DNA of 64,000 nucleotides from Takakia lepidozioides. Taxonomy: Eukaryota; Plantae; Bryophyta. The stretch covers positions 22,754,001 through 22,818,000 of the forward strand of contig CM060734.1 of assembly GCA_030704615.1 (NCBI GenBank). Reading direction: 5' to 3'. A program made the position numbers and the translations under genes. Below, piece by piece: positions 1 through 64,000 of this stretch. The notes beneath the pieces were generated by a model. That model was given only the letters and a program-made list of their open reading frames with translations, was not told where the DNA came from and ran no database searches. Positions within the stretch are counted from its first letter, which is position 1. The number at the start of each line of letters is the position of its first letter.

Positions 1-410
1 ACCATGTCCCGGACCAAACTCTGGAATAGAATAAAAGTGTCGAGGAGGGACTGATTATAACTTATTCTGATTAGTCCGGGATACTGAGAATTAGAGTTCG
101 GCGCCGAACCCATGTCCAGAGACACAAGAGTCAGACAAAACAAGTCACACGCAAGTTTTGCAACAACTATTAGTGATGAGAAGAGTCGGCGCCGAACTGT
201 CCAGTTTGTGGAGGAATTTGGTTGTCTTCATAACTCTAAATAAAAAAGACAAATCAAACAACAAAACGACCTCGGAATATAAATATCCAAAAAACATGGA
301 GACAAAGCGGATATACATTGCTGAATCAATGGAGATGGATCCGACTGCAAAAGAATGTATTATGAAAAAATGAAATTGACCTCAACGAACAGCAATTGTC
401 AAACTGCTGT

Positions 411-1074
411 TCAAATAAAAAGTGGATTAGGGTCCTTAATGAGTAACTTTGCAACCTCATTCATCGACATTATTGGCTGATGTATCATTGCCCAGTCTAG
501 AGGACAGTTAAGCTGCCTTAAGAAGATGAAGTATAGGTGTTTGCGAGTGTATGGCCCACGCGCAGTTTTCATGGTAGTGAAGTCCAGGCAGGTACACTCG
601 GGAAATTTGCTAGCGATTACGTTGTAAACCACGTTATTCTTGGAAGATCCTACAGTTTTGACGATATAAACCCTCCCAAAACCGGGGGGGGGGACATTTG
701 TGAAACCAGTGATTTGCGCAAGAACTGTATCTGCACTGTCCATCCTAATGAAGTTAAGCCTGCTTGGACGCTTCTTCTTGTTTAACGCTTACCCCACCTT
801 ACAGTATGATAGACATCTCTGTTTTCGGCATTCTGTCTTGCTGTGCTTGAATCCGGAATCTCATCGATCTGTTGGCGGGACTTAACAAGGGACAACAAGC
901 TCATCATCTTTGGGAACAAGCCTAAAACCTGGCGGGTCAAAATATCCACTTCGACCTGGTCCAGGTGACAACCCTCAGCCACCGGCCAAACAGAGGGTGA
1001 AGATGGCTTATCTTTCACACAGATAGTCACCCCCCCATGGACGCACTGAAATATGTTATCTGGACAGAACTATA
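411..1074 (-). pseudogene. C-terminal fragment of Mutator-like (MULE) transposase with SWIM zinc finger
   Basis: ORF 411-743 has FPECTCLDF...RKHLYFIF (degenerate SWIM). Upstream *FCPDNIFQCVHGG...VWPV aligns with WFCPTDVLSCVGG...VWPV of the copy at 25378. Interrupted at 1074 by a CACTA terminus. Confidence 0.8.
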
Positions 1075-1689
1075 CACTAGAAGGAAAACGCGGAATAACC
1101 ACTGGCCCCTTTAACCACTTTTATCTTTTACCACTCCATAAACCACTCACAGTAATGGTAACCACTGGCAAGTGGTTAATCCCGATGAATGGCCACGGTG
1201 GCATCAAATGGAGTGGTTGGAAGTGGTTTCAACCACTAAGTACGTATAATATTATATTTTTTAATTTAGGATCTACCATTTGGTAATATGTTTTTGTAAT
1301 CAATATAATATTCTACGTGGACAGGTACGGTGGTAGATCGTGAGTGGTGTACGTAGATCTTGAGTGGTTAAAGACACCTCAGTGAGTGGTACCACTTGGA
1401 AAGTGGTAGAGAGTGAGTGGTTAAAGACACTATAGTGATTGGCACCACTCGGACGGTGGTCTCTTGTGAGTGGTTAAATACACACCATCAATGATTGGTA
1501 CCACTTTTGTGGTGATACAAGAAAATGTTTAAGTGGTTTGTGCACCTGTGACAGACTTTGAAAAATAGACAAGTGTTCATATCATTGTAAGATGATACTA
1601 TTGAACAGATGGTTCCAAACAATAAACTTTATTCTGAATCTGAATCACAGTATTCACTCTCTGAAGCACTTTCCTCAACTGGAATAGCG

Positions 1690-2560
1690 GTAGGCTGTAC
1701 AAATGTCGCTTGAATGGTAGCCAACATAGCCAACTCTTATCTATTTAGAGTTGTGGCACCATCTAATGACCTAGGTATGGGCTGATATGATAAGGTAGAC
1801 TAGGCCCGCAGACCATCGAAATCTGCATCTTCTCCAATGTCACATTGATCTACGTCTGCCACAATTTTTTTGCTGAATTGGATCATTCCAAAGGACTACC
1901 TTCCACTCCGAACCTGCTGACTCATCATAAAAGAACACCCGATCAACTTGAGAGGGAAAAATGAACGGCTCTTCATCTTCGGGCAACATCCTCCCAAAAT
2001 TCGCAAGAAGAAAACCATATGAATCTCTTTTCCTTGTAGCATTTTCCAATGAGGTTGGCCCTCACCCAAGCACAACAAAATACAATTGGGTGTACTCGTC
2101 CATAGTCCAATTTCAAGATCTTTTTGATGATCCCAACGTACTCCAATGGTGACATGACTGGATTTCTATCGCACATACTATTTCTACTCTCTTGGTGGAA
2201 GACGGATGCAACTCCAGAATCAAAAGAGACAAGAAGACAACTCTCCGTGTCGTCCACTCGATAATGATTTCCATATGCCTTCATCCCATGAAATGAGGCT
2301 GATCTCAACGAGGGGGGACAAGACAAATGAACGAGATCCCTATCCTCAACAGAGACATGGGCCTGGACTACACGGCGTATCCATACCGGTAGGGGTGGAA
2401 ACTCCAACAAATGGTTTGGGTATTGCACCGGAAGGTTGCGTTCACTTCGATTGGCACGCCATTCACGACTATATGCCTCTCTGTCTGCTGTACTGTGCCG
2501 TATCTACTGCATACTTCCTGTCACAAGATGGCAAGAAGAATGACACGTTTTAGCAATGAA
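1690..2560 (-). pseudogene. CACTA transposase C-terminal region (DUF4216-like), frameshifted
   Basis: YGNHYRV..SFDSGVASVF..EYVGIIKKILKLDYG, then KRDSYGFLLANF..EPFIFPSQVDRVFF..WKVVL across frames. Confidence 0.85.
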
Positions 2561-2826
2561 GTGTTGCATTACTTGGCACCCCAACCTAGCATGACTGCTA
2601 CTTTGAAAACTACTGTTTTAAACCACTGGAGAAGTGAGCAGTATTTGAAAACGCTCTTATAACAATCACTCACTCAGACATTCAGTTACTATAGCAGTGG
2701 TTATAATTACTAATGAGCTACTGAAAACTTACCGACAGTTGTGACTTTGTGGGTGGAATCAACCACTGGTGACAGTCAGAATTGAAACTTGACTTGATAT
2801 GAATAAGGAGCAATAAAAGCAAGTAC

Positions 2827-4200
2827 TCACTGCACCCAAGGCGCCATGACATTGGTATTGTTCAACACATACAAATGTGTTGCATCTCTCTCAGCACCAG
2901 TCATGTCCCGCTTTTTGACTCCATCTTCCAAGACCTCACCCTCAACCCCTTCCTCCTCATTTGCATCCCAAATCCGGCGTTGAGTTGCATCAAATGATTG
3001 CATATGCTTAGTCATGAACCCCATGGCCTCATCAAGAACATACCCTGCAACCATACTCCCTTCTGGCTTTGCTAAATTCCTAACATACCCATTGAGATCT
3101 CTCATGTAACTCTCCATGGGATACATCCACCGTGAAGACACTAGACGGGTAGTTGCAGGCTACGGTGGACCAAAAACTACGTAACATGGCAGACTGCAGT
3201 TTCTGCAGTGACCTCCATTCATGGTACCTTTTATAGTAAAATCACAACTCAATATTTCATATAAGTCTATACGGTCTAAGATTTGTAACTACAGTAGAGA
3301 CATACACCAATTTTTTTTATTGTAAAAATGATCATCTATGAAAGAGCTATGGACTCTTAAAGTTGAATCTTATGGACTGCAATGTTATACATGAAAAACC
3401 ATATGGACTAAAAAAAAACACCATATACACCTAAGTAATAACAAAAAGAAAAACACATTAGAGGTGCCATTTTTTAAAGCTACCCAAGTGCACTTTTATA
3501 TGGACTAAAAACATCAAGGAATGAGAGGTATGGACTAATTTATACTAAACACTGGGCCCAAACTGGGCCTATTTTCCCTAATGTACATCATCCTCATTTA
3601 GAGGCTTTTAGGATATCATCATTACTAAAAATGTGTAAAAACCCATAATCTAGAGGTGCCAAGTGATATATGGAAACAAATTCTAAAATCTCTAATGATT
3701 AGAAATAAAAAATGGTTTTATATTATTCAGAATTTAAAAAAAAATCTAATAAAAAAATTCTAGCCTATTTGGGGTGGGACTTTTTACTGAAAGCATTAAA
3801 TATATCATATCTATCATCTAAAGTTAAATATTTGGATAAATTCCCTCAATTTGAGGTACCTATATAGACTTTCATGGAGGAAAAATCTGTCTCTTTTGGT
3901 CCACCGTACCCTTTCCATTGCCCAGACCACATGTGTCTAGTTCATCTACGAGGTGAACTAGCAAATGGATCATGACATCAAAGAAAGAAGGGGTGGACTC
4001 TTTCTCTAACAAACACAACGTGATATCAACATCCTCATGCAATGAATCTATTTCTGAAAGGTCCCATACTTTGGCACAAATCTGGCGGAAAATGCGACTG
4101 ACACGCATAATGACCCTACGTGGGCCTGGAGCCATGCAATGACGAATAAACACCGGTAAAATAAAACATGATAATCATGGGACTTCAAGGTCGTCGACTG
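2827..4200 (-). pseudogene. CACTA transposase (DUF4218-like region) split by a MITE
   Basis: LKSHDYHV...FFDVMIHLLVHLVDELDTCG | SSRWMYPMESYMRDLNGYVRNLAKPEGSM. The frame is restored when 3147-3923 plus one TSD copy is removed. Confidence 0.88.
3147..3923. mobile_element. 777-bp non-autonomous TIR element (MITE) with 4-bp TSD AGAC
   Basis: Ends GGGTAG..TACGGTGGACCAAAA and TTTTGGTCCACCGTA..TTGCCC. AGAC at 3143-3146 and 3924-3927. AT-rich interior. Confidence 0.85.
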
Positions 4201-4497
4201 TTGCATTGAACAATGTCGTCGGACCACTACCGGATGAAACTTTCCAACTGGAGTGAACGGATTTGGACATGTTCGTTGTGGGCATATGCGCATCATCGTT
4301 TAATGACATTTTTTGTGAAAGCACAATAGATACAAATACATGGGTTCTCCAAAATCAGCATGTCCGTCCTTCGTTCGGCGTCAAACATAACAAGTTTGGC
4401 CACAAGGACAGAATGTGGAGAACGGAGAATGTCAGGATAAACAATAATCTGAAGGGTCAGTTAGGATCCAGAAATCATCCGTCCCCTAAAATTATAT

Positions 4498-4810
4498 CGT
4501 TCGGCGCCGAACTGCTAGACTCATACGGCGTGTTTCACGTTGCAAGTCGGACGTTCGGCGCCGAACTACCAGTCTCATACGAAGTATTAAACGAACCATT
4601 TAAAACGATCGGCGCCGATCACTGGAAACGACCCTCAATATGCATAACCGCAACTACAGAGGAGACATTCTAAACTGAGGTTCGGCGCCGAACAGTCATT
4701 ACCAAATATATCAAGGCAACTAACGATGCTTTTACCCTATCTACATGACCTCTGTAGAAGAGTGTAAATCATGGAAGTCTTTCAAAACAAAAGGTTCAGC
4801 GCCAAACACT
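4498..4810. repeat. Dispersed palindromic GTTCGGCGCCGAAC repeats (also at ~97 and ~186)
   Basis: Five or more copies of TCGGCGCCGA variants in MULE-associated non-coding DNA. Confidence 0.75.
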
Positions 4811-5122
4811 CAAAGAGAGAGAAAGAGAAAGAGAAGACTCCGGCCGAAGCTGGCGTAACTAAGAGCCACTTCGCCTTGCGGCTACTACCCCCTTTCGGGG
4901 GTGGGCCCTATAAGAAATTGGACGCCAAGCATGGATGGTGTTGATCCCACTTGACATCGCCAAACACTCATTATCCGTTTAAGGAAGACAAACGGCGATT
5001 TTAGCAGACAACGGTGCCGTCAGTCTAATCCTTCATTATGCATATTCGGCGCCAAACAATCATAACTTTCGGAATGCAACATGTAGATCAACAATTTACA
5101 TTGGAAATAAGAGTGAAACGAC

Positions 5123-5560
5123 CTACTTCCTTACCGAACATAGGTAGTTTCCTAGCTGCGGGTATCGATGTCGCCACCACGCGAACCAGCTTCCAAGCGC
5201 CGGTAGATCGTCCTGATCAGCTGCTCCAAAGCTCGACCACCATGCCCGCATAATTGCGTAATTCGTATCCGCAGACTCCACATCGGTTGCATTACGCCAT
5301 TCATGGCAGAGTTGGGTGTGTTGGTCCCTCATGTTTTCTCTTATGTATTTCGTAGTGTGTGATTGGAGGCTCTGGGCCCAATGAAACCCATAAATCCTCT
5401 ACGTCGTTTTTCCATCCGTGCCATCTGCTCAATATTGATGCATTCCCATAACAACACCTGGGCATTGGTACCCTGCACCTTCATCTCGCAAATGACGATT
5501 GTCATCAGTTTCTGGCAGTTTGGCTCGTAGACGTGGCATGCGAGCACTACAACACACCAG
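5123..5560 (-). pseudogene. Internally deleted fragment of MULE transposase core
   Basis: LACHVYEP..KLMTIVICEMK..AQVLLWE and HTQLCHEW..RAWWSS..LGSWFAWWRHRY match the copies at 25378-27654 and 48775-52273. Confidence 0.85.
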
Positions 5561-8559
5561 GTTCTCACGACTATCACAGCTTCACAATAGGTCTCATTAT
5601 TGACATCTCTCACTATATTTGTCACTACGTAGTTGAAAAGTGTCACCATGGCATGTGAGTAGTGACGCATTTCACTACCACTAGAAAACGTTTTTTTACA
5701 TAGTTAGATTGTCTGACACTCTAATTCAAACTCTGACATATATAATTAGAAATGATTTTATTTTTATTTTTATTTATAAGTCTTTTAACTAATAGTAAAA
5801 TGTTTGACTATAACCTCTCACACAACCAAGACAATGGTATGGTATTTCACTATCATTATCAAATGTTTGTCTACTTGGTTTCTATAGGACACGCTGTCAT
5901 TGACAGCTGTACCTATGAAAAATTTATATAACTAATAGTGAAATATTTTACTATAACCTCTGACACAGCTAGGACAAGGCCGGTATATATCTCACTATCA
6001 CTATCAAATGTTTGTCTACTTAGTTTTTTTGGTCTTGTAGACAATGACACATATAACTAAGATAAGGCCAAACAGGCAATAGATAATTTAAAAGTACAAT
6101 AGGACAAGTACACGTGTTATAACAACAAAGTATTCCATAATTATAAACAAAAAATATATATAATGTTGATTAGATGGACTTGGCTCGCACGATGTACAAG
6201 GTTAGATCATGCGATGGAGAATATTTTGAATCGTCAGATTGTATACGATCTGACGGTCTAAGAGTCTAACTTCATGACCAAATTCGCTGAAGTCTTGGCC
6301 GGCCAAGAGTCTTGGCAGATGCAAAGGTAGTGTTTGACAATACAGGAGTATGAACATGTGCAGGGGGGACGGATTGATGGAGGCTTTGGAGACCTATGAT
6401 CTAGCAAGTGATGGTGAAAGCCGGTCGTTGTTTCTTCTTCTTCTTCCCTGCGCAAAATGCTTGCCTTGGACGTCCTGCCCCGGCCGCCCTCTTTGTCCTT
6501 TGCGACCAAAGTTTAGGGTTTAGGGTTTGTTTGGTTGTGCGTGTCTAAGTAGTACCATGCGGCTGGCTAAAGCAGGTTTCTAAGAGCCCTTGACCCAGCC
6601 AGGCAGGCACAGTCCAACTTTACGCCTTTGAAGGCTTTGTGCAAGAGGGCCGGTTTTCAAATACAAGATTACTTCTGATTCCCTGTGGATCAATAGCTAC
6701 AAGAAATCTGCGTGGGTAGATGGTCAACTGGAAACAGTAGCGGCAGCAGCACAATTGATAGAACAAGGCACTGCTAATGAAGGCACCTTCTTCAACACAT
6801 TTCAGCCTGTTTTTCCCCGTTATCAGAGTTGGCCCTAAAGTTTCATGTTGAATTCTGCAAGTTCGCTCGTTGATGGATCTATGGTGATTTTGGAGTGATT
6901 TTGACATGTTACTGCCAATGTGGCAACAGGAAAGTATCGAAAAACGGATAACAGAGACGAGGAGAAGTTGTGGAGACATTCATCCCAAAAATTTGGTGGA
7001 GGCTCTGATCTGAAGCTCGATAGTCGAGAGGGGGAATGGAATGTATTGCACGAGGGGCTGCGACATGGCAAGGAGTGACGGGCGGTGCCTGCTGTACCTA
7101 CTCTTCTATCGGAAATTCGACCTCTGACCCTCTCTTGCCAGGTATCAATTTCCTACTTCGATGGCGTAGATGTGGCTAAAGGAAGATCTGGGTCAAGGAA
7201 ATGCGGGGTGGTAGTTAGACCGCTGTGTTAGATTTCCCTTCTCTATGGGTAGTTTTTATTTCAATGCCCAGTTTTCAAATAGGCTAGCAGAGTGGTTAAT
7301 GGTACATGCTCTAATGGGTTTATTGGAAATGATAGATTCTACCCTTTCTGAAATTGATCTGTCCCAATTTGAATCGCCTCTTGTACTTGGCACTGGTAGG
7401 GCTTTCATCTGTTCACACTTGCACACTGCAGCAGGGGTTTGTTGGGTTGTATCTCACCGCATCCTTCACTAGGAATTTTTTCATGGGTGCAATGAGGTCA
7501 AACACCCTTCCTTATTAATGCATGCCAACTGCCAATATGACTTCTCCCTGTAGGAGAAGTCATATTGTTCATTTCCAGCCAGGCAACAGATCATCGTCTA
7601 CAGTGTACATTGACTGAGCCCAACTCCCAGGTCAATGATCATTTGGGTGTCCATGGAAGACTGCTAGAACTTCTGCCCTGCCCATGAGGATATAGACTTG
7701 GATGTAAGTTTTGTTGTATGTCAACCGGAAATGTATCTGGTAAGTGTTGTTCTGTTATGTTGCAGGCTACAGATTGGTATCCTACATTTGCTGGACAGTA
7801 ATGACCTTGACAAACTTTGAGATCACAACCATTACCAGAGGTAGATACCCATTGTTTTTTCTCTTATGAGGTTCTACCATCTTCATCACCAGTACTCCAC
7901 CTTTCCAGCAGACTGTTTCATGGATGATGACGTCTTGTAAGTACACCAAAATGGAATTCTTGACCTATAGGCAGCACTCAACGTCGCCATGTTTTGGCAA
8001 ACACTGCATGTTCAAATGTAAAGTAGCTAGAAAAGTATCAAGGTGCTTATTCACCTAAGACTTCATTGAGTTGGGACACAAGCAGCTGTAATTAGTTTGA
8101 GCTCTTGGATGAATCTGGACCCACGCTCTATCCCTGCTCCTTCAGCTATCCATGCCTCTGCACAAATCATACATTCATCCTTGCCTTGCTGCTAGCAGCT
8201 AACAATGACAGCCTAGATTTGTTCTAGGAAACACCCAACTCAGCTTATCACACTACTTCCTATGCTGAATTGTGTCTGCTACTCTCCGTAATCTAACAGG
8301 CATTCACCTTTTTGCCTCGGTTGTCCCACCATTGACTGGGGTCAAAAAAGTATTCATTCCACAACTTCTCATCATCTCTGTTACCTATTTCTGGATACTT
8401 TCCCGTTGTCACTTTGGCAGTATCATGTCAAAGTCACTCCAAACTATCAAAGGTGAGAATTTTTTGCAATTTCAGAATGTGTCACTTACTTTGAGAAGTC
8501 TGTGCCGATTTCCCGTGTATGTCTTCCCATCTTCCGGTACTATGAGATTTTTCTGCAAT

Positions 8560-9505
8560 TTCAGGATCGGTGACATCCTTTGAGAAGTCTGTGTCGATTT
8601 CCCAAAGACAACCAAAATGTGATTGTCTTCCCACTTCACTGAATTTCTTGGGATGGCGGTGCGTTGCAGATATGTCACCTGTGTTGGGAGTTTGAAATGT
8701 GAAAAGGGGGGCGCGCCCATTTTTTGTGAGGGAGAGGTATCACAACAACACTTTGTGGCTCGGAACGTCAGATACCAAATTTCAAACGCAAAGTATAGTA
8801 CCGGACAAGACGTTTGTCTGCGCCATCCGCAACCAGCCTCCAACTTGTATGGAGGCTTGTCTGGCGAAGATGTTTTACATTTGTGGACCTCCTGCTATGA
8901 CACGATGTGCAGTCCATGTGGGATACCACACCCATAGGAGTGCGACAGGCGCATCCAGAGAAGCTGCAGCTCGTGCAAAGGAGGTTTTGAAAGAAGAGCT
9001 CATCAGGTCTCCATCGGCACGACCAAAAGCTGTCGAACTGAGTGCGGCGCAAACCATTGTCATGCAACATATTATGTCCGCCGATGGGGGCCAAAGATGC
9101 AAGCTTGACAGCGATGAGTTTGATGCTCTACTGGATGCAGTTGAAGCATTTGGGAGCCCGGCGAATGAAGTCACAAACAGGCCGGGGTGAAAAAATGCAA
9201 AGCTTGCAGAAAATGAAGTCTATGTGTGGGTATGACTATGTCCATGGCAGCAGATTTCCCGGTCAAGGTAACGAGCATCAACGGTACTTTGTGTTCAGGA
9301 TGTTGATTGTTGGCCCGACATCCGGAGTGCATCTGGTGGATATGATGAATGTTGACGGGCCATTGGAAAATAGCTGGGTGATGTTCGACAATGTGAAACG
9401 AGTAAATGGATGGAGCACGATGTCTGCCATGTGTACGAGCCCAACTACAGGAAGCTGATGACCATCGCCATTTGCGAGATGAAATCGGAAGACAAATACT
9501 TTCAA
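8560..9505 (+). pseudogene. MULE transposase fragment (GCM-like zinc finger plus start of DDE domain)
   Basis: CRYVTCVGSLKCE..CLAKMFYI..RCAVHVGYHTH; YDYVHGSRFPGQG..WVMFDNVKRVNGWSTM. Frameshifted. Confidence 0.85.
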
Positions 9506-10048
9506 GTGACCCCCTGCCTACATGTTTTTCTTCTTGAAGGGATTGGTTTAAATGCAGTGCTAGAATTGTCGTAAAACTGTGTGCGTCGACGCACACAGAT
9601 TCTGAAGGCCCCGTGAGCCCTGTGACTGTGCCTTAACCTTCCCCTGCGATCATCTTCAAAACTATTTGCGTTGACGCACACACTCCTCCTGACTCTTTTG
9701 CTTCCCTGAACTGATCCCCCCTCTGTATAACATTTCAGGTATATATAAGCACATTCTTATTCCTGGGAAGTTTTTGAGTCAGCACCCGGACTTCATCGAC
9801 CTTTGGGCTGATCCAGCCTCAAATCAAATAATGTTTACAGCTGGTATCATTGGTGACTGGGGTCGTGCGCATCTACCTGACTGTGGATGGTACCTGGATC
9901 GCCCGGCCTCGGACACCCCATTCCAGGAGATGTTGACGAAGAGCTTGAACAATAGTGCAGTCGCCATCGCTCCCATGTCGGAGCTTGAGATACACGAGAA
10001 TAATCTTCGGAATTTGGCCACAAAGGAGCCCACAGCCGGGGAATGCCT

Positions 10049-11803
10049 CCGCGTGAGCCTGGCCGTGTGAGCGCAGCCAGGCTCACGCCATGTCAACAGT
10101 TCCCGCCACGTTGGTTCTTGCCAGCGTAGTTCACGCCACGTCATTCTCATAGGCACGGACCTATAACCGTGGATAGAACAGCGTGAAGGGGCCCTATAGC
10201 GCGGACTTGAGCGTTCGGCACATAGGGAACCATATTTGGGCGATGAGAAGAAGTGCAGAAAAGGTTCAAATGAATGTTGCTAAATGATTGTGTTTGAGAC
10301 CGAATATAGAATAATGGTTGTGGATGAATTAATGAGTATGAAGGAGAATCAGTGTGGATGACACGCACAGAATATGGATGAATATGGATGAAATCTTGAG
10401 GATGATAATGGCTGAATGGTGGACGACAAATTGAGGATAAGAAGGAGTGCGCACCTTTTTTTCACCATGGTTCATAAATAAAAGAATATAATACCCAACC
10501 CTTCTTCCAATAGCAACCGAACCCCACTGCCTTCCTTCCACACCGAAGCCGAGATCTCACCGAGCCCAGTGCAATGAGAAGACATTGCCACTAAAGATCC
10601 ATGTAATTGAGTAATGCTTACATTGAGTAAAAAGGGAAGGATGTACTATCATGACACAACATGGTCTGGCTGTTTTCCGGAATCAGCCTCTCCCATCTAG
10701 GTGTCATTCAAACATTTATTTGACCAAGCACAACGATCAATGTCGTTTGCACAAACATCACAATTTGGGAAAAATCCCTCATGAAGCACATGATAAGATT
10801 TAATCAATGTCTGCCATTTGGGAAAGGTAGACTGATCAAAGCAATCGTAGAAGAAGACAACACAACAGATGTCAGACAGATCTTTGACTCTTTGATTTGC
10901 TCGCACTGGTTACTGCAACATTCCCCCTGGCTGGTTGGAAAACAGTGTGCGGTGCCACACACCCCTTCTGCCCATTAGAAAAACACTGAATTCGGGACCC
11001 AAAAACAGTGTGCGGCGCCGCACACTGTTTTGGGTTCTAACCAACCAGGAAAAAAATAAAAATAAAAATAAAAATAAAATAAATCCCCCCCTCTGGTTGG
11101 CTGGAAAAACAGTATGCGGCGCCACACACCCTTTCTGCCCAGTGAAAAACACCGAATTCGGGACCCCCAAAACAGTTTGCGGCGCCGCACACCCTTTCTG
11201 CCCATTGAAAAACACCGAATTCGGTCTTTTTCAATGGGCAGAAAAGGTGTGCGGCGCCGCACGCTGTTTTGGGGTCCAACCAAGCAGAAGGGAAAAAAAT
11301 AAAATAAATTTCCCCTTAGGAGCCTTTTGGGTGGGGCAGAAACTGCTATGTATTCAATCCCTTTCAAGTACCCTCCATGCTTTCTGTTGCTGTCTGAAGA
11401 GACCTCAAAAAAAGCCTTTTGGATGGGGCACACACGGTGTGCTTTGAAGCACACTATTTCTGCTATGTTTTCAATCCCTTTCAAGGAGACGCGTCGCGGT
11501 GGATTCCTGCTTTAAGAAGGTGGATTCTTGCTTGAAGACATCGAATGGATGCAAATGGATGCGAATGGTTTGTCATTTCATTTCTAGTTTGTCATTTGTG
11601 GTTTTCTAGTTTCATGTTTTGATGAACAAATCCCACGGGTATAGGCCCCTCGGTCATAGGCGCCATATCTTTCTGGTGACGTGGCGATGGTTGTCCTATC
11701 GTCACGTCAGCATACCCACACCACGTCGGCGTGACCGTACGCTCACGCCACATCAGCTGGTGTGAGCGTAGGCTCACGCCATGTCAGCATTGTGTGAGCT
11801 TAC
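10049..11803. mobile_element. Non-autonomous element with long imperfect TIRs of the same family as the MULE end at 48150
   Basis: 10049-10175 resembles 48150-48315 directly. 11630-11803 (continuing at 21296-21304 beyond the Ty3 insertion) is an inverted copy built of GTGAGCGTACGCTCAC palindromes. Confidence 0.7.
10930..11285. repeat. Cluster of GTGCGGCGCCGCAC palindromic repeats
   Basis: About five AAACAGTGTGCGGCGCCGCACAC units in direct and inverted arrangement. Confidence 0.85.
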
Positions 11804-11968
11804 TGTCGTGCGCATACATATCGCTACACAACTACATCGCTGTCCAAAACCACACAACACATGTGCACACCACACACTAGTATACCACTAGTCCAACCAC
11901 TAGGCTACAACTAGTCAGTCACTAGGCTGCCACTATGTTGCCCACTATGGCAGTCACTAGTCCACACA
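11804..11968 (-). repeat. Terminal repeat A, copy 1 (165 bp, TG...CA)
   Basis: Near-identical to 12289-12476 (one substitution and one 23-bp repeat indel seen). Confidence 0.95.
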
Positions 11969-11969
11969 A

Positions 11970-12286
11970 TGATAAAGAAGAAGAATACAAGCACAAGCTC
12001 ACAAAGCTGAAGCATAAACTCATGCATATATAACCTCATCACTCAAATACAAGTCAAGCCAAGTGCACCCCACGCCATGGGGAATCCACACTACGGCGCC
12101 ATAGCTAGGCGCGGTGAGGCTCAACTCGAGAAAGATGAGCCTCCCGCGCTTGCCGTGAAGATAACCACTCCAGGGCCTAAATCTGCCTTGACCCCTGGAT
12201 TGACACTTGGGCCAATCCCAAATGTCAATATGTAAAAGCTAGCTATTTCCTAGCTAGTTTCACACTAGTGATAAAATAACTTGACA
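11970..12286 (-). repeat. Terminal repeat B, copy 1 (317 bp, TG...CA)
   Basis: Near-identical to 20965-21291 (one 10-bp indel and one substitution seen). Confidence 0.95.
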
Positions 12287-12288
12287 GC

Positions 12289-12476
12289 TGTCGTGCGCAT
12301 ACATATCGCTACACAACTACATCGCTGTCCAAAACCACACAACATATGTGCACACCACACACTAGTATACCACTAGTCCACCACTAGTCCAACCACTAGT
12401 CCAACCACTAGGCTACAACTAGTCAGTCACTAGGCTGCCACTATGTTGCCCACTATGGCAGTCACTAGTCCACACA
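12289..12476 (-). repeat. Terminal repeat A, copy 2 (188 bp), immediately after the PPT in sense orientation
   Basis: Joined to B1 by a CA-gc-TG junction. Confidence 0.95.
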
Positions 12477-12487
12477 ATCGCCCCCTA
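12477..12487 (-). other. Polypurine tract
   Basis: Sense AGGGGGCG-AT-TGTGTGG: purine run 2 nt before the TG of repeat A2. Confidence 0.75.
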
Positions 12488-12707
12488 GCTGGTGCTTAGG
12501 TCCCTCTAAGTCCAGGTAGCCACAAGATGTGATAGTGACCATAGTCTCACTAAGTCCTCCACCACTATCCCTACTACACTCAAACTCGATAGATCAAGAG
12601 GCCGGGTGCAAGAGTTGCCCCATCGTTAGTCGCCGTCTTGCAACCTGTGAACTTGAGCTTGGGATCTCATGTATTGACTCCTATGAGCTTGGCCTCCCAT
12701 GTCTTGT

Positions 12708-12830
12708 TAGCTGCCTCCGTCAGGAACCTTCTCAAGAGGTGGTGTCAAGCATCCCATATGCCAACCCCTTGAGCATCGATCACACACCAGCATGGTAGCT
12801 GCCCCTTTGGCAGATCCACAGAGCATCACC
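12708..12830 (-). pseudogene. PHD finger at integrase C-terminus (frameshift at first Cys, last CxxC missing)
   Basis: Manual translation: (C)MLCGSAKGAATMLVCDRCSRGWHMGCLTPPLEKVPDG. Confidence 0.85.
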
Positions 12831-14030
12831 TCAAACCTGCAGGTACCACTGCCAAGTTTGGGTCAACTCTGCCATCGACATTGGGAAGGTGACATGGCGC
12901 ACAATTACGCACATGGTCCTTCCAAGTCATGCCATCCCGACCCTCCAAGATCAGGACCCATGAGGGCAACACCTATCGAACCCTCAGAATAACACGCCCT
13001 GCAGTAACATCCAGAGTCGTAGGAGCAGTCTGCTGCAAATAAACATAGTCACCAGGGCTAAACCTCCGAACCCCAGGACGATATCCTCCACGACGTATAG
13101 TGGCATACCTCAACGTATCACGGTGCTGTGCAATGGCAAGGTTCTCAAAAGCCATGGGCATGACTTTCTTGAACAATTCTGCACGCTGATCACATGCACG
13201 TACCCACACGTCCGGATCGTCAAGGTTAAGGACTTGAGCAGTGTCCCTACGAATGGCTGCAGGCAAATCCAAAGAGAAGGAAATATGGTGTGAAGGAGGC
13301 AAGTGATGCTTGTTTGCTGAACCTGTAGCCCATGGCTAACCAAGGAACCTGAAGATCCCAATCTCCTAGGTGTCTCTTCTGCAAGCCATACTTGCGCAAA
13401 CCCCTCTTCACCGTCTGAACAACTCTCTTTGCCAAGCCATCGGCCTCAGGATGATCCCGAGAAGTGGTGCGGTGGTCTATCAAGGCTTTATCACACAAAG
13501 CCTGAAACTCCCCCAAGAACTCTCTCCCTTGGTCCGTGAGTACCTCAGCTGGAGCACCAAATTGGCTAAGCACACGATCCAAGAATGCATACGCAGCCCC
13601 CTCACTAGCCTTGTTAGGCAATGGAACCAACTCAATCCACTTGGAAAAGTGCTCCACCATCACCAACACATATCTGTGGTGGCGCATAGTCAGTGGCAAC
13701 GGTCCTGCGAAGTCAAGACTCCACCTGTAGCCCAATCCCATGATTGGTAAAGGATGCAACTGTGGTATAGGGGCGTTGAATGAAGCACGCACCCTGTCAC
13801 ACACCATGCACCTAGCCACGAACTGTTGCACCTCTGTATGCATACCACGCCACCAATACTGCCCCTGCAGTAAACTGTGAGTGTGTCGCACTCCAAAATG
13901 CCCCAACTCCTCATGGGCATGCCGCACTAACCGTGCACGCTGTGTGGGGTGAGGCACAATCCTCACCCAACCATCCTCCCACACTTGAAATAGGTGTATC
14001 CCCTCCCACTTAAACCTCTTGGCTCGTTAT
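12831..14030 (-). pseudogene. Retroviral-type DDE integrase
   Basis: HHCC finger (AHEELGHFG..CMVC), WSLDFAGP, VLTDQGREF, HPEADGLAKR (catalytic E mutated to K). Frameshifts and a stop downstream. Confidence 0.95.
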
Positions 14031-14405
14031 AGGATCTGATCCATCTCCCTGGCAGTCACAGTGGCTGTCGTGTCTCCCGTGTGGAGGTAGTCCAACACAG
14101 CCGAATCCTCATGTATATCTCTGGCACCACCTGGCTCATCACTAGCCTCAGGGTCCTCAGACACTCCGTCTACAGTCATCCATGTTGTAGGTCCAACCTG
14201 ACCTCCCGATGCCAAGATACACAAAAATGCAGATGCGTGCCATCCCGACATCATCTCCTCGTCCGTCTCACCATGCCACTGAGCTCCAGTGTCAACTTGC
14301 TGGCTCGTGCATGGATTGCGACTCAATCCATCCGCATCCCTATTGACCAAACCCGGTCGATGCACAACCTGAACATGTCTCTCATGCTCCTCCACCGTAG
14401 CACGA
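14027..14405 (-). pseudogene. Fused remnants of RT and RNase H after large internal deletions
   Basis: ATVEEHERHVQ (segment that follows YxDD in Ty3 RTs) is joined directly to VVHRPGLVNRDADGLSRNP (RNase H C-terminus). No YxDD is present. Confidence 0.8.
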
Positions 14406-14869
14406 GAGGCAAAGCAATTCCTGCAAGCCTCAGGAACCGCCGTATATGTCGTCTCTCTCCTCTAGTGACAATAGGTCCAATATCAGGCTCTCAATTGTCC
14501 TCCGTAACTGCAACCTTAAGTCCAGCAGACTTAGAGGTAGAGGACGCGTCCCGTGGTTGCTATGCTGCAACCTCTTGAGCAGTACTCTCTGCCTGCTCAG
14601 TCAATGACAAGACCTCATCCTGCCCCATCATCTCATCATTGAGGACCTCCTCAACCCGAGAAGAATCCCCAACCTCATCTATCACAGCCGCCTTGGCTGC
14701 CAACTCCCTCTGAACCTCGAGCACCTCCCACGTGTGCCATGGATGACTACGCCCTGTGGTCCTCACCGGCTCACCCCCACTCACTGCCTGTACCGTCTCG
14801 GTAGGCAGAGAGACCATTGAGGGAAGTGTACTCCGCACTCTGCGTTGCTCAGCCATAGACAAGCTGATA

Positions 14870-15795
14870 ATCCAGGTCAAGCAATTGAGATCTATTGCTT
14901 GCCCCAACACTTGACGATGTGATGCCTCAGAAAGAGACGACACCGCCGTGGTACCAGTGGTAAAACCCATTGCCCGCTCACGCTCGTCAGCATTAGGCTC
15001 CACTAACTGCTGCAACTGAGCATCCCACAGGAGGCCAGGTCCACTATCTCGGAAAGCATGCGATCCTGGGAAGCTGAGCAGTGTAGGTAATGCTGCTCGT
15101 GGTTGACCCACCTTGTTGACCACTGCCAAAGGCGAACGGTCATCGTGTCTCACACGCTGAGACTGCCTCCCTGTGTCCAGAATGCTATCCACTGTGAGAT
15201 GTGCTGGCCGCTGCACCCCATCAAATGCACGCTTGAGCAGTGCGGGTGGCATCAAGTTAGTCCACCATAGCCGTGGACGATGAGCCCGTGACCCCACTGT
15301 AGTTGCATCTAGCAACACTGCTGACCCAAGCCATGACCGAACTTGATGCACAGTGGCCATCACCCTGGCCCGAGAATCGCCCATCAGTGGCACATTCTCC
15401 AAGATGTATGCTGGAGATACAGCTTGATGAAGCTGCAAGTGGCGCAAAACCCGCACCATCTCCCAAAACAGACCCGACCTCGAGTCTCGCAATCCATTGC
15501 CATGCCCGGCTGATGAATGCCCTTGGCAGGGCCAACCTGCCACTACCATATCAATGGAGCCAACCCGCTCCAAATCTTGCGCCCCCAGCAACGAAATGTC
15601 TGCTGACGAATTGCAGACACCGACAACAACTCAGGGTACCGCTGCACCAACTGAGCAACATGGCGAAGTGAAATGCGTCGTGTAGTCTCATCCCTCTCCA
15701 CATATAGGTAACGCCAAACTCGTACACTTGCCTGTAACACAGCAGCCAATCCGGTGCTGATCCCGCCAAACAAGTCCAGAAGACAAATGCCTTCA
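14870..15795 (-). pseudogene. DNMT3-like C5 cytosine DNA methyltransferase domain within pol (one frameshift near 15600)
   Basis: Motif I LDLFGGISTG, II YVERD, IV AGWPCQGHS, VI ILENV, VIII AHRPRLWWTNL, IX ERERAMGF, X RQVLGQAID, all in canonical order. Confidence 0.93.
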
Positions 15796-16184
15796 TCCGG
15801 ATACTGCCACACAATAGGTGTGGTGTCCAATGGAGACAACTGAGGTGGTCCTGGTGCAATCCCCGCACTCTCCTCCTCTCTTGACGGTACAAAAGCCTCC
15901 ACCCAGGCTTGTTGCACCCGTCGATCAGCATCCCGCTGCAAATCCTTGCTCGTGCCCCACAATGGAGTCTGAGCAACCATGGTAGGCAACTCCGCCATAC
16001 CATACATGTCATCCTGCTCTCCTGGAGGTGGCACATCCTCTGAATGAGCGTTGCCCTCAAGCAACTCTCTAGGCCAACTCACTGCCGCTGTGAATGCTAC
16101 TAGTGTCGGCATCTTGCCTCGCTGGGCAACCGCAACTCCTCCTATGAACGTCACAGGGAGCTGCACATGCCGGCCCTCCCCTGA

Positions 16185-16560
16185 CTACCATGCAGGCCTA
16201 TAGGAAGCTGACTCCTCCCAAAAATCCAGGGTGAAGCCCATGGGGTACAACACTGCCCCACCAACCAGGACATCGTATGAGACCGCGTCTGTCACAATGG
16301 CCTTGGCTCGCATCACTGAGCCATCTGTAGGGTGATCGGGCCGTAGTCTGATAGCCAACTCACGCCGTGTCATGCCCCGAGCCTGCTCCGATCCTCCCAG
16401 AGACGTCTGTATCTGGAAATGTCAAGGCTCCATATCCGCCTCCGTGAGGCCCAAGCCTGCAATAGCAGCTCTGCCCAGCATCAATGGCTGAGCTCCCGAG
16501 TCCAACAAGACCCGCAGTGGCCGGTACCTCTTGCCTGCCGGTCCACTCAAACAGAAAATG
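16185..16560 (-). pseudogene. Retrotransposon aspartic protease
   Basis: VLLDSGAQ active site and YDVLVG C-terminal motif; in-frame stop at 16422. Confidence 0.85.
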
Positions 16561-17346
16561 CCATCCTGGTTGTATAACATGACAACTCCAGGTGTCACCA
16601 TGGCGCGCTCAATGGCTGGCCTAGCTGGCAGCTCCATCAACCTGGCAGCTGCAGCTTGCCATGGCGCCGCCGTGGCAGTCTTGACCCTCAAATCCGAGGA
16701 TCCCTCCGGCACTACACCTCCCAGTATCTCCGCAGAAGATGAAGTAACCTCCCCACTCTCACAGAGTGTAGCTGCCAGCCTGAACACCTCAGCTGGTCTT
16801 ACCCCCGGCGTCGCAATCATGGTAGCCGAGAACAATGGAGCCTGGCACACAGATGTGGCCGCTCCTAGCAGCACACTAGCTGTCGTAGCCTTGGCAATAC
16901 TAGGTAGTGGTACTACCCGTGTAGCTCTCCCCAATGGCATAGTAACCTCCGCCTCGGTAACAGTCGGGCGAGAACTAGGTGCCATGGATGGCGTCGACAC
17001 TGTCTCCGCCAATGTGAATGACTAAGGAAGCCTAGCCTGATGGCTTGCTTCCCCACGCTGTGGATCCAACTCCACCTCTGCACCTCGTGGCTCAGGAACT
17101 CGTGCTGCTCCTCGAGTCACGGCTGCAGCAGACTCCACCTACACTAGTGGTAGTGCTGCTCCACACATGAATCCCATGCCTCCCATATCTCCTCCCTAGG
17201 AGCAGGAGGTGGACCATCCGGCCTTAGAGCCGGTACCACCTGAGCTATAGCCATGGCAGCGAGCCTCTGCTCTAGCTGCTGAAGCCGGTTGGCCAGCCTT
17301 GGTCAACCCCCTGACCACCGCGTCCTTGGCCATGTTGAGCTTGCCC

Positions 17347-18705
17347 TTAGCCTACACCTCGTCCTCTCTGGGCTGCTCCACCTCGCCCCCAGCCACCATT
17401 GTTCCCTTGGAACTGGCCTGGGCACAACTCAGGATGCAAACCATAACACTGGGCCTCTCGATGCCCGTGTTTGCCACAATACCCACACTGCAACTGTGCA
17501 GGCTGTGCATGTGCCGGCCCTTTGCCTCCCTCTGGGCAATCCTTCTTGACATGGGGTCCTCCACATGTCCAGCACACCACATCCGCCCGTTGTTGCCCAG
17601 CAAATGAAGGGAGAGACCCCTGCATCTAAGGTCCTCTCTGCCCTTCCCTGAGCTTCACCTGAGCCCCCTTGTTGCCTTGAGCACATTGAGGTAGTGGGTG
17701 GCTAGGAGCACCACTACCCCGTGGTGTCTCCTTAGCAAATCCCACCATGACCACTCGTTCCTCCACCATGTTGAGCTCTATCCGCTCTACCAGCAAAAAC
17801 ACATTTGCTAAGGTGGGTTGGGCCGCTTGTAGGAGAGTTGCATCCCGCACCCTTCTCCTCAGCTCCTTGTCCAATATCCCATTCCAGAATTGGACTGCCT
17901 GAGCTTCCGTAACCCCTTGGGTTACATTTATCAAGCGCCTCATGCGAGTGAAAGCCTCCCTCAAGCTCTCGGTCGGCTTTCGTTGGAACTCTTGCAAGCT
18001 CCGCAACTTCTTTGTCCTCACCCCTTGGTAGTTCCCTCTCAACTCTTCGAAGAACTCCACAACATGGTTGAAGGCAGGCACGGGTGCTAGTGCTGGTGCG
18101 GTAGTGGCTTGGGTGGACGTCGTAGCTACTGTACCACCAGTCCCACCAGTCCCACTGCTACTTGCTGAAGCTGCCGGTGCAGCGGCAGGTGTAGCCACTG
18201 CCCTCGTGGCTCTAGTGCCCCTAGTGATGGAGACATAGTCGGGTGACCAGTACATCCTCCACTCCTCGATCTCAACCTCATGCCCCCGCCTGAACTCATG
18301 GTAATCATCCATAGGCGGCCCCTCAAGGTGCTGAAACAGCCCCTTCCATGTCATGAAAGGCGTAAATAGTTGTGGATTGCGCATTTGCTGCAAATCACAC
18401 CAACTATCAAACTCTTGGATAAAATCATCCAACTCGATGGTGCCCACCGCCCCAGAGTACCTTTGTGGCCCCTTGGTAGCTCCATACATCTCCTCCATTG
18501 TGTCCCACAACAATGACAAAGAAACAACTTGCACCGCCGGTATGAGTCCTCCTGATTCACAATCCGAATCAGAACCTTCCATAGAAGACACAGGAGGTGA
18601 AGGTGGCCTAAACCGCACACCTCGTCTCGTGTACCCACTAGTATCGCTAGTGCTCAAACTGGCACTGTCCCCAGCAACTAGTGGCACCTCCGTGTTGACA
18701 CTCAA
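17347..18705 (-). pseudogene. Gag with two CCHC-type zinc knuckles
   Basis: LQEFQRKPTESLREAFTRMRRL..F..G capsid-like segment; CWTCGGPHVKKDC and CGYCGKHGHREAQC. Confidence 0.85.
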
Positions 18706-19399
18706 CCGGTCATGAACATGTCCCTAACCCCCTCTCCACAAGGTAACCGGGTAGAGAACCTGTTGCGGCTTAGGGTTTGGAATACTAAGTTCCTAACATA
18801 GCCTACACCTGTACCTGCATCCACCGCAAGCACTCCTATGGTTGGCTGGTCATCACCTCCAACCTCACCACATGAGAAACAATGATGGTCTGGCTGGTCA
18901 TCACCCCAGCCTCACCATCGACAGCATGCTCTAGGACTGGCCGGTGATCAAATCCGGACCAATCACCTATAAAAACAAGCGCCCACACAAAACTAGCATG
19001 GCGCACAGTCAAGCATGCAGGTATGGAGGGGATCCAAACACAAGAAATCAGAACGACAACTCCCCCACACCAAAAACAACTCCACGGTGTTGCTCCTGCA
19101 AGGACACCCCAGCCCAAACCCGGACTGACTCTTGCCTCCACCTACGGAAAGGTCTTGGCCTAATGAGAGGGTGGAAACTACGAGGAAGAGAAGCTAAAGC
19201 AATGCCTAACCCCAGCATGCCCTCATCCCAACACTCTTCCTCTCTTCTCTTCCCTCACTTGCATGACCATGGGAATATCATGAAGATACTCCTCAAACCG
19301 CCCTCCACGAGCTTCAAAATTCGGCCTTCAAGACCACATACCAGTCCTTAGGCAGTCCACCAGTGCCTCCACAAGTCAGCACAGGCCGTCCACAGGTCA

Positions 19400-20640
19400 A
19401 CACGGGCCACCACAGACCAACACAAGCCCACACAGCTCACAGGCCACAGCCTGTCACAGCCTTACACAGGTCACAGGGTCACAGCCTGTCACACCCCATC
19501 ACAACCTCAAAGGCCACAGGCACAGCCTGTCACAGCCCTACAAAGGTCACAGGGTCACAGCCGCAAAGGCCACAGCCTATGACAGCCCCTCACAGCCCCA
19601 TAGGCCACAGGGCACAGCCTGTCACAGCCCGACACGGGTCACAGGGGTCACAGCCCCAAAGGCCACAGCCCCTCACAGCCCCTCACAGCCCCACATGCCA
19701 CTGGGCACAGCCTGTCACAGCCCGCCACAGCCTGTCACAGCCCCTCACAGCCCGTCACAGCTCGCCACAGCCACACAGCCCGTCACAGCCCCACAGGGCA
19801 CAGGACACAGCCTGTCACAGCCCGCCACAGCCCCACAGGCCACAGGGCACAGCCTGTCACAGCCCCTTATAGCCCATCACAGCTCGCCACAGCCTGTCAC
19901 AGCCTGTCACAGCCTGTCACATCCCATCACAGCCCCACAGGCCACAGGGCACAGCCTGTCACAGCCCGTCACAGCCCCACAGGCCACAGGCCACAGCCTG
20001 TCACAGCCCGCCACAGCCCATCACAGCCCATCACAGCCTGTCATAGCTTGCCACAGCCTGTCACAGCCCGTCACAGCCCCACAGGCCACAGGGCACAGCC
20101 TGTCACAGCCCCGCACAGCCTGTCACAGCCCCTCACAGCCCGTCACAGCTCGCCACAGCCCCACAGGGCACAGGGCACAGCCTGTCACAGCCCCTCACAG
20201 CCCGTCACAGCCCCACAGGCGAGTGGGCACAGCCTGTCACAGCCCGCCACACAGCCTGTCATAGCCCCTCACAGCCCGTCACAGCTCCAAAAGGCCACCG
20301 GCACAGCCCGTCATAGCCCATCACAGCCCCCAAGGCCACCGGCGCAGCCCGTCACAGGCCCTCACAGCCCGTCACAGCCCCGAAGGCCACCGGCACAGGC
20401 CCTCACATGCCCTCACAGCCCGTCATAGCCCCGAAGGCCACCGGCGCAGCCCGGCACAGCCCCTCGCAGCCCGACACAGCCCGTCATAGCCCTGAAGGCC
20501 ACCGGCGCAGCCCGGCACAGCCCCTCACAGCCCATCACAGCCCCCAAGGCCACCGGCGCAGCCCGTCACAGGCCCTCACAGCCCGTCACAGCCCCGAAGG
20601 CCACCAGCGCAGCCCGGCACAGCCCCTCGCAGCTCCACAT
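19400..20640. repeat. ~1.2-kb CACAGCC/GTCACAGCC low-complexity array in the retroelement 5' leader
   Basis: Dense reiteration of cacagcc(t/c)gt and cacaggccacaggg units. Confidence 0.95.
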
Positions 20641-20952
20641 TGCTGCAGCTCCTTAACTTGGCCTGCAGCTGAAGAAGACGACCACCAGTTCACCCACTCG
20701 AGACCAGCATCTCCCCCGCTTCACACTAGAAGCCCAAACTTGGTTGCCATAGCGTTGAGCTATGCAACGCCGCTCTTCAACATAGGCTACCCGCCTCTCT
20801 ATCCATTGCAAACCTGCAACCTGTTCGTCTTTGCACTCTATCCACTTTGGATAGGCTCATGCACGGATCCCTGCACTCTAGGCTGAACCGCTTCTCATGA
20901 AAACACAAGTGCTACAAAGCAACTCGAACCTGGCACTCACAGACTCGAGCTG

Positions 20953-20964
20953 ATCTTTCTCGAG
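20953..20964 (-). other. Putative self-priming primer-binding site
   Basis: Sense CTCGAGAAAGAT directly after the CA of B2 is complementary to 21130-21141 within B. No TGG tRNA-type PBS. Confidence 0.65.
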
Positions 20965-21291
20965 TGATAAAGAAGAAGAATACAAGCACAAGCTCATGCG
21001 AGCTCACAAAGCTGAAGCATAAACTCATGCATATATAACCTCATCACTCAAATACAAGTCAAGCCAAGTGCACCCCACGCCATGGGGAATCCACACTACG
21101 GCGCCATAGCTAGGCGCGGTGAGGCTCAACTCGAGAAAGATGAGCCTCCCGCGCTTGCCGTGAAGATAACCACTCCAGGGCCTAAATCTGCCTTGACCCC
21201 TGGATTGACACTTGGGCCAATCCCAAATGTCAATATGTAAAAGCTAGCTATTTCCTAGCTAGTTTCACACTAGTGGTAAAATAACTTGACA
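20965..21291 (-). repeat. Terminal repeat B, copy 2 (327 bp; 5' end of element)
   Basis: TG...CA; direct repeat of 11970-12286; followed by TTAC TSD. Confidence 0.95.
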
Positions 21292-21304
21292 TTACGCTCA
21301 CGCC

Positions 21305-22093
21305 GTTTTCCTCATATGGCACAACGCAGTTTCGAGCCCGGTGGCTGGGCTTGCCGCATCTATTGCAGCAAGATGTGGATTTCTTGATGTGAAAGTTTCC
21401 GTGATTGGCCCCTCCTTCCTTTTGATGAAATTTCTTGAACTTCACCCAAAGTGTCTCATCCTCGTCACTGGTCTTCTTGCTCTTGAGCTCTCGTTGGGAT
21501 TCTTCATACAACAGCATCCCAGAAAGTTCTTCGAAATCCGGCAATTTTTCTTTGTAAGCAATCATGATTGATTGAGTGTAATGCTCGTATGAATCTGGAA
21601 GGGCATTCAGTACCATCTCTGAAAGAACATCATTCTCTATGGTTTCTCCAAAACAAGCAAGTTGATTCACCAAGTCAGTGACTGTGCCTAGAAAAGATTC
21701 CATGGAAGTGTCATCATCTTTTTTGAGAAGAGATAATTTCTTTATGATGTTGAGCCTTCTAGAGTTAGATTTGACCTCAAACACCTTTGCTAGATGATCC
21801 CATAGCTCCTCGGGGTCAGTTATACGACTCACTGAGGGGATAAGTCTGTCCTAGAGAGTGTCCCGAATAAATGACAAGGCTTTCCTCTGTTGTTTCTCAA
21901 ACAATTCTTCATTGTCCTCAGTTACTTCAAACTTGGAATCAAGAACATGAGAAATGACATCTCTCATCAGAAGATTCTTAACCTTGAAACTCCATACAAC
22001 ATAGTTAGATCTACCAACTAGCTTGTTTTGTTGAGAGAATCCTAATCCCATATTATCCCCGTTAGTAGTCATCGTGATTAAGAAGAAGAACAA
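21305..22093 (-). pseudogene. Ty1/copia gag (UBN2-like) with zinc knuckle, truncated
   Basis: KLVGRSNYVVWSFKVKNLL..ELWDHL..LNALPDSYE..CNRCGKPSHRARNC; one stop at 21851. Confidence 0.9.
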
Positions 22094-22478
22094 ATGGAAA
22101 GAAAAGAAACACTTTCTATGTTAGTGATGCATGTGTAGAAAGAGATTTTGCAACGTTAGTAGCAGAGGATTATTCGACAACCAAATAGTCGCAGGTTAGT
22201 ACAGAAGCAATCAGATCCTGCAGCCCCGATTTCAGCCCGCTTGCTATTGGTTTGGCATGTTGATGCCAAGGGTTCTATACAAGTGAGGATTTCTGAGAAC
22301 CTAAAAACATGGAAACCTATTCAGTCTTCTAACTTGCAAGCTCCATTTGATGTCACATAAATCAGGACAACTTAAGGCGCATGTATAGGTTCTCTGGTAT
22401 GTTGTGATCACAACACAAATAGTCAATCAGCACTGTAGCTCGCATCAGGCCAAAACCCTAGAGGAGGCACTGCATTCG

Positions 22479-23760
22479 CTACCCAAGTGCAAACTTGAAA
22501 GTAAACCAGTCCTTCGTGAAAGGTGTTCCTCTCTCTGGCTTTGCAGTCTTGGAGACATTTCCTCTGACTTTTACCCACTCATAAAACACTTGAATGAATG
22601 ACATGACGTAAAAGCCACACTCCCAGCTGAATGGTTGTTGGGGCACATCAGGCGCGTGGAACTGAAATGCTTGGACAATCTCATGCCATCCGGTGAGTCC
22701 ATCGAGTACCCTAAGCACTCAGCATGAAGCTTCTGAATCCACCCTAGAACAAAGGGACAACTATGCGAGTCCCTGATAAAGTTCAGGTGAGTGTAACAGC
22801 CCTTGCGGAGGTCGATGATACAAACACTCCAGTGCCCCCTGCAATGGTATCAAACAACATGGCGTCATTGCACAATCATGATGGGCAGACTCAGTAGACT
22901 AACACTCAGCAGACCGACCACTCAGCAGACTCAGCACTCACTAGACTCAATCTTCAAACCCAGTCCACTGCACAAATACAGAGGTCAACTTAATCGCTCA
23001 GAGTCAAGATGACACTGCGAAACCAAACTATGACTTAGGAGACAGTCTTAGCAGACTCGGAAGAGTTCTTACTCGTCCCCAATTGGCACCAAAATGAAAT
23101 CGCACTCTTTCAAGTCCTTGCCCAGTCGTCCAGTGCTGAGGCAACCTTTCAAGACCTCCAGAAGGCTTTCACGTTGCCCCACCCCCAATGACTTCAACAC
23201 CGTCCACGTCGACGTTGGAAGAACAGCAATAGTGTTGGTGAACGCAACCTCAACCGATTTCTCATAGAATTGACACCACAGCTCATACTGAACAGACTAA
23301 CGTCAACATGGTACCAAACACTCTATAGGCTGAACAGTTCATCAGACTGACAAAACTAATCACAACAGACAATGATGAAACTAGCAGCAGACTGACCAGC
23401 GAGCGGACTGACCACAACAGAGCGCAAAGCACTTAACGACAAAGAAAGACGAGGAGACTGAGCACAGTACTCACCTGTGCTGCTCCAGGAAATGACCCAT
23501 ATCTTTGTCCATGTCCAAGGCCAGCTTGCGGTTCTTGTTCATAAAGACGCCAGACTTTTTCTTCGCCGGTCCCTTGGTACTCGGACCCTCCTCGACCTCC
23601 TCAGCATGGTCGCTGCCGCCCTACTTTGCAACAGAGGCTGGTCAGCAGGTTTGTTTACACTTGCTGGACCTGTCTTTGCAGCTTCGTGGGTCGCATACGT
23701 AGAACTAACCCGCGCATTGGGGGACGTGCTCACCCCCACACCGACGGAGGGACGAACATC
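22479..23760 (-). pseudogene. Spliced Ulp1/C48 SUMO-protease-like gene associated with the MULE
   Basis: GT-AG splicing yields DFILVPIGDE|GHWSVCIIDL..HLNF and VPQQPFSWECGFYV. His, Gln and Cys are present; the catalytic Asp appears as Asn. Confidence 0.75.
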
Positions 23761-25377
23761 CTGTGAGGATACCGAGCAAAAAGGCGAATTAGCCCAATTT
23801 CACAATGTGCTAAAACATAAACAATAGTGCTGAAAGAGGAAATGGCACAACCTGCCCAAGGGGTGAGGGAGCAAATTCCATGTAATCCAGCGCTATACCA
23901 GACGGTGTCTACGCCGCATGTGGTTCTTTGTCAGTGTGCCTGCTAGCATGTTCAGTCTGTTGCTCAATGTGGGCAGTCTGCTCGGTCGCCGGTTCTTCGT
24001 TAGTCCTTTCGTCTATGAACTGTGCAGTCTGCTAGCAACTCTGCGGTTCAGTCTCTTCATCAATGTGGGCAGTGTGCTCGGTGGCAGGTTGGTCGTCAGT
24101 CCTTCCCTCTGTGAAGTGTGCAGTGTGCTGGTCAGGCCGTGCAGTCTGAAGTGTGCAGTTAGAGCTGAGCTGTGCATTTTGCCGCTCCGAGCCATCCTGG
24201 TCAGTCCTTCCATCTGTGACCTGTGCAGTCTGCTGGTTAGTCTATGGTTCAGTCTGCTCATCAATGAAGACAGTATGCTGCCCCGCCACAAGTTGCTCGG
24301 CAGTCCTTCCATGTGTCGACTGTTCAGTGTGCTGGTCAGTCTGGTGGACAGCCGGCTGGGTGTTCGGATCTCCATGGACTTGGGAAACATCAAGAACATG
24401 TATGGAAGACCCACCGACAATTGCTTCCTCAGACTCTTCTGTAAGATCTCTGATACGGTTTTGCGTTCCCAGATTGAGTTCGGTCATCACGTAAGACTCA
24501 TCCATGGCTTTTGCCACTGAGCGCATGAAAACGGGACTAAGCTGGAAGGTCATAGAGGGCAGGCCACGGGGAGCTGGATAAGAATGCTTTACCGGTGACC
24601 TGATGACATCGTCAGTGAATGTGCCTGGGGGAAAAGTGGACTCGATCAAAACACTCATACTGACAGATCCAAAAACATGTTGTTGGGAACTCAGCAGAAA
24701 CTCGTCCACAGGGTCCCGGTGAGGCCAGTGCATCCGAGTCTGTTGCACAATCCAGGGAACAGACTGGCTGGGGGGTTGCTATTCCATATGCACAGGTTGC
24801 GTGCATGCATGCACAAAATCCCTTATTATATATGCATGTGACAAATTTGTATGCACACATTGTAGATTGTATGCAGTGGAGTTATATAACATAGAATACG
24901 ATGTATTTATTGCATATGCAAATGTTACATCATATGTATATAGAAAAAATAAAAATAAAAATCTTAGCTAACAAAATCAGTAGTCAATGGTCAAAGATGC
25001 ATGTGACCACTAACTCCAACTAATGCACCACCTTAAACTGAAGAGAATACAAGATCCCTGGCCAAAGTAATAGTTTGCAAACTTGTATTCAAGGAAAACA
25101 GTTTCATATTAACCAAAATATGGATACTAACAAATGCATATGTGTCATGTTTGGAACCACCACATTGCATGTCTGTTTGTAATGCCAAGCAGTTCTATAA
25201 TTTGAAAACTTGTATGACAAGTACACAAGTTCCATTTTAACCAAAATAGGAACTTTTGTACTAACTAATGCTATGTGTCATGTTTGGAATAAAGTAGTAA
25301 CAAGATAATTACATGTCACATGCATGAAAATGAACGGCACAAGTTAGAGGTTCTTTTTTTGTGCATTTCATGTGTCA

Positions 25378-27860
25378 CTAAGAAGTTGAACTAGGGTCCT
25401 TCTTTAGCATAGCCCTAACCTCTAACTGGCTAAGGGAAGGTTGGTGGATCTCATAAGCCCCGGCGCATCCTAGATGCACGTTGTACATGAAGTACATGTG
25501 CTTACAAGGTAGATATGTTTGTTTTTTCTTCTTGACAGATAGCTCATCAAAGTCGGGACAATCACAAGATGGAAACTGACCAATGTATACATTGTAAACC
25601 AATCCTGCTCTGGTAGATCCCTCTGTTTGTAGCTGGTAAATTCTCCCATAACCTGGCTGAGGCACGTTTCTGAATCCACGAACCTCAACAATAAGAGTCT
25701 CCGCTGACTCTTGGCGACTCAAGTGTCGAGGAGTCGGATCCCGACGCCGAATGCGCACCCCATAGCGTGTAGTGGGATACTTACCCACAGGAAGGACAAC
25801 ACCTTGATGCATATGTTGTTCCACTGGAAGTGGTCCCACAGGAAAGTTCGGATCAGGAACGTTGGGAGGATGGACTAGTCGAAAACCTGCAAGGGTCAAG
25901 TTGTCCACCTCTTCTTGTGTAAGGTTGGTTCCAACCTTCACAGGCCACACGTTAGGTATACCCGGTTTTCCCAAGCAATAGGATGGCACGGTCCCTCCAA
26001 CACACGACAAAACATCTGTGGGGCAAAACCAAAAAACTTGCAGTTTTGGTTCTTTCATGTTCGGTGCTAGTAACTTGCCAGTGAAGCAAGGTGCAGGACT
26101 TCCTTTACCTTTCCTAATGAGCGCTTTGCATTTATCTTTAGAAACTCCAACCAAGGCAGAACAACGAACCATGGAAGCAGGACCTGTCCGCTGAATCCTG
26201 AACAATGCATCGGAAAAGTCTTGTGTCTCTCTCACTGGATTTCCCCATTGCATTGGCTGAGGAGGGATAGCAACATGTGGATTTGTCTCACAGAAAGTCG
26301 AAGAACTAGGAATGTCATGACTTGATTTGGAGCTGACGAACCTAGATGGCTGGTGTGGACTGGGCATCCCAGTGGCGCGCACTGGAACAGTCTTTACATT
26401 CATATCACACCTCCAAGATTCGTTTGGCCCACCATGCTCATCGCCTAACTTGTGTTTGACCGGAATAGTGCGATTGTCTCCCTCCAATTGAACCCCCCTT
26501 GTGTGCATGGGTGTTCCAGCTACTATGCCACGTATAACCTTACCCATTTTTGCTGGGCTATTAGATCTAGCTGCTTGATGCAACATGAGCTCCTCTTTGT
26601 CGGGCCCCGTCCCCCATGTCTTTCCTGTGGTGTGCCTGTAAAATGTTGCCTGCTGCAAAAGAGCTCGTGACATGTCATGCATGGTGGCCTCATATAGATC
26701 CACCTTCATTTTTTTCCCATTGCCTGCTGTCTTCCACCAAGCAGAATGGACTGCCTCCGACAAATTAGTGGTAGGCATATCTGCATCTGCCTCCACATCC
26801 ATGTCCTCTCTCATCCATTGGCCCCACATTCGATATCTGTAGTGCCACCATGCAAGCCATGAATCTAGTTTTGGCAGACTCTTTTCTGTGCATGCTCCTG
26901 AAGAGAGCCACCAAGCCCGAATTGCAATGTATGTGGTTGTAGCATCCTCCAAGGTAGCACTATCTTTCCATTCATAACAGAGCTGAGTGTGCCTTTCACG
27001 GAAGTCCTCCAAGATTTAGTCGTTGGTGTGTCTTCGGAGGCTTTCAGCCCAATGATATAAACATGTTCTTTCTTTACCTTCCATTGGGACATTGGGATCA
27101 GATCCATAAACCCTTCGAACAGCAGCCCAATTCGCTCCTGCTGCATCCGCCATGAAGCCAGCAAAATTTGGTTTGTTCAAGCCAGCAAGTTTTGCTTGTT
27201 CATTGATCATCTCCCATAATAACACCTGAGCATCTGCATCCTCTGTTTTCATATCGCAAATGGCAATGGTCATCATTCGCTTGACATATGGTTCATAGAC
27301 ATGACACGCAAGAGTTGTCCAATCCTTGATGCGTTTGACATGGTCAAATACTACCCAACTTGTGTGTAGATCCCCCTCACTCATGCGACGCACAAGATCA
27401 ACACCACTCCCGGGACCAGCAACAGACATCTTGAAAACATGGGGGAGATGAGAAGTATGCTGACCTGGAAGGAGATTGCTGTGAATGAAATGGTATGTAC
27501 TCAGACGCTTCAACTCCAATATGGACATGATGGAATTGACACGTGCAGATGCGACCTTGTTTTTCACATTGGGGCTACAAACATCGGCAAACTCTTCAAG
27601 AATATCTTCCAAAGCCTCTCCCTCAAGACGTACTGTCTCTGTGCCATCAGCCACAAGAACTTGACAAGGAAATAGCTCCCGGGGTCGACCATGGCTTCAT
27701 CTTAACGTGCTCTTGAATCATGCTTGATGCATTTTCCGCAGCCTCTCTATTCTCGCCCTTGGCACATGGATGGTTATGAAACCCAACGTGAACTGCAACA
27801 CGTGTATATGTTGGAAGGGAACTTGTGACATAGTACATTCTTGCCCCACAATGCGCCCCA
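25378..27860 (-). pseudogene. Mutator-like transposase (GCM-like finger end, DDE core, SWIM)
   Basis: CGARMYYV..HVGFHNHP; WVVFDHVKR; FMADAAGAN; CLYHW (CxxH); TTNLSEAVH; CDCPDF..PCKH. One in-frame stop at 27016 and a frameshift near 27650. Confidence 0.9.
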
Positions 27861-29184
27861 CAGCCCAAAGCACTCCTCCGAAGGGCAGAAAGGAGAAATG
27901 GAAGAGGAAGGGAAATCAACCAGAGCCTGGCCCTCTGGCTGCCCAGCAGGCAGATGCTCAAGTACAGCAGCCTATTCCAAAACCCGACAAGAGGAGTAAG
28001 TTGGTGTCGAAACTAGAGGCAAGCTGCCCTTATGATGCCATTGAGCACCCTTTCAGAATCATTCTCCCATCCAAGGTCGAAATGGTCAATGAGGGATTCC
28101 TTGCCATGATGGAGTCCTCGAAATCTACTTAGACTGGTGCTCCTTTTCCGACCTGGGACAAGCTTTGCGAGTTTCTCAGCTCGGTATGCTGACTATTTTC
28201 TCTTCTTCCAATTCTTCTGCTTTGTGTGGCATTTGTTTTTTTCTATTTCTTCGATATTTCCTCATTTCTGTGTGGGATTCCTCGCTTACAGACATCCAAC
28301 AACCCTTCTTGGGTGAATGGTGCAAAGAAATCCTTTGCTGCGGAGTTAATTATTCTGGATATTCCGGACGGGCTTCCAGTTCCGGATATAGCTCCAATAG
28401 ATGCCTCGCCTTTGTGGAATTCTTTTGATGAAAGATACGGTCGCTAGGTATCCTCCTTCTGCAACTTTTTCCTTTCCGATTCCGGAGTTCTTTTCCTCAT
28501 GCAGTCGATCAACATATGGTGTTGTCAAGCTCTAGCCAGTTATTTGAAAGCCTCTGGAATGTGGATCTACTGAAGACTTGGAATTGTGAACAGTCTGTAT
28601 GTGACCAAGGGAGATTCTCCAGGCCAGATGGTAGTTCACTGACCCATTTTTTGTTTCCTCTTATTTGTTTTTGCAATTCTTTTGTACCCTCTGAAGCTGT
28701 ATGCGTTGATGCACACAATTTTAGTGAACCCCTCTCCCATTGTCACTTTGTTGTCTTTCCAACATTTTCTGAGCTAAATACATTCCCCGCCTCTGAAAAT
28801 TGCATTGCGTTTGTTGGAAATTCCTGATCGTATCCTCCTTGATGCAGACTCGTCTTTTCGAGGCCATTTGCCTGGTCAAAGTGCATCTGCCTTGCATTCC
28901 TGCCTCTGTTGAGGAGTTCGAGATTCATGGTGGAAGGGGCTTCATTGACAAGAAGTGCGACCCTATTGTGGACGACATGCTGTACAACTACGTCGATTCC
29001 AACATATGTTTGAGGAGGCCAAACGCAACCCTATTGGCGATCATGCCACAAGGTCTTATGTTTTAAGAGATTTTCTGTCCATACGGTTAGTGCTAGTTCC
29101 TTGGAGAGGGGCCCAGGAGAAAAGCCCGACCTTTGTCCAGACTCTTATAGAGGCTTGCAGCAAAACGAGAAGCCGCGTTGTTCA

Positions 29185-29750
29185 TTTGGCACCGAATTTC
29201 CAGGTGGCCTTCTCTCCCCCCGATAAGCTTTCATCCAAACCCCCTGGATGGAAATGCGGCACCGAATTTCCATCCGAGGGGATGAAGTTGGGCTGTCAGT
29301 TAGCCCTCTCTCCCCCCCAGAAGCTTTCATCCAACCCCCCGAATGGAAATGCGGCACCGAATTTCCATCCGGGGGGATGAAGTTGGGCTGCCAGCTGGCC
29401 TTCTCTCCCCCCGATAAGCTTTCATCCACCCCCACCGGATGGAAATTTGGCACCGAATTTCCATCCGGAGGGATGAAGTTGGGCTGCCAGCTGGCCTCGT
29501 CTCCCCACGAGAAGCTTTCATCCACCCCCACCGGATGCCCGAGAAGCTTTCATCTACCCCCCCCCGGATGGAAATTCGGCACCGAATTTCCATCCGGGGG
29601 GATGAAGTTGGGCCCCAGATGGTGATCTCTCCCTCCGATATGCTATCATCCAACCCCTGAGGATGGAAATGCGGCACCGCATTTCCATCCACGGGGATGA
29701 AGTTGGCCCCCCACATGGCGATCTCTCCTCGCGATATGCTATCATCCTAC
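29185..29750. repeat. ~95-bp tandem units containing palindrome GGATGGAAAT-GCGGCACCGA-ATTTCCATCC; further copies at 30660-30925
   Basis: Units at approximately 29250, 29345, 29440, 29570 and 29664; related copies at about 30748, 30803 and 30898. Confidence 0.9.
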
Positions 29751-31231
29751 CCCCGGACCCTATATAGTTCATTCTTAGTGAGAGCCATTTCCACACAATC
29801 CCCATTTCCCCTTTGCCGCTTCTTTCCTCAATCTGTCGCTCGTTTCTATCGGGTGTGGTGCTGCAAGTTGCCCATGGCTTGAACATGAGGGAGGACATTC
29901 TGCCCGTGTTGGTGACATTGCTGTCTTATTATGTCCAAGTCCACTTTTCAGCAGCTCCCCGCCTCGACACCATGTGTCCATACATGTCCACGAATGGACA
30001 CGAGATCTACTAGACAGGTGGGGAGACGACCCGCGAAGTGGTATTTGGCGACTGTGGAATGTGCGGATCATGGACACGGATTTGCCCCTATCCAAGGACC
30101 TGGATAGATATCGTGTTGCAATTGCACACAAGTGGAAGTGTTGCCAGTGGATATCATCTCCATGCAGTACAACTGAGAGTTCTATCCGGACCCAGCATCG
30201 TTTGGGGATGTTTGGATCAGGGGCATGAGGAGTTGAACGGACATTCCGAGCCCGCAGTTTTGATCCATTTCTTCAATGGGTGCGACGATTTGAAGGAAGA
30301 CGAGGTGGTGGTGCACTTCGATCAGATCCGCCACCAAGCACACTTTGTTTTCACGAGGTTGCTTGAAGAAGGTCGTCAGGACATGATAGTTACAGTAAAT
30401 ACCTAGTTACAGTGTTACAGTGAACACATTTTGCATCAGCATGTTTATGTTCTCTGCAATCCGGTCTCTGTTTAAGTTTCAGTGTGTAGGAGTCTCTGCA
30501 TGTATTGATGTCGGCTGCTATGTCGAGATCCGTTGTATCCGGGGAAGCATGACAATGAATTTAAACTTCGGGGTTTCAATATGGAATTTGAAAAATCATT
30601 GCTAAACCTCCAGCAAGGTGGTTCTTTTCACCTTGTCCACCATTCCAGGTTCCAGGTTCCAGGTACCACATTTCCATCCCGGGGGATGATAAAGGGTCTG
30701 AAGTTGGTGCCACCTCCGCCCAACATTGTTTCGTCCCACCCCGCTTCATGGAAATGCGGCGCCGAATTTCCATCCATGTTGGTCTCATCCAAGCCCGCTG
30801 GATGGAAATGCGGTGCCGCATTTACACCCAGAGGGATCATAAAGTGCGGCCTGCTATTGCATTCTCCTTCCGAGAAGGTTTTATGCAGCCGACCAAGATG
30901 GAAATGCGGCGCCGAATTCCCAGGTCAGGGGATATTAAATGGTGTTTTCTGGATTGCCACTTGTCCAATATCCCCCATTTTCTCCCGCCCGTTCCAAATG
31001 TCACCAGTAGGACCAGTCCCGGGCCCCACTTGAGTGTTGATTCCGCACACTTCTCGCAGTTGCCGCACGGCCCCTCGCGAAGATCTCCGCCTTCAACTCT
31101 TCCCTCTCCCCTGCAATGAGAGCCTCCCAAGATTCCTGTCCAGCCCCAACAAAGACACTATAAATGTTAATGAACTCCATACCGCAATGAACATGCATTC
31201 AAAGAGGCCAATGACAAAGTGATGCGTCTTA

Positions 31232-32170
31232 CCTTGGTTATTCCATGTGGCATGGTCGTTGGTTGGACCCCTACCTTGAGTGCCTTGCGAATGGTTTGTC
31301 GCGCACGGTGACTCTTGTCCTTGAGGTTCTTACCCACCAGCTCCAAGAGCTTCCCCTCATTCCACTCACCCGGAAATTGGCCCTCAAGTGCTTGCATGAA
31401 TGCTCGCCTATGGCAATCAACATGCCAAGGGAACCACCTCGCCGCCAAGTCGAAGGCCTGTTTTTTCATGGCCTCCCAATACTCACCAATGGGGTCACCA
31501 ACCTTATTGGTCTCTAAGGGGGGCACCACCATCTTTGGCAAATCAGGGACGCGGGGACTCGAGGTCTTTACCTCGTCCACGCTCTTCTGAACTACCTCTC
31601 CCTTGTCTTTTGTTGCCCCACTAGTGCCCTCCCCCGGCTGCACCTCTCTCCTTCTACGCCTCTTTCTCTTGGGCTCCCTCTCGTGGGCCCGTCCCTTCCC
31701 CGTCCCCTCCACTACTTCCCTCCCTTCCTCCACTACTTGCCTACCCTCCTTGATGACTAGGAACACAAAACCCACAAAATTAGAAACAAACCAGAAACAA
31801 AATGAAAAACAAAGGAACAAAAACAAGGTGAAGGAAAATGGCTCACCTTTGCGTCCATGAGCTCAATGTTGCCCTCGGTCCCCGCTTGTGGTGCAACCCC
31901 CATAAGGCCCTCTCGGAATAAGGGTGGAAGCCTGTCCCATGCACTCAATAGGCTTGCAAGCGGCGCCCCAAAGTCCAGGGTCTTCTTCATTGACCGTTCG
32001 GGCGACGGACTTCGCAAGGGGCCCTCCAAAGCCAGTGTCTCCCTCTCCTCTTCCCCTTCCCTTTTCCGTGCCCCCCATTTCCCTCTTCCCTCTTCTTGTC
32101 TTCCTCCCTCGTCCTTTCCTCCTCCTTCCACCTCATTGCGGCCTCCTTTGAAGCCTCCCTCTTCTCCCAA
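31232..32170 (-). pseudogene. Spliced fragment resembling a plant CACTA TnpA/Transposase_24-type accessory protein
   Basis: Charged N-terminus, apparent intron ~31757-31847, and LEGQFPGEWNE..LKDKSHRARQTIRK..PHGITK. Family assignment is by resemblance only. Confidence 0.4.
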
Positions 32171-32208
32171 GGTGAGGAGGAACCCCCCCCCCCCCCCCCC
32201 CTCCCCCC

Positions 32209-32990
32209 TTATGAGCTGATAGCCTCTTTGTCGGTGATCTTCGACCTGCTCTTCTTTGGGATTCTAACTTGGGACTTGATAAGGACGTTGTCAATTCGGA
32301 TGCCCAAGTTCATGATTCGTGTGCGCGTGTCCTCGGTAGCAAGATTAATAAAGCCGAAGGACAATTCGGGGTTGGGTTTGTAGACGTGCAGGATTTCAAA
32401 GTTATCGCTCGGGTCATAAGTCTCTGTCATAAAATGCATGGCAAGCTGAGTGCCCACCATGCCCTGCAGGATCTCGCACTCAGAGGGAGGAATGCCCAAA
32501 AGTAGCAGTTGCTCCATGGTATGCATACATCTCCATGTTCTGGTATCCATACCAGAGATGGTGGGCTGTTTTGTTGCTGTTGACTTCCAGGGGTTGCCGC
32601 TCGGAAGTCCCTGTGAGATGATTACGTGACTTTTTCGAGTCCGAAGGGGCTGGAGCAGCTGCACTGGTGACCTCGCTCAAGGACCTTTTGGGACACTGGC
32701 TTGAGGAAGTAGAGATCCCCATAGGCCTGTTGCTGGGAGGGGCCAATGGGACCGGTCCATGGTATCAGGCATTTGGGCGTCATGTGGTGGCTGAATGGCT
32801 GATTTGGTGTTGGACGTTGGGGGTGGCCCAGGAGGTACGTTGCGAGCTGTCGGGGCAGGGGTGTGCTTATCAGCAGCCAGCATGGGTACCGTCGAGGATG
32901 GCGTGATGAGCTTTCGTTGAATAATTTCTTCGTGGAGGCCATGTTTTTGGGTCTAGATTTGGGGGACGTAGATAGAATTGGCGGGGAGGA
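32209..32990 (-). pseudogene. LINE ORF1-like protein start (low-complexity N-terminus plus RRM-like segment), truncated
   Basis: SFGFINLATEDTRTRIMNLGIRIDNVLI resembles the RNP1-helix-strand of non-LTR ORF1p. Multiple frameshifts. Confidence 0.4.
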
Positions 32991-34522
32991 CATATGTGCA
33001 GGGAGAGAGGAGGCAGGGAGGGGAGCAGCTGCTGCGTGGGTACTACGGATACTAGAGACGAGAAACCAGAGAGGTGGAGAGAGAGAAGCAAGGGGAGGTG
33101 GAGAAAGCTGATGAGTATGCAGTAGAGTCCGAGAGAACCAGCTGCGAATGTGACAATCAGGGGTGGATTCGACAGATGTATAGTGTGCTGCATGGGGGCA
33201 GGGTGGCGGAGGTGTTTGCATGTAGTAATTAATTGCAGGCGGCTTGGGGCAGACATGAGCGTTCAATTCAGGGGTTGCGGAGATGGTTTGTAAGTAATGT
33301 TTGGCTGCATACTTATTAAGTGCTAGAGGGGTAGTGTAGCATCCAGGATTTTGGGTAATGTGGATGGAGGTGAATAAATTGGAAGAGATGAGGGCACCAG
33401 TGTAGTATTGGTCATGATAGTGGGGGGTATTAATGAGATGGTGGCTCATCCATTGATAGCAAGTGTGGGAGGGGACACAGGTAGAGTTTGTCTTGTCATT
33501 GTTAATGGAGCCAGAGGAAGGGAGACGGCTGTCTGATAAATGGCTGGTGGAACTTCTGTACTGATGGAAGATATTGATAAGGTTATGAGTGGTGTTTGTC
33601 AAGGGACTTGTGGAATTTGGGTGTAGAGTGAGTAAAGTGAGGATGGTGGGAGAAGGAGTTAGAGGGGGGTAGATGCGAGGAAGCGCGATGATTGGTGGGC
33701 GATTTGGGACATAGCAGGGGAGGGGGGACGTTGGATGATGAGTCAGCTTGGAGTGAAGGATATGCTGCGGGGGGTGGATATATAGTGGGTGTAAGCTTAA
33801 TGGTCCCTATGGACAGGAGGGTGTGTGGTTTAATGGGGAAGCAGTTGTGTTGAAAATAAGACCTGCTTGTGGTATGACGCAAGTGTGGAGAGTGGCTGAG
33901 GTAAAGGACACGGGGAATTGTAATCATTGGGTAAGGGAGGGGGTTGAGCGGTAAATCAAGGTGGTGGTAGCGGGCCAAGAGTATAGGGGTAGTGGTGTTA
34001 ATGGTATGCAATGTTTGTGTTTGTGTTTTGGAGTACTGTGAGTAATAAGAGAAGTGTGGGTATAGTATGGTCTGGTAACCATTGAGAGTATTGTATCCAT
34101 GAGAAAAGTAGGGGTTGGAGCAGGCAGCCGCCCTTCCAACAGTCAATTTAACAAGATTTACGGATTGTAAAAAAATAGAGACTGTGCTAACTGATGAATT
34201 GGGTCTTTGTATAAGGGTCTGCTGCAGCAAAGCACAGATGGGGGATGGAAATGATAGAGGAGAAGAGGAGGTGTTGCGCTGGATATTCTTTTAGTACACG
34301 AAGAGCTTTAGCGAGAGCTGGGTATTGGCAACTAGGTAGACCAAAGGTGGCGATTGGCTGTGTAGGTGTATGACTAGCAAGTAATGAGTTGGGGAGGAGG
34401 GGAGAGAAGTGATCATAGAGATGTTGATATGCCGGCATAAGTGAGACAGTGTTCTGTTGAAAGTATAACGCGTACCTCTCCTGTGGGTCAGTGGGGAGTT
34501 CACCAATGATATCGTTAGTGAC

Positions 34523-34582
34523 GGGGCCTGGGTTTGGATGGATGTCGCCACATCGCATTAGTATAAGTGTTGCGCATGCAAG
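34523..34582 (-). other. 2A-like (stop-go) peptide motif
   Basis: LACATLILMRCGDIHPNPGP within ORF 34187-35365. Confidence 0.65.
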
Positions 34583-37500
34583 CTTAAATTGATTATGGGG
34601 TGACGGAGGGTGGGGTACAGAGTGTTTAGATGCGGGGGGGTATTTGATGGTACCGACCATGCGGGCAGTGGGTAATAAGATAGGTGTTGGGAGATCGATA
34701 GACATGTGTAAATGAGGGATGGGTGATGGGGGGATGCGGGTGAGATATATTGTGAGGGGTATTTTTGTGTGTAATAGTAGAGCTGGTCGTAGATGCATGT
34801 GAGGGGGGGTCAATTGTTGGGTAGTTTGTGTGTGACAAGCGGTTTTTTTAGGGCTTATGTTATGAGGATGGCAAAGGTGTATTATGGGTCGTGGGTAAAT
34901 GATGGTTGTAATATTTAATGTGGCGGGTGTAAGATAAGTGGGCGAGGGACCTGGGTGGATGCCATCGAGTAGGGGCATGGATGAGAAGGCATGTGGGTGG
35001 GTAACGTTGCGGTGGTATGTGGCGGGGTGATGAGTGTGGTGTAAAATTGTTTTGAATGAGAACAGAGAGTAAAGATCATGGTGTAAAATTGTTTGGAAAG
35101 GGTATGGATAGCAGTATAGTGAGGTAGCCTTTTTCCGAGGTAACATTTGCCTGAGGTAGTATTTTCCCGAGGTAACATTAGCGAGGTGCCATATGTGAAA
35201 TGATGTAATATGGAGTGCCTTAACCACAATCTTGGAAAGTACTGTGTAATGGGGTGGGCATGGGTATATTGTGGGTGTGGGGAGTAAAGTATTGGACGGG
35301 GCGAAAATTTGGTGGGTGGGCGGATGGAAGTAGCTGCGGGGAGATTCAGATGGGGGTATTTGCAAATGATAAGTCGATGGGGAGGGGTTAGTAGGCTGAG
35401 AGTGGAATTGTGACGTAGGGTAGGTAGCCGTAGATAAACAATATGTAGCGGGGAGGTGGGTGCGCTGGAGTCCCTCGTGGTGGATGATAGAATATGGATG
35501 AAAGTGGAGATGAGATGGGTAGTGGTAGTTGGGTGTATATCAACGAATTATCAACGAATGTGTTTGGTGTAAGATTGTGTAGCAGTATCAGACATAGAGA
35601 GAGGGGGCACGCCAGTTTGAACAGGCGATGAATGTGTGCTGGTGTAACAGCATTTTGATAAGGTTGATAAGGTAGCGTGAGGAAGTGGGATGAGTCAGTA
35701 GTGTGAGAGAGTACGGTGAGAAAGTAATGTGAGGTAATGATGTGAGGTAATCCTGTGAGGATATTGTGGTAGTGTGAGTACATATTGTGAGGAAATCGTG
35801 TGAGTGTGGTGTGCTGGGTATAAGCCAGACTTTGATAGAACCCAGGTGGGTTTTTAAAAGTGTCATAGACAAAAATATGAAATGAATATCACAATCCAGA
35901 AGCATCATCTTGACTAAGCAAACGAGTTGTGCAACACTTGGTGGAGCATGAGTCTAGTGGCATAAAATGACCACATGAGGGCAGCAGATGGGCTGATAAT
36001 TCGGTTGTGGGGGCGCATAGTGGTACATTGGTGCATTCCTGGGGAGGATGGTGATGAGCGGCAGTTGAGCATGGGATCGCTAGCTGTACCTGTGTTGAGC
36101 CCAGGCTTGGTGTGGTAGCTTTCCAATCTGCAGGTGCAATGGGGACGCCAGAGTGAAGCATAACAGTTAAGGGCCCGCTTGGGTTTGAGTTCAGGAAGCC
36201 TGTGCAGTGGAACACTATCTCTGGAGCATAGCTAAGTATGCAAGTAGCGTACAGCCTAGAGGTATGGAAAGTAGGTGCGGAAACTGGGGGTACAAGAGCA
36301 GAGTGATGCAGGGGGAATACAGACATTGGGGGGTGGAGCTAGCAACAGGGCAGTCAACCTGAACAGAGGCTTGTGGCAGGCATCAAGATTAACAAGAAAG
36401 GTGGAGGGTTGGAGGGTAGCTTCCCTGGGGGACAGGATTTGGCATGTAGGTGGGGCAGTCTGAAGAAAGCAAACAGACGGGGGGGGCCGTGGGGAGTGTA
36501 CGAGGGGAGGCGGCGTCGCTGTTACATGAGTCCAGATCTGATGAGGGCAGCAGACCGTTGGTACGGGGTAGGGCCGAGTTGGGGGGTCGTCAGTTACATA
36601 GCAGGGGATGGCTGCACTCGTTTGTAGAGTGTCAACACCGCTGCCGGATATGGCAAACCATACAAAGGGATCATCTCTGTGCACATATTTGACATTGTCA
36701 GTCCAATTGTGTCGCCCCGTAAAGAAAACCAACCATGTGGACAGTCTGGTGTTAAAGAGGCTAAAGGTTTGCTTACTCTCAGGCGTGTGTTGAAAGATGA
36801 AAACTAGCGGGGTTGTAGCAGACCAGGGGATGTAAAGAGAAAGCCCAGAGCAGGATGCATGATGCAGCATTGAAGAAGGCAGGGGTGACATACCTGGCAG
36901 TAATTGAGCAAGGAGAAAGCCATTGAGTGAGTTGGGATCCAGCACCATGCCTGGTGACAGGGAGAGTCGTTGGGGTAACATGAGTAGAGTTGGTGTGGGA
37001 TTGGCAAGGCAGCTTCGAGCAAGCTGTGTACCATCAGGGCATGGAGCAAGACCTTGGCCTCCGACATTTCAGTTTGGAGATGAGCACATGACAGGGGTAC
37101 AGGAAAGGGCCTAGTGAACGCTTTAGTGCGAATACTTATAGCATCTCCACGGTGAGCACGGCACGTCAAACGCTATATGCCTTGTTTACAGGGCAAAATT
37201 GAGATGAATTGACGGGTATATTGCGAGTGAGGGGGGATAGCACCTGGGGGGAAACTTCCCTTGGTGCTTTGAATTGTTGAGCTGGTGTATGATAGGTTGT
37301 AAGCTTGCGAGTGTTGGTTGTCCGATCTGTCGTGCGCACAGACTCAAAAACGGACAGCCGTGCAGGAAACCTGAAATCCAGCTTAGCAAACATAGTACTA
37401 ATTCAATCAGATAATTCCACCCAGTCAGAGTATGTGCTATTAATGTAAGGGGGCCAATCTGTATCTGACATAGTGTAAGAGAGAGAGTCTAAAGCAACTG

Positions 37501-38728
37501 CAATAGGTTCTGCAGGGGGCATGTTATAAGAAAGAGGATCTGGAATAGCTACTGTAGATATAGGACTTACAGCACATCAACCACAGTGGCGAAAGGAAGG
37601 CACGCTGGATGGGATGGTACAGAGCATCGTGTTTGACAGGGGTGTCATAAAGATAGTTTTCAGGAAATTGTTGGCAAAAAGTACAGTGCATGGTAGGGTT
37701 TCCACAAAAGTAGCTGCATGCAAGACCTTATCTGCAAAGAGCATAATATATGAAGGGAGCGTCACGGAAATAGTTTTTAAGAACTTCGTTGCAGAGAGCA
37801 CGGTGTTTGACACAGTTTGTGAGAGATTGTCTGTAGTTAGCATAGCATGTGGTGGAGATTTCATGTGAGTAGTAGTCATAACATTAACTTCGACAACATG
37901 CATGATGGAGGTTCCACATTAACAAAGGTTTTCAATGAAGTATTTGTAATGGGCACATTGACTAATATGGATTTCATCGGAGAAGTTCCCAAGAAATGAT
38001 CAGTAGAGGCAAGAGAGAATGACATATGCTGGTTGAGTAGGGAGTTAGCAAGTTCAGCAATTTTATCAGAGAATTCAGCTTGAGGTGGAAGCTTGGTATG
38101 CCGGCTAAGAAGGCAATGTGATTTGAAGAGCATAGGTGCGGGGGAGTGAAGATTAAGGTACTTATCTTGTACATTGCAGGCCTGGACTGAGGTCATTGTG
38201 TTGAGAGCAGAGAGGCGAACCAACCGAGGTGCGAAGACACCACTGAGAGCATCGGTGAGAGAGATGCTAGAAGGCTGATGTTGTTACATGCCTTTGCTGG
38301 TCGAGAGGAGATTGAACCACCAGCAAGCTCCTGCCGGTACATCTGCATTCCCTTGGTGTTACTCCAGCAGCGACAAGGGCCCTTCATGCACATTTTCCAG
38401 TCCTTGGGAGTAAACATAACTGTTGCAAAGTACACGATTTGTGTAACTCTCTGTGTAGAATAGAGCTTTGGAACTGAGTAGCAAAAGTTTAGGGGAGTGT
38501 GTGTGGCATTGTAGAAAGGAGGTGGAAGGATACAGTAACCTGGCAGGGCAGCGAGTGATGGTTCCTCCTGGCAGGACCAACGCGCAATGCTGAACATCGA
38601 CCCGTGCCGTAGCACCCGATTCCTTCAGAGTGGGGAAACTGGGAGGTGAAGCCCACCTTGACGAGTTTGGTTCAAGGAAAGGAGTGTAGAGCATAGTGGA
38701 CTTCGAAACCCCAGGTTTCAAATACTGC

Positions 38729-39811
38729 CTAGCAGTAGGTTGTAGCGCAGCTGCGTAACTCTGAGGTCCTCACTGTCCATGAAGGGCTCTGGGGGCAAAA
38801 CTCATTGCAAATTCTGCCATTGATAGTTCCTACAGTGTACCCATATCCCGGAGCTGCAATGCGTGTGACATGCAACATTTGGGCGCCAGTACGTAGCAGT
38901 AGCCGGCCGGGTGAGGTTGCCACGTTCCACGATTTTCCCATATGTCTCCAAGAAATGAGCTCAGCTCTCTGCCGCTTGTAAGTGTACGGGTAATTCACAG
39001 GAGACGCCGATTTGAAGCAGAAAGGTTCGTCCATGTTCCGCCAGTTGGTGATGACGAGCTTCACAAGTAGTCTTGCAGCAAAGTTCACGAGTAGATGTTC
39101 CCCAGATAACCCAACTGGTGCTTTCTGCAAGGGGGCACCTGCTTTGAAATGTTCTGGCATAGGGTTTGCTCCACCAAGTGTTGCAGGGGAAACGACAACA
39201 ACATTTGTGTTGGACATTGCAGCTGATCCATCAGTCGGGGTGGCATATCTAAGGTCTTGAATGAGAATGCGGCCGAGAGGAGAATTCGCTCCATGGGATC
39301 CAGCGGTGTGCACACAATCTATAAATGACTCCATCTGCGATGACATGTTGATAGAGTTGAGATAGAGGTCGTCAACGGGAGCAGCAAAGCTGTTGATTTG
39401 GCCCTGGAGGTTGTTGTAGAGCTTGTATGTGGGACATGGCTTCTTGCAAGGCAGCCAATCCCAACAGGTATCGCAATGAAGAGCCTCTGTCCGAGCCTGC
39501 CCGCACACAACCTGAGACTCTACAGATCGTTCAAAACTCCAAAATTGCCTTGGTGGCTTCTTCAGCTCAAGAAGCAGACCAAGGTTGTGGGGATCCTTTC
39601 CCACCTCCCTAATCTCAGACAAGTTGTGGAGTAGAGAGCTCAGACGTTCCGCTTGGGAAGTGACATGTCGTATAGAGATTGCCCCGATGTATTTAGTAAC
39701 ATAATCACCACGGGGCACGAGCAGTAAAACCATATGATAGGGATCGTATGCTGCATGTGAAAGTAGGAGACCGTCGTTCGCATAAATCTTTAGGGAAAAT
39801 CGTGAGTGCAC
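38729..39811 (-). CDS. Unknown 360-aa protein (possibly extends past a premature stop)
   Basis: Long ORF of normal globular composition with a Cys cluster HCDTCWDWLPCKKPC; no family recognised. Confidence 0.45.
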   Translation of the reverse strand: MHSRFSLKIYANDGLLLSHAAYDPYHMVLLLVPRGDYVTKYIGAISIRHVTSQAERLSSLLHNLSEIREVGKDPHNLGLLLELKKPPRQFWSFERSVESQVVCGQARTEALHCDTCWDWLPCKKPCPTYKLYNNLQGQINSFAAPVDDLYLNSINMSSQMESFIDCVHTAGSHGANSPLGRILIQDLRYATPTDGSAAMSNTNVVVVSPATLGGANPMPEHFKAGAPLQKAPVGLSGEHLLVNFAARLLVKLVITNWRNMDEPFCFKSASPVNYPYTYKRQRAELISWRHMGKSWNVATSPGRLLLRTGAQMLHVTRIAAPGYGYTVGTINGRICNEFCPQSPSWTVRTSELRSCATTYC

Positions 39812-42109
39812 TGAGAGGGGTCTGATCTGTGAGTGTTGTTGGGGACATACTCAACCTGGTAATGAAAATCATCACATAAATCGCCAAAAGGAACGCATAT
39901 CGCTGCGGTGTACTGAGGAAGGAGGCATGGCTTGCGTACGCAGTGTAAGCTGTATGATTGCTGAGCGGGAGCAGACGTGTACTGGAAAACATGACGATGA
40001 TGAGAAGGAAGACGTGACCTGTGCTGTCGCATGAATGCTTGGGACTCACGTTGATGTGCAGCTAGAGTAGCAGGCTGTGAGCTCGACCATTTGAGCATAT
40101 GAGGTTTACCATAGCAGCGAGCCGTGTGCGAAATGGGAACGCTGCTTTCGGTTCTAAGATCACAAAACTTCAAGGAATCCATCAAAATAAAGCTGAGAAG
40201 AAGCGCAAGAGAGAGGCGGTAAAGGGGGTGGAGGTGACTATGGACAGAGTGATAGAGCCGCTGCGCAGCAGCAGGACAAGCAGAAGCTTTGGCCATGGCG
40301 GCGATCGTAGCTAAGTCACTAGCGAGGATAAAATAGCGGGAGTTCCAGAAACAATATAGAGATGCAAGAACCTAGCAGGGGAGATAGCAGAACCCTAGCG
40401 AGTTAGTCATGACTAAGGAAAATAGCGGGGAACTCAGCGGGAGGCGGACCTCCGCCCCCCGCTCTAACCGGCTAGCCCGCTCCTTGAACAATCTATATAA
40501 TATGAATGGACAAATGCAATTTAGAGATCTTCGACCTCTGTAGCAAATTGAAGCAGATTTGAAGAAGAATAGAGCTCTTCCTCTTGAAACACTAATGTCA
40601 ACCATGTGAGCTATATGCAATCATGAAAGGACAAAGGCAATTTAGAGCTCTTCTTCTTTGAAACAAATTGAAGCACATTGAAGCAATTTAGAGATCTTCC
40701 TCTCTAACAAATTGAAGTAGATTGAAGTATATTAGAGCTCTTCATCTTAAACACTAATGTCAACCATGTGAACAATCTGTATGCAATCATGAATGGACAA
40801 GCAGGTATGGAAATACACAGAGAGGAGATGTCAAGTGAAGAGGAGTGTGACCATGATTTTCAAGAGGATGTACCAGCCCCTTCAACAAGAAGAGCAGTCT
40901 TTCCTAGAACAATTCAGACTCTAGGACCAAGGTTTGCATACCCGCCCGCTTTTGGACAGGGTGGGCATCGAGGTTCATCCCAAACTGGCAGCTCTTCCCG
41001 ACCTACTCAAGCTCGTGTTGCACGAATGTTGACTAGGACATTCTATGGCCTACCAAGAGATGTCACATGGACTACTTCCAACAATTATACGGCTCCACTA
41101 GTAGCCTCTTGGCCTTCAGACATACCCTACATTGTTGTCAACCTACCTACATCTTCACGTTGGGGTGGACATATTCATCCCACCCCTTTTTCTCACACGT
41201 AAGTGGAATTTGCAATAGCTGAAGCTTTCTCCAGACTAGAACAACATTCGCACAGTAGAGGTGTGGAGTGGTTAGGGGGTTGTTTTATAGAAGAACAAGG
41301 AAATTACAAGGTACTGGTTCTGCAAGGGGATTCCGCCTCCTTCCATTTGCTGCTATACCTGGTAGCTCATTTGGGAGCATTACAGCCAATAGCTTTATTG
41401 TCTATTGTCCTACTGCATCTATGCTGCCACGAGCAGCTGTTACAACTTACATAAGAGTTTTGAGTGGAGGTTTTGTTGATGAGGAAAGTACACCTCAACT
41501 TCCGGACAGAGGAACTTCATCATCATTACCAGGGCAAGCATCCTCCTCGAGACGACAACCGTCAATTCCACAAGAAGCTTTACATCCTCCAAGTAACCCC
41601 TAATTGTAAGCATGGACAGCTATTATTGATAAGGTCATTGCAATTGAAAACTACTGCTGTGTTACTACTTTCTCTCTATTAATGTTTCCCGCTAAACCTG
41701 TATCAGTTTGATCTGATCCAACAGCCACCTCTTCACTTCCATCCTTCGAATTGTATACAACCCCTACCTTCTCTGCAATACCGGGCGCATACCCTCCTCA
41801 ATACTGTGCTGATATATGTAGCCACTGACAGTTACGGTTGAAAGAGCGGCTTGTTGTGCACTTCTGACTGTTGTGCTCCTTTGTGACTTGCTGCTTGTCC
41901 TGAACTTGTGCCTTGGCATGCACGGTGAAAGCTAGGCCTCCCTTGTGTTGCTTTTTGCATGATATACGTGAGACAGATTACCTAGCATGTAGAGCTCAGT
42001 GACAAAATGTAGAGCTTAGTGATCCAGGAGACAGCCATAGCTTAGGTTGAATGATTGGGCATCCAGATACAGTAGTTGAACAAACCTTTGTGACATACAA
42101 GAGCTTACC

Positions 42110-42335
42110 TGGAAAATCTCATAGACCATACATGCCCCCTCTCCCACGTATTACTGAACAAGCTTGCCACCAACCCACACAAATGAAGCAAGCCTCGGTC
42201 TGATTGGCAACTGTATGTGCTAATAGGGTCTTCCCCGTGCCAGGGGGTCCATACGAAAGCACTCCATTGGGGGGATCAACCCCTAGCTTCACAAACTTCT
42301 CTGGGTGTAGCATAGGCACTCTACCACCAGCATCA
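42110..42335 (-). pseudogene. RPT1: Fragment of 26S proteasome AAA-ATPase subunit RPT1
   Basis: [45 protein letters not shown] (Walker A), frameshifted, ending at a CAG|gtaag donor. Confidence 0.88.
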
Positions 42336-43203
42336 CAGCTATCCAATTAGTCCACTGCTCAGCAAACAAAACCACTTCAAATCCAAAACCTTCTCCCTCC
42401 AAAGTCTTCTACTTTTAACTAGGTGATAGCTGCAAGGAGCCCTGCTGACAAAACCTGAGAGGGTTGAGCCAGCTGATGGCGACTTGCAATAATTATCTGA
42501 GTTCATGGATGAGAGGAGACCCTCTCGAATAAAAATTGAGTTCATGGATGACAAAATGCTGAATTTTAGACTAATAGGTAGTTGCAGTAACAGTAACTGG
42601 AGGCTTTCGAAAGCTGGATTTGTCCACGAGCAGAAACGTTTGGCAAAACTTCTCCAGATTGGCTTTAAGTCCTCTTATCAGGTTAACTACATCTAGAACA
42701 AGTTTCAACTTTCAGTTCTGGAACACCTGCTTCAAAGTTGATGCTTTCAGTTATCACAATGGCATGGTCCTCTAGAGAATCACTTCAATTTTAGTAGGAT
42801 TAAGGTTCCAGCCCAGGTGTTCTGTTCCTTATATTGTTGTTTGTTCCATTAGCTCTCTCAATGTTCTGTGGACGTTCTATCTCTCTTATAAAGCTCTTTT
42901 CCAGAACCATGTTCAGATGAACTGTCCATGAAACCTTGACTAAGATTTATTGGCAAGCTTTACCACTTTTGTAGGTGCAAATTCCTTGCTGCTGAGAGAT
43001 GTTTACACGTGTCCAGATGATCCAGTGGCACCTATTCCTCCTACCCAACGGCTCCAAGATTAGGTTTGCAACAAACTCAATTGTAGTCAAAAAAAAATAT
43101 TTGTGATTGTCTATTTGTATAAGCACTGCCTGTGTGATAACTGGATTAAGATTGGCTAGCTGTTTTTTGTTCGTATGCAGGAGCCTCAACATCCACTACT
43201 ACA

Positions 43204-43968
43204 GTGCAAGATCTGACTTTGGAGGACCAGCAACTCAAACTACTTTCTGACGACTGGCTTGAATTTCACAGTGCCTACTTTACTGCTTTGGAGCAAAGAA
43301 GTATGACTTCAGGAATGGACATTGTCAATTGTAGTGAAAGAAGATTTTCAAGATCTTTTTGGTTGGCATTTCAGACATTTGAGACAGAGGTCATCAGACT
43401 AGAACGTGACAATCAGATGCAACAAATCTCCAAGGACCTTGCCCTAAGGAGGGTGAAGCGGCGCGGTCTCACCTCATCTGATGTTGATTTAGCCAAAATT
43501 TTGATGCACCCTGCGATAGCCATGTACAGTGCTACCGATGTCAGGAGGGAGTTCGAGCTACATGCTACAAAATTCCGGAGGGAATGGGATATGTTTGAAG
43601 CTTGTACATAAATAAACTCTCACCAAGCACACATCTCTAAGGCACAAACCCTAATGGAGAATTTCAGTGGAGGCCAAACTGACACATATGTTGATTCAGA
43701 TGAAATCAAAGCTATCTTGAAGATTACAGGGTTTGAGCAATTTACGGAGGCTCACTTGCAGCTCATGTGTTGCAAGCAATCTATTCCACAAGCTTTCCTA
43801 ATCAAAGCACGGGAGGATTTTGACGATGCACTACTGAGATATCAACAGTACTATCTATCTACCAAAGTATTCAAGAGCTACAATGAACTTGTACTCACAG
43901 TTCCCATCGTTCCGGAAACAAGGATTCAGGTCCATGAAGGGAAGGACTTGCATGCATTTACACAGTAA
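43204..43968 (+). pseudogene. Unknown helical protein remnant (two in-frame ORFs split by a stop)
   Basis: ORFs 43204-43611 and 43654-43968 share a frame; no family recognised. Confidence 0.35.
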
Positions 43969-46759
43969 TGGTTCACTATCCAGATGGGGGGCTGCTATTT
44001 CATGAGCGTGAGCATGAGCGTCACGCTCGAAGTGTAAGACACTTAGTTTTATTCGCGGATATAGGGTGCCTTTTCCACGGAATTAGGGTACAAAAATGAT
44101 GTACCTTTCCAAATATTTTTATCTTATTGTACCTTATTGTACCTTTGTACTTTTGTAATGTATTTTACCTTATTGTATTTTAGGACGAAAACATGAAATG
44201 GGCGATTTCAACTGATGATTTCAGATTCAGTGATTTAACTCATTCAACTGATTTCAAATGATTTCATCTATTGCAGCAGCAGAATGCAAAACAATAGAAG
44301 CAGTAGCAATTGCTCTCCACCTTCATGAGTGTTGAATTGATGATGGACAGTACAGTTATTAATGAACACTTGGGTGTGGCTCTTTTAAAGAAAATCTTGG
44401 TGTCTTGTGGGAATTACAAGCAATCCAGAAATGGACATGGGGGCTGTGTTTGTGAGATTGTCCGAAAAGCTTGTAGAGCTATATGAGAGAATCCTATATC
44501 GTATGAGCATGCATGTAGAGCCCGTCACAGAAAAACCGAAACTGGAAGAAGGTGAATGAGATTTCCATAGCAGTTCAAAATTGAAATTGCAATTGAAAAT
44601 TTCAAGTCCGAACAATTGATAAGGCAGACCCTCAACCGTGGAGTACGCTGCACCCACATGTGTAGTGTGAACCAACACCTGCACTTCCCGAAGATGAGGG
44701 TGAAGACCCGATAGGGGAATCCACATCGCTGGTGGCATTTGCATCAGGCTCACCACCACCATTGCCAGAGCTACGCTCAAAATGTCCGTCCTCTCCTTCA
44801 GGAACCCTCCACTGGACCTCGGATGAATCATCCTCACCATCACTCTCCAATGCTGATTCTAACACATAAGGTCTAAGCCTTTTGGCCCTTCTAGACATCT
44901 TTGCCTCTTTTTTTCTATCCTTATATGCAGCCCGAACACGCTGCACTTTACTTGGCTTAGGGTGTCGTCTGATAGAGGTCCGTGCAAGCTTATCTGCGTA
45001 AGATGGCAAGTCAAATGACTTAACTTGGCTAGGGAAGAAATCCGATTGAGCATAGAATGGCTTATTGACACCCCTGCGACAACGTGAAGGGGGTTCCCGA
45101 TAAATAGAATCATCAGTCCTGCAGAAAACAAGAAAGTGTTATTACTATAGTGAATGGAAAGTGCTGGAATCAGCAAAATGACAAAATGATTGCCAAGCAA
45201 TACAGAGGGACTTCCTATGTGGAACTCATTGGAAATCCCCAAATGTTGGAGGCTTCTGTTTGGAAACAACTTGTTGCTGCTTCTTCGGTTTCACAAAGAC
45301 CTCCTCCGACTCGGAGGAGGAGTAGATATGACTTCAGGTTTGTTCTTGGAAGGCATGCGTTGGAGGCCATCCAGAAGAGACTTCTAGACCAGTGTATCCT
45401 CCTCGAAAGCAAAAACATGTATGTGGTTCTGGTTCGTTTCTTCGCACCTTTACATCTTCTTGGCCATGGTCTCTTCGATCGCTGCAGCAACTTTGCTCGA
45501 CTTAGCCAGGGCTTTCTCTGGTGACCGAGAAGCCCCCCAGCAGGATTCGCCTGTCTAATGCTTCATACTTTAGTTGCATCTCCTATGCATGCAGTTGCAT
45601 GTAGGCAGGTCTATGTACCAGGGGCAATGAACGAGGTGTTCCGGATGCCAGTCCTTCAAAATGTCCTCGGAGTACATGGACGAATCTCCCCTTGGCGTCC
45701 ACCATGCCAAGAAAAACGGTGGCTCTCTTGGTATGGCTCCATTAGGAAGCAGCTCAAACCGAATGTATCTGAACATGCAACAGGAGGCTCATCAGCAACC
45801 CACTAGAATAATTCCCCTGCTTGTGCCTATAACTGCACCGTTATAGTTCTTGCTAACATCAAACAGCATCCTTCCCAAGGCTACTCGCAGGCATAAGACA
45901 CAGTGGAAGCTGCAAAGTTGAGTACGGACCAACGAATGAGCCTCCCAAACGCAGCAATTACGGCACCGTTATTGCCCGAATGCAGCAACTGCATGTGTAT
46001 GGAGTGAACCCCCACCCAGGAGCGCCTTCACTCATGGGAGGGTTGAGGACGCCTGAAATCTTCCTTTCAACAAGACCGCAACCCATAGAAGAATAGCAAT
46101 TCCCAGCGGCCCGACCACCTCATCAAGGTATAACTATGCCTTTATATAGCTGCAAGAAGACATGAACATCTACCCATGAGACACAAGGACCATCTGTCGA
46201 GCGGCTTTTACTCACTCATCCCTTCGCTATCCGAGGTGGGAACTCCAAGACAGAAGAGTTGGATAACTCCAAGCACTCAGCCCGAACAGAACAATTAGTC
46301 ATGACCTACATCTAGTGTATCATGGGAGTGCTTCCTGTTTGTATTCCTTCTTGCCTTCATGTCAGTAGATTACCTTATTGTTTATATTTAAGCATCAAAT
46401 TGCTTCAGCAATCTATTGGGTTCCAATCAATCATCCATTCATTCCACAGCTTCACTCCGGTCTCTCTACACAGTGTGGGTTTGGAATATGTATCAGATTA
46501 AGATCTATTGAATATCAGGCCGAAGCCATGGTGTCTCTAATCTACTCTACGGTACATCCCTACAGCTTGCATGTATCAAGCATCAACAGATCGTCTCTCC
46601 TCCTTCACTGTGCTCTCCATTCCTCAGCTCCAGTTCGTTCTCTCCCTCCCTGAAGGTCAAGCCGTGTTGCCCGAAGTGTGTGTGTCCCAAGAAGTGTCCT
46701 CCATGTTGCTGCTCTACCTAATTTATCTACAAGTTGTTCTAACTGCCTAACTAACTAAC

Positions 46760-47135
46760 TGTCACCCAAGAAATAAGCATGTTCCCTCTGCAGATGTCGT
46801 TCCCACACAGTCGTTCCCTGTCAATGATAACCGTTCCTTATGTACGCTGTGTCGGGCTGTGACTGGCTGTGTCGGACTGTGATAAACTGTGTAAGGCTAC
46901 GTAAGGCTGTGACAAACTGTGTCAGGCTGCGTAAGGCTGTGGCAAGCTGTGTCAGGCTGTGTCTAACTACATAAGACTGTGACTGACTGTATAAGCCTGT
47001 CTACCACCCCTAAGGCCTATGCTGGTCCAAATCTATCATCCATAACTCTGCGCAAAAATTAAGGGTACCCTACAAAACCCATAAAAGTGTCTAAATCCCA
47101 GACAGCCCTCTAACATTACCCCTCCCCCTCTCAAA
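46760..47135 (-). mobile_element. 3' LTR start and PPT of a second Ty3-type element (left boundary uncertain)
   Basis: Sense GAGAGGGGGAGGGGTAA-TGTTAGAG at 47132-47108. Candidate ends are 46760 or 44033. Confidence 0.6.
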
Positions 47136-47146
47136 AAGCCGTGTCC

Positions 47147-48149
47147 TCACGGTTTACTGTTTAGGATCAGCAAACCTTTGTGAGCGAGCACCCTTCTGTC
47201 GGTGAGAGTCCTTTGGAGGGCTCTGTGTGCGAGCCCGAGCCCTGTCACTGGTTGATGGAGGCGATTGAGCACCAAATGGAAATGTTTGACCCTCCTGTGG
47301 TTGATAACGAGGTAAGCTCTCAGGCATAAGAGATCCCGTCGTTTCTTCTCTGCCATCTGTAGTGCATAGTCCTCCACCATGTCAAAAGGTTCCTCCGTAG
47401 AACCAGTAGTATCATAATCATCTTCCCCCCTGAGGTGTTTCGGTAGTTGAACCTTAAGTGGCTTCTCAGGAATTCTGCGTGGCATACAGTGTTGGCCCAC
47501 CATGTCTGGAAGCTTAAACTGTACCACTTGCATCAATCGCTTGCAAACAAAATGAGTATACTCCCTGAATTCCTTGGCCGTATAGGTTAGAGGTGTGCCA
47601 ATGACTTTGGAACAGTGTAAGTATTTCCAGGCCTCATGTCCCTTATAAAAAATATTGTCAGGGCCCAATTTTTCCTTGGTCAAGTTGGTCCAAGCCAAAT
47701 CAAACCATGAACGAAGTTGGGAATCCTTCTGCAACATGACTTTCGTATCATACAGATACATATGAGGTGGAACTGAAGGTAAGACCCAATGATCCCCAGT
47801 GGAATAACTCAGAAATCTGGACTGCATCTTCTGCTGCTCAATGTGATAACGTGCAATGAAACAAGCTGCATAGTATAATCCACATCCCATGACAATACTA
47901 GATACCTCCTTGGTCTTGGTGTAGATGTACCCATGAACAACCTAGAAGGCAATTAATTCCTTCAGCATGGTGCCTGCCTCAGACCAGTACCTTGCAAAAT
48001 GATGATCCTCAATGGGTCGATTGTTCGGAAGAACCTTAGTCCTAGTTGCCACTGGCAACCAAATGCGCATGATCTGGTAATAATGTGCCAGAGACTGTGG
48101 AGGACTAAATTCCTTCCAAGCCAAATCCATCACAATGGCAACGACGCTA
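47147..48149 (-). pseudogene. Unknown ORF immediately upstream of the PPT, cut by the MULE terminus
   Basis: ORFs 47942-48149 and 47147-47890 are in frame across one stop. Confidence 0.5.
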
Positions 48150-48575
48150 CCATGTGAGCCTGGCGCGTGAGCGTGTGAGCGTACGCTCACACAACGATGA
48201 CGTGGCGTGAGCCTACGCTCACGCAACTAACGTGGCGCTGATGCTGACGTGGCGTGAGCTTGGTCCCGGTCATGCCACGTCACCACAAAGAAGGTGGGCC
48301 TATAACCATGGGGCCCCCAACTGCTGATATCACCACATGAAGGTGAAACGGATGAAGGGTTTCGGGCTTTCCTGGAGTTCAACCTTCTGTTAACATGAGC
48401 TTCATTTCCTAGAACTGAAATGAACTTTGTGTTAACACGAGGTTGTTTTCCTGGAACTAAAATCAACATCGTGTCACCACGAGGTTGATTCGGAGAACTT
48501 CATATGAACGTCGTGTCAACACGAGGTTGATTTGTAGATTTTCAAATAAACCTCGTGTTAACACGAGGTTGATTT
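48150..48575. mobile_element. MULE terminal region with GTGAGCGTACGCTCAC and AACCTCGTGTTAACACGAGGTT palindromes
   Basis: Homologous to 10049-10175 and, inverted, to 11630-11803. Perfect 22-bp palindrome at 48549-48570. Confidence 0.75.
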
Positions 48576-48774
48576 GATCATCTGTCTATCTGAAGGTAGT
48601 TTCTTGTGCTTGCTAATGAAAACAGAATGACAGACCAATGCGACAAATGCATTCACCCACGCATAGCAAAGATGTTAGACAACATACATTGAGAGACACT
48701 GGACTTGAACAGTCATTCCACTACAAGTTGTAGTCAAGGAAAACACAGATTTCGGAGTGTCAAGTGAATGCTTT

Positions 48775-51700
48775 CTATGGGCTTGTATCCCGCTGTAGAA
48801 GTATGTTGACTTTGTTGAAACTCATAGTGGCTTGGTGAATGAAGAAGTCCCGCTTTGGATCACAAACCATCCTTCTCAAGAAGACGAAGTAAAGGTGTTT
48901 GCACGGTATGAAATTCCCTCTCTTTCCCAAACTACTTGAAAGCATACCAACAAAATCAGGACAGGTACAATTTGGAAAATTGGAAACAGTGATGTCGTAT
49001 GTCTTGTCCTGCAGCGCAGATGCGGATGAGATCATGGTGAAGACCCGACCATACCTTGGATCAGGCACTTCCATTGTTCCCGCAACACGAGCGTGAAGCA
49101 TTCTCGCGGACTCGATTTTGCCATAGTGTTTTGCGGTTGGAGGGAATCGTCGAACCAGCTTCCCATTCCGTCTGGTTGGCCACAAGTGAGCGTCAGGCGG
49201 AGGTACCCGTGAACCGCTTGTACTTGAAGCACCTTCACGTGTAATGGAATGTCTGGCTAGGGAGAAACCCGCCTCTTCCAGCATTGCGATCTCTTGGTGA
49301 GTGAGACCTGTGCCCATCTTCACAGGCCACACGGTTGGTGGAGTAGGCTTCCTCACCACGGAGGGCCTCACTGTCCCACGTACACATCTCCCGCAATCGT
49401 CAGCGCAAAACCAAAACTTGTGGTTCTTTGCCTCTCCTTGGCCGTAAGGGAAAAACAAACCAGTGAATGTAGGAGCTGCAGTGCGTTCTTTCCCTCTGGA
49501 TATTAATGATGTACATTTTTCATGATTGGTGGCCCTAATCGCCGCGCATTTCACACTCGATCCAGCACTTGTGCGTTCTATATGTCAAACCTCGTCCAAG
49601 CACATGGACTCTATTACATGCCGCACCACGTTTTGGTCTTCAACCATTGCAGTGACAGTGCTTGATGCAGGGGTCCGGTCTGGGGCAGAATGGCCCTCAC
49701 CTGTGGATATTCCGCAATTCCATCTCTGATCCAAGGGAACACGTGGCGTCGAGAAGTTGACCCTGTCCGCCCTATGGGAGTCTGCATCCGATCCGGGAGG
49801 GGTATCCAATTTCCGTTTGCAAGACCCGAATCTCTCTTCACCTTCCAAATGAGGAACTCTTCCCACGAGAGGGCTGCCATCTGCACATATGCTCACTGCC
49901 CGCGCTATTTTGCTGGGATCCCCCAATCTTCTGGCTGCCTGCAACATCAACTCGCTCCTGTCCGGGCCTTTGCCTCCAAGGCCACCCCTCAAGAATGACC
50001 TGTATCTGGTTTGCTGCTGCAGAGTACGGATAAGGTCATCAGCTGTAGCCGCATACAAATCTCTTCCCTTTTTGTTGGATTGCTGCAACCAGGCATTGTG
50101 CACTGTCTCCGCTAGATTGCAAGACGGCATGTCCGCCATCTCCTCAATGGACATATGCTGCCAAGGCAAAAAAACACAAAGCCGATATTAGGATGGGACC
50201 CTGAAAGATATATCCGAAGCACCCAAAGGAAGGTGAATGCAAACCGCTCATCGTTGTCATGGCCGCTCCCCACTGCCGGTAACGGAAGTGCCAAAATGCG
50301 AACCAGTCTTCCAGTGCCCTCATGCTGTCCTCCGATGCCGCTCCAGATGAGTACCACCAGGCACGAATTGTCTGGAACAATGTATTCGCTTCCCCCATAG
50401 TTTTGGCGTCTTTGTATTATTTGCACAGTTGACGATGCATACTCTGCATATCTGGCTTGATGTCTGCCTTTGTGTGTTTATCCAGGGATTGTGTCCAATG
50501 AAAAAGACACGTACGTTCTCTTCCAGGCATTGGCACTTTTGGATCTCCCGTCCCGAATACAATGCGGACAGCGTTGAAGTTAGCTTGAGCATTGTCGGCC
50601 ATGAAACCAACAAAATTGGGAGATGGGAGACCATTGGAGGCCATAACACGAATGAGAGCTTCCCACATGAGCTGCTGTGAATCTGTGTCCTCTGACTGCA
50701 TATCACACACTACAATTGTCATGACACGCTGGTACACAGGGTCGTAAACATGACATGCCATTGTGGTCCAGTCTTTAACCCTCTTGACGTGATCGAACAT
50801 AAAGAAGCAGTTGCCTAGATCGCCACCCTTCTGCATACGTTTAACCAGGCTGACTCCGCTGCCCTCACCTTTTGTGGACATTTTGAACATGAACACTTTC
50901 CTGGCTCCTTGCCCCGGGAATACGTTGTCTTGGATGTAGTCGTACATGCTCCTTCTCTTCAAATCCATAATATTGTCCATATAACCTTGGCTCCCAGAGC
51001 CCATTCTTAAAGCGTTCACCTGATTCCTAATGTTTGGAGAAGTCAAAGTCGAGAAATGGTCCATAACAGTGTCCAAAGCTGGTCCCTCCAATTTTCCTCC
51101 AACCGAATCCGATGCACACAAAATACGGCTTTCCAGAAAGGACTTGCTCGCCCCCATGGCAATTGCAGATGTGGTTCCAGTTGGATTGGTATCCAACTCT
51201 TGCCTTATCAGACGCGAGACTGTCTCAACGCTCTCCCTGTAATCCCCCTTGGACACAGGGTGGTTGTGAAAACCGAAATGGACTCTCGTCAGGGTTTTGA
51301 ATCGATGCACCACATAGTACATTCTGGCGCCACACATTGCAAGCCAGCAAGGCGGTACCCTACAAAACTTGCACACAAAAGTGTTAATGTATGGAGGTGT
51401 CACACCAGGCTTGAATGGATTCTCACTGATACCATCCCATTCGCTTTGGTTTTGCACACCCGACAATGCGAAGTGTCTGCATTTCATGTTATCGCATTTC
51501 AGGTGCCCATTACAGACTATTCGCCTGAATATGAGGTTGTCGTGGTTGTGAATATTGGAGGTTTTTGTGCGGCACCAAGGGTGCCCATCGTGCTTTTTGT
51601 CCATTCCTTCCATGAGACTGGAAATGCCCCCAACGCGACCAGGAGGAGGCAGCTCAAAAACAATATTACCATCAAAAGATTCCGGCAAGAATGCCACCCT

Positions 51701-52273
51701 CTGAACATTGAAAGTGCTCCAGTCAATCCCCCTCAACTCACTCTTGAATCCCGCCATCCCACCCATGGCTTTCAGTTTAGGAATGACACTAGTGATCTCC
51801 TCCACATCTGCTTCCTGATGTGGACATGGCTGATCCACGGGCGGTATTTCACAGGTGTCATCGGAGGATGAGTCCGAAAGCTCAACTACAGTGTTAACGG
51901 TACTTGACTCCTTCTTGACAACCACGGGTGTTTTCTCCTGGGCCACTGATGTTGTCGTGCCAGGAGTAACGAATGATCCTGCAGACTGTCTCCGAGGAGC
52001 ACTAAGCACCCTGTATCTGCCTGGAGTCACTCTCCATTGTGTGGTTGGTGCAGTATGCGAAGGTTTCTGGAACGCGTACTTGAGCAGTTTTCCATTGGCA
52101 TCGTACACTTCCTTTTCAAGGAATAGAGTTCCATTTTCCAACCAAAACTGCGTTGCGAGCACATGTTCATGCACCACCGCAAAACCGTCATCTTCCACCT
52201 CGTAAGAAAAGGGGACAGGGTGGTCCTCACTGAAGAAGTCCGCGTCAAGGGAGCCCATGGACTGGGAGGCCAT
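48775..52273 (-). pseudogene. Near full-length Mutator-like transposase with GCM-like DNA-binding domain and SWIM
   Basis: GHPWCRTKTSN..CNGHLKC..CKFC..CGARMYY..GFHNHP; FMFDHVKR; FMADNAQAN; CLFHW; CNLAETVH; CTCPDF..CKH. Stops at 50417 and 49585; probable intron ~50159-50251 with a GT>AT donor. Confidence 0.92.
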
Positions 52274-52751
52274 CTGTCAATGTTGCTTCAAAACAAACAG
52301 TTCACAGTCCGACGTTGCTTCTGATTGCAGGTTGTACTAGAGCGGAGTTTTTTGGCTGTATAGATGACGTCCTTACACACAGTTGCAGGTGTCACACCGG
52401 CTTGCAGGTCTCCTAATGCGGTTCGGCACATCGTAGAAATGTGTCCCCATGCGAACCAAGTGGACGGTCGCAGAGTGCCCAAATGCGGAGTGGATAATGT
52501 CAGCCCTAATCAAAGAATGCAACTGTTTTCTCAAAGGTGCCCCACCAGTGCATTGGACAACCAACTCAGCAAGATTCACTGACAGAGCCGCCATTTGCCT
52601 GTCATGTCAGAGATTCCAGATGAGATGCCCATTTCCATTCATTTTAACGGCACCTGCACCGCTGTACAACTGTACATACTTCACATTCTTCTGAAACATC
52701 CCTAAAGCTATTACTCATCAATGAACTTTTTTGGATGAGAGGTGGACCTGA

Positions 52752-55503
52752 ATGAATTTCGAGACGGTGACCATATCCCGAGGGAGAAGAAAACGTCGAA
52801 GAACCCTTTACTTCACATCAAACAAGCAAAGGGTACGCGCTAAGGAGAGAATGAGGAAGGCAAGACGGGAACTTATAATGGGAGAGGAAACCTCCGGCGG
52901 AGATGAGGACGAACGCCAAAACCCGATTCTGCAACCACTGTTTGGAGAGGAAGGTCTTCAAGTGATCCCGGAGGCGGCCGAAGAGCAACCTCCAATTGAA
53001 AGGGGGAAGGACGAGGAAGTCAGCTGGGCTCGGGAGGAAGCACTGCGAGTGGAGAACCAGGTCTTGAGAGAGCAGGGAGGAGAGATGGACACAGAGACCA
53101 TAATGTCTGTCATTGTTTCGCACCACCGGGACCCCTTTGGAAGTATGCTGCCTCCAAACCCCATGGAAAATTTGAATGCCTCAGGAGCATCATCAAGTGC
53201 AAAGAAGAAACCGGAGGTGACTATCAACCCGCTTTATCCTTTTTTTTGTCTGTTCCATGCTCATCAGAGAGGTCGACATCAACCTTGCGTCAACACAAGG
53301 TTGATGTCGACCTCTACAGTGTATGTTCTGGGCATGAAACGAGTGCAGATGCTGCACTCGAATCAACCTTGCGTTGACGCGAGGTTGATTCGTGTGCCTT
53401 TTCTATTCAATCCCACAAACCCTAAACGCCTGGCAGCCATGGAACTGTTGAATGCTCCCGGTGCATATACAGTGCCAAGAAGAAACCATAAGTTGCAATG
53501 TGCCTTTCCATGTGATTTTTTTGTTTGTTGAACACCAATCTGAGAGCTCCACAGCAACCTTGCTTCAACGCAAGGTTGATGTCGACCTCCAAAGTGTTTG
53601 TTTATGAAGGTGACATGAAGCAGATTCAGCACTCGAATCAACCTTGCGTTGATGCGAGGCTGATTCTGATGCCACTCTCTGCATCTGAAGTCTCGCACCA
53701 GGAAACGCAAAGTAGGGAAAGTCGATTATCTGAAGCCACCAAAAGAACCCTGCGTCAACGCAAAGCATTTAGTTGGTTCAATGTACTGTTGCGGTATGCA
53801 TTTCAGACTAAGCTGCATCCCCATCAATCAACCTTGCGTCAACGCAAGGTAGATCCATGGGAGCTCAATCTGTCACTCACAGAGATATTCATTCTGTGTA
53901 GAGGAAAAGAAAAAGGAAATCTGTGGGGGGAGATGCGGAAGTGGCAGAAGGTAATGGTGAGGAGGAGTCATTTGAGGGACACTATGAAGACAAGGCCGAG
54001 GAGGTTATGGGTGGGCAGAAAGTGAACTCCTCGAAGGTGATTCTGTCAATGGAGGTTCCCGGCGGAAACCTGGTTATCCCACTATGCAGGATGATCTCCA
54101 TGCCCGCAGTTCGACCCGTATTGAGGAACGACATCACGAAGTTGAAGAACGATTTTGTTCACGGCTATGTCAAGGGATCTGCTGTGTTCTATGTATCCAC
54201 TGTGAACACGAAAGGAGAGGAGTGTCCTGTAACAGAGGAGATAGAGCAAAGTTGGGATGCATGCTGGCGGGATGTAAACAGGGAGTTTGAGTTCAAGCTG
54301 TCCAAAAAGGCCTCCACAAAAGCGTTTATGGGAAAGATGTTTTTTGTCTGGGATGGGAACCATAGACTGCTTGCCTGGATGGATTACATTTCAAGCTTGC
54401 ACTCGGACGAGTTCGAATGGCATTGGAGCGTGGTTTCCATGGTACTCGACCACAAAGGACGTGTCACACAGCTCTTGACAGCCATACACGACATAAACAA
54501 GTAAGTTACCAACATTGTTCCCGTTCCGATCTGCATTTGCACAATTAGAAATCATCTTATGAGTTGAAGGTTTTTCCAAGTCCAATGAAACCTCCCATGT
54601 GACGACAAATCTCTGCCACATTCTATTCCGTATCCAGAAGATAGGGCTGATGCCACTGGAGTCATTCACGAACGTGCTTAGTCCTCAACAGATGAAGAGG
54701 TGTGCTGAAAAGAAGACAAGCACATGGTACAGCCTGACAATGAAGGCTTTTCTTGACTACATGTACACGGTAAGCTTCTTGATATCTGTCTGATTGTTGT
54801 TACTGCAAATTTTATCAAGAAACGGCAGTGTTTGATTCTTTCTCCCTGTAATGTATGCAGCAAGAAATAGCAGAAACTGGTTTGAAGGCGAAAGCAGAGT
54901 ATTATGCTTCCCACATAGAAGAGCAGAAGTCTGCTACTGGGCTTGAGGACATAATGAAATTCGAGATGAACAATCAAAGGAAGAACCTCATGAGTGCGTT
55001 CGACAAACAAATCCGCATAGCAGATCCAAGTCTTGGCACGGAATTTCTGGAACAGGTGAAAGCACATTATGACAAGTATGGCTCAAAGCCAAAGATGACC
55101 CAAGAGAAACTGCATCGCCTCTCCATTTCAATGGTGGACAATGCAACCAAAATCAGGTGGTTGGAGATCTGGAATTCCGATCCACTTGTGAGAGACACCA
55201 ACATGTTCCCATCTCCTAAGAGGGACTCGAAGACACAAGCAATAAAAGTTGTTAGCGACCACACATTCGACCAGTGGCTACACAAAGCAACCTTTTGGAG
55301 CCAGGTAAAGTTTCTACAAAACCATTTTCAAATGCTTGTGCTACTCCGTGCTCTCTCCACAATTCTTATGATCTTTCTTGCTGCAGTTGGAAAAACGAGC
55401 GGTGGCTGCACTTGGGGAGTCAATGGCAGACTACAAAATCCAGATGTCTTGCCCCCGGATCACACTGGAGGCCTATATCAGGAGATGGAAGCTCGCTGTC
55501 TGA
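52752..55503 (+). pseudogene. Multi-exon gene encoding a ParB/Srx-like domain protein, divergent from the transposase
   Basis: Exons ~52752-53216, 53902-54500, ~54580-54769, 54861-55304, 55387-55503, with GT-AG sites (one acceptor apparently mutated). Motifs VRP..ITKLKNDF..GY and FFVWDGNHRLLAW. Confidence 0.7.
53275..53850. repeat. Intronic imperfect palindromes AATCAACCTTGCGTTGACGCGAGGTTGATT
   Basis: About five or six copies; same motif family as 48420-48575. Confidence 0.85.
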
Positions 55504-55529
55504 AACAACTGTTTTTTCAGGGAGTTTGA

Positions 55530-55938
55530 GAGAAGAAAAGGAATGTGGGATCTGATTGAAGCTGGAGCAAGAACATTGGCTCCCATTGCGAAGCGTATTC
55601 TTGCTCAAGTGTGCTCTGCCTCATCTTGCGAACGCAACTGGAGCAGTTACTCATTTGTTCACAACAAGATTCGCAACAGGTTGAATCCCGCGAGGGCTGA
55701 CAAATTGGTGTATGTGTATACCAATTGCCGACTGCTACGTGAGAGGGCAACGGATGATGCTGCAGTATGGTATGAGAGGAATTTGCATTCCGAAGACTCT
55801 GCTTCTGAGGCTGATTCGATGAGTGACGATACTGAGCCTCAGAGAGAATCATCTCAGAGGGAGATATCTGTCTCCGATAGTGAAGATGGATCCGATGATG
55901 CTCCCGAAAATGCTCCCGTTTACATTCACAGAGGATGA
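55530..55938 (+). pseudogene. hAT transposase C-terminal dimerisation domain fragment
   Basis: WDLI..LAPIAKRILAQVCSASSCERNWSSYSFVHNKIRNRL..DKLVYVYTN. Confidence 0.93.
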
Positions 55939-56989
55939 TGCTTATATCCAGCCGACCTTTGATGACCTTCTTGAAGAAGTGCGTATCACAGATGAAGGTG
56001 AAGCTGCAATTGTGTCATCCCCAGAACATGGTCCTCAAAATGAAGTTGGGGTCGACCCTCGCCCCCCATTACACGCTGAAGCCACCGGTAGTGCCCCAAC
56101 GGAGCTTAGGGGTGATGTACTGCCAGGACCAATCGACGTACGCAACCATATTCATACAAACGATGGTGTCGAGCCAATTGTACAGTCGACGGGACGAGAT
56201 CATGCCTCACCGATATGACCAGCTCCACCACAATGCCAAAACCGATCTAGCTCCTCATCAACACAGCGGGCATTAAGAAGCAACAGGGTTGATCTGTTTT
56301 CCACACACATGCATCATTCTGCTGCATTGGACCGGACAGAAGTTGAAGCCTCGGATAATGACAACCTGCCACTACAATTCCACCTTAACCGATACCTCCT
56401 TCGAAACCACCTTCGATTGCGACCCAAGTCCATAAACGACAGAGAACAGTCCAACCTTTTGTAAGCGATTGGCCCACAAACAGGCCAGATACCGTGGATG
56501 GTATTCAAGACCGGAGCGGGAGTCGACCTCAGTGAGAACTAAATGTGGTTCGAGGTCGCTTGCAGATTCAAAGGCTTGGACATATGAGGTCGGATAGGGA
56601 GGACGATTCCAGCACTGATCATGGCAACGGTGGTGAAGTCGAGGGTGACCCGGATTTTCAACCCATCGGAGCATTAGGATTAGGATCTTCTTCGTCCCGT
56701 CGTCGAAGCGGTAGAAGGAATTGAAGCAAAACAGCTGTAGGCATGCATCAGCACTTTTTAGTGGACATGTTTATATTTCTGTACTGAAGTAATACCAATG
56801 TGATCATTGTCACTATGAGTATTTGTATTGCTGTTGTGTATGTGTTGGAAAAAAAAAAATGTTGCCCACGTGTATACCAGCCAAAATGTCGGCCAAAGGC
56901 ACCGTCACTTGCTCATGTTTGTGTTCGGTGATTTGCTTGTGGAATGGAGAACAATTCTGCCATGCTTCCAACTGTGCATTCATTTTTAT

Positions 56990-59256
56990 TTAAATGGAGC
57001 GACCGCCAAGGTGGCGGTCGCTTCTACGAGGTCTGCCCTCCGCGTGGAGCAAGGAATGAGGGGGGGGATATAAACTCCCAGTCATTATTTTGAAATGAAG
57101 CGACCGCCGTTACTGGCGGTCGCTTTTCTGTTTTTTTGGAGCAAAATGGAGTGACCGCCATTAAGGGCGGTCGCCATTATTGTTGTTTTTTGTAATTGCA
57201 GCGACCACCATTAGTGGCGGTAGCTTTTATTGAAATTTCGTTGGAAATGGAGCGACCGCCAAGGTGGCGGTCGCTTCTACGAAGTGTGCCCTGCGCATGG
57301 AGCGAGGAGTGAGGCGGGGGGAGGGAGGCATATAAGCTCCGGGACATTCTCCCCTCACTTCCGGTCGCTTGAAGTTATTTTTTGTTTTTATAAATGCAGC
57401 GACCGCCATTACTGGCGGTCGTTTTTTTTGTTTTTAAATGGAGCGACCGCCATGGTGGCGGTCGCTTCTACGAGGTCTGCCCTGCGCGTGGAGCGAGGAA
57501 TGAGGCGGGGGGGAGCATATAAGCCCCCAGTCATTCTCCCCTCACTTCCATTACTGGCAGTTTTTGTTTTTACAAAATACAGCGACCGCCATTACTGGCG
57601 GTCGCTATAATGGTTATTTTTTAAGATGCAGCGGCCGCCATTACTGGCAGTCGCTTTTATTTTTTGAAATGGGGCGACCACCATTACTGGCGGTCGCTTT
57701 TATTTTAATTATTTTGGAAATGAAGCGACCGCCGTTACTGTCGATCGCTTTTTCGTTTCTTGGAAGAAAATGTTGTTTTTTGTAATTGCAACGACCGCCA
57801 TTACTGGCGGTCGCTTTTTTTTTAATTTGGTTGGAAATGGAGCGACCGCCATTTGTGGTGGTCGCATTTATTTTAATTGTTTTGAAAATGAAAATGAAGC
57901 GACCGCCATTACTGACGGTGGCTTTTATTTAAATGTTTTTGAAAATCAAGCGACGCCATGACTGGCGGTCGCTTTTATTTTAATTGTTTTGAAAATTGCT
58001 AGCGGTCGCTTTTATTTTAATTTTTTTGAAAATAAAGCGACCGCCTATGTTGACGGGCGCTTATTTATTTTAAATGTTTTGAAAAAGAAGCGACCGCCCA
58101 TGTTGGCGGTCGTTTATTTATTTTAAATGTTTTGAAAATGAAACGACCGCCTATGCTGACGGTCAATTATTTACTTTTAATGTTTTGAAAATGAAGCGAC
58201 CGCCTATGCTGGCGGTCGCTTATTTATTTTAAATGTTTTAAAAATGAATCGACCCCCTATGCTGGCGGTCGCTTATTTATTTTAAATGTTTTGAAAATGA
58301 AGCAACCGCCTATGCTGGCGGTCGTTTATTTATTTTAAATGTCTTCAAAATGAAGCGACCGCCAATGTTTGCGGACACTTATTTTTCTTTAAGTTTTTGA
58401 AAATGAAGTGACCGCCTATGTTGGCGGTCGCTTATTTTTTTTTAAGTTTTTAAAAATGAAGCGACCGCCTATGTTGGCGGTCGCTTATTTATTCTAAATG
58501 TTTTGAAAATGAAGCGACCGCCTATGCTAGCGGTCGCTTATTTATTTTAAATGTTTTCAAAATGAAGCGACCGCCAATGTTTGCGGACACTTATTTTTCT
58601 TTTAAGTTTTTAAAAATGAAGCGACCGCCTATGTTGGCGGTCGCTTGTTTATTCTAAATGTCTTGAAAATGAAGCAACCGCCTATGCTGGCGGTCGCTTA
58701 TTTATTTTAAATGTTTTCAAAATGAAGCGACCGCCAATGTTTGCGGACACTTATTTTTCTTTTAAGTTTTTGAAAATGAAGCGACCGCCTATGTTGGCGG
58801 TCGCTTATTTATTTTAAAGTTTTTGAAAATAAAGTGACCGCCCATGTTGGCGGATGTTTATTTATTTTAAATGTTTTGAAAATGAAGCGCCACTGCTTTT
58901 TTTTTTAAATTTAAAAAATGAAGCGACCGCCTATGTTGGCGGTCGCTTATTTTTTTTTAAGTTTTTGAAAACGAAGGGACCGCCTATGTTGGCGGTCGCT
59001 TGTTTATTTTAAAAATTTTGAAAATGAAGCGACCGCCTATGCTGGCGGTCGCTTATTTTTTTTTTAATTTTTAAAAAATGAAGCGACCACCTATGTTGGC
59101 GGTCGCTTATTTATTTTAAATGTTTTGAAAATCAAGCGACCGCCTATGCTGGCGGTCGCTTATTTTTTTTTTAATTTTCTTTAAATGAAGCGACCGCCTA
59201 TGTTCGTGGTCCCTTATTTTTTTTTAAGTTTTTGAAAATGAAGCGACCGCCTATGC
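56990..59256. repeat. ~53-bp hairpin minisatellite (AAGCGACCGCC-N6-GGCGGTCGCTT plus A/T tract), roughly 37 motif copies
   Basis: Regular ~53-bp period from ~58037; looser copies from ~57000. Confidence 0.95.
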
Positions 59257-60620
59257 ATCGAACGATTTTCGACTGATCTCGTATTACACTGGGACGTATC
59301 AGATGGTACATTGAACACACTGGCCAAGTTTCAAAGCGAACGAAAATCATTTGGATGGGCAACCATCCGTTGGCCCATTCAACGAATTTCGATTGAACTC
59401 ATATTACTCTGGGGCCTCTTACATGGCACATTGAACATAGTGGCCAAGTGTCAAAGCGAACCAAAATCATTTCGATGGCCAACCATCCGTTGAGCCATCG
59501 AATGAATTTCGATTGATCTGATATTAGTCCAGGACCTGTGAGAGGGTGTCTCAAACGTGCTGGCAAAGTTTGGAAGCTAACAAAAATGATTTGGATGGGC
59601 AACCATCCGTTCACCCGTTGAATGTATTCTGTTGGAGCTGCTATTGCTTGAGGACCTGTTGGACTGTGTTTCGCGTGTTGACGATTTTTTTTTTCATTCC
59701 GTTTTTTAGTGGGGCGTGTAATGTAGCCATATGCAACGTGTGTGCCAAATTTGGGAGCGATCGAAATCCATTTGGACCCAAAACCACAGTTTATTCCCTG
59801 TTTTGCACTCCAAGCTTGATTTGTGTTCTATTTGATGCACTCTTCATAGAGAGTTTTGCAATAGTGAGCGAAGAGAACACTTTTTTTTTGGGGCATTTTT
59901 TATTGGTCCAAATTTTGGCGGGGAAGTAGCCGTGGGATGTCGGAAGCCGCAGAACAAAATTGAGCCAAAAACAAAATCGATACGTGCCAGAAACCCCCAT
60001 TGAAATGCAGTGCAAACCTATTTATTGGCTTAAAATAAATTTAAATTCAATTAAATTGTGGAATGGCTCGAGGGGGGAGCGCGTCGATGGGGAGGCAAAT
60101 GATTTATTCGTTTGTTGTGTCTCTGCACATGTTCAAGCACATGCGGGCAAAAGAGGGGCTTCAACCACATCCGTTCAATGGGTGCAATAGCCGTGCACGC
60201 ATTGCAGGATTTCTTTTTCGCATTGAACAAAAACCAGATGACAAGTGAACGCCTCATTGGACAATCGAACGATTTTCGATTGATCTCGTATTACACTGGG
60301 ACGTATCAGATGGTACATTGAACACATTGGCCAAGTTTCAAAGCGAACGAAAATCATTTGGATGGGCAACCATCCGCTGGCCCATTCAACGAATTTCGAT
60401 TGAACTCATATTACTCTGGGGCCTCTTACATGGCATATTGAACATAGTGGCCAAAGCGAACCAAAATCATCTCGATGGCCAACCATCCGTGGAGCCATCG
60501 AATGAATTTTGATTGATCTGATATTAGTCCGGGACCTGATACATGATATGTTGAACATAGTGGCAAAGATTGAAAGCAAACGAAAATCATTTGGATGGGC
60601 AACCATTCAATCGCCCATTG
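59257..60620. repeat. ~350-bp direct repeats (59257-59610 and 60264-60620) with ~117-bp internal subrepeats
   Basis: ATCGAACGATTTTCGA..GGGACGTATCAGATGGTACATTGAACAC..TTTGGATGGGCAACCATCCG duplicated. Confidence 0.85.
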
Positions 60621-62333
60621 AATGAATGGGGTTTCGTCTTCGATTATTCTGGGACCTGTTACATGGTATGCCCTTTGAAGCTCTTTTTGTAGTGTCTCCT
60701 GCCTCGTAATGCGGTATTTCTCCATGTCCACTTTATCCAATATGTTAATATTCTCCACCTGGAACAGATCCACATATGTATGCAGAAATCCTTAAAAAAA
60801 CAAATGACCATTTCAACTTTTATAAGCTTCATCCCCAGCTTCCAGTTTTGATGGTCATTTGTTTTTTTAAGTTATATACGCATGTGTGGATATGTTCCAG
60901 ATGAAAGATATTAGCATTGGAAAAATAAGAGTTGGAGAAGCACCTCATTACGAAGCAAGAGACATTACAGAAGACCTCAGCATGTGGAACATCTGGATGA
61001 AGAACCTTGCCCATCGTCGCTTCAAAGTTCTAGCGCTTCTGAAATGATCACATGTTTGTTGGTGGAAGCAGATCTCGTAGGCCACATTGATCTCGTACCC
61101 ATCGAAGACTCCCGTAGGCCACATGGAACGGTTCATGTGATACATTTTCACAAATGCAATGTGATACATTTGTGAAATGGTATCACATCAACCGTTTAAT
61201 GTGGCCAATGCACGTCTTCCGCACCATGGCGGAAATGTTCGCCACTTGAAAGCACTAACACAAATAATCCGTTTAAACAATATCAAGAATCATATGTACT
61301 GCAAGGTGTTTCATACTGCCGATGTTCATGTAGCTGAATTATTTAGGAATCGTTTTGCTACTCCCATGCCAATAACATCAGGTCCACTGCGACTGCCATA
61401 TTCCGAATTCCGTATCAGCCACCACGGACATGAAACCAGGAACTTCGCACAAAATCTCCAATTCATTTAATTTATGGTGGGCCATGGCTGCAGCCTGCAA
61501 GCTGGCCGAGGTGGCTGATACGTCCGTTTGAACATGACAGTCTCAGAGGACGTTGACATGGGAATAGCAAAAAGAGTACTACAAAATTCAGCTAGAGGAA
61601 CAACAATAGCATGAAACACCTTACCGTAGATATGATTGTTGACATTGGTTGTGACAGCTCCAATCAATAGAGAACTCGTACCATTAGTTGCGCTTCAACA
61701 GAAGTACCGGTCCCCCGAGTAAATAAAATTCCGTTGTAAATAATAAATTGCATACGCTCGAACCTCACAAATGTCATTTCAACAAAACCGGCCGTGTATT
61801 GTGGCACTGTTTGTAACTGCGAATATTTCAATGTTTTTGACAGGGTACTGAGAAAATGATATATTGGATCCATAAGAGTTAGACAACAAACGTTCCATAT
61901 CTGATTCAACTGTGCGATACTACTATGAGTGACATGGATAAAAAAGTAATAGGTGTACATGTGATCTCCGCACGTTTAAGTAGAGACCTAGTATCAAACG
62001 TTCGGAGGTCGCATGTGCACCTATTACTTTCCGATCCATGCCTCTCATGGTAGTGTCGCACAGTTGAATGAGATGAGACGTTTGTTGTCTAACTTCTACG
62101 GAACTAATACATCGTTTTCTCATAACCCTATCCAAACCTTGGAACATTACAAATATAAACAGTGAGCCAGTACACAAACCATTTATGTTGCGATGACAGG
62201 TGCCAAGGTCGAGCATATGCAATGTAGTATTTACAATGGGACTTTATTTATTACATGCACGATCAAAATTGAGTCATGTCTTCATAAAAGAACCATTGTA
62301 CCGCCATAAATATCATATCTACGAGACTATGGT

Positions 62334-63584
62334 CTACTCCGTCCTATATACGTCTTTCGGCTCAGGCCAATTGAATGGCTTGCCCATGAACCGAAGTACT
62401 ACATGGGCTAATGTGACTATCTCATTCTTGTTGTTGTCGTACAACCTTTGTAGCATTGAATGCCAACAACCTCCCGTAAATTGGTCCTTGAACGTACTTT
62501 GATCATAATGAGCGCCGCCATTTATTTGTACCGTTATCTTCCCAACAGCAAAGGCCTCCGACGTCATGTCCTGGGGGGAGGGGGGGTTGGCATTCTCATT
62601 GAAAACCGATGCAATATCTTTTTCCACCCACCATCTTTTCGCGAGTTCCCGGTCCAGCTTGTCTTGGTTTTCAAACTGGTACGACGAGGCTTTGCGTATG
62701 CCCAATGGGGTGGCTAAGCCCCAATCACACACCCCAATCTTGATCTCCTCGGTACCATCTGGAAAATGCAACAAGATGTTGTCGGGGGACAAGTCGTTGT
62801 GCAGGACACCGTTCTTGTGGACAACATCCATGATGCACACCAGTGCCCATGCAAGTTTACTGTGCACTTTCCGGAAACGAAGCAAGCGATCGCATTCCTG
62901 GAACTCTGCTTCCGTTCCTCTTTGTTCCAAAATCACCCTGTTGTCCGAATCGTTGCCCCATTTTCTGTCAAGGTTCATCATGTCGCGTATTGTCCCTCCA
63001 TTCCACCAGCGAGTGTAACCCTCTACTTCACGTGCATTCACAACAAAATACGAGATAACACCCGGATGTTGGAACTTCACTTCCAAACACTCGTCGTTAT
63101 GTTGTCTCAACGCCTTTTCTGGATTTTTGGACTTGGGTTTTTTTCCCGCTAGCTCCCAACGCTCCAGTATTCTAGAATCGCCAATAATCCTACAATGATG
63201 GACCTTAGCATACCCTCCTTCTTTGTAAGGGCCAATTTCTACCACCTTCACAGTAGAGTTTGGGTAATAAAGACCAGTTGTGCCTCCCCCGCCCGATGAC
63301 CCCGCCTTCCAAGGGACAACCCTAGTCCGGCGATGTGAATTCTGACTTGCCGAGCAAGCCCAATACTCAACACGCCGCATTAACTCAGCTTCGGCGGAGG
63401 GCACTCGACCCTCGGTTGTTCTACCCTTCCATGTCTTCATTAGCTGCCTAAAATTCCACGTGGCGTCTTTCGCCCTGCTTTGGATCCACCGATTGAACTT
63501 CGGTTTGTCCCTGTCCGCCGTCCACTTAGCCCCCGTCAAAGCGTTTATCATTTTCATCTCCATATTTTGCTGAAAAATCTCCAT
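62334..63584 (-). CDS. Intronless atypical Ser/Thr-type protein kinase
   Basis: Gly loop KEGGYAKV, lysine in LAGKKPK, catalytic loop VLHNDLSPDNILL, DWG in place of DFG. Probable N-terminal extension via frameshift into 63554-63787. Confidence 0.85.
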   Translation of the reverse strand: MEIFQQNMEMKMINALTGAKWTADRDKPKFNRWIQSRAKDATWNFRQLMKTWKGRTTEGRVPSAEAELMRRVEYWACSASQNSHRRTRVVPWKAGSSGGGGTTGLYYPNSTVKVVEIGPYKEGGYAKVHHCRIIGDSRILERWELAGKKPKSKNPEKALRQHNDECLEVKFQHPGVISYFVVNAREVEGYTRWWNGGTIRDMMNLDRKWGNDSDNRVILEQRGTEAEFQECDRLLRFRKVHSKLAWALVCIMDVVHKNGVLHNDLSPDNILLHFPDGTEEIKIGVCDWGLATPLGIRKASSYQFENQDKLDRELAKRWWVEKDIASVFNENANPPSPQDMTSEAFAVGKITVQINGGAHYDQSTFKDQFTGGCWHSMLQRLYDNNKNEIVTLAHVVLRFMGKPFNWPEPKDVYRTE

Positions 63585-64000
63585 CCATGCCTAACATAAG
63601 CACTCTCCAGCCTCATCATGTCCCTACCCTTGAAATAATCCGCTACCACTTCTTTCACCCTATCCAAGGCATCCGGTCCCGGGTAGTCTGGCTTGTTGAC
63701 CTGGCTATCCCGCTCGTGGGCACGTTTTCTCTTCCTCCGCCCCCCAGACGATCCCGCCCCAGAACTTGAATTCACAACCCCCGACATTGTATGAACTTTT
63801 GCCCACTACAAGGTCCAAAACCTCAGAAAATGGCAATGTATGCGTGTGGATGGTGTCTTCGTAGTTTTCTGCAAAAAAACAGGCTGCCGGAGATCCGGAA
63901 ACGGCAAAATGGTGATACGATGATTGTACCGTGAACAAGTGTATGGGACTGACCAATAGAAAACCGACAAAACCTCCCCCCCCAAATAATCACCTTTGCA

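Follow-up and report, generated by a model that had tools for sequence, protein, structure and literature searches.

Integration by the ends of the LTRs is the textbook view for LTR retrotransposons and retroviruses. Integration of 2-LTR circles was once proposed for retroviruses and is generally regarded there as a dead end, while circle junctions of abutted ends are known from insertion sequences of the IS3 and IS30 families. The PAT, Ngaro and TOC1 elements (DIRS order) carry a tyrosine recombinase gene and insert without duplicating the target. Tf1/sushi and Tcn1-clade Ty3/gypsy elements have ordinary matching LTRs and a chromodomain. Self-priming has been predicted for the Tcn1 clade of mosses (Neumann et al. 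2019, PMC6317226), and the palindromic junction between two LTRs is a known cleavage site of the foamy-virus and HIV-1 integrases (PMC1180852, PMC1905944, PMC4372172). KnitGypsy-Dnmt3 of Klebsormidium nitens combines Gypsy domains with DIRS-like repeats (de Mendoza et al. 2018, PMC5890265, Fig. 4c legend); the repeat arrangement is given there in one figure legend, without duplications, palindrome, primer or mechanism.

The window analysed here, a 64-kb stretch of the Takakia lepidozioides genome, contains an element of 9,488 bp that occupies positions 11804-21291 as a single insertion and whose sense strand is the minus strand. Repeat comparison within the window revealed the sense-strand order B2-PBS-internal-PPT-A2-GC-B1-A1 (PBS, primer-binding site; PPT, polypurine tract), with the following parts:

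11800-11803: TTAC target-site duplication, left copy, identical to 21292-21295
11804-11969, minus strand: A1, outer copy of repeat A, 166 nt
11970-12286, minus strand: B1, the B part of the complete 3' LTR, 317 nt
12287-12288: GC spacer of 2 nt between B1 and A2
12289-12477, minus strand: A2, the U3-proximal part of the 3' LTR, 189 nt
20965-21291, minus strand: B2, 327 nt, containing the self-primer at 21130-21141
21292-21295: TTAC target-site duplication, right copy

A1 and A2 align with 165 matches, 1 mismatch and one 23-nt indel, and B1 and B2 with 316 matches, 1 mismatch and one 10-nt indel; no further copies of A or B were found elsewhere in the 64-kb window (0 expected by chance). As the first-pass annotation had noted, both repeats are bounded by TG...CA on the sense strand (A, TTGTG...CGACA; B, TGTCA...TATCA). 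The left terminus of the inserted DNA is the sense 5' end of B2, TGTCAAG, and the right terminus is the sense 3' end of A1, ...GCGCACGACA. The 4-bp duplication and TG...CA termini typical of Ty3/gypsy elements are present (TTAC on both sides, TGTCA...CGACA). Two matching LTRs at the ends are absent, here as in the relatives: the left end carries B alone and the right end A-GC-B-A. The end of B is exactly the B2/PBS border and the start of A exactly the PPT/A2 border, and B1 directly adjoins A1 in sense, the B1/A1 joint being the U5 end joined to the U3 start.

Taking out the element and one TTAC leaves gtgagc-TTAC-gctcac, which matches the adjacent tandem unit gtgagc-NNNN-gctcac (11740-11790). 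Because this excision restores a local repeat unit, the whole of 11804-21291 is one insertion. Two proposals of the first-pass annotation are thereby borne out: integration as one molecule by the restored unit, and the B...A-B-A topology by the repeat alignment together with the TTAC duplication.

A one-off rearrangement, a nested insertion or an assembly artefact of a conventional LTR element might be suspected, given that the Takakia copy is degenerate and has no second copy in the window. We give this reading virtually no credence, as the empty site is restored exactly, and it is refuted by the recurrence of the same order in 10 copies that come from independent assemblies and at least three species and that differ in flanks and duplications. 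The sources are Calypogeia fissa, Sphagnum fallax and moss-derived metagenome contigs; the order B-internal-A-xx-B-A is carried by C. fissa L002 and L010, S. fallax L009 and the metagenome copies L041, L046, L049, L021, L048 and L016. Perfect 4-bp duplications, all different, flank 8 copies including that of Takakia: TTAC (Takakia), AGGC, AGTA, AAGT, AAGG, TCTC, CACA and CAAG (the deletion derivative L014). A 4-bp target duplication and TG...CA termini mark each of the complete copies. Almost all copies are inserted with TGTCA...CGACA at their ends; old ones, among them L041 and L057, show point changes there. The ends at the level of reverse transcription have no conserved TG/CA, and B of C. 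fissa ends in TTTA. All 17 independent 5' ends, from a census dominated by one Sphagnum-type family, consist of flank joined to B-PBS, and none has A upstream of B. Conventional matching LTRs, which the first-pass annotation had named as evidence against its reading, are likewise found at none of these 17 ends. The combination of B...A-B-A with a DDE integrase is a trait of the lineage, as the 10 copies and 8 differing duplications attest.

The coding region of the Takakia copy contains gag, a zinc knuckle, a protease-like region, a C5 DNA methyltransferase, an RNase H tail, an integrase and a PHD finger:

17350-18723, minus strand: gag and two CCHC zinc knuckles (weak Pfam Retrotrans_gag and zf-CCHC matches)
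16188-17021, minus strand: protease-like region with an LLDSGA motif and in-frame stops (motif and comparison with C. fissa)
14563-16184, minus strand: Dnmt3-like C5 cytosine DNA methyltransferase domain (PF00145, E=7.9e-13)
14030-14461, minus strand: remnant of the RNase H C-terminus and linker (comparison with C. fissa)
12976-14026, minus strand: integrase with H2C2 zinc finger, rve DDE core and C-terminal part, in two frames (Pfam)
12710-12862, minus strand: PHD-finger-like C-terminal extension of the integrase (Cys/His pattern)

Protein searches found liverwort and moss sequences as the best relatives of the window. The gag, interrupted by one in-frame stop (17626-17628), is 44-62% identical to bryophyte gag proteins, and the protease-like region, which has no Pfam match, is 54% identical to the PR-DNMT ORF of C. 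fissa. Motif I of the methyltransferase lies in one frame and motif IV (PCQ) and ENV in another; the closest solved structures to this domain are DNMT3A/3B. The integrase is identified by PF17921 (H2C2, E=3.7e-16) and PF00665 (rve, E=2.5e-14). No Pfam match to a Chromo domain was found in the Takakia copy, which instead has the PHD-like extension, 63% identical to a C. fissa region that is itself called PHD by Pfam. The domain order in C. fissa L002 is DNMT-RT-RNase H-integrase-PHD. RT and most of RNase H are gone between about 14383 and 14686, where about 1.5 kb of the C. fissa element corresponds to 0.3 kb, and nothing in the window matches the C. fissa RT ORF. In-frame stops (about 5) and frame changes (about 5) break the coding region. 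Of the gag/pol region seen at first reading, gag, the protease-like region and integrase stand; RT is absent, RNase H is reduced to its tail, and a methyltransferase and a PHD finger are added. Having lost RT and most of RNase H, the Takakia copy cannot replicate by itself; it is a dead, non-autonomous Ty3/gypsy copy from a bryophyte lineage with a Dnmt3-like methyltransferase.

The Takakia element belongs to a barely studied but already known kind, Gypsy-Dnmt3 with DIRS-like repeats. It shares with KnitGypsy-Dnmt3 the Ty3/gypsy-type domains, a Dnmt3-like C5 methyltransferase inside pol and a host of the green lineage. The published description likens the repeats to those of DIRS elements, and the layout A-coding-B-A-B equals B2-coding-A2-B1-A1 (X-coding-Y-X-Y). 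The two differ in that the Takakia-type host is a bryophyte and that RT and most of RNase H are missing from the Takakia copy; no Klebsormidium proteins were among the matches of our protein searches. The first-pass annotation had taken the combination of B...A-B-A with an rve integrase to be undescribed, which does not hold in view of KnitGypsy-Dnmt3 (de Mendoza et al. 2018, PMC5890265). Its suggestion of an undescribed replication scheme survives in part: reverse transcription looks conventional, and no worked-out scheme for such elements was found in the literature searched. What is new here is the recognition of A-GC-B as the predicted unit of reverse transcription, of the internal palindrome as the site of the inserted ends, and of the B1/A1 joint as the joined cDNA ends.

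The likeness to PAT, Ngaro and TOC1 lies in the split direct repeats, which have the same order once renamed, and in an internal junction that equals the joined outer ends, so that the element is a rotated two-repeat circle, as in PAT/Ngaro. A DIRS/PAT-type cycle, in which the internal junction serves as a splint to close a circular or single-stranded cDNA that then inserts by site-specific recombination, would suit this formally identical topology, and the Klebsormidium arrangement was called DIRS-like by de Mendoza et al. (PMC5890265). We consider such a cycle highly improbable, and the target duplications already speak against it. No Phage_integrase match, and hence no tyrosine recombinase, was found in the Takakia copy; by Pfam, the copy and its relatives have an rve DDE integrase with H2C2 finger. 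The 4-bp duplication and TG...CA termini of every complete copy are the signature of DDE integration, and the PPT and PBS stand exactly at LTR-type borders.

The sites expected to direct reverse transcription, together with the palindrome and leader, are as follows:

20953-20964, minus strand: primer-binding site CTCGAGAAAGAT (sense), immediately after B2, complementary to the self-primer within B
12125-12136, minus strand: B1 copy of the 12-nt self-primer ATCTTTCTCGAG (sense), the complement of the PBS
12478-12486, minus strand: polypurine tract AGGGGGCGA (sense), directly upstream of A2
12283-12292: palindrome GACA-GC-TGTC at the A2/B1 junction, retained in relatives from liverworts and mosses
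19430-20700, minus strand: 5' leader with about 1.3 kb of degenerate 10-bp tandem repeats (plus strand CACAGCCCGT)

In seven elements (the Takakia copy, L002, L010, L009, L014, L008 and L011), a stretch of 11-17 nt immediately following B2 has its perfect complement within B, about 150-220 nt into the repeat; the PBS and self-primer sequences differ among the seven, with complementarity kept. This covariation places the end of U5 where B ends. The self-primer in B1 is followed by a conserved TTGAGCC. The pattern argues for Tf1-like self-priming, the predicted R start being complementary to the PBS in all seven. As in Tf1/sushi and Tcn1-clade elements, the PBS lies directly after U5 and is complementary to the R start, not to a tRNA; unlike them, the bryophyte family combines permuted repeats with a PHD finger and a methyltransferase. 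At the other border, a block CCAGNTAGGGGGGCGA at the polypurine tract is conserved among relatives, and A starts 3 nt after a conserved G-run in every copy. The Takakia copy thus has PBS and PPT in LTR-type positions, beside the U5 end and the U3 start, respectively. The GACA-GC-TGTC palindrome is an internal copy of both inserted termini set head to head, in agreement with the earlier proposal that the A-GC-B junction copies the joined outer ends.

We propose, as the probable course of events, that reverse transcription is conventional, that the cDNA ends are joined and that integrase opens the internal palindrome. The minus strand would be self-primed as in Tf1, the R start in mid-B pairing with the site directly after B, and the plus strand would begin at the polypurine tract directly before A. 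With the primer site and polypurine tract in these positions, the cDNA should have the LTR A-GC-B at both ends. Its ends (the end of B and the start of A) would then be joined to each other and bypassed by integrase, and the joined molecule would be opened at the ...CGACA-GC-TGTCA... palindrome within the upstream LTR. A cut after each CA would give recessed CA-3'OH ends with 2-nt 5' overhangs, a normal substrate for strand transfer, and insertion with a 4-bp duplication would yield B-PBS-internal-PPT-A-GC-B-A. The integrated copy would thus be a circular permutation of a two-LTR molecule, the principle behind the split direct repeats of PAT/Ngaro, put into effect by a DDE integrase. The PPT and the self-primer make reverse transcription look conventional and integration the unusual step; since the whole family inserts with its LTR split and rotated, integrase appears to cut inside the repeat and not at the ends.

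The topology, duplications, PPT and PBS positions, co-varying self-primer, conserved palindrome and variable B/A joint are all read from the sequences of the copies. The joined form may be a covalently closed 2-LTR circle, and integrase itself presumably makes the cut at the palindrome. A DDE enzyme that cuts head-to-head inverted ends a few bp apart and so generates insertion-competent ends would resemble those acting on retroviral 2-LTR circles and on IS3/IS30 circles. The retroviral palindrome, however, is formed by the joined LTR ends and belongs to a marginal pathway, whereas that of the bryophyte family sits within U3, and the inserted copy takes the joint of the cDNA ends along with it.

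The B1/A1 joint varies among copies. It is exact in 5 and differs in 2 others by a single nucleotide; L049 shows 9 nt of PBS and 6 nt of filler there, and in L041 the joint is 1 nt short and includes a 20-nt filler whose last letters are the PPT tail CGA. Irregularities of this kind are familiar errors of 2-LTR-circle junctions. The A2-GC-B1 junction, in contrast, shows point changes only. We interpret the B1/A1 joint as the union of the two cDNA ends.

A symmetrical 2-LTR circle contains the same palindrome twice, and opening the other copy would give B-A-GC-B-internal-A. No such product is present among the 17 5' ends, so the element either chooses its palindrome directionally or passes through an intermediate other than a simple closed circle.

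Alternatively, cutting may come first and joining later, with no closed circle. Integrase would assemble on the upstream-LTR palindrome of linear cDNA, that LTR being the first to become double-stranded, would cut there and would insert the two processed ends, the start of B on the main body and the end of A on the fragment set free by the cut; the B-end would be linked to the A-start later, by host end joining or by end-to-end template switching of RT. This order of events gives the same product and accounts for the variable joint. It also provides a reason for the upstream-only palindrome, fits the lack of A upstream at the 5' ends, and agrees with the PBS remnant of L049 if the plus strand still carried its PBS copy. 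It demands, however, either the repair of a chromosome break following every insertion or a template switch of an unusual kind. From sequence alone the circle model and this route look the same, and we regard the latter as a less probable, tentative alternative.

The DDE integrase, PPT and PBS of this family are ordinary, and yet its integration consistently takes place through sites within the LTR, each copy bearing a joint of the cDNA ends. Should the joined form prove to be a genuine intermediate, circular cDNA would be productive here and not a by-product. It is conceivable, though we stop short of expecting it, that throughout this plant Ty3/gypsy lineage an end-joined cDNA of the 2-LTR-circle type is obligatory and that the DDE integrase recognises a palindromic U3 site instead of the ends. 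With such an internal attachment site and end-joined substrate, every provirus would be a rotated copy with a fresh circle junction. The circle pathway, a dead end in retroviruses, would then be the normal one, and DDE and tyrosine-recombinase retroelements would have converged. The family could serve as a natural system for the action of integrase on palindromic junctions. Its layout would explain why annotation pipelines that expect two matching LTRs miss or mis-split such elements in bryophyte and algal genomes, and its Dnmt3-like enzyme bears on how retroelements handle host methylation.

A few copies end differently. Marchantia L008, with a near-perfect duplication, and the bryophyte copy L026, whose 5' end is off the contig, end with a single A, and the Haematococcus relative L011 is B-internal-A without repeats. 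Single-A copies may be recombination products or a sign of another route. That B-internal-A is the primary product, derived from a one-LTR circle or from the use of both internal cDNA sites, with the B-A tail secondary, would suit L008 and L011, which have duplications, and the single A of L026. We think this unlikely: with no second B the transcript would lack terminal redundancy and the copies could not be reverse transcribed, and loss of GC-B1 by A2/A1 recombination explains the single-A copies. The youngest copies, those of Takakia and L002 (repeats 99-100% identical), carry the full B...A-B-A.

The insertion is a Ty3/gypsy-Dnmt3 retrotransposon copy (W) carrying two split direct repeats, A and B, each present as an outer (A1, B2) and an inner (A2, B1) copy. 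Its features, in plus-strand coordinates of the window, are as follows:

11800-11803: TTAC target-site duplication, left copy (direct reading)
11804-11969, minus strand (sense): A1 (repeat finder and direct reading)
11970-12286, minus strand (sense): B1 (repeat finder and direct reading)
12287-12288: GC spacer (direct reading)
12289-12477, minus strand (sense): A2 (repeat finder and direct reading)
Between A2 and B2: internal region, 8.5 kb
20965-21291, minus strand (sense): B2 (repeat finder and direct reading)
21292-21295: TTAC target-site duplication, right copy (direct reading)

Direct reading bears out the sense order proposed in the first-pass annotation, B2-PBS-leader-gag-...-PPT-A2-GC-B1-A1 on the minus strand (PBS, primer-binding site; PPT, polypurine tract). 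One substitution and a 23-nt indel within a short tandem motif separate A1 from A2, and B1 and B2 differ by one substitution and one 10-nt indel; no further copies of A or B occur elsewhere in the 64-kb window. Removal of the element and one TTAC leaves gtgagc-TTAC-gctcac, an extra unit of the adjoining short tandem repeat, and therefore the 9,488 bp entered as a single piece with a 4-bp duplication. W and the Calypogeia fissa locus L002, both young copies, the repeats of L002 being 99-100% identical, lie within short tandem arrays with inverted-repeat units: gtgagc-NNNN-gctcac at W (window 11700-11803 and 21296-21310) and a unit containing aagcgc at L002 (8040-8111 and 18025-18120). A preference for palindromic target sites may underlie the insertion of these two copies in such arrays. 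In the 5' leader, from PBS to gag, degenerate 10-bp tandem repeats extend over ~1.3 kb (window 19430-20700, plus-strand unit CACAGCCCGT), and we found no leader DNA similarity between species.

Coding content was read by six-frame translation and Pfam, with broken frames searched piece by piece. In sense order it comprises:

gag, with two CCHC knuckles
protease-like stretch
C5 cytosine methyltransferase (PF00145, E=8e-13)
RNase H, last part only
integrase, with H2C2 finger and rve core
PHD-like finger

Among solved structures, the methyltransferase is closest to DNMT3A/3B. Reverse transcriptase (RT) is absent in six frames, and tblastn with the C. fissa RT ORF gave no match in the whole window; RT and most of RNase H occupy about 1.5 kb in the closest genomic relative versus 0.3 kb in W. 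About five stops and five shifts break the frames, yet identity between the repeats is about 99.6%; this suggests that W is a defective copy mobilised in trans fairly recently. Its gag and DNMT share 55-67% identity with Calypogeia fissa, Marchantia and Sphagnum proteins; its host is a plant of bryophyte-like type, and not human.

Genomic loci of relatives were retrieved via gag and DNMT relatives, and many moss-type copies were added by a DNMT-alignment scan of JGI metagenome contigs. The arrangement is exactly B-internal-A-xx-B-A in C. fissa (L002, L010) and Sphagnum fallax (L009). Three metagenome copies (L041, L046, L049) are complete, and three others (L016, L021, L048) are consistent in layout but ended by contig ends. 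The 4-bp duplications of the complete relatives are perfect and all different (AGGC, AGTA, AAGT, AAGG, TCTC, CACA), and a deletion derivative, L014, has CAAG. Flanking DNA meets B-PBS at 17/17 independent 5' ends. We looked among these ends for relatives with conventional repeats, which the first-pass annotation had considered would reduce W to a one-off rearrangement, and A lay upstream of B in none (0/17); the Calypogeia, Sphagnum and moss-type metagenome copies instead establish its B...A-B-A structure as a family trait. Fragmentary or rearranged loci from Marchantia (L001, L012) and Sphagnum tenellum (L013) are excluded from the topology, L013 contributing a 5' end only. The long-polyprotein metagenome contigs L003-L007 end at repeats, and their termini were not obtained. 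Palindrome regex matches upstream of B in L043, L045 and L058 were rejected as chance matches in AT-rich flanks.

The Marchantia copy L008 has the form B-internal-A and is flanked by a near-perfect duplication; L026, whose 5' end lies beyond its contig, likewise ends with a single A. Both would follow from recombination of A2 with A1; alternatively, they could be products of one-LTR circles. In the moss-type loci L027 (5997-6235) and L029 (5987-6225), an inverted copy of the A region adjoins the PBS in the place of B. The repeat set of Marchantia L012 is similarly scrambled, and all three are rearranged copies. In L002 the domains are intact (gag / protease-DNMT / RT / RNase H / integrase / PHD), in a Ty3/gypsy order plus an inserted methyltransferase.

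The PPT lies in a conserved block ending AGGGGG(G)CGA that directly precedes A2, and the start nucleotide of repeat A is identical in A2 and A1. Right after B2 come 11-17 nt that are the perfect complement of a segment lying about 150-220 nt inside B and followed by a TTGAGCC-like box. The self-primer sequences are:

W: ATCTTTCTCGAG
L002: AGTTCTCTAAG
L010: AGTTCTTCAAG
L009: AACATAGTTCTTTGAG
L014: CTCATTCTTTGAAG
L008: AGTTCTTCGAG
L011 (Haematococcus relative): AGCTTTGAAGA

The sequence varies from element to element, with a PBS to match in every case; this covariation is the signature of Tf1-type self-priming. Self-priming has been reported for Tf1/sushi and predicted for Tcn1-clade moss elements (Neumann et al. 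2019, PMC6317226). A tRNA-type PBS was rejected, as the sites vary between elements and co-vary with B. Given this covariation, R would start in mid-B and U5 would end at the end of B. With a PPT before A and a PBS after B, reverse transcription should therefore yield an LTR of the form A-GC-B, whose U3 would be A, GC and the first half of B. Taking B alone or B-A as the LTR was rejected, as there is no purine tract before B1 and no primer site after A1. A hairpin, GGCTCA...TTGAGCC, is conserved around the self-primer (window 21120-21150 in B2 and 12115-12145 in B1; L002 8245-8285), and in C. fissa, Sphagnum and Marchantia the primer forms a stem with a PBS near-copy that lies immediately 5' of it.

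Nearly all copies have TGTCA...CGACA as their inserted termini; point changes appear in old copies such as L041 and L057. At the A2-GC-B1 junction both termini meet head to head and make up the palindrome GACAGCTGTC. Liverwort and moss elements show strong conservation over the final 55 nt of A, whereas B diverges immediately past TGTCA. The ends at the level of reverse transcription lack conserved TG/CA (the C. fissa B end is TTTA). These ends meet at the B1|A1 joint, where the end of U5 lies against the start of U3. The joint is exact in five copies and differs by one nucleotide in two; L049 has 9 nt of PBS and 6 nt of filler, and L041 lacks 1 nt and has 20 nt of filler with a PPT tail at its end. 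Errors of this sort are typical of retroviral 2-LTR-circle junctions. They show the joint to be newly made in each cycle; the palindromic A2-GC-B1 junction, unlike it, is copied from template.

We propose that a two-LTR molecule is opened at the palindrome in its upstream LTR and that the integrated copy comprises a single full turn of it. Nicking past each CA of ACA-GC-TGT would recess the CA-3'OH ends and leave 5' overhangs of 2 nt; strand transfer normally starts from such ends, and would generate the 4-bp duplication. Palindromic LTR-LTR junctions can be cleaved by retroviral integrases (PMC1180852, PMC1905944, PMC4372172). A closed circle as the joined form, joining ahead of cutting, and the enzyme responsible for the joining are all inferred. 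None of the 17 independent 5' ends shows the alternative opening, B-A-GC-B-internal-A, an absence that does not fit a simple symmetrical circle. We speculate that the bias towards the upstream palindrome may arise because the upstream LTR becomes double-stranded sooner in reverse transcription. Such a route would be unusual for a DDE integrase.

The first-pass annotation took the combination of split repeats and a DDE integrase to be undescribed. De Mendoza et al. (2018, PMC5890265) described KnitGypsy-Dnmt3 of Klebsormidium nitens, reporting DIRS-like repeats with Gypsy domains without further analysis, so the combination had already been seen in print. Literature searches for other Gypsy elements with split direct repeats gave this paper only, and there were no Klebsormidium entries among our protein-search matches. 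W thus adds a defective member of bryophyte type to the Gypsy-Dnmt3 elements with DIRS-like repeats, and the remaining interest of its family lies in the integration route that the sequences imply.

A DNMT search showed Gypsy polyproteins with a Dnmt3 domain to be widespread among green algae and bryophytes. Two domain orders occur, with DNMT before RT or after RNase H (knuckle-DNMT-RT-RH-IN in P0061 versus RT-RH-DNMT-IN-PHD in P0069, P0077 and P0084), which points either to acquisition on two occasions or to a move of the domain. A 10.1-kb relative in Haematococcus lacustris (L011, JASKMD010000015.1, 7141-17233) is of the RT-RH-DNMT-IN-PHD type, with termini TGTCAC...GTGTCA, a TTAG duplication, a self-primer/PBS pair and a G-run ahead of a 62-nt tail; blastn self-comparison detected no direct repeats at all. 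It is inserted in one LTR of a chromovirus, whose partner LTR has TTAG-TGTGTC-TTAG at the homologous spot (1281-1294). By its sequence, this resembles an excision footprint, comprising the duplication and 3 nt from each element end.

Just upstream of the insertion, direct and inverted repeats based on AAAACAGTGTGCGGCGCCGCACAC cluster at window positions 10939-11307; among them is a 55-nt perfect-spacing hairpin (11165-11274), and the cluster looks like small foldback or MITE-type elements. At 58002-59255 there is a 53-bp satellite of about 17-24 copies, with an inverted pair GCGACCGC...GCGGTCGC per unit, followed by a 120-bp repeat array reaching about 60570. GC skew is strong (up to +0.54) across 32000-38000, where long minus-strand ORFs (326, 392 and 241 aa) have no Pfam match. 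Of the ORFs at 48778-49554 and 62337-63584, one has a SWIM zinc finger, possibly the remnant of a MULE/FAR1-type transposase, and another a weak protein-kinase match.
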